A stretch of 64,000 bases of DNA from Macrostomum lignano. Taxonomy: Eukaryota. A model generated the notes under the pieces. That model was not told the DNA's origin and searched no databases. It was given only the letters and a program-made list of their open reading frames with translations. A program made the position numbers and the translations under genes. The DNA lies in contig NIVC01001215.1 of assembly GCA_002269645.1 (NCBI GenBank), positions 148,022 through 212,021 on the forward strand. Direction: 5' to 3'. Numbering within the stretch: position 1 is the stretch's first letter; each line of letters starts with the position of its first letter. Below are positions 1 through 64,000 of the stretch, piece after piece.

Positions 1-255
1 ACACAGCAGACAGACACAGATCACCCAGAAGACACGCAGGTCACACAGCAGACACGCAGGTCACACCGCAGATATGCAGGTCACACAGCAGACACGCAGG
101 TCACACAGCAGACACGCAGGTCACACCGCAGATATGCAGGTCACACAGCAGACACGCAGGTCACCCAGCAGATACGCAGGTCACACAGCAGACACGCAGG
201 TCACACCGCAGATATGCAGGTCACCCAGCAGACACGCAGGTCACACGCAGATATG
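1..255. repeat. 20-bp minisatellite (CACACAGCAGACACGCAGGT variants), intronic
   Basis: About 12 tandem units seen directly; same family resumes at ~6824-7010. Confidence 0.95.
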
Positions 256-608
256 TAAAGTACCTTTATGTGAAACTTAGAGCTAAAATTTTCATATGTA
301 ACTAATTTTGCTGGATTGCATTTTAATCAGGTTAATCACATCATCCTTTTGATACTTTTAGGTAGGAAAAAGACTCGAATTAGGAAATCAAAAGATAACC
401 TAAGACATTCTCCGTAGTTTAGGGTGGGTGCAAAATTTGGTGTAATTTGGTTGAGCGATTTGGGAGTTTGAGATTTGGGAGCGAATGAAATTGTCCACAG
501 ACAGACACACACAGACAGAGTTTTCATTTTTATAGTTAGAGACGGTTAAAAAAGGAATTCCCCAAGTGGACACTCCCCAATTCCCCAAGATATTTTTGAG
601 GGAGATAG

Positions 609-2990
609 ATATTCGCACTACCACATCCTAACTACCGCTGCCTGACAACAACCGGAGCTCGAAACTTTCTGAACATCTTTCTCCATAATTTTCAGCTAAC
701 AGCAACGCATATCCGCCAAGCACATTCTACTGCGTCAAAGGAGCTGCTTTCTCCATCTGAGGAAATCGTTGTTGTTGAGTCCCGACGCCATTCCAGTGCC
801 ATTGCGGAGCAGTTTTATCAAGCCAGGAACCACAATGTCACCATGGCCGCTCTACTCAACATGCAGGCAAAGCTTGCAGCTTTGCCTGACCCCGCGCGCC
901 CAGTAGAGCTTCCGACGCTGATAGAGGATGAGGATGGTGAAAAGGAACACAGCCAGGACGATGAAGATTATGGGAGCGGTCATCCAAGCGAGCTCGACCG
1001 ACTTGACGGCGACAAGGATTCGTCAGTAGCTGTTGGCGAGAAGAACGACATGCAGGACGATGATGCCGGGAACAGCATTCGTCCTAGAAAGCGTGGCCGA
1101 CTGGACGATGATCATGCTAAGTCGGCAGCTGAGGACGACCAGGACGACCATGAGGAGGATGATGACGATGACAGCATTCGAGAGTGTTCGAAAAGCCCGT
1201 AAACGGAAACAAACTATTATGTCCTACTGGAAAAAAATGTTAAAAACAGCAAAGGTTGACGAACTAGACATCGAAAGACTGGCACTGGATCGGGAGACTT
1301 GGAGAGCAGTGACTAAGGAAAGAAGGCATCAACTGGACATCCTAGAAAAGATGTTAAGCAGGCGCGGGAACTTACCACCAGAAGGAGTCGATCAGCAAAC
1401 CGAAGCACCCCTAGCAGGGACACAGCCCACCCAAGAGACCGAATTAACGGGCTACCGGTGCAAATATGAGCACTGCGAAAAGGTATGCGCATCAAGAGGC
1501 GGCCTGGCCATTCACCACAAACGCATGCACCACACCGTCGCGGAGGTATCCCTCCCCTGCCCTAAGTGCGGGAAACCTTTCAAGACCGAAGCGACTAGAA
1601 AAAACCACCATAAGTGGTGCCGCGGAACCACCCAGTCCGACGGCCGCACGAACTGCACAAGCTGCGGGAAATGGCTCAGTAGCAGCAATTTCGCGAGACA
1701 CTGGAGGACGTGCAAGAAACAGAACACGAGAACGGACCAAGCCGACACTCCGATCAGGACCACACCGATGGCCAACATCGGCAGAATCTACCGCAGTAGA
1801 CGGGTACCGTGCCCGCACTGTGGCCGACAGCAGGCTGCAACGAACCTGGCTCGACATAGGAAAGTGTGCCTTGGCGAGTGAGACGGGGACCCGCCTGGTT
1901 GACTATGCCGAAAGGCGATAAAAAGTCAGAAGAAGAAGAAGATGACAGCATTCGTCCTAGAAGGCATGGCCCCAGACTGGACGACGATCATGATGAGTCG
2001 GCAGCTGATGACGACCAGGACGACCATGAGGAGGATGATGACGATGACAGCATTCGTCCTAGAAAGCATGGCCCCAGACTGGACGAGTCATGATGAGTCG
2101 GCAGCTGAGGACGACCAGTACGGCATCCAGAACTATGAAGACGACAGCCAACGGAAAGCGGAAGATGCTATCGACATGGGCAACAATACTGATGATTCTG
2201 ATGATTCTGACAATACTGATGAGTTCGTCAAGTTTAAAAAGAGGTGAGTGCAGGTTTCCTCTTTTTACGGTATTCCAACATAGATACACGTATTTCGAGC
2301 GTAGATTTTACAAAAGTAGCACTGTTTGTCTACCTCTCGGTTCATCTGCCTCTCATCTCCGTCATTCGCTGCACATAATCCCGTCATTTTAAAAGAGGTA
2401 TACGCATTTTACATTTTTTGCACTTGTTCTTTACCTCTCGCCACTAAAATTCCTCTTATTCAAGGAGGAATCTCACACCCATCGTGGAGGCGTCTGTGGA
2501 AACTGCAAACGCGCTGTTCTCGACACCAGTGAACACTCAGCAGTCAGCAAAACAGCCGAGTATCAGTACGAGTACAATAAATTCCCCTACGACAATGGAC
2601 GAACCTGGCGGAATGGTTACCCAGGCCTACAATGGTTACAATGAGATGAACCAAATCATTAGCCAGGAGGCCTATCGAGCCAATGCGGCCGTTCACCATG
2701 AAGTCAACACTCCTAGAGTGTTAACAGCAGCAGAGAAGCGCACTGAGTCAAAGCGACGCATGCAGACAGCCAACGGCTTGAAAATCAGTGCAGTTGTTGA
2801 TGAGCTGCTGCGTCTTAATGGTCCGAGTAGCAACTGCCCGATCCCACCAAGCAAGACCGCGTACAATCAGTACGTCGCGACACATCAGTCCTTGCGGTTT
2901 GTGGACAAGGCCGAAGTTGCTGACAGCATGACAATGCAAATTAATAGATGGAAGTCCCAATGGTCGCGACTTCGCAAAAGAAATGATTGA
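609..2990 (+). pseudogene. Disrupted gene: tyrosine-recombinase-like C-terminal motifs + acidic ~33-aa repeats + small C-terminal helical domain
   Basis: Open frame from 609 reads ...LTATHIRQAHST...RRHSSAIAEQFY...; interrupted by LINE 1181-1940; 2-bp loss near 2087 shifts frame; in-frame intron 2244-2464 (AG|GTGAGT ... CAAG|G) joins ...FKKR to RNLTPIVEAS... ending at 2990. Confidence 0.55.
1181..1940 (+). mobile_element. 5'-truncated RTE-like non-LTR retrotransposon (ORF C-terminus with four zinc fingers)
   Basis: 14-bp TSD GATGACAGCATTCG at 1167-1180 and 1941-1954; (AGA)n tail 1928-1940; peptide SYWKKMLK...ERLALDRETWR resembles the post-RT region of RTE ORFs; one C2H2 and three C2HC fingers before the stop at 1881. 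Confidence 0.85.
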
Positions 2991-3256
2991 ATGACAATAT
3001 CTGACATTATACGTCTAAAGACAATGTTTTTAATTTTCATTTTATTACTTCTTTTTTTGCATGTTTATTAATTCTATTTGTATTCCATTTATAGTTTAAA
3101 GTAATTTATTAGGTGCCAATTTACTCGTCCACTACTCGTTGTTGTATATTAATGCATTTTTATTACCGTTCATTACTTAAGTCCATTCATTACTTAATTT
3201 TTATAAATGTTGTGGTGTTTTTTCCTGTTTGCTAATTCTATTATACACTTTGTAAC

Positions 3257-4225
3257 CATTTCCAACGCGCCAAAAAATAATGTATCAACCTTGTGCTTAA
3301 TTAACTTTTATCTTGTTTCTTTCATCGTGTGCTTAACTTTCATTTATTTACTTGTTGTGATGTTGTGTTGTAACGACTTTGTACTTTTCGACTAATTTCG
3401 ATTTCATATTTGTATTCCATTTATAGTTGTAATTTATTAGGTGCCAATTATTTACTCGTCCACTACTCTGTAAGCTGTAAACCAAGTGTTATTGTATATA
3501 ATTGAATTTTTAACACCATACATCCATTCATTACTAATTTTTTTAAGAGTGTTGTTGCATTTTGCTTTTTGCATGTTTAATAATTGCATCTATATACGAT
3601 TAATTAGTACTTTTCTGCTTCACTTCATTTCTATTCAATTTATAGCTATACTCCTACAATCTCTCCTACAATCTGACTTCTAGAGTGTGCTCTTATAGTT
3701 GTTTTTATAACTACGTAGGCCTAAGATCTTACTTCTCTTCTATTTCTCTTTGGTTCAAAAAGGATCTTCAAACTCTTTAGGAAAGATAGGCTAAGCTGTG
3801 CGACTTTTACTGCCAAACAGTGCTGTACTGTAATTTTTAACAAACATTTTTTCTAATTCTGTTCACTTTCAGCTTTCATCGAAGAGCTACGAGAGTACTT
3901 CTCCAAACAAAATAGTTTTAAAAGCAACAGAGAAGAAATATAATGAAGCGGCCATGTGACTTTGAAGCAGAGCAGCTAGACTTCGAGGACGAAGATCGGC
4001 AGCTACCACCTTCAAAGAAGATTCCGCGGCTTAGTGAGAACAGGTAAGGCGACACAAAATTTTCTAATTCATGCTGATTTCATTGATATTTAGTTGAATG
4101 GATGGTGCATGTATAGTTGTATCTAAACTTGATACTTGAGAACTTGATTCTAAACCAAAAAAATAATACATGACTTCATTCTATACAGAAGGCCCTCGCC
4201 GACATGTGAGGAAGAAGATGCAGCG
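3257..4225 (+). repeat. Direct repeat copy 1 (~970 bp)
   Basis: Near-identical to 5851-6823 (offset 2594 bp); includes 3' flank, spacer, exon MKRPCDFEAEQLDF... and the start of the next exon. Confidence 0.92.
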
Positions 4226-5874
4226 TTGTCGGCTTCGACTTCAATGGTGCCGACTATCCCGTCTGCTTCGGAAAGAAGCTTCGACATCAGTATTCGGTCG
4301 GGAAACGACGAAGTCTATACATTGTGTACATAGTGAGTTTGTGTTTTGGCCCTTCTTTGGAATCTATGTGTTTTCTGGTTTGTGTCCAAAATGAGACCCG
4401 AGTGACGTTATCTCAGTACCTTTTCTGGCACCTCTGCCAGGTGCAAACGCAGTACCACAATTTCCTTTTCAATTTGCTTACAATTTGCTTTGTCGTAGAG
4501 ATGCTCTTGACATTATATTTTTGCTTTTTGTGCTATATACTTATAGTAAGGGATTATTCATTGAGTCTATTCTCGATATCTGCTCAGAGATGTAAATGAT
4601 TGAAGGTAATTCCTGAGGGATTTTGAGCCATATAGATTGGATTTTTACCACTCAGTCAACATGAAGAATGTTTACTGTTGTCAGGGGTGTCGGAACCGGA
4701 GGGGTGGCTGTAAAAATGTCACAAACTGACATAAAAGCAGGAGTTAGGGTGTCCCTGGATTAAAAAAATTAATGTGCGATGTGCCTTCCCACCAATAGCC
4801 TTCCCCCCACTTGAAAAATGTTCAGACACCGCTGACTGTTGTTCAGATAATTTTGTGGTCATTTCTGTAGACACATTTCGGCTTTCATCAACTGAGTCTG
4901 GGCTCACCCACTGCCATATTTGAGTCATGCATGTATGTATGCCCAGTTACGTAGATAAAGGCACTTTTAACAGAAATTACAGAGTTAAATAGACTTTCTA
5001 AAGCATTTTAAAACACTACTAGCAGAACTTCAGACATTGGGTAGTGATCTCGGGTAGTACATATTAGATTTCTACTACATACTCAACATGAAGAATTTTT
5101 TACTGTTGTTGTTCGGGTAATTTTGTGCGGATTTATCTCTGTTAACAAATTATGCCGACCCTATTCTCTCTCCGTATTGCCAGATATTCTCATATGAATT
5201 TCTTGCACAAATGACTTGTGCCTCTTCTGTCTTCTGATTCTTTTATCTTTAATTTCTTTGTACTTCATTATTCGTTTTCCAGGGCGGACATCCAGGGCGG
5301 ACGCATGTCGCCAACAACTGTACAACAGGACGAGCCTCGACGCGATGCGGCTGCCAACGTCGCTTCGAGGCACAGCCGCGTTAGCGTCCTTCGAGGTTCG
5401 TCCTTTGAGGCACAGCCGCGTGATTCGTTTTCTAAGGGCAAATCCGCCCTTAGACCACCTGCTGATCCCAACGAGAGCCAGGTCTGTTCCGACGACCTAG
5501 CGAACGACTGCGGCGGCTCAGACGACGATTTGGCTAGGTCGGCACCGAAAATAGCCAGCGTAGTCAGCGTTGTTTTTCAGAGGAGAAGCGGAAATTCCTA
5601 AAGCGAGGAAATTCTACAAAGGCAGAGGGCGTCGATTGAGAGGATGAACTCTGACGTTGGGAGAAAAATCAAGTCCATCATTAAAGAGCTCTTGGCGAAC
5701 AACGGGCCGAAGAGCAAGAACCCAATTAAGCCGAGCAAGCGGGCTTATTACTCGCAAGTGAAATGTCACTCGACTTTGAGGGGACTAGCCGCAAAAGAGC
5801 AACGCAAAGTCGATGAACAAATGGACAGTTTCATAAACATGTGGAAAAGCCATTTGCAACGCGCCAAAAAATAA
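3943..5874 (+). pseudogene. Spliced gene of unknown function (MKRPCDF... start; C-terminal domain paralogous to ORF 2484-2990); internal stop at 5599-5601
   Basis: Exon from ~3943 to ~4043 with GTAAG donor, in-frame exon ~4188-4332 with GTGAGT donor; ORFs 5218-5601 and 5644-5874 share a frame and are separated by one TAA. Middle exons unresolved. Confidence 0.5.
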
Positions 5875-6823
5875 TGTATCAACCTTGTGCTTAATTAACT
5901 TTTATCGTGTTTCTTTCATCGTGTGCTTAACTTTCATTTATTTACTTGTTGTGATGTTGTGTTGTAACGACTTTGTACTTTTCGACTAATTTCGATTTCA
6001 TATTTGTATTCCACTTTTTATAGTTGTAATTTATTAGGTGCCAATTATTTACTCGTCCACTACTCTGTAAGCTGTAAACCAAGTGTTATTGTATATAATT
6101 GAATTTTTAGCACCGTACGTCCATTCATTACTAATTTTTTTAAGAATGTTGTTGCATTTTGCTTTTTGCATGTTTATAATTACATCTATATACGATTAAT
6201 TAGTACTTTTCTGCTTATTTCATTTCTATTCAATTTATAGCTATACTCCTACAATCTCTCCTACAATCTGCCTTCTAGAGTGTGCTCTTATAGTTGTTTT
6301 TATGTTTTTATGTTTTAGGCCTAAGATCTTACTTCTCTTCTATTTCTCTTTGGTTCAAAAAGGCTCTTCAAACTCTTTAGGAAAGATAGGCTAAGCTGTG
6401 CGACTTTTACTGCCAAACAATGCTGTACTGTAGTTTTTAACAAACATTTTTTCTAATTCTGTTCACTTTCAGCTTTCATCGAAGAGCTACGAGAGTACTT
6501 CTCCAAACAAAATAGTTTTAAAAGCACCAGAAAAGAAATATAATGAAGCGGCCATGTGACTTTGAAGCAGAGCAGCTGGACTTCGAGGACGAAGATCGGC
6601 AGCTACCACCTTCAAAGAAGATTCCGCGGCTTAGTGAGAACAGGTAAGGCGACACAAAATTTTCTAATTCATGCTGATTTTATTGATATTTAGTTGAATG
6701 ATGGTGCATGTATAGTTGTATCTAAACTTGATACTTGAGAACTTGATTCTAAACCAAAAAAATAATACATGACTTCATTCTATACAGAAGGCCCTCGCCG
6801 ACATGTAGCCTAGAAGATGCAGC
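5851..6823 (+). repeat. Direct repeat copy 2 (~970 bp), truncated at the minisatellite
   Basis: Matches 3257-4225 up to AGAAGATGCAGCG, then switches to minisatellite sequence. Confidence 0.92.
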
Positions 6824-7010
6824 GAACAGACGAACAGGCGAACAGCGAACAGACAGATCACCCAGCAGACACGCAGGTCACACCACAGACACGCATGTCA
6901 CACAGCAGACAGGCAGGTCACACAGCAGACAGACACAGATCACCCAGAAGACACGCAGGTCACACAGCAGACACGCAGGTTACACCGCAGTCACGCAGGT
7001 CACACAGTGG
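6824..7010. repeat. 20-bp minisatellite, same family as 1-255
   Basis: CACACAGCAGACACGCAGGT-type units. Confidence 0.9.
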
Positions 7011-7018
7011 ACACAAAC

Positions 7019-10000
7019 CTCCGCTCCGGCTGAATCTCCAGACTGAGCAGCTGCTGTTGCTCATCGCTGAGCAGCTCGATGGTGCTGAGCCAGTGCTCAA
7101 ACCTGGCATCCTCGCAGTACTGGTACTGCCGGCAGGTGACCTGGTACAGCCGCAGGCGGGCCAGGATGTCGTACTCGCGGCGCCGCTTGTCGAAGTTGAT
7201 GAGGCCACCGTGGACTCGCTCCGGGAATGCGGAGTGCAGCCCCTCCAGGTCCGTCAGGAAGGTGCCGAGATAGGGCACCGTGCCGGAGGACTCGCTCAGA
7301 GACAGCTGCGGCGGGGGGGGGAGGCGAAGCCACAGTGATTTCGCTTCTCTGCCGATTTTTATAGCCAGTAACTCCGGATTTTGCGTCTACTGCCAGTCAC
7401 TCCGGATTTTGTCTCTACAGCCAGTCACTCCGGATTCTGCCTCTACAGCCAGTCACTCCGGATGTATCTCAATTGCTAGTCACTCAATCCTAGCAGTCAC
7501 TCTACCCCGCCAGTCATTCCGTCCCGCCAGTCACTCCATCCCGCCAGTCAACCCAAGCGGCTCACGCTGGAGGCGGTGCGGTGACTGCCGATGCCGCCGA
7601 CGCCGCCCGGCACGGACAGCTGGCGGCTGAGCGCCTTGCCGGTGCCCTCCCAGTGCATGGCGCGCCGCGGCGCCTGGAAATTCTCGCCGGCGTTGGCGAA
7701 TTGCGACAGCTCGGCCAGCAGGTCGCGGCTGGCCGACGGCACGCGGCGCCAGACGCGGCTGAGACGCCGCAGGCACTGCAGGTTCAGCGTGCAGACGATG
7801 GCGCACAGGGAGGAGAAGCTGCGCCTCTCCCGCAGGTACTGGGCGATGTGGATCCACCTGTTCAGCAGCTGCGCCCGGTCCTCAGGCTGCAGGCCCGGCT
7901 GCAGCGCCTGGCTGGCCACCAGGCTGCACACCCGGTTGAACTGCTGCACCGTAGCGTCGACGCTGGGCGAGCAGCCGCTGCGGCGGTGGCGGCCCCACTG
8001 CGAGCCCAGGCACTCGTGCAGCCGCACCGACTCGAAAAGGCGGGCGTCCAGGCGGGTTAGCTGCTCCGCCACCTGCGGAATGGGGGCGGCGTCAGCCGGG
8101 TCCTCATCGACTTATAAGGATGCTGGGTAGAGATAGAATGAGATCCTAAACTCCCGGTTAAAAAGGGATCCCACTCGACCTCTAAAGACGGGTTTTCAAA
8201 TCCCATATAGGCTGTTATCGTCGTGGGTCTTTACAAAGTCTTTAAAGGTCCAACGAAGTCGATGTGAACTCGGCTCCACTTTTCCGTTTCTTGAGGCCAT
8301 GGTGTCCACGCGCACTTAGCGTGATCTTTTTGCGACTGACAATTGGTATATGTCTTGGACAGGTGTTCAATGTCCCTGTCAACTGACGGACACCACACAC
8401 ACGGTCGTGCTATAGACTTCATCCGCTCGGCACCCAGATGTCCCTCGTGTAATGCGCTAAGCACAGTTTTGCGCAACGCTGTTGGAACAACGATCCTGCT
8501 TCCGCGTTACACTATCCCGCTTTTAATGGACATTTCATTTTCGAACCTGGCATATTCCTGAAGCTGACGTCTTCCAGTCTCGGTCCAACCATGCTTGACT
8601 TGGGCGAAAAGCCTTCGCATTATAGCGTCCTTCAGCGACTGTTGACGAATTTCTTTTTTTCGATCAAAAAAGAAATTTCCACAAGTACAACTTTTCCACA
8701 AGTAGGGTGTCCTGAACTGAGCTTACGTCGATGTGAACTCGGCTCCACTTTTCCGTTTCTTGAGGCCATGGTGTCCACGCGCACTTAGCGTGATCTTTTT
8801 GCGACTGACAATTGGTATATGTCTTGGACAGGTGTTCAATGTCCCTGTCAACTGACGGACACCACACACACGGTCGTGCTATAGACTTCATCCGCTCGGC
8901 ACCCAGATGTCCCTCGTGTAATGCGCTAAGCACAGTTTTGCGCAACGCTGTTGGAACAACGATCCTGCTTCCGCGTTACACTATCCCGCTTTTAATGGAC
9001 ATTTCATTTTCGAACCTGGCATATTCCTGAAGCTGACGTCTTCCAGTCTCGGTCCAACCATGCTTGACTTGGGCGAAAAGCCTTCGCATTATAGCGTCCT
9101 TCAGCGACTGTTGACGAATTTCTTTTTTTCGATCAAAAAAGAAATTTCCACAAGTACAACTTTTCCACAAGTAGGGTGTCCTGAACTGAGCTTACGTCAA
9201 ATTGTTGCAAATCGGCCTTCGTTGATCTTAATCTGGACAGTGCGTCGGCTACTGGAATCTCTTCTGACCGACGGCACTCTACTTCGTAGTCATAAGACAT
9301 AAGAGCAACTGCCCAACGCTGAATTCTAGCCGTTGCGAGACTATTGATGCTCTTGGCTGGATCGAATATATACTTAAGTGGACGGTGGTCAGTCACCAAA
9401 GTAAACTTTCGAGCGAACAGATATTTGCGTAGTCGCTTCACGGTCCACACAATCGCTAGAGCTTCACGCCCTATCTGTGCATAATTTCGCTCGGCCTGGC
9501 TGAGAGTCTTGGAGATGAACAAGACAGGTCCCTTGGATAGCTCTAGTACTGCACCTATTCCATACGGTGAAGCACGTCCTCGATGCTAGGAGTCGTGGAA
9601 ACCATGTCACAGAGAAATTTATTTAGTCACCTTATAGTCGCCGCAGAGTCTTATCCTTCCATTTTGTTTCCTAACGCAGACAATTGGCGTGGCCCACTTG
9701 CTCTGGTCTACCTTCTTTAAAATCATATCTTTTTCCATTCTATCCAACTCTTCTTCACACTGTGCCTCAGACCATATGGCAGCGGCCTTGGCTTGAAGAA
9801 CACAGGCGTTGAACCTTCCTTCAGCGTTAGGTGTGCTTTAAAGTTTTTGACCTGATAAATATTGAGCTCCGGTTCCAACTTACGCATCCACTCGAGGCCG
9901 TAGATGCTTGCAGCACTTGAATTGTCCACAATGAAGATGGAAAGCTCAGCTGTGATCCCATTGAACTTCACAGCAACCATTGACTGGCCGCAGTTTCCTT

Positions 10001-12287
10001 GAAAGTCTTTAAAACTCCTACCAGTAGATACTACTTCTGTAGGCTTGGCCAACCGTCTGAAGGTGAAGGTGTCCATAGACATCAGTGAAGCATCCGCGCC
10101 AGTATCAAATACCATATCCACGATCGTCCCACACTCTTGACTGACCGTTGATCTGCACACGCTTAGAAATCCTACTCTTACTGGCTGACAGTGAGAAGAT
10201 TTTGCTGCACTTTTATTCGTCCGACAACTGTTCACGCTGCCGTTGCTCTTGCATCAATCTCACTCTTGATGGTCCTCGTTGGTCACTTCGGAATTTCGAA
10301 GCTTTGCACATATTTTTTAAATGGCCTTCTTTACCGCATTTATCACACTTTCGTGTTTTGAAGCGACACTTAGTTTTCATATGGCCAACTTTTCCACAGC
10401 AAAGACAAGTAATCTCCTTGCTACTTCTTCCCTCTGCATTCCTTGTAGGTTGGCTCTTCCGGTACTCACCACTTCTCTGTGGCTGCTGCCGACTTGTGAT
10501 ATGCCGTGTTTGTAGTACGTTGGAGCCAGATATATGCTTTTCACTCTTTTGCACCGCTTCGCAGGCTGTCGCCACTGCCGTAACTCTTTCCCATGTCTGT
10601 TTCTCAATATCCTCCTCAAGTAGCTTGCGGAGGATTTCTTTATTATACAGTCCAAATATGAACTGATCGCGGAGTCGGTTCTTGCCCTCGTCCTCTCCGA
10701 ATCTGCAGTCTTCAGAAAGCTGCCTTAACCTTCTGCCGTATGTAACAATGTCTTCATTGGCCTCTTGTTTTGCTTTATGAAATTCGTATCTGCATGCAAT
10801 CGTTGGCTTTTCCATTCTGACTTGATTCTTGAGAAGTTGGCTTAGATAATCATACGTCTTCTTCTCAAGTTTGTACGGAACAATAGCGTCAGCGAGCATA
10901 TTGAATGTCTTCTTACCAATCAAGGCCAGGAAGGCATTGCGCTTTTTGTCATCTTTCCAGTCGTTTAGAGAGGCACATATTTCGAAGCGCTGATTCCATC
11001 TTTGGGGATCCTCGCCTTCGTCTAGTAGTTCCATAGTTGGCGTCCTCGTCGCCATTGTTATCGTCGTGGGCTTTTACGACAACATAACTCACAAAAGACT
11101 TGGAATATTAAAACTTTGATTTTTACCGACACTCGGTACATTCTCGATACAACTCGCGTCTTCCTTTTCCTTCCTTTTATTTGCTAACTGCCCTTTATTA
11201 TACAGCACTTTGTAGTCTAGGCTCTCTTAGCCATAGACAAGTTTTCGTGGCATACGAAGCCACTAACATAGGCGTTGGGTGCGACTGCAGATCCCCATTA
11301 GCTCATAGGGATGCTGGGCTTAGCTGCAGATCCCCATCAGCTCATAGGGATGCTGGGCTTAGCTGCAGATCCCCATCAGCTCATAGGGATGCTGGGCTTA
11401 GCTGCAGATCCCGATGTGGGCCCTAAACTCTAAAAATCCACCCGGCCAAACCCACCTGCAGGTCGTCGATCTCGTCCCACTCCACCCTCCGCCAGTGCCG
11501 CCTCCCGCCCTGACCGCCGCAACCTGCGGCCTCCGCCTCGGCAGTCGAAGCCTCCGCAGCAGCGGCGGCGCCAAAAGTTTCAAGCCGCCGGCGTGCCAGC
11601 CTCGCCAGGAGGTCGAGCCGGCCAGCGGTCTCGCTGGTCTCCGCAGCCGCGGCTGCCGCTTCGCAGCCTTCGGCCAGCAGGCGGAGCTCGCGAAACTCCG
11701 GCGGCAGGCGAAGCAGCTCCTGGAACGGCTCGGCAAGCCAAGCATTCAGCGTCACCAGCAGCGCCGCGCGCAGCCGCTCCGAGTTCACCCGGCTGCTGCC
11801 GTTGCGGAGCCTGGGAGAAAAATCACCGATGTACTACTACTGATTTGAATAATAAGTATTCAGCATATAACGTATTGAGTCTTGACCACTTGCAGCACAT
11901 GAGCAAACTCACTTGTCAAATACGATCTGCAGCAGCTCCTCGGTGCTAGCAAAAGCCGGATAGGTGGTGAGCAGAATGTTCATGTGCAGGCAGTCCACCT
12001 TGTCCTCCAGGTGGTCCGGTGGCGCCAGGCCTTCCACGATGGCCTCAAGAGAGCCGGCCATGAAAATGCAGGCTCGATCTTCTGGAGGCTGTTCCAGCTG
12101 TCGATGCTGTGGTGTTTATTTGGGTAGCTTAATATTTGGGTAATGTATAGGGCATAATGATATAGTTGGGCTACAGATACTATGTACTGCTTACCAGAGA
12201 ACCAGTTGCAGAAACAAACTGCTTTTTCATCTTCATAGTGTAGACAGCATAGCCCTCTTCCACAATTTCTGTTGGTGGAGAGTCTTC
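7019..12287 (-). CDS. RalGDS/RGL-like Ras guanine nucleotide exchange factor (REM + CDC25 domains), partial; exons 12287-12195, 12097-11913, 11810-11456, 8072-7566, 7305-7019
   Basis: REM motif AGSLEAIVEGL...LLTTYPAFASTEELL; CDC25 motifs VAEQLTRLDARLFESV, FSSLCAIVCTL, VPYLGTFLTDL, NFDKRRREY; N-terminal EEGYAVYTMKMKK resembles RGL proteins; all introns GT-AG and phase-consistent. Start exon and downstream exons not located. Confidence 0.88.
7365..7545. repeat. Degenerate ~27-bp intronic tandem repeat (CAGTCACTCCGGATT...)
   Basis: Recurring CAGTCACTC core. Confidence 0.7.
8231..10235 (-). pseudogene. pol: Disrupted pol (PR, partial RT, RNase H, partial IN) with frameshifts, an RT deletion and a 469-bp tandem duplication
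   Basis: FDTGADASL; WATPIVCVRKQNGRIRLCGDYK; jump from PSIED to ASPYGIG near 9575; AERNYAQ...TDHRPL; LHEGHLG...WSRVHIDF duplicated at 8258-8726 and 8727-9195. Confidence 0.9.
10213..11055 (-). CDS. gag: Gag protein (280 aa, two CCHC zinc knuckles)
   Basis: CLCCGKVGHMKTKC and CDKCGKEGHLKNMC. Confidence 0.88.
   Translation of the reverse strand: MATRTPTMELLDEGEDPQRWNQRFEICASLNDWKDDKKRNAFLALIGKKTFNMLADAIVPYKLEKKTYDYLSQLLKNQVRMEKPTIACRYEFHKAKQEANEDIVTYGRRLRQLSEDCRFGEDEGKNRLRDQFIFGLYNKEILRKLLEEDIEKQTWERVTAVATACEAVQKSEKHISGSNVLQTRHITSRQQPQRSGEYRKSQPTRNAEGRSSKEITCLCCGKVGHMKTKCRFKTRKCDKCGKEGHLKNMCKASKFRSDQRGPSRVRLMQEQRQREQLSDE
11285..11413. repeat. 39-bp intronic tandem repeat, ~3.3 copies
   Basis: CTGCAGATCCCC starts at 11285, 11324, 11363 and 11402. 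Confidence 0.9.
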
Positions 12288-14104
12288 CTAGAAAAAGCAT
12301 TGTTTAATTAATCAAAAGTAACAAATAAAATTGCTTTCTTAACCACAGAGCATGAAATTGTATATTGTTGCTCTAAAGAATAATATGAATTATGAGTACA
12401 AATTAGAAAATATTTTTAAATAAGTTTCTTTAAAATTTTATTATCCCTGCTTATATGTATTAGAAATATCAAATTGTGTCAAATAAATGCAGTAAAAGTA
12501 TTTAATATTAGCTTTAAAAAGTAGGAATACTGAAATCAAAAGTAAAAAACAAGTAAAAGCTGCCTTGTTGGAATTCGTGCTCGAACTAATTCTCAGAACC
12601 TGCTGCATTATATTTGAAAAAAATAAATTAATTGTTGCAATAGCTGAAGTGAAATAATACTAGTAGCAAGCATTTTTAAGCATAGAATAATCTTTTAAAA
12701 AGCTTAGACTTCTTTCGAAACGAAAACCCTGTCTGTTTTTTGGAAAGAATTAACAATAGCTTACAAGATCCACATAAAATTTTGACCTTGCTGAAAGTGA
12801 CATATTAAGAATTTGAGAAAATTATTGTAACTTAAAGGAGTCACCAGAAGAAACCAAAAACCGACTTAATAAGATATCAACCAAAAAGGAGGAAGCTTGG
12901 TAATCTTCTGGCAAAACTTAGGAAGAGATCATGTTTCTAGTATAATTCTCTGATCCGTAAGCCAATGGATCAAAAAATTTGTTTTAGAAAGTAAGCCAAC
13001 AACAGTTATTTATATATATAACGGTCATTATGCAGGATTGCGCCTTATTTAATAAAGTTAAAAAACTATTTTGTTAAACTGTGCTAAAAGCCGTAAAGAC
13101 TTTAAGTTTTACCAATAGTCTTTTAGACACAAATTTTAGACACTTTAAGAGTTTTTAATCAGTATCGAACATTAGCAAGAAAAAAGCTGTCAAAAATACT
13201 CTCTGCATCTTGATGTGTATTTCCACTTGATTCCGAAATGAGTTACAGCTACCTTCAGGACAAGCTAGTGTACAGAGAATGGAAAAGACTTCATACTTTT
13301 AGTAATACTATATAGCCACATTTAGCACTAATTTTAACCATGAACAGTTCACAATGTACACTATGTGTGCAAGGAATACATACATGTAGTTCGAGGTTTA
13401 CGCAAAAATTGATAGAGTTGTTTCTAAAACTCTGAATACTCGTAATGTTATGTTGTATTATTTTTATTTTCTACATGCAAGAGCTCCAGTGAGAATATCA
13501 AGCTATACTATATGTATGTTCAAATTTCATACAGACTAGTCAGATGTTCATATTTTTAATGCTCAAATGTTACGATCCCCGGAGGTTTTACTCGTACAGA
13601 CACAATTTGTACTTGAAGTATTACGAATAAAACTAGAACTTAAAGCCGACAAAGAAAATCGGCTGTAAAGTTAAAAAGAATTTTTTATAATAAAACCGTG
13701 AAAATGACAAAGCAAATTAGCTTTTGGAATAGTGGAACAGGTGTTACAAATACATTAATGGCTCACTGATGCCTCGTTTATTTAATTATAGTCATAAAAA
13801 TGCAGACAGCACAACAGCAACAATTGCCTTGTAACACTCCTTAATAAAATTGGATCCGAGGAACTTGTACAATTGGCTACAATTGTGGCTAACTTATTCT
13901 TCCGAGTCTCAGCATGGATGACACGCCAGAGCAACAAACAACAAACTAGGGAGCGGGGGAAAAATCGGAACAGATAGGATTGAGGGCCGCGATACGCTTA
14001 GCAACAAACACAAGGCCAGTTCTAGCGATACTCGTTATTATTACGTGTCTGCAGCTATACGAGCTAAAAGTACAAATAAAATAGGTTACGCAGCTCAGGT
14101 CAAC

Positions 14105-16833
14105 TCAGGTCACGGACTTCTGCCCGCTGGCATCCATTTTGGCCCGCTTCTTGTTGATGGCGTCTTCAACGGCCTTCAGCTGCTCCAACAGCTGCTCCTT
14201 GCGAGACAGCGCCGTGGAGGACCGCTTCTTGCCAGAGGCCTCCGTGCCGGAATCTTTGCTGGGCGTTGGACGCGACGGCCGCGGCTCCCGAGAGTCGTGT
14301 GTCCGGGCTGCGGGTGGCAGAGGCAAAAACGAACGGGTTTGAGTAAGTTAAAAAATCGTGTCTAATGCCTGGCTGAACTGCTTCAATTACATGATTTATT
14401 ATACATTATTCTCATCACCCAGGCCATTATTATCACATGATTGTTAGCTTGCAGAGACGCAAGTAGTCATTATCTATTCCCAGAGCAGGCACACAGGGTG
14501 TACGGCACAGACTTTCTTTCCGTTAGGCCTGTACATACTCTGTGAGGTTCGCCCTATGGGTGAGAGTTGCACGCCAAATATCTGTGCACGAGATCAAAGT
14601 TGTACGAGTCAGGCTCACTACTAAGATTCTGCATCACTACTAAGCTAAAGAAAACAGGCCAATTTAGAGTTTAGCAAAGCCCGGACAAGGCGGGGGTCTC
14701 ACATTTTCTAGACTCGCTTGGCTCCGCAGGCCGCTGGCGCTTCCCCGCCTCAGCCACCTCAGAGGAGCTCGGCCGGCGCTTCCGTGCTGCTCTAGCGCGG
14801 CTCCTTTGATCTGGCGGTGGCCTCCTTTGATCTGGCGGTGGCCTCCTTTGATCTGGCGGTGGCCTCCTTTGATCTGGCGGTGGCACAGCGGTCGATGACG
14901 GAGGCGGCGGCGGAAGGACAGCGTGCGAGCGGAGCTTCCCGCCCACGTGGCCAGCAATGGCGGGCGGTTGGCCGTCGGCATGCGGCGTTGCCGGCTTCTG
15001 CTTCTGACGCCGCTGCTCGCCGTCGCTGTTCTCTGCAGAGGACGACGAGGAATCAGCGGAGCTGGACGAGGAGCCGCCAGATGAAGACGACGATGACGAG
15101 GACGAGGATGAGCTAGAAGACGCAGAGCTGGCCGAGTCCGTGCGGCGGCGTGACGGTGGCATCGGCCGTTCTGCGCCGTCAGTTGCTGCAGCCGTCTCAG
15201 CGGCATTGCCGACGGCGCCGTCTCTGTAGGCAGCCGGCAGCGGGCGACGCTCTGGTTGAGCCGACGCGGGCGGCGGCGGCCGTTCTTTCCAGCGTTGCGG
15301 GCCGCGGCCCCGCTCGGAGGAGGCCGCCGACGAGGAGGAAGAGGAGGAGCCGGAGGAGGAGGAAGAGGAGGACGAGGAGCGGCGGGAGCGCGAGGACGAG
15401 GAGGAGCCGCTGCTGGAGTCCGAGGAGGCGCCCTGGCGACGCCGGCGCTGCTGAGCGGCGCGGTTGCGGTCCCAGGGGTCCACCCAGGCCGCTGGTCCTC
15501 CGCCAGAGTCTCCTGGAGGCCGCGGACGACCACGCCGTTGCCAGCCAGACTCCGGCGGTGGGCCGGTGCCGTCGTGACCGTCACCGTTCTCACCGCGGCG
15601 GTGTCGCCTGTGCGGTGGCTGCTGCGGCTGGCGGTGGTGGCGGCCACCGGTCGGCGCTCCTGAAGCAGCGGCATCCGGGCCGCCAGATGCTTCAGCGCGG
15701 GCGCTGGCGGCAGCAGCGGCGGCTTCTCGCTGCCGCTTCTCCATTTCACGGCGCCACCGCCGGGTCTCCTGGACTTCGCGGAACACGTCTCTATAGTACT
15801 CGATGTCCTCCTCCTGCGGAAGCGGGTCGTGAAAGCGGGCAATAAGATCGATCTTATAAAAATGAAGGTCAGCAACTCTGGCCAGCAGTATTAATTCAGC
15901 TCCTTGCACTTCTACAGTTTGCCTATAGGTGCGGCTGTTTTTGACACAGATCCAGCGAAATGGGGCCTCACCTTCTCCTCAGCAGCTGCCAGTGCAGCGG
16001 CAGCACCGGCAGCGGCCTCGGCTGCGGCAGAGTCCCCGTTGTCCTCACCGACATCGTCGATGTCTCTGGGTAGGAAGCGTTTCCGCTTGAGGTCCTCGGC
16101 AGCGGCCTGGTAGTACTCACAGAACATGGGCTCCGGCTCCGGCCGGGCCACCAGTGCGGTCGGCAGGCGCGGCGCGGGCTTCTTTTTTGAGGCTGGCGGC
16201 GCCTTCTGCTGCGGAGGCTGCGGAGGAGCCGGCGGCGGTGGTGCCGGCTTCGGCTTCGGTGTCAAGGTGGTGGCGGCCGACAGCTGCTTGGCCAGGGCTT
16301 CATCTCTGGCTGCCGGCAGGTTCAGCTTCTTCTCCTTGAAGGCCTCCGCCTCCATGGCACGCCGCTCCTGCGCCTTGGCGCGGCGCTCGCGAGCAATGCG
16401 CAGCGCCTTCTCCCATGGTGTCTCCGGCTTCGAGGCCTCTGCCGACTCGGCCGTCGCAGCAGCGTCTGCGGCCACCGGCGCCACCTCCTCCTCCTCCAGC
16501 CGCGGCGGCAGCCGAGGCAGCAGCAGCAGCGGCGGCAGCCGAGGCAGCAGCAGCAGCGGCGGCGGCCGCCTCGTCCTCAGACAGCACCTCGCCCTCCTCG
16601 AAGTCCTTGGAGCCGTCACCGCGGACTTCGCCTTCCTCGTCGCTGGTGCGAACTTCGCCATCGCTGACGCTCGAGTCGGACGCCTCGCCGTCGTCTTCCG
16701 CGACTTGGACAGCCGCTGGCGCCGCTTGCGGAGCCTCCCGGGGCACGTCATCGACAAAGTCCAGCTGCTCTTCTTCATCGTCGCCGTCTGGGGGATGCCC
16801 GGCCGCAGCCTGGGCGAGCGTTGGCAAGGACAT
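14105..16833 (-). CDS. ZC3H18: ZC3H18-like protein; exons 16833-15972 (apparent 1-nt frameshift near 16497), 15852-14703, 14307-14105
   Basis: C-terminal LSRKEQLLEQLKAVEDAINKKRAK, TPWEKALRIARE...FKEKK and EEGEV motifs recall ZC3H18; long Ser/Arg-rich middle; introns phase-consistent. No CCCH finger seen. Confidence 0.65.
14812..14884 (-). repeat. 21-bp coding repeat (PPPDQRR, 3-4 copies)
   Basis: CTCCTTTGATCTGGCGGTGGC units inside exon 2. Confidence 0.85.
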
Positions 16834-17441
16834 TGGCGGGCTGGGAGCGGCAGGTAGCTGCGGTGCAGTTCGAAATGCATTACTTGTGTTTAGGTCAGGT
16901 TAAGTCAGAAAGCAACACAGTCCTACTCGAGCACACATTCAATTTAATTGAAGGCATAAAAATTCACTGATCTACAGATTACTATCGATTGATCATATAC
17001 ATGGGTTCTGATTATGTATCCAGTATTTTTTTACATTAAAATGCCAAAATGATCTGACACTTTATGGATAAAAATTGAATTCTTTATTAAATATAAATTT
17101 ATAATAAATGAATAGTTCTATAAAAGTATTCTACCAGGTTGTCTAGAAGGTTATTGCACTTTGCCTTTGGTTTAATAACTTTTGCTGGGTAAAAATAGAA
17201 ATTTTTAGATCTTAAATAAAAAGTTATTAATCTAATAAATACTAAGATAGTATAAGATCTCAAATGAACTTTTATGGGTAGGTCTAACAAACTAAATACT
17301 TTAATAAAAAATCTATATTTATTTAGATTAATTGTATGTTCAAGAATTTATAACTACACTTTTTTAGGTTTTTATTGTTCTTAATAAGTTGATCCTATTC
17401 AACCCTTGAGACGATAGTAAGACAAAATAGACCATTATAAT

Positions 17442-17707
17442 CATACATGCGCAACCCCCCTGATTTACACTGGCCATGCGACTTACTTTTTGACCAAAAA
17501 TGCGACTTACCTGTGAAAGAAACCCTAACGCAATTTTGGGTAAACGGCAGGAGTAACTATGACTGTCTTATAAGGGCTAAATGCCTCGTCATCTAATTAG
17601 TACTACGTCTGTATTCTATAGGCTGGGCATTTTTGCGACTTACCCCTGGTCCACCACAATTTACGGTGGCCAGATCGGCCAGGTCGGCCAGCAGTTGCGC
17701 ATGTATG
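17442..17707. mobile_element. hAT-like MITE (266 bp) containing a 28S rDNA-derived segment
   Basis: Perfect TIR CATACATGCGCAAC / GTTGCGCATGTATG; 8-bp flanking ATTATAAT at 17434-17441 and 17708-17715 (palindromic, so the TSD call is ambiguous); three TGCGACTTAC subterminal motifs. Confidence 0.8.
17538..17601 (+). pseudogene. Diverged 28S rRNA fragment (H69-H71 region; R2/I-PpoI target)
   Basis: GGGTAAACGGCAGGAGTAACTATGACTGTCTTATAAGGGCTAAATGCCTCGTCATCTAATTAGT versus the conserved 28S GGGTAAACGGCGGGAGTAACTATGACTCTCTTAAGGTAGCCAAATGCCTCGTCATCTAATTAGT (recalled, not searched). Confidence 0.85.
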
Positions 17708-20700
17708 ATTATAATGATATTTAGGTAAATGTTATTTACTTTTAAACCAAAAAATTATTTTATCAATTTAAAATATTGATAGAAATAAACAACATAACAT
17801 TAAAAATTTAATAATACTTTTTATCAAATAGGTATACTATCAAGATTTTTTTCTTCTATAACCTAGAAGAAAAAAATATTTAATAAAAAAATTATACTTT
17901 CATTTCTCTAAAGAAAATATGGACCTAAAATTATTTATCAAATGATATCTTAAGAAAAATGCTAAAAAACTTGATTTTGCTTAAAAAGATTTAAAATGTG
18001 CATAGGGACCCTATAGTCAAGAAGGTAGCCTTTGCCAAGGAAACTAGTATATGCATATATAAAGAGTATTTTAAAACAAAATCAATACTTATATATTAAA
18101 TTTCTACAAGTACATATATAAGTGTCACTATATAGATTAGGGCCATGGTTAGGAAGATGGCATATACCAGAATAATTTTTGAACAATCTATGTGCCATTA
18201 AAAAGTTTTTAAACCCTTCCTTAAATTTTTAATGAAGGAATTTGAGATTTCTTGTGTTAAAAAATGTCAAAATATTATCTTGAATCTTATTTAGTCAAGA
18301 TCTTGTGACACTTCTAATAATATTTAGACTTGCTTAGGGCCTATATTGCTATATAATATATATACCATAAATTTTAAATTGAACAATAGAATATTAACAA
18401 AAATTTTATTGCAAGCTATGTCTATATTTTAAAATAAAGTTAATAAAAATGAAAGAGACAAAATTGATAAAATTAGCTTTTTAAATTATACTACATTGCA
18501 TTAACAAACTAAACTTAAAGCAATTTTTAATTGCAATTAAGGCAAATTAATTTAGTTTATTTAGTTTTTGATTTAGGCCTTAGTCTAATTAATATACTGT
18601 GGCAAACAAGTGCAAGTGCACCTAAAAATAGCCATTTAGGATAGGTGCCCTTGCACCCACCTCTCATCACGCCACATCTATGTACCACTAACCCTAGAGA
18701 GGAGTTTATCCACCTACCTTGATCTACATGGGAGTTAGGTTGATTAACTAATAGGTTGGCCTATTTAACCTGATTTTGTGGACACACTTGTAATAACTTT
18801 TTGCTTTTTGCCAGTTGTGCAACCAGAATTTTTTTTAGGGGGGAAAAGCAGATTTTGGAGGGTAAAGTCCCTAGATGGGAGGCAGAGGGGTGGCTCTGTT
18901 TATGGCAAAAATTCACTTGGTCCCCCCTTTGATTTTTTATTTGGGTCTCCAATCTCCATCTAAGGGGGGGGGGCAACCACCTCCCACCCCCCTGATTGTG
19001 CCACTGCTCTCTGCAAATACAATTTTAAGTCTGCAGGCAGTAGCCAGTAGTTATTGCCTACTTTAATAATAATAAAAAATGTTTATCCATTATTAATAGA
19101 TGAAGGAAATAGACAGTGATGACATCCAAATCCCATACCTGGGACCTTAGTGTACTATATGATTATATTCCTAGTCAATTATTACATTATCAATAGGGAC
19201 CCTTATATGCTAGAATTTTCTATGGCAAAGGCTAGGCCTGCCCTACCTTATGGCATATGCCTATGCATAGGCATAATAATTCTGTAATTTCTAACAGAAT
19301 TAGAAAGTAGATAAGTAAATAAGTAAATAAAAACCAGGCAACTGAGCTATTTTGAAGTCATGGCAGTATGTGAATGTGTTAGGGCACAGAAACAACACAC
19401 AGATGGCATTGGCATACAGTACAGATTGTCCTCCTAAATTTGTTTTCTAATGCATACTATGCCACTTTAAATATGGTCAGGAATAGACCTACCAGGCTTT
19501 TTTCTAATGCCAATAAAACTACTACAAAATGACTGAAATCGTGCTCATACTCATAGGAATAGATAGCAAATAGTTAAAGCGTTCATTGAAGGCTGAAGCC
19601 CCTACCTTACCTAGGCTAGTCTAAATAATTAGTTAAGGCTTCCACAGATTCTAAATTATTACAGTTGGATTTTTGGTAATGCAAAGCAAAATTTACAGCA
19701 AATAGATTTTTAAATTAGCTTTCCCAGTAACAACTCGAGCGCCTTTATAGGATATTCAAATCTTATGAATTAATGGCTGATTCGAATTTCGTGAAAAAAA
19801 CTCGTCTACTAACACTTATTAAATTTAAAATATATCAGTATATTCTAATAAAAATATCTTTGCCTATCAAGCAATTTCTTCATATACGGATACGTGATAA
19901 CCAACAAACAAACGTTATATTTTTGTAAAGGACCTAAAGTAAAAAAGTAAACTTATCTAGAATTCGTTGAAAAAGCATCTGTGCTCATACCGTTAGCTTA
20001 GGTGTCTAAAATACTATCTCGATAGTTACATTATGTAGCTGCCATAACAGAATTAGACAGTAGATAAGTAGATAAGTAAATAAAAACCAGGCAACTGAGC
20101 TATTTTGAAGTCATCGAGCTTTTTCTTGCAAATTTGCAATCTTACTGAGATGCTGACACCCATAGATTCAGTTATACAGTAGTATGCCGCATTAGATTCA
20201 GTTGCAAATAACCTGGAAAAACAGCAAGTTGCAAGTAGGTACATGTATTTCAGTAAAAGTATAGCATTTTGACTTAAGCAGCCGCATAAATTAACCCACT
20301 CTGAAAAAAGTACGAGTAAATGTTCATGTAAACAACATTAATTCTGCAATTCCTTCATCTTTAACTGCATAGAAGCCAGGTCAGGTGTATTTCTGGTAGC
20401 CAATGGCAGTCAACAAAGGATAGGATTTCCGCTCTAAAACACAGCACTGACACAAATGCAGCCGCTGGATTCTGACAACAAAAGCAAAAATAGAAATAGC
20501 AGCCAGACAAAATGAAACCAAAACGCTGTCTCTTGAAATTCAAAACAGATACGAAAAAGCACACCCAAATAGACCACAATTCTAGCTAAAATGTAATCAA
20601 ATCTAAATATACTAATCCTATACTAAATACGAGTAAAACCACACAAACCTTATTTAGATAGATTGTTCATCTTCCGATTACACTGAATTATTGAAATGCG

Positions 20701-21686
20701 CTTTAGACATGACCCGGAAAGCGCTTGCATTGGGAAACTGATTAAAAGACACTGATTGCAAAGACGGCAGGATTTAGTTGGCAATGATTAGTAAAATAAG
20801 CTGAGCCGGGCAAGTGCGCACTCTCACAAAATAACAGCAGACTGAACACGAAAGCTTTCCTAGATGGACATTCAATACGCCAGCTAATGTCAAAGCCGAA
20901 GCAACCCATTACGTTTTAAAGGAGTTTTGCCTAGAGAGAAAACACTGGGAGGAGGCAGCGCACCGGCTGCACTGTCGATTCGTGCTAAAACTCTGAGTAA
21001 ATCTTAAGACACCGGCGCACAAATGGCATCATGAAGGCCAGCTGGAATGACACTGGGCGCAGGTAGCTACTCATAGTAAGTAGGTAACAGTGATACTCGC
21101 ATAAGCCAACATCATGTGTGGCCAGAGTGGGCAGTCGCACAAAGCAGCACAAGAAAAAACAGCATGCGTACATAGACATCAGTGTAAGCAGGTTTAGACA
21201 GTTAAAATACATCTGAGAAACAGTCAACCGCATATTTGTGAAACAAACTACAACAGCAACAGCTAAAACAAAAAAATCTGATCTGATAAAATTCACGAGT
21301 GAACACGCGGCAAAGACAGAAACGAGACAGCCGACAGCTGAGCAGAGCATACTGTTTACCTGCTTCATTATAACAGAATAGTTATAAATCTCGCTTACCT
21401 GAACTGGACAGGACAGGTAGGCACACCCGCGCATCCATCCCAATTCAAGCAATCACAGGCCAGCTTCATCAACTGTTAATCACAGCTGCAAAATGCAGAA
21501 TCATAGTTTTTCATTTGCCACCTGCCCTGTCTAGTAGGAACAAAGTAAGCTGGGTGGAGGGATAAAATATTTTTTCAAGATTTTTAGGCTTAAAAAGCTT
21601 CAACTGTCAACAAAGCGCAAAAATTATTCATTCGTCACTGCACTACTCAACTCCTCCGATTGAGTCGGGTCGAAAAACTGCGCGCC

Positions 21687-24600
21687 TCACCCCCTGGCCG
21701 GCTGCTGCAGCCGGTAGACGAAGGCGGCGAACGCCAGCGTTAGCAGAAACACCAGCACGGAGGTCAGGCTGGGCAGCAGGCCGCCCAGGCTGCGCGGCTC
21801 CGAGGCTGCAGCGGCATCGCCGGCTGCGAGGGCGGCGCCGCGGCCCGGCAGGCCGTACAGCGGGCGCATGCAGGAGCGCAGGCTGGCGTACAGGTCGGGG
21901 AACTGGCACTCCTGCTCGGCCAGTAGCTGCTTGACCCGGAACCGCTCGGTCGGTGTCCGGAAGCAGGCCGGACAGTTGTCCGGAATGACGGGCAGACCGG
22001 CCAGGTCGGCGAACTCTCTGGTGCTGCTCTCGCGGACGTACACGAAGGGCCGGATGACGCGAAGGTCGCCCGTCTCCACGGTGTAATTGGCTTTCATCGT
22101 GCGCAGGCAGCCGTTGTGGAAGGCGGACATCAGGAAGCTCTCGGCCAGGTCGTCCAGGTGCTGCCCCATCGCCAGCACGTTGTAGCCGTGGCGCCTGGCC
22201 GTGGCGTACAGGCGGCCGCGCTTCATGCGGGCGCAGTAGGCGCAGATGGAGTCGCAGTCCACCCTGCAGTTGTGGGGGTCACCAAGAATGATCAGTTAAG
22301 CCTGTGGGGACTCTGGGGTGCTCTAAAAACTCTGTTGATCTGAGGAGTCTGGGGTGCTCTGAGGACTCTGGGGTGCTCTGAGGACTCTGTGGTGATCTGA
22401 GAAGTCTGGGGTGCTCTGAGGACTCTGGGGTGCTCTGAGGACTCTGTGGTGATCTGAGAAGTCTCGGGTGCTCTGAGGACTCTGGGGTGCTCTGAGGACT
22501 CTGTGGTGATCTGAGAAGTCTCGGGTGCTCTGAGGACTCTGGGGTGCTCTGAGGACTCTGTGGTGATCTGAGAAGTCTGGGTGCTCTGAGGACTCTCCAG
22601 GGTGCTCTGAGGACTCTGGGGTGCTCTGAGGACTCTGTGGTGCTCTGAGGACTCTGTGGTGATCTGAGAAGTCTGGGGTGCTCTGAGGACTCTGGGGTGA
22701 TCTGAGAAGTCTGGGTGCTCTGAGGACTCTGGGGTGCTCTGAGAAGTCTGGGTGCTCTGAGGACTCTGTGGTGATCTGAGAAGTCTGGGGTGCTCTGAGG
22801 ACTCTGGGGTGCTCTGAGGACTCTGTGGTGATCTGAGAAGTCTGGGGTGCTCTGAGGACTCTGGGGTGCTCTGAGGACTCTGTGGTGAACTGAGAAGTCT
22901 GGGGTGCTCTGAGGACTCTGGGGTGCTCTGAGGACTCTGGGGTGCTCTGAGGACTCTGTGGTGATCTGAGAAGTCTCGGGTGCTCTGAGGACTCTGGGGT
23001 GCTCTGAGGACTCTGGGGTGCTCTGAGGTGAGGAGTCTGGGGTAATCTGAGGACCTGGGATGCTCTGAGGACTCTGTGATGCGCATTACACCTTCGCACC
23101 GATTTCAACTGCAGCTAGTTGAAATTTACAGGTGATCTAATGGGTGAGCTAATCGGTGAGCTACACATGTAATAAACAAAAACACGATAGAAAATTCGAG
23201 CCGAACTCACTTAGCCGCCTCCTCCATGATGCACTGCCGCTCAAAGTAGTAGGTAACGCCCAGGCGCTCCAGGTAGCCAATCAGAGGCGAGGGGTCGTAC
23301 GAGTTGCTGACGGGGTCCACGGTGCACGCGGCCAGCTGGAAGCGCGGACCCGAAGTCCGGTCAGCGTAGGCCTGGAACTGATGCAGCGCGTGCAGCAGGC
23401 TGAGCGAGTCCTTGCCGCCCGACAGGCAGATGAGCACCCGGTCGCCGTCCCGGATCATCTCGAACTCCTCCATGGCCTCCAGGAAAGGCCGGAAGATATT
23501 GCGGGGCGGCGAGCGCCACAGCGTGCCCGGCTTGCAGAATTTCTTGCGGCGCTTCTCCAACAGCTGCTGCTGGCTCAGCTGTGGCTTCTGCTTTTTCTGC
23601 TGTTGCGTCTGCTTCTCCGGTGACCGCGGCTGTTGGCGCCGGTTGCGGAGGCCGCAGGCGGGGGCGGAGGCGGCGGTGGAGGCGGCGGCAGAGGACGGCG
23701 GAGGCAGAGGAGGCGTCGGCGGCGGCAGCTCGGAGTCGGCTGCGGCGGGGAAGACGGGCAGGAGGCGGCCGGGCTGCACCGGACAGGCGGCAGCGGTGGC
23801 GTCCACCGCGGGTTGCTGAGGGGCGTCGCCGGCCAAAGCATTCTCGGCCTCGCAGGGCAGGAGGAACCAGCGCAGGCGGCCGGACTCCTCGTCGAACATC
23901 TGCGTGGCGTCCGAGTGGCGCCGGCTGCCCCGATGCGACAACGAGCGGCGCACCAGCTCGTCGGCCTCGGCCATCAGCTGGGCAAAGTCCAGCGACCTGC
24001 GGCAGCGGCCGTGGGGAGGGCGAAAACAGGTGTTGTGCAAAATTCAAAATAACACCTAAAATTATTAACAATCTGAACTTTCAGAGAATCGGGGCAGTCT
24101 TGCTTTAATGCTGCCGATTATAATATCCGGTGGCCTTGCGTTTCTTCATTAAGACGCAATATATGACGTGGGATGCAGCGTTTCCCCTATTATTACACCA
24201 AACTAGCAGCGCTACTAAATCTGTTAAAAAATGCTGCGACAAAGACCTGGATGAAGACTGCCGCCGCCGCTGCCGGCCTCCTCCGGCGCCGCCAGACGCA
24301 GAGGCCGGGTAGGTCATCTGGCCGCTGGCGTAGGAGACGCGGCTCAGCCACAGGCGCTCAGGGAACGGGTCGTGTCCGATGGCCCGCCACTCGGCCGTCT
24401 CTGGGTTCACCTTGTACAGCGGCAGCAGCTTCCAGCCGTGCTCGCCGACCCAGCGCAGGCAGCGGAGAACAAAGACGGCCTCCTGGTCGGGCATGAAGAA
24501 CGGCAGGTTGATGCGGACAAAGCCGGGCCGCAGCAGCTCCCTGTGCGGGTAGTCAAAATACTTGCTGCGCACGAACTGCCCCATGCCGCTGCGCCCAACC

Positions 24601-27449
24601 AGAGCCGCCTCCAGGCGGGCTGCCACCGGCTCGCTGATTCCCAGCAAGTCCATCGCGTACGGCCCAGCGCAGGCGCAGCCGCTGCGTGCCTGGATGCCGA
24701 ACAGGTCGTTCAGCAGCGTGGCCACGAACTGCGGGCGGGGATGGCCCCTTGGGGTGAGTCCGAGGCCTGTGTGGCATGGATGCAGCACTGAGTGAGTCTG
24801 TGTGGCATGGATGCAGCACTGAGTGAGTCTGTGTGGCATGGATGCAGCACTGAGTGAGTCTGTGTGGCATGGATGCAGCACTGAGTGAGTCTGTGTGGCA
24901 TGGATGCAGCACTGAGTGAGTCTGTGTGGCATGGATGCAGCACTGAGTGAGTCTGTGTGGCATGGATGCAGCACTGAGTGAGTCTGTGTGGCATGGATGC
25001 AGCACTGAGTGAGTCTGTGTGGCATGGATGCAGCACTGAGTGAGTCTGTGTGGCATGGATGCAGCACTGAGTGAGTCTGTGTGGCATGGATGCAGCACTG
25101 AGTGAGTCTGTGTGGCATGGATGCAGCACTGAGTGAGTCTGTGTGGCATGGATGCAGCACTGAGTGAGTCTGTGTGGCATGGATGCAGCACTGAGTGAGT
25201 CTGTGTGGCATGGATGCAGCACTGAGTGAGTCTGTGTGGCATGGATGCAGCACTGAGTGAGTCTGTGTGGCATGGATGCAGCACTGAGTGAGTCTGTGTG
25301 GCATGGATGCAGCACTGAGTGAGTCCTAATTCACAACAAATCCTAAAAAATCAGCACTGATTTGCAAAATCCGTCAAAATCATCGCTAAGAAAATTTGAA
25401 AGAAAAATTTTTAGATCAAAGGAAAAATTGAAGCAAAGCAGCAGCCAGCAGGCGCTGGGAACAAGGCTAGCATGGGGTGTCGAATATCTCAGCAGCTGCT
25501 CCCAGCCCAATGCCCTAATTACCATATGATGGAGCAGCAGGCCCGAGGCCGGATGCCGCACCACGAAGCTGAACAGCGGCAGGCGCTGCAGCTCGCGCCC
25601 GCCCAGCACAGAGATGCCCTCGGCGCCGTGCAGCTCACGCCAGGTCAGGTCGCACAGATGGCGCTCCCGCTTGGCCAGCAGGTCCTGGCCGACCGTCCGC
25701 TTCAGCTGCAGCACCAGGCCGGCCCGGATGCTCTCCACGATAGCCGGCGTGCCGCCCTCCTCCCGGTGCTCCGCCTCGTCCAGGAAGATTCGGCGCTCCC
25801 GGCGCACGAAGAAGACGGTGCCGCCGCCCACGCCGTCTGGCACGGGGCTGCTGAGGAGCGCCCGCTTCACTATCAGCACGCCGGGTGTCTGCACTCCGCC
25901 CACGAACTTGTGGCAGGAGAAGTACACGGCGTCCTTGTAGGACAGGCCGGCGTCTTCCACGGGGTTCATGTCGATGGGCACGTAGGGCGCCGCGGCTGCG
26001 TAGTCGAAGAAGGCGAGGGCGCCGTGGCGGTGCAGCAAGCAGGCGAGACGCACCGTGTCGCTCAGCACGCCGGTGATGTTGGAGGCCGCGGCGAAGCAGC
26101 CGATGACGCGACGGTCGGGGTTGGCGCCGGGCTCAGCCGCAGCCTCCTTGAGCAGCCGCTCCAGCTGGTCCAGGTTCACCGCCCCCTCGGGAGTGGGCTC
26201 GATGCGAATCACCTCGGCAGCCACCTCCTGCCACGGCAGCAGGTTCGAGTGGTGCTCGTAGGGCCCGACGAATACCAGCTGGGGGTGACGGAGGGATCGG
26301 CAAAGTTAGCAGTAGCAACCAGGGTCCAGTCTGGAAACCAGCTGTCCTGAATATCCCAACCAGCTGTCCTGAATATTGCAATCAGCTGTCCTGAATATCC
26401 CAACAAGCTGTCCTGAATATCCCAACAAGCTGTCCTGAATATCCCAACCAGCTGTCCTGAATATTCCAACCAGCTGTCCTGAATATTCCAACAAGCTGTC
26501 CTGAATATTCCTACCAGCTGTCCTGAATATTCCTACCAGCTGTCCTGAATATTCCTACCAGCTGTCCGGAATATTCCAACCAGCTGTCCTGAATATTCCA
26601 ACCAGCTGTCCTGAATATTTAATCTTCAGTCCAAAGGACCTCAGCACTACAATTAACTTTATATTTAGAACTCACCGGAGGCACCTTGAGCTGCAGGTTG
26701 TGGATGAGCTTGTGCACAGCGCCGGTGCAGCCGCTCCCAGTGAAGATGACGGCGTCCAGATCGCTGGCCCGGCAGCAGTTCCTCACAATGTCCCTGGCCT
26801 CGTCCCGGAACATGGTGGTCTGCAGCGAGGTGACCCCTGTGGTGGTGTGCGTGTTGCCGTAGTGGGTCAGCACCTCATCGCGGATGTAGTCCTCGATGAA
26901 GCTGAGAGCCCTGCCGGAGGCTGTGTAGTCGCAGTAAACCAGGTGCCGCTGACCGAACGGCCCATTGAAAGGCATGTAGGAGCCGATGACGGACCTGCGT
27001 GGGGTTTTTTTAATGGTGAATCCCGGTGGTAAATTGAAGTTGCTGGGTTCGATTTCTCGTGTGGTTAAATTAAATCTGGCGTTTACTTTGAGATTTACAA
27101 GTCATGAGGGCATGCTATACACTCTATGAGTCATGAGTGCCATGAGTACAAATCTATGGGTATATGGGAACAAACATATCTACTTGCCTCCTTGACTGGC
27201 TATGGGTCAGCTGTCTCCAGAAGCCCCAATGTGACTAACCAAACCTAAACAGGAAAATATGCTGTAAAACAAGTAAAGAATCTATGCAACAAACCTATTG
27301 ATGTAGTCTAGCAGAGCGTGCCCAGCTGGTTCCTCATTCTCTGCTGGCTGCTGGCTGTCCTGTCTTGGGATTTCATAGAATTTCCGAGGCTGGTGCTCTG
27401 TCTTGGCTGGAGAATCTGGTGCCACCTGCTGCTGCTGTTCTTGGCTCAT
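21687..27449 (-). CDS. Fusion of class-V PLP cysteine-desulfurase-like domain and TtcA-type PP-loop tRNA 2-thiolation domain, with C-terminal hydrophobic segment (1024 aa); exons 27449-27295, 26994-26676, 26278-25523, 24728-24247, 23996-23211, 22263-21687
   Basis: Desulfurase motifs YCDYTASG, GPYEHHSN, FDYAAAAPY, SCHK (PLP Lys), EEGGTP, RSGCACA (persulfide Cys); TtcA motifs SGGKDS, CAYCARMKRG, GQHLDD, VIRP, NCPAC. Exons sum to 3075 nt in frame; the intron 4 donor (GTCTTT) is weak. Confidence 0.9.
22305..23080. repeat. Intronic minisatellite built on 10/20-bp units (GGACTCTGGGGTGCTCTGAG with TGATCTGAGAAGTCT variants)
   Basis: Direct tandem periodicity in intron 5. Confidence 0.95.
24767..25325. 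repeat. 31-bp homogeneous intronic minisatellite, ~18 copies
   Basis: GTGTGGCATGGATGCAGCACTGAGTGAGTCT units in intron 3. Confidence 0.97.
26335..26618. repeat. 20-21-bp intronic minisatellite (CCAGCTGTCCTGAATATTCC)
   Basis: About 13 units in intron 2. Confidence 0.95.
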
Positions 27450-28829
27450 TGCAATAAAAAACAAGCTTTAGGACATGCATTAAAATAGTAATCCAATCCA
27501 TTAACTTTGTCTATAATTAAGTACAAATATATAAATTATAAAAAATTATAAGTTCATTTTACACTTAACAAACTGACAATTCTAGTGCTCAACAAAGTTT
27601 AAAATGCTAAGACTAGCCTAAGCCCAATATACTATCTCTAAGTAATAATTACTTAGACATAGGCATATAATGACCTCAGTTTAGGTTAGTATTTAAATTG
27701 AAACTTTAGAAGATTAACTTTGATGACTTTGAGAACAATCATAAAACATATGAAACTAGCCAAATAAGACCTACAAAAATAATTTCTCTATGGCTATAGT
27801 CTATATCATGCAATATATACACATTATTTATATATATATATAATAAATAGAAATATTAAAGCACTCATAGGTGATATTGATTATATGTTTCTAACTTATA
27901 GTCAATTGAAGAGTTTTAATTTATATATATCTGAAGGGTTATTGACCATATTGCAAAAGATAAAAAAATAAATAGACAAACAAGTAGCCTAGATTTGTTA
28001 CCATATATCTATGCTAATAAGCCAATATATTGCTACAACTAATCAATAATACATTGCTTGCTAGTTTCCAAAAATATTTTATTTAACTTACGTGGTATTG
28101 TACCCTAAATTTTTTTATTATAGGATATAAAAAACATAAAAATTATTCATAAAGCAAAATTATTTATAGGCAGGCTTATTCATAGGTAGGCTTTATACCT
28201 AGCTCACCTAGGCCCCTGATAATAAGAGATATCATTGTCAACATTTGTTTACTTTTGTATATATTATATATCTACATTACAATACACTGTTATCATCTAT
28301 TTTATTGAATGATTGACAAAATAAATGCAGGGCTGTCCTGGAGGGGAGACAGCGGGAAGGTGCAGGCACCCATTCCGCTAGATTGACAAAATAAGAATTC
28401 AGCTATTATTAGTAGCCCATATAAAAACATAGTGTCATTGATGTTACTTTTTAGCAGTGGCATAATTAGGAATTTCAATTAGGGGGGGGGGGGGGTTTTA
28501 GTTCCAGTTCCCCAGTTCCTAAATCATTTTATAATTCTTAGTTATATACTTCGTGGAATAAATTCAAACTTAAATTTATTTTTTCCTTTGCAAGTTAAAC
28601 CAAAATTTACGCTTTTATCGAGAAGGAGATATGCACTTAGATAGGTTGTTAATTTAAAAATAATAAAAGCTTTTTTCTTTTAATTTTAAAATTTACAGCA
28701 ACATCTAGAATATTTAGAGAACTTGGTTTAAAGGTAAAGAAAGTGACTAATTTACTCCTAACGTGTTGAGGTGGGGGTGGAGAAGAACTTTCTTAGAACG
28801 GTTGTTTTTTGAATTTGCTGACACCAGTG

Positions 28830-31800
28830 GGGTCGTTCTCAAATTCTGGGAGGAGCGAAAATTTTAACAATTTTCCGAACATTTACTATTGTTACTGCCG
28901 TATTGAAAATAATAGGACACTTTCATCCGTGAATAAAGATAATTTTTGGGTTGAAATTTATGTTGCAAAAGTGTTTTAAGTTGTCTTGCGGTATTAGGCG
29001 ATATTAGGTGATGAAAAAATTCAAATTCAATCACTTCACCGATGTCCTAATTTTTGACACTATGATGTCTATAGCTAAAAAAAGTTGTTGTTGTGTTGAA
29101 AACTTGCTATATTACATTTAAAATGAAAGCTTATATAAATTTAATTTAAGATTTTTTTTAAAGCTTAATAAACTGCACTATAAATGATTTTATAGACGCT
29201 TAACTGTACGCCTAGCATTTCCGGTGGGATAGCCTCTTTGCGTCTCACAAAATGTATTTTTCAGCTGACGTCTAGAATGTGCGCTTAAAATGATACATTT
29301 TGATGCAGATAATTAGAAAAACATGTCTTATTATCTTTTTGTAAAAAATTGTTATGAAATAGAGCACTATTGTTGATAAAAATAATTAAAAGCAACCATG
29401 CATCGCAATAAACTCCTACTTTGAAGCACAAAATAAATATCCTGTAACCACACTAGCATTCTCCATGGAGCACCTTTTGAGCTGAAATTTTACACAGATA
29501 TCCAGTAAAGTAAACTGAGCAAATGATTTTTTTTGTTTTTGAAAATACTTCAATTTGGCTATGTATCAGTTAGTTCATTGGACATATTTATTATATTTTT
29601 ATTAGAATCCTTGTAACCAAGCTACAGAGAAACATGTGCAAAACTGGACCTTGAAATTTGACCTGAATGATCAGCAAATGTGTATCTCGAAATGATTTTT
29701 TTTTGTTTTCATCAAGTCATTCTATGCTAATTTTTTCTGAAGGGAAAGATACCATATATTTAGAGTCAATAGGGGAAGCATTTAGACTTATTCAATAGTC
29801 ATTAAAATTGCAACTATATTATTATAATATAGTAATAATATTATACATGTATTATATAGTAATATTAACTTCTAAGATGCCCTTATAAATTTAAGTAAAG
29901 ACAACAGGCCTTAATTAATTAATCAGCATTTTGAAGAAACTGACCTTATACAGATGGGCCCCAAGCTAAGAAATGAATGTAGAGCTTATTTCGTGTAAGG
30001 TATAAAAATCAATTTATTATAATATTAAATACTCCTAATAAATTGGTTAAATTAGTTATTTACCTTGAATTAATTTAATTTAATAATTAAATATATAAAT
30101 TTGTTTCACTTCTTACTGCATTTAAATAGAGTACCTCTCTACTATACTATAGAAGTATAGTAAAAGTATATGGTAAAAAAGTATAGTAAAAAATTTCTTT
30201 GGTTTAATCCCAGCTTGCCTCAGTTTTTTAGTCTTAATACGAGCTAGATAGTAAGTGTTGATTAATTTGCTCCATCACCTTTTGCCACGGAAACAGCACA
30301 TGTCGGACATGCAACACTCTCCCTGATCCCTGGATTCAAGATGACTGCTTCTGCTTCTTCAAAGCTTGAAAACTGAGCTCATGGAGCTTTAGGTTATGCT
30401 GTCAGAGTGCTGCTGCCGGTGCTGTGTGTGTATGTGTGTGTCTTCTGTGGGTAGGTTCCCTGTCCCTCAGTTTAGCCACTGTTGTGGGCTAACTGGAGGA
30501 ATTGCCGTTGTCGGTGCTGCAGGTGGCACTGCATGGTAGTATTGACGCTGTCAGTGACGCTGGCAAAGGCTTGGACGAAGCTAGGTGCCGTCATTGTCAG
30601 GAGGACATGCGTGTGCTGCTTAGACCAGTGCGCACATTCGACTGGACTCGTATCTGGTGCAGTCTGGTGTATTCACTGAGATTGTGTGGATCTGCCTCCT
30701 CGCATCACCTCAACCAGGCTCAATTTCTTTTGTAGAATTTTCGTGCGCTGCTTAACTGCATCTTGTGCCTGCTGAGTGATGCCAAGAATTGTGCCACACA
30801 ATAATTTGGCCCATAAACTACTCGTATATTATACATATGTATGCACAGCACACACACACGCAGTTCATTCATATTAAATGTACTAGTTAATGGAATTCTC
30901 ATCTCATGAGCTCTAGTCTATGGACAAACCTGAAATTACTAGAATATCTAGATAGATCTAAACTTCTTTGAGCAGCGCGCTGCGCTGCGAGCAAATACAT
31001 GTAGATTCCTTAGCGCAACTAATTAATAGTGTAGTACAGTCTACAGCCTGAAGTAGCCTGTGTAAGATGCGGAGGGATGATTTTTGCATAGGAAGCCACT
31101 ACGGTAAGGTTGATGGAACTATGGGGAGGTGAGAGATTCAAAGCGAGGGACGGAAGCCATGCATAGTTCGATCATAAGTTTGATTATTGCATGAGTCTGG
31201 GGATGCATTAACGAGAGGCGGACGAGAGCATAGAAATAAAGCGGGCTAAATATATTAATGCACAAAATTACATGTACTAGCTTGTAATTTCAGAATGGTC
31301 AGCGACTCCTCCGATTTGTATCCGCGACCGCGTGCCCACAAATCCCCCGGCAGACCCTGTCGCAGTTGGTGGTTGTGCACAGAATACAATGTTAATTTTC
31401 GAGCTTCTCTGCAAAAAATGCGTGATGCACTCAAGATGCGTGCTATAGTCTACTTCTTTGATTGATGGCTGGGTTTTGCCTTTTCGCTTGTGATCATCAA
31501 AAGCTTGGGCGTCATTGCTACTGGTGTTTCAGTGTGCGCATTATGTCTGGTTATCATATTATGTGCATGTGCAGTGTCTTTTACCTACATTTTTGTTTGT
31601 CTCTGTTTCCTGCGTGCTCTTTCGCATTTTTACACCTCGCACATCCTCATTTTTCTCAATTAACAAGTGAAATCTTTTCTTAAAGACTAATTGCTATTTT
31701 AGTTAAGCTAGTAGGTTTTTGGTAATTAAATAATTCAATTTTGTCTATTTTTTAAAAAGTTTCCAAAAATGAATTAATTAAAATAAATTTGAATTATTTT

Positions 31801-32628
31801 AAGTTAATTGGAGTAAAATGTCTAATAAGTAACTATAATTTTTTATTTTAAGTACATGTAGCTTTGGTATAAGTATTAATGTAATGAGTACTTAGAGTAA
31901 GATCAAGCAAGTTATAGTTTTCAGAAATTATGCTACAAATAATCAAATATATACTAGTATCCGAATTCCTTTATTAAGGAACATGCAGTCGATATTAAAT
32001 CCACAATGTGCTTTTTGGTGTTCAAGGATAGTTCCCTGACTTTTTCTATTATTAGTTAGATTTTATTATATTTAATGTAAAAATGAACAATTCTATTCAA
32101 GGTAAAAATGAACATTCTTTATTTGTAGAATCACCTTGCCTTTGAAAAGATACATAGTGAAAACTTGATTTTTAATTCAACCTTTCAAGACTTATTTAGA
32201 CTTCTTAATTCAGTGATTAGTTAAACTGATCGAAGTTCTTTCGAGTGCATGCTATAATAATTTCGCACTTTTTCGCACACGATAATTTTAAATGTCTGGG
32301 ATTTAGAGCAGAGTAACAAAATGCTGTGCTCAAAAACATTTCCTTTGTCAATTTCTTGTTCTTTTATTTTTGCAAAAGAAATTTAACTGCATATTTAAAA
32401 TAAAAACGGAAGAAAATTTTATTTTCTCTTTAATATTTTTGTCGTTTATTTTCCGCAACAAAGAATAACAAATAGCCTTGATTTCTTCTCAATTTCAAGT
32501 TTTCTTGTGGTTTTAGTAGCAGCTTCTTACAGAAATTGTCGAAAGAATTTTTTTTGTACGATTATTGGTCGATGTATAAACTTTTTTTGCAATAACAAAA
32601 AGTTGTGACCTAGCTTTGAGAACGACCC
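28830..32628. mobile_element. 3.8-kb non-autonomous TIR DNA transposon (Sola2-like termini)
   Basis: 14-bp TIR GGGTCGTTCTCAAA / TTTGAGAACGACCC; 4-bp TSD AGTG (28826-28829, 32629-32632); empty site present in the 5' LTR at 41963-41966; no transposase ORF. Confidence 0.88.
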
Positions 32629-33609
32629 AGTGAGGTGGGGCGGATTCCTCGTTTGAATTGCCGCCGGCGTTGAGTTCGCACGAATAAAACCGGAAAAACG
32701 CGCAGACGAATCACAACGAAATTTCTTCTCCTGTCTTACTCCGACAGCCGGGTTCTCAAGTCCGGGGGGAGGGTAGTTGTAATCGTAGTCGAGCGGTCGT
32801 ATAGCGGCCCGGTCGTTCAGATCCGTAGACTCAATCGGTCTTGACACCGTAAAGCTGCTTTTGAATTGTCGTACTGATTACTGTCAGTAGAGTAGCGCTG
32901 CCACCACCGTAATTTGATCCGTATTACGGAACGTTGGGACCTCAGAGCTCGCTTAAAGTTGAGATCGATTCGGTTGTTTAACGCCCCACGGGCAAATGAC
33001 TCAAGATAACTGTTATGGGCTTCGATGCTTGAACAACTTATTTTAATTATTACTGGGTTTATTTATTGAGCAGGCTGGGTTGCTGGTTAAATTAGAAAAA
33101 TTATTTGAAACAAAACCGACGGTGATCGCGGCCGGTGCCGGGTGCCAATTGCACTAACCAAGAAACTTAAAACACCAAACTACGTTAAACCAACAAAGAA
33201 AACAAAACCTAAAACAAAACCAAGAGGAAGAAAGGAAGGAAGGGAGGAGGAAGAAGAAGAATAATAACAGGCGGCCCGAATTGGCCATATATAAATAGAG
33301 GGAGTGTCGCCCGGACAGGGATGGGGCAACAGATGGGGCAACAAGGCAAGGGATGGGGCAGAGAATGGGGCAAAAGATGGGGCAACGGACGGCAACAAAG
33401 CCGGGAACGGAGAAAAACAAAACTTAGAGCATCGGCAAAAGATGGGGCGAGGGATGGGGCATGGGACGGCGCACCGGGTGACAAAATACAACGAGTCATA
33501 GCGGTGATGTCACCCGTCTCACGAAACATTCTTGCTCGGAGTGGTAGCTCGCCCTACCACAGGCGCCGGGGCGCCGTGCGCTAAAAGAAAACTAGCAGTC
33601 TCCCGGCTG

Positions 33610-34371
33610 CTACTGTTGACGTCCTCTGCCGGAGCCGCGGCCTCGACGAGTGGGTGGCGGTCGGGCAGTCGCAGCGTCGGTCTGAGCGGCGGCGGCAGCT
33701 TCTCGTACGGCGGCGCGAGCCGCAGCGCGGGCCTCCCGATCGGCGCCGGCCGTGCTGGCGAGTCGGCCCTGGCGACAGAGATTTAGGAACACAGGCGGGA
33801 CGCCTCGGCCCAGGGCGGCCGCGTATTCCGCGCCGAGATGCATCATCGATTCGACGAGGCCCAGTTGGGCGCCGGCCGTCTCGTGCGGGAGGCGCGCGCT
33901 CAGCAGCTCCGCAGCCATTAGGATGGCCCTGGACGCGGTGGCCTGGCCGTGCTGTTGCGCTAGCGCTCTCCAGGTGCAGCAGTCACTAGAATGCTGCCGG
34001 CCATCCGTATCCAGCTCCCAGAGGAGCCACTCGGCGAGCTGCTGGGCGCCCTCTACCGTGGGTCGGTGTTCCGCCGACCATGGCGCTGATAGTGTGCCGC
34101 TGGACCCGCTGGACCATTGGGCTGGCTGCGGCTGTGGCGGGGGCGACGGTGGCCGATGTACTTCGACGAAGCGGATTGCGTCCTGCAAGGGGTCCGCTTG
34201 GGCCGCATACACGTCGGCCAAGAATCCCTCAGGCCAATGGTCCGGGCTATTCGGCGGAACGAAAGGTTGAGGCGGCGCAGGCGGTCCGACGGGCTCGACC
34301 CTTGGCTGATCCACCGCGAAAAGTCGCTCAATCGGATCGTCGATCTCCCTATTCTCATGGCCGTTATACAT
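33610..34371 (-). CDS. Extra ORF (253 aa, unknown function) between pol and the 3' LTR
   Basis: ATG-initiated GC-rich ORF on the element's sense strand; Pro-rich N-half, helical core, Arg/Gly tail; no obvious signal peptide or TM helix. Confidence 0.6.
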   Translation of the reverse strand: MYNGHENREIDDPIERLFAVDQPRVEPVGPPAPPQPFVPPNSPDHWPEGFLADVYAAQADPLQDAIRFVEVHRPPSPPPQPQPAQWSSGSSGTLSAPWSAEHRPTVEGAQQLAEWLLWELDTDGRQHSSDCCTWRALAQQHGQATASRAILMAAELLSARLPHETAGAQLGLVESMMHLGAEYAAALGRGVPPVFLNLCRQGRLASTAGADREARAAARAAVREAAAAAQTDAATARPPPTRRGRGSGRGRQQ

Positions 34372-35416
34372 TGTTGCCGGAAAGTTGTCGATAGGATGGC
34401 TTGTTAATTTGCTGACAAGGCGCAGAGTCGCAAAACCAAAATTGAAAAAAAACAGAGCAGGAGAGTTGGGGCTTCAAATATATGGCTAACCACGCATCCG
34501 ATGGACAGGGTTTGTCCTTCCGATGGTGTGGGTCCGTCACCCCCCCCCATGCACTCTAACGAGGCACACAACGGAGGTGAGGTGGGTGAGTGAAAAGAGA
34601 GCAATAAAATTTGGCCGCGAGGAGGGGTCCAAAACCTCCTAACTTAACCGAAGGCGGCAGTGCCTTATTGATTAAAAGGGGCGCCTTAAACGGCTTACAT
34701 GAAAGGGGTAAGCGTTTGAGAAAAAGGGGAGCCTCGCAAACATTAGTTGAAACGATAAACTGATAAAATAGTGAGAGGCTAGCCAGCTCCTTCTGACTAA
34801 AATTATAACAGTAATTATAACCGTAATGAATAGCGTAGTGACCACTGAACAGGTTATCGTACGGGGGTCTCCATATGGAGTTACAACAAAAGAGCAAAAG
34901 AAACCGAGCCGAAATGAGGGGCTCTAACAAAATTTCCCAGGCCTAGCTGGCACGAACAATACAAAGAATAAACATATGGGGAAGAGATTCTCCTCAGGTG
35001 CCTTCCGCTGAAGACAAGACCTCGAGTTAGGGGTGCTTGTCCCGAACGGGGCAAAATTTCCGAATAAAAAATGGCAGAAGTACACACTTGCCGTTCATGT
35101 TTGAGACTGACAGGCTCACAATTCAGGCATGCTTTTCTCCTGAAAGCATAAGGCAAAAGAGAGAGACTTTCCGCACTTTGACAGGGTGCTAGGAAAGTTT
35201 TACAATTGATTGGGGCTTTCGCAGACTATTAAGACGCAGGGGAGCGATGATGCGGGTGAATAATATCGCGTTGGTGCAAGGCTTTTACCATTAAGCCTAA
35301 GGCTAAATATCAGACGCAGAGGTGCAGGTCGCATTGGATAAATATGCGCTCGAAATTGAGCATGAGCACCAAGTTTACAAATGCTTTTGACCAGAAAGCG
35401 TAAGGAGCAGAGATTG

Positions 35417-35753
35417 AAAATTAGTTGCTTTTGCCCTCAAGCATAAGGAAAGTACAGAAAATTAGTTGCTTTTGCCCTCAAGCATAAGGAAAGTACAGAA
35501 AAGTAATTGCTTTTGCCCTCAAGCATAAGGAAAGTACAGAAAATTAGTTGCTTTTGCCCTCAAGCATAAGGAAAGTACAGAAAATTAGTTGCTTTTGCCC
35601 TCAAGCATAAGGAAAGTACAGAAAATTAATTGCTTTTGCCCTCAAGCATAAGGAAAGTACAGAAAATTAATTGCTTTTGCCCTCAAGCATAAGGAAAGTA
35701 CAGAAAATTAATTGCTTTTGCCCTCAAGCATAAGGAAAGTACAGAAAATTAAT
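35417..35753. repeat. 41-bp tandem array, 8 copies, inside the retrotransposon
   Basis: TTAGTTGCTTTTGCCCTCAAGCATAAGGAAAGTACAGAAAA at 41-bp spacing from 35421. Confidence 0.95.
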
Positions 35754-35908
35754 TAACGAAAAATTGAAATTTGCTTTCAGCACAGAACGGGCGCAGAGAA
35801 AGCATACAGCGAAATCTAATTCAGGACGCGTTCGCAAACGGGACTACTCATAGTAATGCGCAACGTTAATTTATCTATTAGGCGCACAGAAATTCGCTGG
35901 TAATTACC

Positions 35909-38900
35909 TTAGAGTTCCACTTCCATGCCGACATCAGGTAGGTCCGGGTCGCCTTCAGCGAGCACTTCCGGATGACGCAAACTTGGCTCGAACAGCTGGC
36001 TGCCCCGCAGGTCGGGCTGAGCTGTGGTTGGCTGTACTTGCGCGTGCTGATCGGCGGAGTCGGCTTCGCTGTCGTTACTCGACTCATAGGGCAGCATTGG
36101 CCTCTCAGTCTGGCGCGGCGGCTCCTGTGGCCGGTCGGCCATCATCTGCGGCACCTTGATGATGTTATTGCGATGTACCAACATTTCAGCCGGGCGTCCT
36201 CGGCGAGCTGTCGCCGGTCTAATCCAGTACGCCACTTCTCCGACTTTCCTAACGACCTTGTACATGCTTTTGTAGGGCCGGTGGAATTTAGGCAGCTCTC
36301 CCAGTTCAAGCTTCGGGTTGGCCAGGCAGACAAGGTCGCCGGGCTGCAATTCCACGGGCTTAGGTCGATTTTCATAATATTCTTCACGGCGTTGGATCTC
36401 AGCTCGCAGACGTTGCCGTACAATGCGCTCAGTCTCGGCCAGTCGGCGCTGGTGCTTCGCGATGTATTCTGGGAGGTCAGCTGATACATCCAAGCGGTCT
36501 AGGGTGTTGTCGATAGGGTATCGATAAGGCATTCCGTAGACGACATAGTGCGGCGAGAAACCAGTAGTACGATTGACGGCTGATCGTAGTGCAGTCAAAG
36601 CGGCTGGCAGCATCTTGTCCCATTGCTGGTGGTCTTCTAGGAGACAAGTGAGCACCTTCTTGATATTCTTGTTACACGACTCGGCTTGTCCATTAGCCCA
36701 GGGCGAGTATGGCGGTGTCGTAGTCTGTCGTATGCCATAGACTTCGCAGAAATGTCGGAACTCATGCCCTGTGAACTGCTTGCCTTGATCAGAGTGAATC
36801 CACGCCGGGATTCCAGTGATCGGGAAGACCTGTTCCTGCAGGAGAGTTATGATCGTCTTGGCCCGCTGATTTTTCATGGCGAAGGCGAAGGGATATTTCG
36901 ACGTTGTGTCAACGTAGGTCAAGATGTACTTGTTTCCCCGGTCAGTAGGATCTCCAGTGGGGCCTAAGATATCAATCGCACATCGCCCATAGATTTCACA
37001 TACCGGAAACGATTGTACATGCGCCGGAATTCGTCGTCGCCCTTTGCTCTGCGTGCAAGTCTGGCAGGAAGCGACATAGTCGGACACTGCTTTAGCTAGG
37101 GCAGGTCGCCAGAATCTTTCGCGCACTTTTGCAATGGTGAGGTCTCGACCCATGTGTCCGCAGTACGGCGAGCCATGCAGGTCGGCTAACACCGTGGCGT
37201 CGAGACTTTTCGGCAAGACGATTCGCGCTATCTCCTCCTCGCCAACATCGTCGAGATGAATCACTAGTAGTCCGTCGTCTCGAACTTCGAGCTGCTCGTA
37301 AAACGCTAGCAAATTTCGCTCATCTCTTGTCATATTCAATCGCTGATTCAGCGGCGGCTTGGGTTGTCGACTTTCGATAAGGTTGATCACCATAGAGATG
37401 GCAGAGTCAGCACGCTGATGGGTCTGGAGCTCCTCGCGGGTGACTGGCCTCGGAATGTGATCAGTTAGATTCAAAGTTCGGCGTCGATCAGTAGGATTAG
37501 ACGGTGCGGCTTCGGCTGTGGCGACATGGTTCGGGGTCTGGAGCTCCCTACGCATGATGGCTACTTGGGCCGGTCGCCGTGTTGTCGATGTGTCCGAGGG
37601 TCGATCCTCGTCAGTGGCTTCGGCGTCACTGTCGCTCAATCCTGATTCGTCAGCAGATGAGAATGATGAGGCAGCACTATCAGCATCAAGGCTAAACCTC
37701 ACCTTCTTGAACCTTGGGCAGCGAGCGGGTTGGCAGCGGTCATCTCGGGCTGCACTGTGGTCGCTGTCCTCGCCCTCTCCAGCTCGTAGTCGGCGGCTCC
37801 TCGCGGGGCAACGTGTCGTGCTAACGAGACTAGTGGGCGATCGCTGCGAGTCCTTGTAACGACTGGCCGTTGGCCTTGGCTTCGTCGCCGGCGGGTGCAG
37901 CTCTGTCAGCGGCCTGCTGTCGGCTGTCGGTGTTGCTGGCGGCGTAGCCTCGCCGTTGGACTCCTTCGGCTTTGTCGGCGGTCGTCGTCGATTCCGGCGG
38001 GTCGATGGCTTCTTGCTCGGTGGAGGGCTAGGGTGGCTGCTGTCAAGGACCTTCGGCGCCGCTGCGCCAGTTATCGCGGCTGGCTGCTTACTTTGGTCCT
38101 CGTCTGCTGCCTCTCGCTGAGCCTCCTCCATGCATTCAGCGTCGTCCTCTGGCCGTCTCGATAGGCCGTCGGCATTCTGGTGCTGACTCGATTTGCGATG
38201 CTGGATCTCGAACTCGAATTCGCTTAGGCGCTGTAGCCATCGTCCAAAGATGCCTACTTGTTGAGTTCGCCGGAGAATCCAGGTCAACGCTGCGTGATCA
38301 GTTCGACAAATAAACTTCTTGGCCAGCAGGTAGAATCGGAAATGTCGCATGCCGTCTACAACTGCCAAGAGTTCCTGCTTTGTTATCGGATATCGCGCTT
38401 CAGCTGGTTTGAGTCGCCGGGAGAAATAGCCAATTGGTCGTTCGATTCCATCAGCTTGGCGCTGGCTCAGACATGCTCCGATTCTGGTCGCAGAAGCATC
38501 CGTGTCCAGGACAAACATGACGTTGGGGTCTTCGCTGAACTGCGGATACGCGAGCACTGAGGTCGAAGTCATGGCCGCTTTAAGCTGGTCGAACGCGTCT
38601 TGTTGGGCTTTCCCCCATAGACAGTTAAAGTTGCGAATTTTCTTCTCTTTAATTACATCGTGGAGTGGAGCTGCCAACTCTGCGTAGCCAGGTACAAATT
38701 TTGCATAGTAAGCACACGTGCAGACGAAACTTTTCAGTTGCCGGGCAGTTCTTGGTCTCGGCCAGGTTTGGATTGCTTCGATTTTCGCCGGATCGGTCTT
38801 GATGCCGTCTTTCGTAACTAGATGTCCCAAATAATGGAGGCTTTCCCGAAATAAATGACACTTCTTGCCTTTGAACTTTAAGTTAGCGCCTTGGACTCGT

Positions 38901-40492
38901 TTGAAGACTTCCTCCATATGTCGAAGATGGTCGTCGAATTTCTTGGAATACACGATGACGTCATCCAAATAGGCTATGGCACTTTTGTAGGCTATCCCTT
39001 GAAGTACAGCGTTCATGAGGCGCATGAAGCTGGCTGGTGCTGAACTTAATCCCATCGGCATAACATTGTAGGCAAATTGCCCTCTGTGCAGCGTAGCAAA
39101 GGCTGTCAGATCTTGGTCTTCTGGACGCAGAGGTATCTGATAATAACCGCTATTCAAGTCGAAGGTGCTAAATAGTTGACTTCCTTCGAGGCTGGCGAAT
39201 GCTTCTTGGATATTCGGTATCGGGTACGGAAAGTACTCACACTTCTGGTTCAGACTCCGGAAATCTTGTACAATTCTCAGGCTTCCGTCCTTCTTTGGGA
39301 TGATCACGAGCGGGGTGTTGTAATTCGAGAAGCTTGGTCGGATCACGCCTTTGGCAAGCAGATCATCTAGTAGCTGGTCCACTTTGGGCAACAGGTGCGG
39401 CGGAATCCGTCGGGTCGGCAGGTGTACAGGATCCTTATCCTTCAGTACGATGTTGTGGGTGACCAGGTGAGTTCGACCTAGATCGTGCGGTCCTTGGGAG
39501 AAGATGTTCTTGTACTTCTTCAGCAGCTTGATTACTTGAGCGCGCTGGTCACTGGACAAGTCCTCGCCGATATCGACCTCTTTAATCCAAGCATCCGGAT
39601 CTTCATCCTGAATCTGCTTGACAGAGACTTCTGGCTGTGGAAGCGGGTAGAATTGCAGTTCTGGCAGTCTAAGTGGTCTTGCAATCCCGATAAGTGCATT
39701 CGCTCGTACTTTAATAGATGTTGTACCGCGATTAATCATTTCGATTGCACCTTCACCATTGACCATAGATATTAGCGCAGGCGCAGCGTCCAGGTGCTGC
39801 ACCTCGTCTTCGCGTCTGGCTGGTTTCAGCGGCTCGATAACTGCCGGTGTTCCTTGATTGTCTTCACGCCCTTTAGCTAGCTTAATTCTAATTCGGGCCG
39901 ATGATAATGGTGGCACTGTGGTGCTTTCGGCCGTGTAGATTCTGCACGTGGTAGCTTCAGCTCGCGTGTAGCGGAGTGGGGCGGCTGTGCCGTTCTTGAA
40001 AAACAGCATCCCGGCTGCGAGGTCGAGGGAGTTGCTGTGCTTCTCCAGGAACTCGAAACCCAGGATGTTATCATGAGATCCTTGTGCTAGCAGAAAATTG
40101 ACTGTCGACTCGAAGTTGCCGATCTTCATCTTGATCGCAAGCTGTCCTGCCATCTTGATTGGTTCACCATTGTAGGTCACGATTCGCTCTAGACAGGGCT
40201 TGATTTGTCCACGCAGAGAGGGGTCGTCGATGCAGAGTCGGTGCCAAGTGCTGAATCCGAGGACCTCGCACTTAGAGCCAGTATCAAGCAAGAAAGCAAA
40301 ATAACGCCCATTAATCTCACCAGTTATAAACGGGTCTCTCCGAGGGCGCTTGGGTGCAGAGTTCTGTACAGGTGCGGAGGCGGTCTCAGCAGTAGCCTGC
40401 TGAGCGACTAAAGTCCGCGGCGGGGACTTTAGTGCTGGCTCGGCCGCTGGATGGCGCTGCCCCCGATGGCGCGTCCAGCCGTCGCGTTTCCC
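35909..40492 (-). CDS. pol: Pol polyprotein (protease, RT, RNase H, integrase), probably expressed by -1 frameshift from gag
   Basis: LLDTGS, YLDDV, DTDAS/TDHAAL, HGSPYCGH...CQTC, IDILGP...HSDQG...NGQAES; uninterrupted ORF. Confidence 0.96.
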   Translation of the reverse strand, partial: GKRDGWTRHRGQRHPAAEPALKSPPRTLVAQQATAETASAPVQNSAPKRPRRDPFITGEINGRYFAFLLDTGSKCEVLGFSTWHRLCIDDPSLRGQIKPCLERIVTYNGEPIKMAGQLAIKMKIGNFESTVNFLLAQGSHDNILGFEFLEKHSNSLDLAAGMLFFKNGTAAPLRYTRAEATTCRIYTAESTTVPPLSSARIRIKLAKGREDNQGTPAVIEPLKPARREDEVQHLDAAPALISMVNGEGAIEMINRGTTSIKVRANALIGIARPLRLPELQFYPLPQPEVSVKQIQDEDPDAWIKEVDIGEDLSSDQRAQVIKLLKKYKNIFSQGPHDLGRTHLVTHNIVLKDKDPVHLPTRRIPPHLLPKVDQLLDDLLAKGVIRPSFSNYNTPLVIIPKKDGSLRIVQDFRSLNQKCEYFPYPIPNIQEAFASLEGSQLFSTFDLNSGYYQIPLRPEDQDLTAFATLHRGQFAYNVMPMGLSSAPASFMRLMNAVLQGIAYKSAIAYLDDVIVYSKKFDDHLRHMEEVFKRVQGANLKFKGKKCHLFRESLHYLGHLVTKDGIKTDPAKIEAIQTWPRPRTARQLKSFVCTCAYYAKFVPGYAELAAPLHDVIKEKKIRNFNCLWGKAQQDAFDQLKAAMTSTSVLAYPQFSEDPNVMFVLDTDASATRIGACLSQRQADGIERPIGYFSRRLKPAEARYPITKQELLAVVDGMRHFRFYLLAKKFICRTDHAALTWILRRTQQVGIFGRWLQRLSEFEFEIQHRKSSQHQNADGLSRRPEDDAECMEEAQREAADEDQSKQPAAITGAAAPKVLDSSHPSPPPSKKPSTRRNRRRPPTKPKESNGEATPPATPTADSRPLTELHPPATKPRPTASRYKDSQRSPTSLVSTTRCPARSRRLRAGEGEDSDHSAARDDRCQPARCPRFKKVRFSLDADSAASSFSSADESGLSDSDAEATDEDRPSDTSTTRRPAQVAIMRRELQTPNHVATAEAAPSNPTDRRRTLNLTDHIPRPVTREELQTHQRADSAISMVINLIESRQPKPPLNQRLNMTRDERNLLAFYEQLEVRDDGLLVIHLDDVGEEEIARIVLPKSLDATVLADLHGSPYCGHMGRDLTIAKVRERFWRPALAKAVSDYVASCQTCTQSKGRRRIPAHVQSFPVCEIYGRCAIDILGPTGDPTDRGNKYILTYVDTTSKYPFAFAMKNQRAKTIITLLQEQVFPITGIPAWIHSDQGKQFTGHEFRHFCEVYGIRQTTTPPYSPWANGQAESCNKNIKKVLTCLLEDHQQWDKMLPAALTALRSAVNRTTGFSPHYVVYGMPYRYPIDNTLDRLDVSADLPEYIAKHQRRLAETERIVRQRLRAEIQRREEYYENRPKPVELQPGDLVCLANPKLELGELPKFHRPYKSMYKVVRKVGEVAYWIRPATARRGRPAEMLVHRNNIIKVPQMMADRPQEPPRQTERPMLPYESSNDSEADSADQHAQVQPTTAQPDLRGSQLFEPSLRHPEVLAEGDPDLPDVGMEVEL

Positions 40493-41835
40493 GAGCTGCT
40501 GCTGCGCTGGGGCGCGTTGCTGGCCGACCGTCGATGCGGGCACTCTTCAGCGCGATGCTCCCGGTTGCACCTGTAGCACATTGCACTCTGGCGTCTTAGC
40601 TGATAAGGCGGCGGTCTCGAACTCGGCTGCGGCGGCTGTTGCGGCTGTTGCGGCTGCTGCTGCTGCTGTCGCCGTCCTCCTGCCGGTGGCGTCCTTGGCG
40701 GCGGAATGCTGCCGTCCCGCGGTTGCTGAAGCTGATGGAACTGTTGATGCTGCACATTGCGTGTGCCGTTTGTCGCAAATTGAGCGCTTCCTTCAGCGCT
40801 GCGGCGAGGAGTCATGGGTACCAGACATCGGTTGCGCTGGCCCCAGGAGTCCCGCGGCTGGTGGCGAGCAGGTTCATATGGCTCCGGGGTGTCGTTATCT
40901 CGCGATCCCCGTGAGTAGAACTCTCGCATCTCATTGCTCAGGGCTTCTAGTAGACGTCGCTGCTCCTGCAGTGTCTCTGACTGTTGCTCCATCACTTCTC
41001 GCAACCAATTTTCCTCGGGCCGAGGTGACTTGTCGTGTTGCACTCCAGTTGGTGGCTGACAGTCGTCATCCTCGAGAACCCGTACATGTCTCGCGGCCGG
41101 CGGCGGTGCTACTCGCTGAGCCAGGCTCGCTGCTGTCTCTAGGCGTAGCACTGCCCTTCTCGCTGCGGTTAGATTCTGCGGCCGTACCAGGATTAGCTGC
41201 TCTCTGGCTGACTGGGCGATTCGCACTCCGACCGTGAACTGGTCCACCAGTTCGGCCTGCTTCTGAACTGGGGTGAAGTGCGGGAATGCTCTATCAGCCA
41301 GAGCAATTAATCGGTCACCGTAGTCGTCGACACTCTCGTTTTTTCCTTGCTGGCAGCATCGGAACTGCTCCCGGTACTCCAGCGTGTCGGCCACGTGCGT
41401 GAAGCGCTCGGACAACCTCTGCTTGAACTCGCCAAACGTCAGATTGTCCGGCAGTTCCATCCTGACGACTGCGGGATATGTGGTGGCGATGTCCAGATTT
41501 ACTAGGACTTCCGCCTTCTTTCGTCTGTCGTCCATGATCCCGTTGAGCTCACAACGCTCCTCGAGAGCCTGGATCCAGACGTTGAAATCCTGGTTTGGAG
41601 TGTACCGCTGAATCTTAACCGGTTTTGGCACTGGAGCTCGGTCCGGCTGTTGGGGCGGCTGGTACACGTGGTGATGGTGTTGTGGCTGACCCAAATTAGC
41701 CTGCTCCAGTCGTCGTCGCACCTCTTCGGTCACCGCGCGGATCATCTCGTCGTAGGTAGGTCTTGTAGATGAATTGTCCGGGCCCGCGGCGTCGGTTGTC
41801 GCGTCCGCGGCCGTTGAGTTAGTAGTCGAAGCCAT
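40429..41835 (-). CDS. gag: Gag protein with C-terminal CX2CX3HX4C knuckle
   Basis: MASTTNST start at 41835, just downstream of the PBS; capsid-like FTHVADTLEYREQFRCCQQGKNESVDDY; CYRCNREHRAEEC. Confidence 0.9.
   Translation of the reverse strand: MASTTNSTAADATTDAAGPDNSSTRPTYDEMIRAVTEEVRRRLEQANLGQPQHHHHVYQPPQQPDRAPVPKPVKIQRYTPNQDFNVWIQALEERCELNGIMDDRRKKAEVLVNLDIATTYPAVVRMELPDNLTFGEFKQRLSERFTHVADTLEYREQFRCCQQGKNESVDDYGDRLIALADRAFPHFTPVQKQAELVDQFTVGVRIAQSAREQLILVRPQNLTAARRAVLRLETAASLAQRVAPPPAARHVRVLEDDDCQPPTGVQHDKSPRPEENWLREVMEQQSETLQEQRRLLEALSNEMREFYSRGSRDNDTPEPYEPARHQPRDSWGQRNRCLVPMTPRRSAEGSAQFATNGTRNVQHQQFHQLQQPRDGSIPPPRTPPAGGRRQQQQQPQQPQQPPQPSSRPPPYQLRRQSAMCYRCNREHRAEECPHRRSASNAPQRSSSSGNATAGRAIGGSAIQRPSQH
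40446..40492 (-). promoter_or_regulatory. Putative -1 ribosomal frameshift signal (G GGA AAC + downstream stem)
   Basis: Slippery heptamer at 40492-40486 in the gag frame leads into the pol frame; GCTGGA/TCCAGC stem starts 6 nt downstream. Confidence 0.75.
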
Positions 41836-44800
41836 AACGTAGATTCTGAACGACTCGTCGAATGGGTTTTGGCGTTTCGTTATCCCACTTAGCTGACCAC
41901 CAGTGAGGTGGGGGTGGAGAAGAACTTTCTTAGAACGGTTGTTTTTTGAATTTGCTGACACCAGTGAGGTGGGGCGGATTCCTCGTTTGAATTGCCGCCG
42001 GCGTTGAGTTCGCACGAATAAAACCGGAAAAACGCGCAGACGAATCACAACGAAATTTCTTCTCCTGTCTTACTCCGACAGCCGGGTTCTCAAGTCCGGG
42101 GGGAGGGTAGTTGTAATCGTAGTCGAGCGGTCGTATAGCGGCCCGGTCGTTCAGATCCGTAGACTCAATCGGTCTTGACACCGTAAAGCTGCTTTTGAAT
42201 TGTCGTACTGATTACTGTCAGTAGAGTAGCGCTGCCACCACCGTAATTTGATCCGTATTACGGAACGTTGGGACCTCAGAGCTCGCTTAAAGTTGAGATC
42301 GATTCGGTTGTTTAACGCCCCACGGGCAAATGACTCAAGATAACTGTTATGGGCTTCGATGCTTGAACAACTTATTTTAATTATTACTGGGTTTATTTAT
42401 TGAGCAGGCTGGGTTGCTGGTTAAATTAGAAAAATTATTTGAAACAAAACCGACGGTGATCGCGGCCGGTGCCGGGTGCCAATTGCACTAACCAAGAAAC
42501 TTAAAACACCAAACTACGTTAAACCAACAAAGAAAACAAAACCTAAAACAAAACCAAGAGGAAGAAAGGAAGGAAGGGAGGAGGAAGAAGAAGAATAATA
42601 ACAGGCGGCCCGAATTGGCCATATATAAATAGAGGGAGTGTCGCCCGGACAGGGATGGGGCAACAGATGGGGCAACAAGGCAAGGGATGGGGCAGAGAAT
42701 GGGGCAAAAGATGGGGCAACGGACGGCAACAAAGCCGGGAACGGAGAAAAACAAAACTTAGAGCATCGGCAAAAGATGGGGCGAGGGATGGGGCATGGGA
42801 CGGCGCACCGGGTGACAAAATACAACGAGTCATAGCGGTGATGTCACCCGTCTCACGAAACATTCTTGCTCGGAGTGGTAGCTCGCCCTACCACAGTGTC
42901 GTAGAAAATATGAAAATATTATCAGTAGTTTTTTTCAGTCTTATTAGGCTAGGCCTATACGCTCGTAGCCTCGTACATCAGTACCAAAAACTTGCCATGT
43001 TGTACAACCTAGTCCTAGTTATTCGTCCCTATTGTAGAATATTATTAGAAACAACATGCTTTTGTTCACTGTTTTTTATATTAGTCCCTATATTAATTTA
43101 ATATTAGTATTAATATAATGGTGCTCAATAGCCTAAGCCAAGCCTCTAGGCTCAAGTTGCTCAATTGCATGCTCAGTCTCATCTTTGTTAATTGGCTAGC
43201 ATAATTTATGTCAACTTTCATTATCAACAGACAACAAGACAAAACCAAATGAATTCTAGAAGTAGTCATTTTTTTAGAAAACTTAAAACTATTTGTATTA
43301 TGAAATATTGTTGAGCTAATATTAATAATAAATGCAATTGTTATTTTCATAACAAAATTGTTTTTTTATTGTCAATGCATAAAATGGTTTTGTAACATTA
43401 CAAAAAAGACATCTCATTATTAAAACTCTGCATGGCTTCTAGCAGATGAAAAAGAAGCAGATGAACTGATAGCGCACCTATAAAAAATATGCTTGAACGA
43501 TTTAAACATACTAGGCTTATATAGGCCTTAAGTTTTAACTATATAAATATTAACTGTATAAATATTAACTGTTAGTTTTAGTCAACAGTTTGTAGGCTTA
43601 TATAGGCTTATAAAAAGCAAAATGGTTATGAATATTTTATAGTCATGAGAAAAAAATTAGTTATATTAATGGTTAAAAATTAGAAGGGGGTATATTTAAT
43701 AAGCTAGCTATGGTTTATGACAAGAACCACTAAAAGTGACCATTGTATTAATATATCTTTAAAATTTAGTAAGACTTTTCTTAGTCTTATTATTAGCATT
43801 GTAAGTTAGCTACTTAATTTAGATAATATTTGTTTTATATGTTAACCATAAAAAACCATTTTGCTATTTATATAGTCATTATAACAATAAGGACCTAACA
43901 ACTACTAATAATATTATTAAAATAAATCAAAATATAATAAAGCTTATACCTAGTCTTAAACCATATTTAAAGGGCTTTGTAATTATATAGCTTTGCTTTT
44001 TCTACATGCTTTACTTTAAATATTTTTCTTTCTTTGCTTTAACTTTTTAATGCTTTTTTCTTTAATTGTTATTTTATCATTCTATAATTTAAATATATAT
44101 TTAGAAATTATTTTCCTTTCTTAGATTTTCTTAGTTTTTGTATTATATATATTTATTTATTTTAAATATTTGATTGTTTAAATGTTTTGTCTGTCAAATA
44201 TAATATTTGATTTTAAATGTTTTGTTGTACATTTTATATTTGCCTTGTGTTTTGGGTGCCTAGTTGATCAATTTTTAAGATATGTCTTAGTGATTATGCT
44301 ATTATCTTGATTATATACTAGCTAGGTTAGGTCTAGCAAAGTCAAATATTGCTATAATATTCATATATAGGCCCTAGTTATTTAGTGACAATCTTTTTAT
44401 ACTTTTGTAAATTTCAAAAATAGATTTTAACTTAATATTAACTTAATGTTGAAATAGGGCCTTTAATCTTTCATTCTAAGATATAGTTTATTCTAAAATA
44501 TATATAGCTTATTTTAGGCTATAATTAATTTATTTAACTTTCTTATTAATTCTGCCAAGTTGCATTTAATAGTTAATATAATCAGTCAATATTTTCAAAA
44601 TCAATCAATCAAAATCAAATCAATTAACTCAATATAGTCAATATTTAATCTAGATTAAAATCTAGATCTAGATTTGCATATAGATTTGCATATATTTAGA
44701 AGTAAAGCTAAAATGTGTTGATCACTATATTTAATAAACAGAAATTTATTGTTTTTAAAAAATTATTTTAAAATCATTTAAGTCAATTTTATTAAATAAT

Positions 44801-46060
44801 AGGTATACTATAATTTCTATCTGCATTATCTCCTAGGGTTCCTTTATAAAAAATTATACCTAGTTAAATAAGAGAATTTTGCTAGCATGTTATTTTAAAA
44901 GTAACTTAGTTTAATTTTGGTAAGGAAAAAGCAATAACTAACTTGTACAATCAATATAAGGTGACAAACTAGTTAATATATCAAACTAATTAATATTGAA
45001 ATGTAATTAATAGTTTGTTTAGTATATATTATATAAAATATTACATCTATAGAAAGAAAATCAAAGGCATATATAGATGAGCATTATTTTGCTACAAGTG
45101 ATACCTAAAATTATATTGAATGTTTATTTATAAACACAAAAAATATCAAGTTTTATTGAAATCTTTGTTGAATTCTATTAGCCTTTTTGGATATGTACTT
45201 AGCCTAGTTGTCAATGTATGGTTTACTTACTTCTTTCAAACAGGCTTTGACAATATGGCTTTTGGTTATAAAATGTACAATTTTTAAACTTCAATATTAA
45301 GTTCTTAGAAAACTTTTTAGAATGTTTTTGAAATTTATGCTCAAGGATAAAAACCAATTGAAGCTTGAACTCATAGCTTTGGATCTTTGATTTTTTGTCC
45401 CAATTGCAGAGAAAATTATGTTTATACATAGAAACAATACTAACAAAGCAAAAATCATATATGGCTACTATGATTTTTACAATTATAAAGATTTAGATAA
45501 GAATAAATACTTGTTTTTCTTCTTAATTATTATATATAGAAGGCAGAAGAAAGGCAAGAAGGAAGAAGAACTTTAACCAGTTTAACACTTGAATATATAT
45601 GTAAGTGATTAGGGTTATAAGTAGTAGTTTACAAGATTAAGAATCATTAGACATATTGTATTTTTGAAGATAAACTAAAAGTTGGTGTAAAATTTCTGAC
45701 ATTTCAATATCAATTTGGTTTTTAATCTGTTTATTTAATGTTTATTAATGTTAATATTATATCTTACTAATATTGATTATATTATATTTCACACCATGGA
45801 AATAGATGTCAGTAGAGGTACATTTAATTTTTGCCATAAATTGGTTACTTTAAATTGTTTCATATTAATTCATCAAAAAGATAAAAATCATTGCTGTTTT
45901 AAAGCTTGTTTTAAGTCCTAGTAATTGTGCAATAATTCTGTCTAATAAGCATTAGCAATCACTAAACTACCTGTAGTGAGCACAAAATGAAACCAAGCAC
46001 AAAATGCAAATTAAACTCAGAAAATCCCCTTTCTGTCCAGCCTGCACCGCCTGTCCCAGC

Positions 46061-49000
46061 ATGATTTCTGAGGCGTCCGCTCAGCGCTTTGCTGAGCTGG
46101 AGCTCGAGTGCAGCTCGGCAGGCAGTCTGTTTGCCAACCTGGTGTGCGACATGAAGACTGGCATTCCCCTCTATGAGGAGCTCATCAACAAGGCTCAGAA
46201 GCTTAATGGCGCTTTCAAGTAAGCTCAGTTGGGACTCAATGCTGCTCACATAATTCCAGAATCAACAGCAGGGGATAGCGAGTCATTTCCCCTATTCCTA
46301 TTGCCAAGTGGGGGGCATTTCAGGTCACGAAATTCTCCTAACAGCAGTTGAGACGGTTAGCTTGCTGGGGGGCATTGCTGCAACCCCACAGCCAGCGAGG
46401 GGGCCAGCATCTGCGCTCATTCCGCTGGCCCCTGACCTGAGCGCTTACACAGGGTGTAATTGAGATTTGGGTAATTCACTGGCATAGCAACGGCAGTTGT
46501 TTACTTTAGATACGGAGCTAGTGGCTGAATTCTATTAATGAATTCTGAGCAACTCCTCACCACTGCAGGGTGCTTCTAACGGCGAGCTCGGCATTCCTGG
46601 ACTCGTTTCAAAAGATTGCGGACCTGGCTTCCAGCACCCATGGTAAGCCCTGGCGCTCTTATCTTTGATCCCCAGGCCTTGGCCTGCCTCGCAGCTGCTG
46701 CGCTGGGCATTACGTAATAGTTCCATCCCTGCCGAATCCCCTCTCTCCCTGGAAGTCCCAAATCGCCCTCTCTGTCACCTGGGCTGCGGTGTGTTTTCCA
46801 TGGTTCACAGCATTTCCCGCGTCTCGGGCATTAATTGTTCCTCTGCAATGCGTGTTTTTTATTGCTAAAAAGCCCATTTTTTCTGCTGCTTTTTGGCCTG
46901 TTTCCAGCCCGTGTTATGTAAGAGCGCATGGGCGATGCCTGTGCGCCTCCATTGCCGAAATGGCCGCTCCATGGCTACTCGCCAAACTCGCCATTGGCGC
47001 TCTTTTCTTGAGGGCCATAAAAAGACTTTTTCGCTTTTGTTTACGAGTTTTTTTCTGAGACCTTTTTTCCACAATGCATGCAGTGAGCAGTGCTCTACGC
47101 GCTGTGGACTTCAGTGTTTGTAAACTCAGAGAGACCCAGCTAGCGAGAGAGGAGAGAAGAGAGCTGCTGCTGCTGCTGCTGCTGCTGCTGCAAGGAGAGG
47201 CGGCTGTGAGAGCTGCGCTGGCAGTGCCGAGGCCGGGGTCAAGTCCGCTGGGTGACCCGCTCTCGCCCAGCTGCTGCGCTATGGGGGGCGGGGGCAGACC
47301 CTGTGGCCTTTTTGTCAAAGCCGTCTCTGAATTTTCTCTCCGCTGTTTGACAGTTCATTTTCGGTGGGGGGGGGGGGTCCGCCCGATATAGGAAAGCTGC
47401 AGTTTGCAAAGATGGGCAATTTCTCCCCTATTCGCTTTCAATTCATTCGCCCCGATGCCTGGGGAGGGTGCATTGCGAACTGGCACTCGGCACAGCCGCC
47501 TTGTACCCGCTATGAACTCGGTTGTGCTGCAGATTTGTATGGCGCCGCGCATTTAAAGCAACTTTCTTCAAGTTGTCAGCATTTTAATTATTGTGTTAGC
47601 GTAGCCAGTACGGGCTGGGTGCCATACAGCACTCTTTTCTGCCTTCATACTGTATTTGTCTGTAAATTAGAGTTGCTTAACTGAGTGGTCTAGCGCGTTT
47701 ACCGCAGGTTAAGCTGAGTTGGCCGTGGTTAGTACGCAGCTAGGGCTGTAGGCACTGGCGCAACGCCTTCGTCGACATGACATCGCCCAACAACCAGCGC
47801 TGAAGCAATTCTTCCCATTCCTGAACGCCTGCAAGCGCGCGGATGCTGCACGTTGGGCTCTCATTCATACGCGCGCTCACACAGGGTGTAGATTGGGCAC
47901 AAAAGTTCGTGGACAGAATCTCCCTTGGTTGGCGTACTGGTTCGGCACTCATTAAACCATAATTATTAAATCCAGTTTGATTCGCATTGATTGACTCTGA
48001 CGCAGCCTCATTAGCGCAGCCTCCGTAACCGCCCGCAGGCTCCACCAAGGACATGGGCGCCTCGCTCACCCGAATCTGCCTGAAGCAGCGGACAATCGAG
48101 AGCCGCATGCGGGCCTTCAGCGGGTGAGTAGCCGGCCCAGTTCGAGGCTCCGAACTGCTCGCCGCTGTGCGGCTTTGGGCGCGGCCTGGCAGCTCGGGAG
48201 AGGGAAAATCGATTTTATCCCCTTCTCCCTTACCGCTTTATCGCAACCCCCTCTCGCCCTCTGCGCATCCGCCCAGGCTTTGATTATTACGTAATCTAGT
48301 CTCCAGGCTCTTTCCTACTCACTTCATCATCTCTCAATTGCTAGAATTTTCTCCCTTGCCCCACTTTCCCCATCGGCTGGCACCCACTCAAGACCGCCCG
48401 CTGCCCCCAGCCTCCGCAGGCGCTAATCTCCCCCATCCCGCATCAGCTGACTGTCCGGCATTTGAGTGGCCTGCTCTGTCTCAGACGGGTTCCCTGTTTT
48501 ATGGCACCGCATTTTATTAGCCGTCTTTTAGTAGCAGCAAGCCAGGCGCATTGTCTCGGCCTAGTCAAGTGTTTTATTGCTGCCTTGGCTTTTTATGGCG
48601 GGGCCCCAGGCCCCGGGGCTGGACTCGACTGGGCCGAGGTGTCGGGGCCCGCGGCTGCCGAGCTTCTCCGCCGAATAATTATGGTGCTTAATGATAGCCC
48701 TGTGTGCCTGCAAGGCCGCGCCGCTGGTGGCCCAGAGTGATGCGCCCTGCCAGGCTGTGCAGATTCAAATAAGAAGTTCGCGTTTTTTCTCTTCAGACCT
48801 GCGCATGATAGATTTTCTAGGAGAAAGCAGAGAGCATTTCTTCTTTTCTGCTTTTGGTGCACCGGATACTGTCTGCTCTCTGCTCTTGCACCTGACTAGG
48901 CGGCCTCTCTTCTGTTGCCTGTGCTGCTTCTCTCTGCTAGTCTCAGACTGTCTCTAATGAGACTCTGCGGAGGGGGCCGCTTCTGCGCTCTTTTCCTGCT

Positions 49001-52000
49001 GCTTACGGATGAGAGAATTTGCTCTCCGCCTGCGGTGTTTCTGCCGGATTGCTTCTTCGCTGCGGTCCTTCGCAGCTATCCATCTGAGCAAATACTCTGC
49101 TAGTTAAAGAAATGGCTTTTAGTGCTCAGAAAGTTTCTTCAATGCAAAAGAAAGCGAAAAATTGCTTTAAACATGCATGCGGACCTGTCTGCTGTCTCCA
49201 GTATGTCTGAGTTCTGTGTGCTTCAGCCGCTGCCGCTTGCCGAGCTCATTCAGTGCCTCTGTACGCGAGCAAACAGCCCCCTGCCAAAATTAAATCTGGC
49301 TTAAATAAACGCAGGAATTACGCAACACTGACTTGAGCCGGGGCTTTCGGCCCGATCGCTCTGTGAGCGCTTCATTAGCGGGATAGGCAGCTGAGGGAGC
49401 CTGCTGTCCGAGTAATTAGCCTCTAGCCTCGTATGCTGTCCGAGTAATTAGCCTTTAGCCTTGTCTGCTGTCCGAGTAATTAGCCTCTAGCCTCGTATGC
49501 TGTCCGAGTAATTAGCCTCTAGCCTCGTATGCTGTCCGAGTAATTAGCCTCTAGCCTCGTATGCTGTCCGAGTAATTAGCCTTTAGCCTTGCCTGCTGTC
49601 CGAGTAATTAGCCTCTAGCCTCGTATGCTGTCCGAGTAATTAGCCTCTAGCCTCGTATGCTGTCCGAGTAACTAGCCTTTAGCCTTGCCTGCTGTCCGAG
49701 TAATTAGCCTCTAGCCTCGTATGCTGTCCGAGTAACTAGCCTTTAGCCTTGCCTGCTGTCCGAGTAATTAGCCTCTAGCCTCGTATGCTGTCCGAGTAAC
49801 TAGCCTTTAGCCTTGCCTGCTGTCCGAGTAATTAGCCTCTAGCCTCGTATGCTGTCCGAGTAACTAGCCTTTAGCCTCGCCTGCTGTCTGAGTAATTAGC
49901 CTCTAGCCTCGCCTGCTGTCCGAGTAATTAGCCTCTAGCCTCGCCTGCTCTCCGAGTAACTAGCCTTTAGCCTCGCCTGCTGTCTGAGTAATTAGCCTCT
50001 AGCCTCGCCTGCTCTCCGAGTAATTAGCCTCTAGCCTCGCCTGCTGTCCGAGTAATTAGCCTCTAGCCTCGCCTGCTCTCCGAGTAATTAGCCTCTAGCC
50101 TCGCCTGCTGTCCGAGTAATTAGCCTCTAGCCTAAAAAATAATCAGAAATGGAACTGAGCAACAAAATTGAGTCTGCTAAGCTTTCCGGTTGAACAAGTG
50201 CATTCCCGGCTCGGAGGCGCTGATAAAGGCGCTTTTGAGCGCGCGCTCGCATTGCACTCATTGTGAGGGGGGGGGGGTGTCAACTGCTTGTGTCTGTGCG
50301 TGGGAGTGGGCGGCTGCCATTGCTAAATAAGAAATCTCTCTCTGGCTCTCTTATGGAGCCCTCTGCTATTTATTGTTTTACCTGCAATAATGACAGAAGA
50401 ATTTCAGTGCTGAAATGTAAAAGTGCAACCATTCTGTTGTTTAAATGCGTTGATCTTCAATAACAACTGCGGTGACGAAATGACTTTGCCTAACCTGCGC
50501 TGTGTCATGCAGAGCGGAAATCTGTGAGAATTAGAATCAGCTCATTGTATTTGCAGAGCCCAGGCTTGTAAGGAGATTGACCAGAGCCCTGCATCTCCCC
50601 TACCAGCCTCTTCTCACTGAGCTGTGAGTAGGGAAATTTATGCAGCATCACTCTGGGAGAAAATTGGCAACTGCGGCCGACTGTCCAGAGTGCCCGGACC
50701 CAAGCAACTGGCCAAGCTTTTTGAGCCTGTGTGCCAGAGTGCCCGGACCCAAGCAACTGGCCAAGCTTTTTGAGCCTGTGTGCCAGAGTGCCCGGACCCA
50801 AGCAACTAGCCAAGCTTTTTGAGCCTGTGTGCCAGAGTGCCCGGACCCAAGCAACTGGCCAAGCTTTTTGAGCCTGTGTGCCAGAGTGCCCGGACCCAAG
50901 CAACTAGCCAAGCTTTTTGAGCCTGTGTGCCAGAGTGCCCGGACCCAAGCAACTAGCCAAGCTTTTTGAGCCTGTGTGCCAGAGTGCCCGGACCCAAGCA
51001 ACTGGCCAAGCTTTTTGAGCCTGTGTGCCAGAGTGCCCGGACCCAAGCAACTAGCCAAGCTTTTTGAGCCTGTGTGCCAGAGTGCCCGGACCCAAGCAAC
51101 TAGCCAAGCTTTTTGAGCCTGTGTGCCAGAGTGCCCGGACCCAAGCAACTAGCCAAGCTTTTTGAGCCTGTGTGCCAGAGTGCCCGGACCCAAGCAACTA
51201 GCCAAGCTTTTTGAGCCTGTGTGCCAGAGTGCCCGGACCCAAGCAACTGGCCAAGCTTTTTGAGCCTGTGTGCCAGAGTGCCCGGACACAGCAACTAGCC
51301 AAGCTTTTTGAGCGATTAGCGATCAGAGAGGGACTCTTGCCCCTCCCCTCCCCCGGCAAAAGTTGTTTCACAGTGTCTGTTCTCTGTCTGTGAGGCATTA
51401 GAAATTTCTTTGTTCGCATGCCCTTGGTCTGTTTCAGTACCTGGTCACAGTTCGCTTGCAGCAATATGGTCTCTCTATATTCCATATTGCACTCTTATGC
51501 TTTGTAATCGCCTGGCCTCAGCAGTACCCCGTTTGTCCCGGAATCTTGGTCGCTTCCGCTCCCCCAACTGGCTTGCGCCTGGACCGGCGATCTCAGAATC
51601 AGCAGCTCCCAGGCCACCCAGCAGTTGCCTGCGTGACCCGGAGCTGCGAACTGCCGACACCCCCGCAGCCTCCCTCGCCATGGCCAGCTGGACTGCCTGT
51701 CTGAGGAATCCGACCGGCGCCTCAGCACCGCCTTCCGTTTTATAAGCCCCTCCTTTCCCGCCTGGCCTCCCTGCTGCCCTCCCTACCCCCTAATCCTCCT
51801 GCCCAGAGCTGCCGCTGACTCACTTCCCCTTGAGGATATTTTTAGAAGCCTTCTCTCATGGAGACCTGGGAGTAGCAACCCCTCCCCAAAGCCTCTCTAT
51901 TTTTATACAACTGTTGGCTGGCGGCAGTTCCTTCAGTTTACACACAGGAGACACGGGAGTGTTCGCGTTATCTATTGCTGAAGGGATCAAAAATCTCCGC

Positions 52001-55000
52001 TTAGGAGTGATTTTCTGTCAATTTGGTCTCTTCGTAAACCGGCTGTAAGCCGCAAAAACTTCATTTCAAAGTTCAAATTCAAGTTCAAAGTTGCTTGAAA
52101 ATTTAAGGGCTTTGGGGAAGACTTGATACTCCAGGGTCTGGGTCTCCTTGGCTCTCCCCGCGGCTTCAGTCCTGTTGTAATTTGTTTTTTTTCATTCCTT
52201 AGAAAATTGAGGGAGGAAGAAGCGAGAGGAGAGGCGTGCACTGGGGATCTGAGTGGGGCTGGGGAGTTTTCCTTCCCCTCCGAGATCTCTGAGGCTCGCG
52301 CGGCACCAGCCGGACTATTACTGAGTCTGGCGTAGCCTGAGCCCAGGCTGCCCTGATTCTCGGCTGTGCGGTGCCCAGGCCAGCGAGCTCTTGGCAGCCG
52401 GCCAGGTGGTGCAGCCGGCGCGTCTCTCCCTCCCTTCCCAGATTGCTCAGCCATTTTCCAGCCGGCCTCGCCAGTTGCTAAACCGAACTGCGCCAGACCA
52501 GAAATTGGGCAGCAAATTTGCCGAAGTTTTTTTCAATTTCGCTGCAATTGTATGGGAAAATTATCCCAGTAATTGATATGCGTATCAGTTTGGGGATGAA
52601 TTGGCTTCGGGGTGTCTGGCAGCGTCTGCGCCCCGCTTGCCAGCTGCTGCACTTTTTCACTGCTGGTGGGCAGCGGGTCTGGCTGGGCGGCCTGCCGAAT
52701 TCATTCAGTCTATCGGCCGGGCTACTGACGTCTCTGTCCGCCCGGTCCCCGGCCGGGAGTAAGTGGGGCCTGGCCTGCCAGTTCTTGGCATAGGGACTAA
52801 GGGGAGGGGATAATGCTGAATGGGAGCGGGGGAAGAGAGTTCAAGTGGATTACTAGTGCGGCAGCTGGGTCTGCATGCGCCGGGTGTGAGGGCAGGGGGC
52901 TGATGAGAGAGAGAGGCTGGGTGCGGCATCGATTTCTGGCTCCCGCAGCCGCCTGTGCTAGCTGGATGAAGATGGTGCCTCCAGCCTCCCTCTTTCTCTT
53001 TTTGACTTCGCTTCGCCCTCGGCTCGGTTTCCGTGGCCCCCCAGCTACGGCTCCGAGCTCCTCCTCATCCGTGTCTCTTCTTCCTGAGCTCGGGCTGCCG
53101 TCCTATTAGTGACACCCAGCCATTAAAACATATCAGCTTGCCCCGGCCAACTTCTAATTGACCTGCCAGCCCCGGTCAAACCTGCCCGCGTCTCCGCTCT
53201 GGGATTTGTCTCAATCCCCTTTCCCACTGGGAGCTGCTTGGGGCGGCCAGGGGCCATAAATCACGGCCTTGCCAGAGTCGATGAAGAGTAGGAGGCTGGG
53301 AATGGGAAATGTTGCCTATAGTTAGGGCGCATCAATCAGGCAAGCAATTTCTGTTATAAGTAGGCAGTGCAGGCCTCTGGGCTTTTGTGGCATCAATCTT
53401 CTTCTGTACTTGGTGCATGCTTGAAGCGGTTTGTTAAAAGTACTCGCTGATGAGCAGAATGGCAGTTAATGCTGATGCTCGCCTAGTGTTTGTCGCAGCC
53501 AGCGAGTAGGCAATCAGTTCTGCATATGCTCGTATGTACACACTCTTGGATTCCCTGACCCACCCGCTGCCCCCGCCTTCCAGGCACCTGCAGGACAGCC
53601 TGGCCACCCCCATGGCTGACAAGCTGGACGACTGGCGCCGCAGCACCGGCCAGCTGGAGAAGGACCGCCTCAAGGAGCTCAAGCGGCACCGCGCCGAGGC
53701 CAAGAAGGCCAGCAGCGAGTCCGTGCGGCTCAGCAAGAAGCGCCAGTCGGCCAGCGGCGGCCGGCGCGGCTCGGAGCTGGAGGAGCAGCTGGAGCGGGCC
53801 ATGGGCGAGTCGCACCGCATGCAGGCCCGCATCCTGGACGTGGAGCAGCGCTGGCTGCGGCGGGCCCGCCACGAGGGCCGCTCCCGGCTCTGCTTCTTCC
53901 TGGCCTGCCTGAAGCCCGCGCTGGACATTCTGTGCAACCTCACTGACGAGTTTGGCCACCTGCGCGACCTGGCCGAGCGGCTCGGACAGGAGGCCACGCC
54001 GGAGCCGCCGCCCAGCCCGCCGCCGCAGGCCGCGCGCGGCGCCAGCCGGAGCTCTAGCTCGGCGCCGAGTCCCGCGCCAAGCCTCAATTCGCTTGGTGAG
54101 CCGCGCCATCGGTTTTATATTTGTTACTCTCTATGGAACTTTATTTGAAGGCCTGTTGACAGCCCTGGGCTGCGGTAGATAAGCAGCGCGAATATCTGCG
54201 CACTGTCCCATGCAGCTCAAGTTCCTTCTTGTGCTTTACAGTGTTATTATTTTTTTACTTTGTGTGCGCAGAACTGCAGCAGTGCGCGCCTCTGCATAGC
54301 CGCGTCATTGCCCTTGCCCTGTTTTTATCAGGCGGCAGGCAGCCAGTCTGCGGGCACAGAGATAGCGGCGCCAGCCTGGCTTTAGAAGTTCCCCTCCAGG
54401 CTAGTGAATTAAGCCCATTGTCGGTTTTTTTCTCAAAAGTTTTTCCTTCTCTGCTGCACTCTGTGCCGCTATGGCGAAGGCAGCCCTCTTAGAACTGGGG
54501 ACTCTTAGAACCGATTTCTTAGAACTGGGGACTCTTAAAACCGATTTCTTAGAACTGGGGACTCTTAGAACCGATTTCTTAGAACTGCGGACTCTTAGAA
54601 CCGATTTCTTAGAACTGGGGACTCTTAAAACCGATTTCTTAGAACTGGGGACTCTTAGAACCGATTTCTTAGAACTAGGGACTCTTAAAACCGATTTCTT
54701 AGAACTGGGGACTCTTAAAACCGATTTCTTAGAACTGCGGACTCTTAGAACCGATTTCTTAGAACTGGGGACTCTTAAAACCGATTTCTTAGAACTGGGG
54801 ACTCTTAAAACCGATTTCTTAGAACTGGGGACTCTTAAAACCGATTTCTTAGAACTGCGGACTCGCGCCAGCTCTCGAACACACTGAACTGCGGCGCAGG
54901 GACAGCAGGAAGTGGTCGCATATCTGGGCCAATTATTTTTTTACATTCTCTGGCTTCCCTCTGGGCTGGCCCTTCAAGCTAATGCTACAGCTGAAGCCTG

Positions 55001-57977
55001 TATGAAGAAATCGCTTTTTAAATTTGCTGCGAATTGTATCTTCCTCTCTTCTTTTGCTGCTTTTGGTCCGCCTGTTGCTTAGTTCTGCAGCTGCATCCTG
55101 TCTGTGTGTATGATGTTTTCGGCTTTTCTTTCCTCTGTTCACGCTTGAAATACTTTAGCATACCTGTGTCTCAGCGACCCTGCCGCTGTTCCTTGAGCAT
55201 GGCCTGTGTGTCTCAGAGTCGCCCTTGAGCATGGCCTGTGTGTCTCAGAGTCGCCCTTGAGCATGGCCTGTGTGTCTCAGAGTCCCTGCCGCTGTTCCTT
55301 GAGCATGGCCTGTGTGTCTCAGAGTCCCTGCCGCTGTTCCTTGAGCATGGCCTGTGTGTCTCAGAGTCCCTGCCGCTGTTCCTTGAGCATGGCCTGTGTG
55401 TCTCAGAGTCCCTGCCGCTGTTCCTTGAGCATGACCTGCGTGTCTCAGAGTCCCTGCCACTGCCCCCTGAGCATGGCCTGTGTGTCTCAGAGTCCCTGCC
55501 ACTGCCCCTTGAGCATGGCCTGTGTGTCTCAGAGTCCCTGCCGCTGTTCCTTGAGCATGACCTGCGTGTCTCAGAGTCCCTGCCACTGTCACTTGAGCAT
55601 GACCTGCGTGTCTCAGAGTCCCTGCCACTGTCCCTTGAGCATGACCTGCGTGTCTCAGAGTCCCTGCCACTGCCCCCTGAGCATGGCCTGTGTGTCTCCG
55701 AGTCCCTGCCGCTGTTCCTTGAGCATGACCTGCGTGTCTCAGAGTCCCTGCCACTGTCCCTTGAGCATGACCTGCGTGTCTCAGAGTCCCTGCCACTGTC
55801 CCTTGAGCATGACCTGCGTGTCTCAGAGTCCCTGCCACTGCCCCCTGAGCATGGCCTGTGTGTCTCAGAGTCCCTGCCACTGCCCCCTGAGCATGGCCTG
55901 TGTGTCTCCGAGTCCCTGCCGCTGTTCCTTGAGCATGGCCTGTGTGTCTCAGAGTCCCTGCCACTGTCCCTTGAGCATGACCTGCGTGTCTCAGAGTCCC
56001 TGCCACTGTCCCTTGAGCATGACCTGTGTGTCTCAGAGTCCCTGCCACTGTCACTTGAGCATGACCTGCTTGTCTCAGAGTCCCTGCCACTGCCCCCTGA
56101 GCATGGCCTGTGTGTCTCAGAGTCCCTGCCACTGCCCCCTGAGCATGGCCTGTGTGTCTCCGAGTCCCTGCCGCTGTTCCTTGAGCATGGCCTGTGTGTC
56201 TCAGAGTCCCTGCCACTGTCCCTTGAGCATGACCTGCGTGTCTCAGAGTCCCTGCCACTGTCCCTTGAGCATGACCTGTGTGTCTCAGAGTCCCTGCCAC
56301 TGTCACTTGAGCATGACCTGCGTGTCTCAGAGTCCCTGCCACTGCCCCCTGAGCATGGCCTGTGTCTCAGAGTCCCTGCCACTGTCCCTTGAGCATGGCC
56401 TGTGTCTCAGAGTCCCTGCCACTGTCACTTGAGCATGACCTGCGTGTCTCAGAGTCCCTGCCACTGCCCCCTGAGCATGGCCTGTGTGTCTCCGAGTCCC
56501 TGCCGCTGTTCCTTGAGCATGACCTGCGTGTCTCAGAGTCCCTGTTTCCACTTGATCTGGCTCCCGAAGTCCCCCATCGATTGCCTTTACTCGTAATTCG
56601 CACAGCCTGAGCTGATTCGTGGACGGTCAGCAGCAAGTTATGGATGAATTTGATGAATGGGAGGCCGGACTGACAGGCTGCTGCCCCCCCCCCCCGGACA
56701 GCATTGCGCAACCCTTGCAGCGGCCAGTTCAGTTTTTACAATCGCGTGCAGCTCCCAGCCGCAGCTCTCCTGCACTTTGCGGCACTGGCGGCCCGCCGGC
56801 CCAAACTGTCAAACTGGCGGCAGCTCTCCCAGCCCGGGCCGGCTGATTCAATTTCGCGCAGCTCAGGCGGCCCCTGAGGCCCAATTTATATTCGCCCTGC
56901 TCTGCTCAACTGGCTGCACAGCCTCAGTGTGCTGCTGTCGCACTCAGCTGTTTATTGCCGCTTTGCATTGCTGGCCATTGTGCCGCCAGCTGGCCGCTGA
57001 TGAGGCCCGGCCCCTCACTGCCCCCCCCCGTGTAGTTTGCGATGGTGGCCGCAATTTTGCTCACCAATTTTTCTCTGCTCTCTAAAACTCAATCAATCAG
57101 CCGCCTTACCCTCACCCCCTTCCCGCTAACAGGCAGCGCTGACTCGTACTGCGCCCGCGCCCCGCCCCCGGGCGCCCCTGGCGGCGTCCTGCTGCCCGGC
57201 ATGCCGGCGCACACCCTGCGGCCTGGCAGCCACGGTGCCTCCAGCGACAGCGGCTTCATCAGCCAGGAGCTGCCGGCCCCGCCGCCGCAGCAGCAACAGC
57301 AGTCACAGCAGCCGCAGGCGGTAGCGCCGCCGGCTCCACAACCACCGCCGCCGCCGCCACCCCTGCCGCCAGCTCAGGTGCCGCAGCAGCTGCAGGGCCG
57401 AAGGGAATCGCCGGTAGTCGGCGGCACTGCTGCCGGAGCCCCTGGTGGCGGCGAAACGGAGGAGAGCAGCGGCGGGGACTCCGAGGACGAGGAGGACCAG
57501 AGCCTGTACCCGGACCAGGGCCTGCCGGCGCCCGTGTACTCCAACCTCAGCGAGCTGCAGCGCACCGCCAAACGCAAATTCTCCATTACTGGCGGTGCCG
57601 CAGGCGGCCTCCTCCAGCGCAGCGCCGGCAGCGCCCCGGCCTTCCAGCAGCAGCTGCAGGAGCGCCGGGTCAGCGCCGACTACGCGGCCACCTCCGCCGC
57701 TGCTGCCGCAGTTGGCGCGGCCGCAACAACGGGCAGCGGAGGCGGCCACACGGCCACCGTGTCGGCAGCCTCGGTCCGCAGCGGCGGCGGTGGCGTTGGT
57801 CGGCCGCCGATTCCACCGGAGCTGATGATGCAGCAGCAGCTGGCCACGCACCGACAGAGCTCCTACCCCGGCCTGATGCAGCAGCAGCAGTCGGCCTACC
57901 AGCAGCCCCGCCAGCCGCAGCCGCAGCAGCACAGCTTCAATCCGGACGACTTGCCGCCACCTCCGCCGGGATTCTGA
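46061..57977 (+). CDS. MTSS1: MTSS1/MIM-like I-BAR (IMD) protein, 557 aa; exons 46061-46218, 46569-46642, 48039-48123, 53584-54095, 57133-57977
   Basis: ECSSAGSLFANLVCDMK...EELINKAQKL; AFLDSFQKIADLA; TKDMGASLTRICLKQRTIE; EGRSRLCFFLACLKP; SSDSGFISQE; exons sum to 1674 nt in frame with GT-AG introns. Confidence 0.9.
49400..50132. repeat. 32-bp intronic minisatellite, ~23 copies
   Basis: CTGTCCGAGTAATTAGCCTCTAGCCTCGTATG variants. Confidence 0.95.
50683..51310. repeat. 49-bp intronic minisatellite, ~13 copies
   Basis: CCAGAGTGCCCGGACCCAAGCAACT(A/G)GCCAAGCTTTTTGAGCCTGTGTG units. Confidence 0.95.
54487..54864. repeat. 30-bp intronic minisatellite, ~12 copies
   Basis: CTTAGAACTGGGGACTCTTA(G/A)AACCGATTT units. 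Confidence 0.95.
55165..56545. repeat. 42-bp intronic minisatellite with variant-unit blocks, ~33 copies
   Basis: GTGTGTCTCAGAGTCCCTGCCACTGTCCCTTGAGCATGGCCT variants. Confidence 0.95.
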
Positions 57978-59189
57978 TAGACTGATGAGGCTGATGCTGT
58001 TGCTGTCCGCTTGTTGCTAGGGGGGGGTTTGTAGTTGATTGACAATTATTTGAGGTGTTTGAGCGGCGTTCCCCTAACCCGAATCGTGTTGTTGCTGTTT
58101 CTTCTAGAAGTTAAATTTTTGCTTGCCTATGGGGGGTGAATCGGCGGTCAAGCCGCACTCTACTGTACTCTGCACTGCTCTTAGTCAGCGTGTCTTCAAG
58201 CTTAGTTCATTAATTATTATTGTTTCTCTATTATTATCGACTGCCTCTACGGTACCAATATGAATAGTTTTTGTTTTATTTATTCCTATTCAAATTTAGT
58301 TGCAAATTTTGCTCAGTATTTTATCATCCACGCGTGGCCCAATTTCAGTTCAGCTCAGTGTGTCGATTAATTCCACCGTTTTTTACCGCCGCTGCCTGAG
58401 TACTTAAAAACTGGCAAACTCTGTTCCATGAACCGCCTGCTGCTCCCAGCTGCCCATTCTTCATCGAGCTTCTCCAGCTGTAGCCTCATGGCCGAGTCTT
58501 GATTCGCCAACAGAGCACCGCTTTTTTAGGCCGTTTGCCTTGCAGCCTTGAAGCTCGCTTGTCATTTGCTCTGCTTTGTTGCTATACGCGCTACAGACTA
58601 CTTACAGGCGATCTGCTCAGTAGGCAAGTTGGTACTTTAATCGCATAATTCGCTTTTTTCCATTTTTGCCCCGTTTTTTCTAAAAATACAAATTTTCTTG
58701 TCAAACTTTTTAGTACCCATCTGTTGTGCTTTTTTATAAAGTTCTCTTCTTGAGTTGAGCAGCCCGCACTGAGCACCCCATTCTCAACTGATGCACCAGC
58801 CCTGTCTCAGCTGCGGTACACAAAATCGATTTTACACTCTAGACTACTCTGCCCGCTTCTGTACATTATTGCCACTATAGCTCCCGCTTCACGGACCGGC
58901 CCTGCCTCTCCCGTGTCCAGCTCTACATTTTATGCTTATCAACTCAAACTTTACTTGCTTTTTTGCTGCCTTTTCCTGTACATCTGCATGTCCCGAGTAG
59001 CTGACCTTCGGTGTTGTGCTGTACATACAAGAAACCCTTCAGTAAACCCCGGCTTGCTGTGCACTTTTTTGCTGTTTAATTTTTTTTCCTTCTTGCTTCT
59101 TTGAAGCCTGAGCGGAGAAATAATTACTCAAATTGGACAGAATGACAATGGATTGGCTCTGTGTACTCGTACACTTGACTTTGAACTCC

Positions 59190-60200
59190 CGCCAATGTAC
59201 ACTCGGTTCTGCAACCCCCAACCCCCACACCCGCCAATGTACACTCGGCTCTGCAACCCCAACCCCCACAACCGCCAGTGTACACTCGGCTCTGCAACCC
59301 CTAACCCCCTACACCCGCCAATGTACACTCAGCTCTGCAACCCCAACCCCCACAACCGCCAGTGTACACTCGGCTCTGCAACCTCCAACCCCCACAACCG
59401 CCAGTGTACACTCGGCTCTGCAACCCCTAACCCCCTACACCCGCCAATGTACACTCAGCTCTGCAACCCCCAACCCCCACAACCGCCAGTGTACACTCGG
59501 CTCTGCAACCTCCAACCCCCACAACCGCCAGTGTACACTCGGCTCTGCAACCTCCAACCCCCACAACCGCCAGTGTACACTCGGCTCTGCAACCCCCAAC
59601 CCCCACAACCGCCAGTGTACACTCGGCTCTGCAACCTCCAACCCCCACAACCGCCAGTGTACACTCGGCTCTGCAACCCCCAACCCCCACACCCACCAAT
59701 GTACACTCGGCTCTGCAACCCCCAACCCCCACAACCGCCAGTGTACACTCGGCTCTGCAACCCCTAACCCCCTACACCCGCCAATGTACACTCAGTCTGC
59801 AACCCCCAACCCCCACAACCGCCAGTGTACACTCGGCTCTGCAACCCCCAACCCCCACAACCGCCAGTGTACACTCAGCTCTGCAACCCCCAACCCCCAC
59901 AACCGCCAGTGTACACTCAGCTCTGCAACCCCCAACCCCCACAACCGCCAGTGTACACTCGGCTCTGCAACTTCTAACCCCCACACCCGCCAATGTACAC
60001 CCGGCTCTGCAACTCCCAACCCCCAAATCTGCCAATGTACACTCGGCTCTGCAACCCCCAACCCCCACACCCGCGAATGTACACTCAGCTCTACAGCCCC
60101 AACCCCACCCCACCAATGTACACCCAGCTCTACAGCCCCATCAATGCTCATTCAGCTCTGCAGCACCCAATGTGCAATGTACAATGTCCTGCCCAAGGTA
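59190..60200. repeat. ~42-bp minisatellite
   Basis: CTCTGCAACCCCCAACCCCCACAACCGCCAGTGTACACTCGG variants. Confidence 0.93.
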
Positions 60201-61094
60201 AACTCGGCTCTGCCCTTATAATAGCTTCACCCCTTATAATAGCTTACACAGCCTGCTGTTCCCACCCCCACCGATGTACAATTGACTGTACAACTCTCCC
60301 TCATGCAAATGCGCATAATGCGAGCAATGTCCGCACCGGGAACGAAGCGCATTCAGCCTCATCCATTAATTAACTGCGTTCGCAGCTTCCCGCTTGTCCT
60401 TCCCAGGTGAGGCCTCCCCTTGATTGCTTTCGACTCAAAGCCCGCTCAGGCTCTTCTGTTTTCAGTCACCAGCAACTCTGGCTGGGCCCCTGCCCAGATT
60501 GTACTTGTTTGAGCGATTTAGTTATGACTGCACAGAAGTACTTTTAGTTGAATAATTTTTTACCTGTTTGCACACCATGATGAAACTCTGTACAAATGCG
60601 TTTTGCCTGCTGCAGTCTGTAAGTACGAGTTGCAGTGTATGCCGTTAGCTCCATTGCCCACCGCTTACAAGGTTTGCCTGCTATGACAGACCGTCACTGC
60701 GGTGTGCGGATTTATATAACTGTTCTTCAGTTTGCTTTCCTCCGTTCCTTTTTTTGCAGTTCCTTCCCCTGACCGCCCCTGGCTGACTAGCTCTAATACA
60801 GCAGGCGAACCCTTCAGCACAGCGATTCCCCATGCTGTTTCAAAGCAAACCGCTTCTAGCCGCTGCGGCTCTGTTCTGTTTGTTATCATATTTTTTGCCT
60901 GAGATGCAAGGACAACTTAAATAACTCAGCGACTGGAAACATGGTTGAAACATAGCTAGGAATTTCCGGCATTATCGATGTCTATGGCCATACATTATTG
61001 TTGTACATGTACATGTTTAAGCAATAACGGCTTTGACAATACCATAGGCACAAGGATATAAACACAGTCTTAGGCACAAGGTCTTAGACACAAA

Positions 61095-61990
61095 GCCCAT
61101 TGTACAAAGCCATAGACACAAGGCCCATAGACACAAGGCCCTTAGTCATCACAAGGCCCATAGACACAAGGCCCTTAGTCATCACAAGGCCCATAGACAC
61201 AAGGCCTTTTAGTCATCACAAGGCCCATAGACACAAGGCCCTTAGTCATCACAAGGCCCTTAGTCATCACAAGGCCCTTAGTCATCACAAGGCCCATAGA
61301 CACAAGGCCCTTAGTCATCACAAGGCCCATAGACACAAGGCCCTTAGTCATCACAAGGCCCATAGACACAAGGCCCTTAGTCATCACAAGGCCCATAGAC
61401 ACAAGGCCCTTAGTCATCACAAGGCCCATAGACACAAGGCCCTTAGTCATCACAAGGCCCATAGACACAAGGCCCTTAGTCATCACAAGGCCCATAGACA
61501 CAAGGCCTTTAGTCATCACAAGGCCCATAGACACAAGGCCCTTAGTCATCACAAGGCCCATAGACACAAGGCCCATAGACACAAGGCCCATAGACACAAG
61601 GCCCATAGACACAAGGCCCTTAGTCATCACAAGGCCCTTAGTCATCACAAGGCCCATAGGCACAAGGCCCTTAGTCATCACAAGGCCCATAGACACAAGG
61701 CCCTTAGTCATCACAAGGCCCATAGACACAAGGCCCTTAGTCATCACAAGGCCCATAGACACAAGGCCTTTAGTCATCACAAGGCCCATAGACACAAGGC
61801 CCTTAGTCATCACAAGGCCCATAGACACAAGGCCCTTAGTCATCACAAGGCCCATAGACACAAGGCCCTTAGTCATCACAAGGCCCATAGACACAAGGCC
61901 CTTAGTCATCACAAGGCCCATAGACACAAGGCCCTTAGTCATCACAAGGCCCATAGACACAAGGCCCTTAGTCATCACAAGGCCCATAAA
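61095..61990. repeat. 33-bp minisatellite made of 15- and 18-bp subunits
   Basis: CACAAGGCCCATAGA and CACAAGGCCCTTAGTCAT subunits in mixed order. Confidence 0.95.
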
Positions 61991-62944
61991 CACAATGTCA
62001 TAGGTGTGCTTACAAATCGTGCTTAAATTGCACCAGGCACGTATTAGTCCTGTAGTTGAGGTGTTTGGGCTTAAAAAAATAATGTATGATGCAATTATGC
62101 TCAAAGCTCATGCAAAGAGGATCATCCATGCTGTTCATTCAGCAATGCATAGCGGGTGCTACGCTTGATAAGGGATTACATAAGATGGAGTAGAATTCCT
62201 TGCAGCAAGAGTTACATGTAGAAAGTGGAGTTGAGCCAGACTATTGGGTAGAATACCTGAGAGTACATACAACCTTAGACTGAAGCTGTGCTGCATCATA
62301 CTGTGTTTATTGAAACAGTGAACTGTCGCCTAAAAGCCGCTAGCTCGCATTTACATGGCAAATAGTGCAGACAAAAGCAGGCCACCCGAGCAGCAGTTAT
62401 TTGCACTTTTCTTGTGCATCTGAGGCTCCAATCAGATGCAGATGAAGAAGCCATGTTAGACCAGCCTCCTTGCCTCATCTTTTCATTTTGCAGTCCAATT
62501 TCATAGTTGGCGGAGCTGCACTTGGCCGCGCAGTGATGAATATTTCACACTGGGCCCCCCCCACAGCCTTTGTGCCGCTCCGTTGCTTTTCCAAGCAGCG
62601 GAGTCCGCTCGCAGCCCGCTCAAACAAAATTGATGAGGCAAGGATGGCCGGCCGGCTTGGGAGCTACCGGCGGCGGCTGAGGACGAACTGCGCAACTTTT
62701 CAACTGCCGCGTATATCGGATTCCCCAGAAACAGCGGAAAGTCTGTTCGGCTGCTATTCAGGGGCTGGCTATTGCCACACTGAGAGATCCCCAAGGGCGC
62801 TGGTGGAGCCATCGCAGCAGCCGATTGCCCGGCCAGAGCTGCCGCAGTTGACTCTGATTTTTTACGATTCCACGATGCCCCACCATAAAACTGCGAGTTG
62901 GTGCGCGGGAATCTGCGTTTATTGGCCCCCACTGTCTGACTACG

Positions 62945-63245
62945 TCTCCATCTCTCTGACCCTCCCTTCATCTCCAGTCTCTCTCCGACCACCCTTCATC
63001 TCCAGTCTCTCTCTGACCCTCCCTTCATCTCCAGTCTCTCTCTGACCCTCCCTTCATCTCCAGTCTGTCTCTGACCCTCCATTCATCTCCAGTCTCTCTC
63101 TGACCCTCCCTTCATCTCCAGTCTGTCTCTGACCCTCCATTCATCTCCAGTCTCTCTCTGACCCTCCCTTCATCTCCTGTCCCTCTCTGACCCTCCATTC
63201 ATCTCCAGTCTCTCTCTGACCCTCAATTCATCTCCAGTCTCTCTC
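62945..63245. repeat. ~30-bp pyrimidine-rich minisatellite
   Basis: CTCTCTGACCCTCCCTTCATCTCCAGTCT units. Confidence 0.9.
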
Positions 63246-64000
63246 TAACCCAATCCCTTCGAGTCTCTGACTCGTTCCATTGATCTAAAATCTCTGACTC
63301 TTTCCTCTTATCTCTAGCCTCTCTCTGACTCTCTCTTATCATCTCAAATTTCTGTCTGACTATTGTCCTTTGTCTCGCATCTTTCTGACTTTTTCCCTTC
63401 ATCTTCATCTCTCTTTACTCTCTACCTGCACTCTAGTCTGTGTCTCTCTGGTTTTCTATTTATTTGATTTCTTGTTTCCACTCAGTTGTTTGTCTTCCCT
63501 CTGGCCCAGCCGCGCTTCCTGCTTTCCTTGGTCTTCTAAAAGAGAGCGGAGGAGCTGACCCATAAAAATCCGTCAGTTGAGTCCCGAGCCGCCAGCAAGT
63601 CGAAGATTTCAAAAAATGACAAGCAGAAAATCTGCCTCTTGGTCTCGAGCGCGTGGAAGCGAAGGGGACGCGGCCGCTTCCGCGTCACATTTTGCTAAAT
63701 CCGCCCCCCCAAACCCCTAAGGGACTTCGCGCCTGGCGTGGCGCCGCCCCCCCCCCCCCCCCTATTGGCCGAGGGGATTCCCAGATCCTCGGCTGCCCGC
63801 CCAGACAGACAGGCGGATAAATTTCTGCGCCCTGCTGCGGAACTCGCTGTGTTCCCCGTCTGAGCCGCCGCCGCCTGCCCCGCCTCCTCTGCTGCATCCG
63901 GAAAGTTCAGCGGGTAAGTTCAACGGGCGCCGCATCCGGGCCTCTCCTTGATTATAGCTACTATAGTACATGCATTGTCTTCCTCGATCAACACCTGTAG

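What the first reader, a model, noticed from the sequence alone, without database searches (positions are those of the whole stretch)
21687..27449. Animal gene fusing a cysteine-desulfurase-like domain to a bacterial-type TtcA tRNA thiolase
Seen: six phase-consistent exons give one 1024-aa protein with intact desulfurase motifs (SCHK, RSGCACA) and intact TtcA motifs (SGGKDS; two CxxC, CAYC and CPAC; GQHLDD). Known: bacterial TtcA makes 2-thiocytidine at tRNA position 32 using ATP, a [4Fe-4S] cluster and sulfur from a separate desulfurase (IscS); s2C32 is regarded as a prokaryotic modification, and eukaryotic CTU1/Ncs6 carries extra zinc-finger CxxC pairs that are absent here. Inference: a self-contained sulfur relay, architecturally analogous to Moco sulfurase, that could install s2C or thiolate another substrate in an animal. 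Similar fusions may already exist as unstudied automatic annotations; I cannot check that.
Basis: partly seen in the sequence, partly recalled or inferred. Interest (0 to 1): 0.88.

Follow-up and report, generated by a model that had tools for sequence, protein, structure and literature searches.

The report
Flatworm desulfurase–TtcA fusion gene (known family)
This is a real six-exon flatworm gene that joins a sulfur-releasing enzyme to a bacterial-type tRNA-thiolating enzyme; the same fused gene occurs across invertebrate animals and several protist groups, and a 2026 preprint has already linked it to the first 2-thiocytidine found in an animal tRNA, so it is a sound but no longer new observation.

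Summary
On the minus strand, 27449-21687, six GT-AG exons give a 1024-aa protein. It is identical to Macrostomum lignano PAA70675.1 (Mlig012232g1). The N-terminal ~590 aa form a SufS/CsdA-type (type II) PLP desulfurase-like module (PLP Lys282, persulfide Cys430). After a disordered linker comes a TtcA-like PP-loop domain (SGGKDS, Cys840/843, Cys930/933).

The domain junction lies inside exon 5, so these are not two genes.

The C-domain scores 175 bits on the NCBIfam TtcA model against 30-34 bits on NcsA/TtuA. It is 32% identical to E. coli TtcA and 51-59% identical to stand-alone TtcA-like proteins of sulfur-oxidising Proteobacteria.

The fusion is not specific to animals. It occurs from sponges to tunicates, in nematodes, and in oomycetes, diatoms and Perkinsus.

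A preprint of 28 Sep 2026 found s2C32 on Aplysia tRNA-Lys(UUU) and pointed to the Aplysia orthologue, which is 51% identical to this protein.

Function remains untested. This analysis adds the catalytic Cys assignment, the wide eukaryotic distribution, and a hydrophobic C-terminal tail found only in M. lignano.

The parts
21687..27449 (-). Whole coding region of the fusion gene (Mlig012232g1): ATG at 27449-27447, TGA at 21689-21687, 1024 aa
   Evidence: model. (exact match to PAA70675.1). (annotated gene span on NIVC01001215.1).
27295..27449 (-). Exon 1 (aa 1-52, poorly conserved N-terminus; phase-2 donor AG|GTTTGT)
   Evidence: AF2 pLDDT is below 50 for aa 1-39.
26676..26994 (-). Exon 2 (aa 52-158, start of the PLP fold)
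25523..26278 (-). Exon 3 (aa 159-410). Carries His167-His168 (26249-26254) and the PLP lysine K282 (25907-25909, motif SCHK)
24247..24728 (-). Exon 4 (aa 411-571). Carries RSGCACAG (24663-24686) with the predicted persulfide Cys430 (24669-24671), and the family-specific extension (RPGF..., GWKLLPLY)
23211..23996 (-). Exon 5 (aa 571-833), a single open exon. It holds the last helices of the N-module (RWFLLPCEA, 23846-23872), the disordered linker (23525-23818) and the first half of the TtcA-like domain with the PP-loop SGGKDS (23405-23422)
21687..22263 (-). Exon 6 (aa 833-1024). Carries CAYC Cys840/843 (22233-22244), GQHLDD (22149-22166), CPAC Cys930/933 (21963-21974), a hydrophobic C-terminal tail aa 992-1017 (21711-21788), and the stop codon
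26336..26619 (.). Minisatellite filling intron 2 (22 bp x 13)
24767..25325 (.). Minisatellite filling intron 3 (31 bp x 18, 100% identical copies). An older gene model (P0125) reads through this intron's donor and truncates
22308..23076 (.). Minisatellite filling intron 5 (19 bp x 40)

Best explanation
A single nuclear gene of the flatworm Macrostomum lignano encodes one polypeptide with two enzymes.

(1) Residues ~40-625 form a PLP-dependent, SufS/CsdA-type (type II) cysteine-desulfurase-like module. The Schiff-base lysine is K282 and the persulfide-carrying cysteine is C430.

(2) After a ~100-residue disordered linker, residues ~735-970 form a TtcA-like PP-loop ATPase. Cys840, Cys843 and Cys933 (and/or Cys930) are expected to hold a [4Fe-4S] cluster with one free iron site.

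Proposed mechanism (inferred): the N-module takes sulfur from L-cysteine as a Cys430 persulfide. The flexible linker lets that loop deliver sulfur to the cluster of the C-domain, in cis or across a dimer. The PP-loop adenylates C2 of a tRNA cytidine. The cluster-bound sulfide then displaces AMP to give 2-thiocytidine, most probably at position 32.

Shown here: the gene structure, the domain identities, the conservation of all catalytic residues, and orthology to the Aplysia gene. Inferred: desulfurase activity, intramolecular sulfur hand-off, Fe-S content, tRNA substrate and position.

The gene is a member of an old eukaryotic family (Metazoa and SAR protists), not an animal invention.
For: Gene model and exact GenBank match.

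Single transcript. Exon 5 alone spans the end of the N-module and the PP-loop. The Mlig_3_7 annotation that gives the 1026-aa product is RNA-seq-derived and was cut at observed trans-splice and polyA sites (PMC5730564). Intronless transcriptome ORFs of full length exist in other species, for example Calanus, Oscarella and ~3.2-kb Logan contigs.

N-module. The best PDB sequence matches are all SufS/CsdA (2.4e-30). The alignments place HH167-168 on SufS HH, K282 on the PLP Lys, and C430 on the SufS catalytic Cys in R-x-G-H-H-C. The AF2 model's top Foldseek hits are E. coli SufS, with TM-score normalised to the target length (TMt) of 0.76-0.80.

C-domain. NCBIfam gives TtcA 175 bits against NcsA 30 and TtuA 34. 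The BLAST alignment to E. coli TtcA puts C840/C843 on C122/C125 and C930/C933 on the CNLC pair. Cys122, Cys125 and 'Cys222' are the essential cluster ligands in E. coli (PMC4081106).

Conservation. C428, C430, C840, C843, C930, C933, K282 and SGGKDS are invariant in 120 orthologues.

Function. s2C32 was detected on Aplysia tRNA-Lys(UUU), and the Aplysia orthologue was the only TtcA homologue retrieved. That orthologue is P0130/P0047, E 1.1e-286 to this protein.
Against: No experiment links any member of this family to s2C; the Aplysia link is correlative.

The C-domain and its closest bacterial relatives score below the curated TtcA cut-off: 175 and 201-221 bits against 272. They are only 32-44% identical to E. 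coli TtcA, so the clade could have a different specificity.

The N-module also exists as a stand-alone protein in bacteria, algae and animals. Its function therefore need not be tied to TtcA.

It scores far below the SufS cut-off (120 against 475 bits).

Type II desulfurases normally need a dedicated acceptor such as SufE, SufU or CsdE, and none is evident here.

The AF2 model gives no usable information on how the two domains dock (pTM 0.59, linker pLDDT about 30).
Confidence: 0.6

Rival explanations
1. The architecture is the same, but the PP-loop domain thiolates a different target. This could be another tRNA position or nucleoside, another RNA, or a small molecule. The TtcA-like clade would then be a functional sister of canonical TtcA rather than an s2C32 synthase.
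For: The C-domain and its closest bacterial relatives fall below the NCBIfam TtcA equivalog cut-off. In the NJ tree they sit on a long branch away from E. coli TtcA. Identity to E. coli TtcA is only 32%. The closest bacterial relatives found here are sulfur-oxidising Gamma- and Betaproteobacteria, although that scan was seeded with patterns taken from the eukaryotic proteins.
Against: TtcA is by far the best-scoring family, ahead of the other PP-loop families TilS (55 bits), TtuA (34) and NcsA (30). All three cluster-ligand cysteines align with those of TtcA. s2C32 is physically present in a mollusc whose only TtcA homologue is this fusion.
Confidence: 0.17
2. The two halves work independently. 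The N-module is a general sulfur- or selenium-mobilising enzyme, like its stand-alone paralogues. The TtcA domain gets its cluster and sulfur from the normal NFS1/ISC-CIA route. The polypeptide may even be cleaved in the disordered linker, as the preprint suggests. The fusion would then only co-regulate expression.
For: Stand-alone N-modules with the same motifs occur in Actinobacteria, the green alga Ostreobium, amphioxus, Styela and Solemya. The linker is about 100 residues long, unconserved and predicted disordered. Of 119 orthologues, 89 have an acidic C-terminal tail, and 3 fit the published CIA-targeting tripeptide. In the bacterial loci fetched, the two gene types are never adjacent within 8 kb.
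Against: The fusion has been kept across several hundred sampled proteins of Metazoa and SAR lineages, with every catalytic residue of both halves invariant in the 120 orthologues aligned. This argues for functional coupling.
Confidence: 0.2
3. The fusion is an artefact: either two neighbouring genes were wrongly joined, or the sequence is bacterial contamination.
For: Older UniProt models of M. lignano list separate 'Aminotran_5' (469 aa) and 'ATP_bind_3' (404 aa) proteins.
Against: The 469-aa model simply reads through the intron-3 donor into the minisatellite, and the 404-aa model is a 5'-truncated piece of exon 5. Exon 5 is one open frame that contains the end of the N-module and the PP-loop. 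The gene has five GT-AG introns and sits among retrotransposons and other animal genes. The same architecture occurs in several hundred eukaryotic proteins, including transcriptome ORFs.
Confidence: 0.02

Closest known systems
Aplysia californica LOC101861551, the 'IscS-TtcA' fusion (XP_005111426.3; bioRxiv 10.64898/2026.09.27.754811)
   Same: It is an orthologue: same two-domain order, 51% identity over the conserved parts, E 1.1e-286. Aplysia K301, C448 and C450 correspond to K282, C428 and C430 here. The arrangement SGGKDS, C-x2-C, CPAC is the same.
   Different: The Aplysia protein is 1177 aa, with a ~400-aa linker and an acidic C-terminus. The M. lignano protein is 1024 aa and ends in a hydrophobic helix. 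The preprint could not assign the catalytic Cys and listed Cys588 as a candidate. That position is not Cys in M. lignano, and alignment to SufS singles out C450 in Aplysia, equal to C430 here.
Escherichia coli TtcA (tRNA-cytidine(32) 2-sulfurtransferase, b1344)
   Same: It has the PP-loop SGGKDS, the central C-x2-C and the distal C-x2-C cluster ligands. It is alignable over 227 residues, E 7e-40. The [4Fe-4S]-dependent mechanism is established (PMC4081106).
   Different: Identity is only 32%. E. coli TtcA is stand-alone (311 aa) and takes sulfur from the separate type I desulfurase IscS. The motifs differ: GHHRDD against GQHLDD, and CNLC against CPAC. The window protein fails the curated TtcA HMM cut-off (175 < 272 bits).
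Stand-alone ~250-aa TtcA-like proteins of sulfur-oxidising Gamma- and Betaproteobacteria (e.g. Thermithiobacillus tepidarius NZ_CP133759.1, locus L074; Thiofilum flexile, L009)
   Same: They are 51-59% identical (median 55%) to the C-domain across its whole length, with near-identical motifs: GLSGGKDSLSLLH, QHLDDLAESFLMSAFHNG, ENCPACF. They are sister to the eukaryotic domains in the NJ tree.
   Different: They are single-domain. No N-module-type desulfurase lies within 8 kb. The genes flanking the L074 copy encode a PBP1-type penicillin-binding protein (transglycosylase/transpeptidase domains) and Hsp33.
SufS/CsdA type II cysteine desulfurases
   Same: The fold matches (Foldseek TMt 0.76-0.80). 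The HH dyad, PLP lysine and catalytic Cys loop align.
   Different: Sequence identity in the structural alignments is about 22%, and the score is below the SufS subfamily cut-off (120 against 475 bits). The signature G-C-x-C-A-G-P-Y replaces G-H-H-C-A-x-P. There is an extra ~190-residue C-terminal extension ending in RWFxxPxEA. No SufE, SufU or CsdE partner is known.
Stand-alone N-module family (actinobacterial loci L001-L007; Branchiostoma 'probable cysteine desulfurase' XP_066305031.1; Styela LOC120337785; Ostreobium CAD7704183.1)
   Same: Bacterial members are 40-47% identical over query residues ~30-625. All signature motifs are shared, including the terminal RWF.LP.EA.
   Different: They have no PP-loop domain, and their function is unknown.
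CTU1/Ncs6, NcsA and TtuA (group II PP-loop thiolases)
   Same: They belong to the same superfamily, with a PP-loop and a three-Cys [4Fe-4S] site. PDB matches to TtuA and NcsA have E-values from 3e-7 to 9e-4.
   Different: Scores are far weaker: 30-34 bits against cut-offs of 450-500. The terminal zinc-finger CxxC pairs are absent. These enzymes use a ubiquitin-like thiocarboxylate donor (URM1 or TtuB).
Molybdenum cofactor sulfurase (MOCOS/ABA3)
   Same: The architectural logic is the same: an N-terminal NifS-like desulfurase is fused to the domain that uses the sulfur.
   Different: The C-terminal domain is unrelated (MOSC), and there is no Pfam MOSC hit here. The resemblance is an analogy only.

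Membership tests
TtcA (tRNA-cytidine(32) 2-sulfurtransferase, NCBIfam NF007972) | PP-loop ATP-binding motif SGGxDS | tested here: met
   SGGKDS at aa 763-768, invariant in 120 orthologues.
TtcA (tRNA-cytidine(32) 2-sulfurtransferase, NCBIfam NF007972) | Central Cys-x-x-Cys (E. coli C122/C125) plus a distal Cys (paper numbering C222) as [4Fe-4S] ligands | tested here: met
   C840/C843 align to C122/C125. C930/C933 align to the E. coli CNLC pair. The ligand assignment comes from PMC4081106. All four Cys are invariant.
TtcA (tRNA-cytidine(32) 2-sulfurtransferase, NCBIfam NF007972) | Score at or above the curated equivalog cut-off (272 bits) | tested here: not met
   175 bits. The closest bacterial relatives score 201-221 bits. 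The protein is therefore filed as TtcA-like, not as a proven TtcA equivalog.
TtcA (tRNA-cytidine(32) 2-sulfurtransferase, NCBIfam NF007972) | Makes s2C at tRNA position 32 | not testable with these tools
   The only evidence is correlative: s2C32 in Aplysia, whose genome carries the orthologue.
CTU1/Ncs6/NcsA/TtuA (group II) | Additional N- and C-terminal zinc-finger CxxC pairs, and a family HMM score | tested here: not met
   There are no further conserved CxxC pairs. NcsA scores 30 bits and TtuA 34 bits against cut-offs of 500 and 450. Pfam reports only Aminotran_5 and ATP_bind_3.
Type II cysteine desulfurase (SufS/CsdA) | PLP-binding Lys, His-His dyad, and catalytic Cys in the R-x-G-x-x-C loop | tested here: met
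   K282, H167-H168 and C430 align to the SufS residues and are invariant across orthologues.
Type II cysteine desulfurase (SufS/CsdA) | Fold type I aminotransferase class V architecture resembling SufS | tested here: met
   The AF2 model has pLDDT mostly 80-95 over aa 45-530. The top 50 Foldseek hits are all SufS-type desulfurases.
Type II cysteine desulfurase (SufS/CsdA) | Score at or above the SufS subfamily cut-off (TIGR01979, 475 bits) | tested here: not met
   120 bits. This is a distinct subfamily with a G-C-x-C-A-G-P-Y loop and a C-terminal extension.
Type II cysteine desulfurase (SufS/CsdA) | Cysteine desulfurase activity (persulfide formation) | not testable with these tools
   This needs an enzyme assay.
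Eukaryotic desulfurase-TtcA fusion ('IscS-TtcA' of the Aplysia preprint) | One polypeptide with a CsdA-like domain N-terminal to a TtcA-like domain, and orthology to LOC101861551 | tested here: met
   In the NJ tree the M. lignano domain sits inside the metazoan clade.
Moco sulfurase (MOCOS) | C-terminal MOSC domain | tested here: not met
   No MOSC hit in Pfam. The resemblance is an architectural analogy only.

The most novel reading that the evidence does not exclude
The protein is a self-sufficient, single-polypeptide s2C32 synthase. Its own type II desulfurase loads sulfur directly onto the free iron of the TtcA-domain [4Fe-4S] cluster, without using the NFS1/URM1 relays. The fusion is ancient in eukaryotes (Metazoa and SAR). 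It may be absent from vertebrates and the classical model organisms, though this was not established here; such an absence would explain why s2C was taken to be prokaryotic. In M. lignano the enzyme has in addition acquired a tail anchor that tethers it to a membrane.
Probability: 0.35. Interest if true: 0.7.

Novelty: new member of a known kind. Interest (0 to 1): 0.5.

Why it matters
s2C32 was considered a bacterial and archaeal tRNA modification until a September 2026 preprint found it in Aplysia. The enzyme behind it in eukaryotes is still only a bioinformatic candidate.

M. lignano has transgenesis and an annotated genome (PMC5730564), so this locus offers a practical way to test the gene-to-modification link.

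This analysis also shows that the family is much broader than the preprint reported. It runs from sponges to tunicates and includes nematodes, oomycete plant pathogens and diatoms. The work pins the catalytic cysteine of the desulfurase half, and it shows that each half has its own stand-alone bacterial relatives.

If the intramolecular sulfur hand-off is real, it would be a compact model for how persulfide sulfur reaches an Fe-S-dependent thiolase.

Tried and rejected
- **Alternative terminal exon.** I looked for an exon encoding the acidic tail seen in orthologues. No D/E-rich open frame exists within ~4.8 kb downstream, so the hydrophobic tail appears genuine. It is found only in M. lignano, 1 of 120 sequences.
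- **Bacterial precursor.** I tested whether bacteria carry the two genes adjacent or fused. Neither is found within 8 kb in the 80 loci fetched. One actinobacterial N-module ORF has a cNMP-binding domain upstream in frame; I did not pursue this.
- **Solved TtcA structure.** None is in the PDB copy. The nearest are TtuA and NcsA.
- **tRNA genes and Rfam families in the window.** None were found.
- **CIA-targeting C-terminal tripeptide.** Only 3 of 119 orthologues fit strictly, so I made no claim.
- **Selenidium and Tiarina as independent protist lineages.** I treated both with caution. Selenidium may carry contamination from its host. Tiarina groups inside the diatoms, which suggests prey contamination.
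- **Vertebrates and C. elegans.** No named hit appears in any top-120 list. The lists are capped, so absence is not shown. The preprint's 'birds' remark could not be checked.
- **Domain docking.** It cannot be read from the AF2 output, because the tool does not return coordinates.
Full report
**1. The observation**

The gene lies on the minus strand. I translated all three minus-strand frames and located the splice junctions. I then assembled six exons: 27449-27295, 26994-26676, 26278-25523, 24728-24247, 23996-23211 and 22263-21687. Every intron begins with GT and ends with AG. The phases are consistent, and the product is 1024 aa ending in TGA at 21689-21687.

Pfam finds Aminotran_5 (aa 71-438, 1.5e-39) and ATP_bind_3 (aa 758-929, 1.8e-12). 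The protein is contained exactly in GenBank PAA70675.1, 'hypothetical protein BOX15_Mlig012232g1, partial' of Macrostomum lignano. A second genomic copy, g2 (PAA80656.1), differs by S598P. The window is part of contig NIVC01001215.1 of assembly GCA_002269645.1.

**2. One gene, not two**

Three points support a single gene.

- Exon 5 (23996-23211) is one uninterrupted open frame. It encodes the last conserved helices of the N-terminal module (RWFLLPCEA, aa 613-621), the linker, and the PP-loop SGGKDS (aa 763-768) of the C-terminal domain. The domain junction is therefore inside an exon, not at the exon 4-5 boundary.
- The Mlig_3_7 annotation that yields the 1026-aa product comes from a genome-guided RNA-seq assembly. 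Its transcriptional units were cut at experimentally observed trans-splice and polyadenylation sites (PMC5730564).
- Older split UniProt models are artefacts. The 469-aa 'Aminotran_5' model reads through the intron-3 donor into a minisatellite, and the 404-aa 'ATP_bind_3' model is a 5'-truncated piece of exon 5.

Full-length fused ORFs also occur in intronless transcriptome contigs of other species.

**3. The N-terminal module**

Sequence search of the PDB returns only SufS/CsdA-type desulfurases, the best being S. aureus SufS at 2.4e-30. The alignments put His167-His168 on the SufS His-His dyad, Lys282 (SCHK) on the PLP lysine, and Cys430 (RSGCAC430AG) on the catalytic cysteine of the SufS R-x-G-H-H-C loop.

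An AlphaFold2 model built on 25 orthologues is confident over aa 45-530 and over helices 575-625. Its top 50 Foldseek matches are all SufS-type enzymes, with TM-score normalised to the target length (TMt) of 0.74-0.80.

The module scores well below the SufS cut-off (120 against 475 bits) and has its own signatures:

- G-C-x-C-A-G-P-Y
- a ~190-residue extension containing GWKLLP.Y
- a terminal RWF.LP.EA

These signatures are shared by stand-alone proteins of Actinobacteria (40-47% identity over query residues ~30-625), a green alga, amphioxus, a tunicate and a bivalve. The N-half is therefore an old, distinct subfamily of type II desulfurase-like enzymes, about 590 aa long.

The Aplysia preprint could not name the catalytic cysteine and offered Cys448, Cys450 and Cys588. 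Cys448 and Cys450 equal Cys428 and Cys430 here. Cys588 is not conserved in M. lignano. The SufS alignment selects Cys430, which is Aplysia Cys450.

**4. The C-terminal domain**

NCBIfam ranks TtcA first at 175 bits. NcsA (30), TtuA (34) and TilS (55) score far lower, but 175 bits is below the TtcA equivalog cut-off of 272.

Against E. coli TtcA the domain is 32% identical over 227 residues. Cys840/Cys843 fall on Cys122/Cys125, and Cys930/Cys933 fall on the CNLC pair. In E. coli, Cys122, Cys125 and 'Cys222' are the essential ligands of the [4Fe-4S] cluster. 'Cys222' is the paper's numbering for the second Cys of CNLC. Only the cluster-bound form of the enzyme is active (PMC4081106).

No other CxxC pair is conserved, so the zinc fingers of the CTU1/Ncs6/TtuA group are absent.

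A pattern scan of one genome per bacterial species found stand-alone ~250-aa proteins that are 51-59% (median 55%) identical to the flatworm domain. They occur in sulfur-oxidising Gamma- and Betaproteobacteria such as Thiobacillus, Sedimenticola, Chromatiaceae, Thermithiobacillus and several bivalve symbionts. These bacterial proteins also fall short of the TtcA cut-off (201-221 bits) and are only 32-44% identical to E. coli TtcA.

A neighbour-joining tree rooted on E. coli TtcA places them with the eukaryotic domains. Metazoa, stramenopiles, alveolates and the bacteria each form their own group. The tree has no bootstrap support and only one canonical TtcA, so it shows grouping, not branching order.

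**5. Conservation and the linker**

Across 120 orthologues the invariant cysteines are exactly C428, C430, C840, C843, C930 and C933. K282 and the PP-loop are also invariant. Residues 631-728 are unconserved and predicted disordered.

**6. Distribution**

The same architecture (PF00266 with PF01171) fills the top 120 hits of three searches.

| Search | Groups found |
|---|---|
| Window protein | sponges, cnidarians, placozoans, echinoderms, hemichordates, amphioxus, molluscs, annelids, brachiopods, nemerteans, flukes and tapeworms, tardigrades, chelicerates, crustaceans, hemimetabolous insects |
| C. brenneri member | many nematodes (Caenorhabditis spp., Pristionchus, Haemonchus, Toxocara, Steinernema), plus Ciona, Styela and Trichoplax |
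| Triparma member | oomycetes (Phytophthora, Pythium, Saprolegnia, Albugo), diatoms, bolidophytes, a brown alga |

Perkinsus olseni and a lepidopteran also have it. No vertebrate and no named C. elegans protein appeared, but the lists are capped, so absence is not shown. The fusion is therefore not an animal invention.

Most members are 'uncharacterized'. Some carry automatic names such as 'tRNA 2-thiocytidine biosynthesis protein TtcA'.

**7. What is already published**

[quoted passage not shown] By BLAST it identifies LOC101861551, a 1177-aa CsdA plus TtcA-like protein, which it names IscS-TtcA. It notes the fusion in four mollusc classes and mentions a stand-alone CsdA-like paralogue. That protein is P0130/P0047 in my searches and is a clear orthologue of the window protein.

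No genetic or biochemical test has been reported. No other paper in the library connects this architecture with s2C.

**8. Mechanism proposed**

The following is inferred, except where stated.

- PLP on K282 converts cysteine to alanine and leaves a persulfide on C430.
- The long flexible linker allows this loop to reach the TtcA-like domain of the same or a partner chain.
- The sulfur is taken up at the free iron of a [4Fe-4S] cluster held by C840, C843 and C933 (or C930).
- The PP-loop adenylates C2 of cytidine 32, and the cluster-bound sulfide displaces AMP.

The last two steps follow the mechanism argued for E. coli TtcA. The main rival readings are a different thiolation target and functionally independent halves.

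**9. Particular to M. lignano**

The protein ends in a 22-residue hydrophobic helix followed by RLQQPARG (aa 992-1024; AF2 helix 999-1018). This looks like a tail anchor. None of 119 orthologues has it, and 89 of them end in an acidic tail instead. No alternative acidic exon lies downstream. Three of the five introns are almost entirely minisatellites.

**10. Verdict**

This is a new member of a family that has only just been recognised and is still experimentally untested. Its value lies in offering a tractable animal in which to test the function.

Noticed in passing
window 21711-21788 (aa 992-1017): The protein has a hydrophobic, tail-anchor-like C-terminus that is absent from all 119 other orthologues examined. 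Those mostly end in acidic tails. This may mean membrane tethering specific to Macrostomum.
   Followed up: partly
window 26336-26619, 24767-25325, 22308-23076: Introns 2, 3 and 5 of the gene consist almost wholly of minisatellites (22 bp x13; 31 bp x18, all copies identical; 19 bp x40). The intron-3 array coincides with the point where an older gene model broke.
   Followed up: partly
window 35909-42048, minus strand: An LTR-retrotransposon-type gag ORF (539 aa) overlaps a 1544-aa pol ORF carrying protease, RT, RNase H and integrase. Both are open. A second gag/zinc-knuckle fragment lies at 9723-11055.
   Followed up: partly
window 8258-9198: A perfect tandem duplication of a 469-bp unit (2.0 copies, 100% identical).
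   Followed up: no
window 7548-8072 (-), 53534-54148 (+), 14105-16844 (-): Exons of neighbouring animal genes: a RasGEF domain, an IMD (IRSp53/MIM) domain, and an annotated 719-aa low-complexity protein without a Pfam hit immediately downstream of the fusion gene.
   Followed up: partly
related proteins: Many Caenorhabditis species (brenneri, remanei, briggsae, tropicalis, japonica) have the fusion, but no named C. elegans protein appeared. No vertebrate appeared in any list either, while amphioxus and tunicates are present. These may be lineage losses but are unverified, because the lists are capped at 120.
   Followed up: partly
orthologue C-termini: Of 119 orthologues, 89 end in an acidic tail, often closed by a hydrophobic residue. 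Three match the published CIA-targeting tripeptide [LIM]-[DES]-[WF]. This hints that the Fe-S domain may be a client of the cytosolic Fe-S assembly machinery.
   Followed up: partly
L001 6222-9746: In a Thermoleophilia MAG, the stand-alone N-module ORF is preceded in the same frame by a cyclic-nucleotide-binding domain. This may be a regulated bacterial variant or simply an upstream gene in frame.
   Followed up: no
NJ tree: The 'Tiarina' (ciliate, MMETSP) sequence nests inside the diatoms, and the Selenidium sequences come from a parasite of polychaetes. Both may reflect contamination rather than true hosts of the gene.
   Followed up: no
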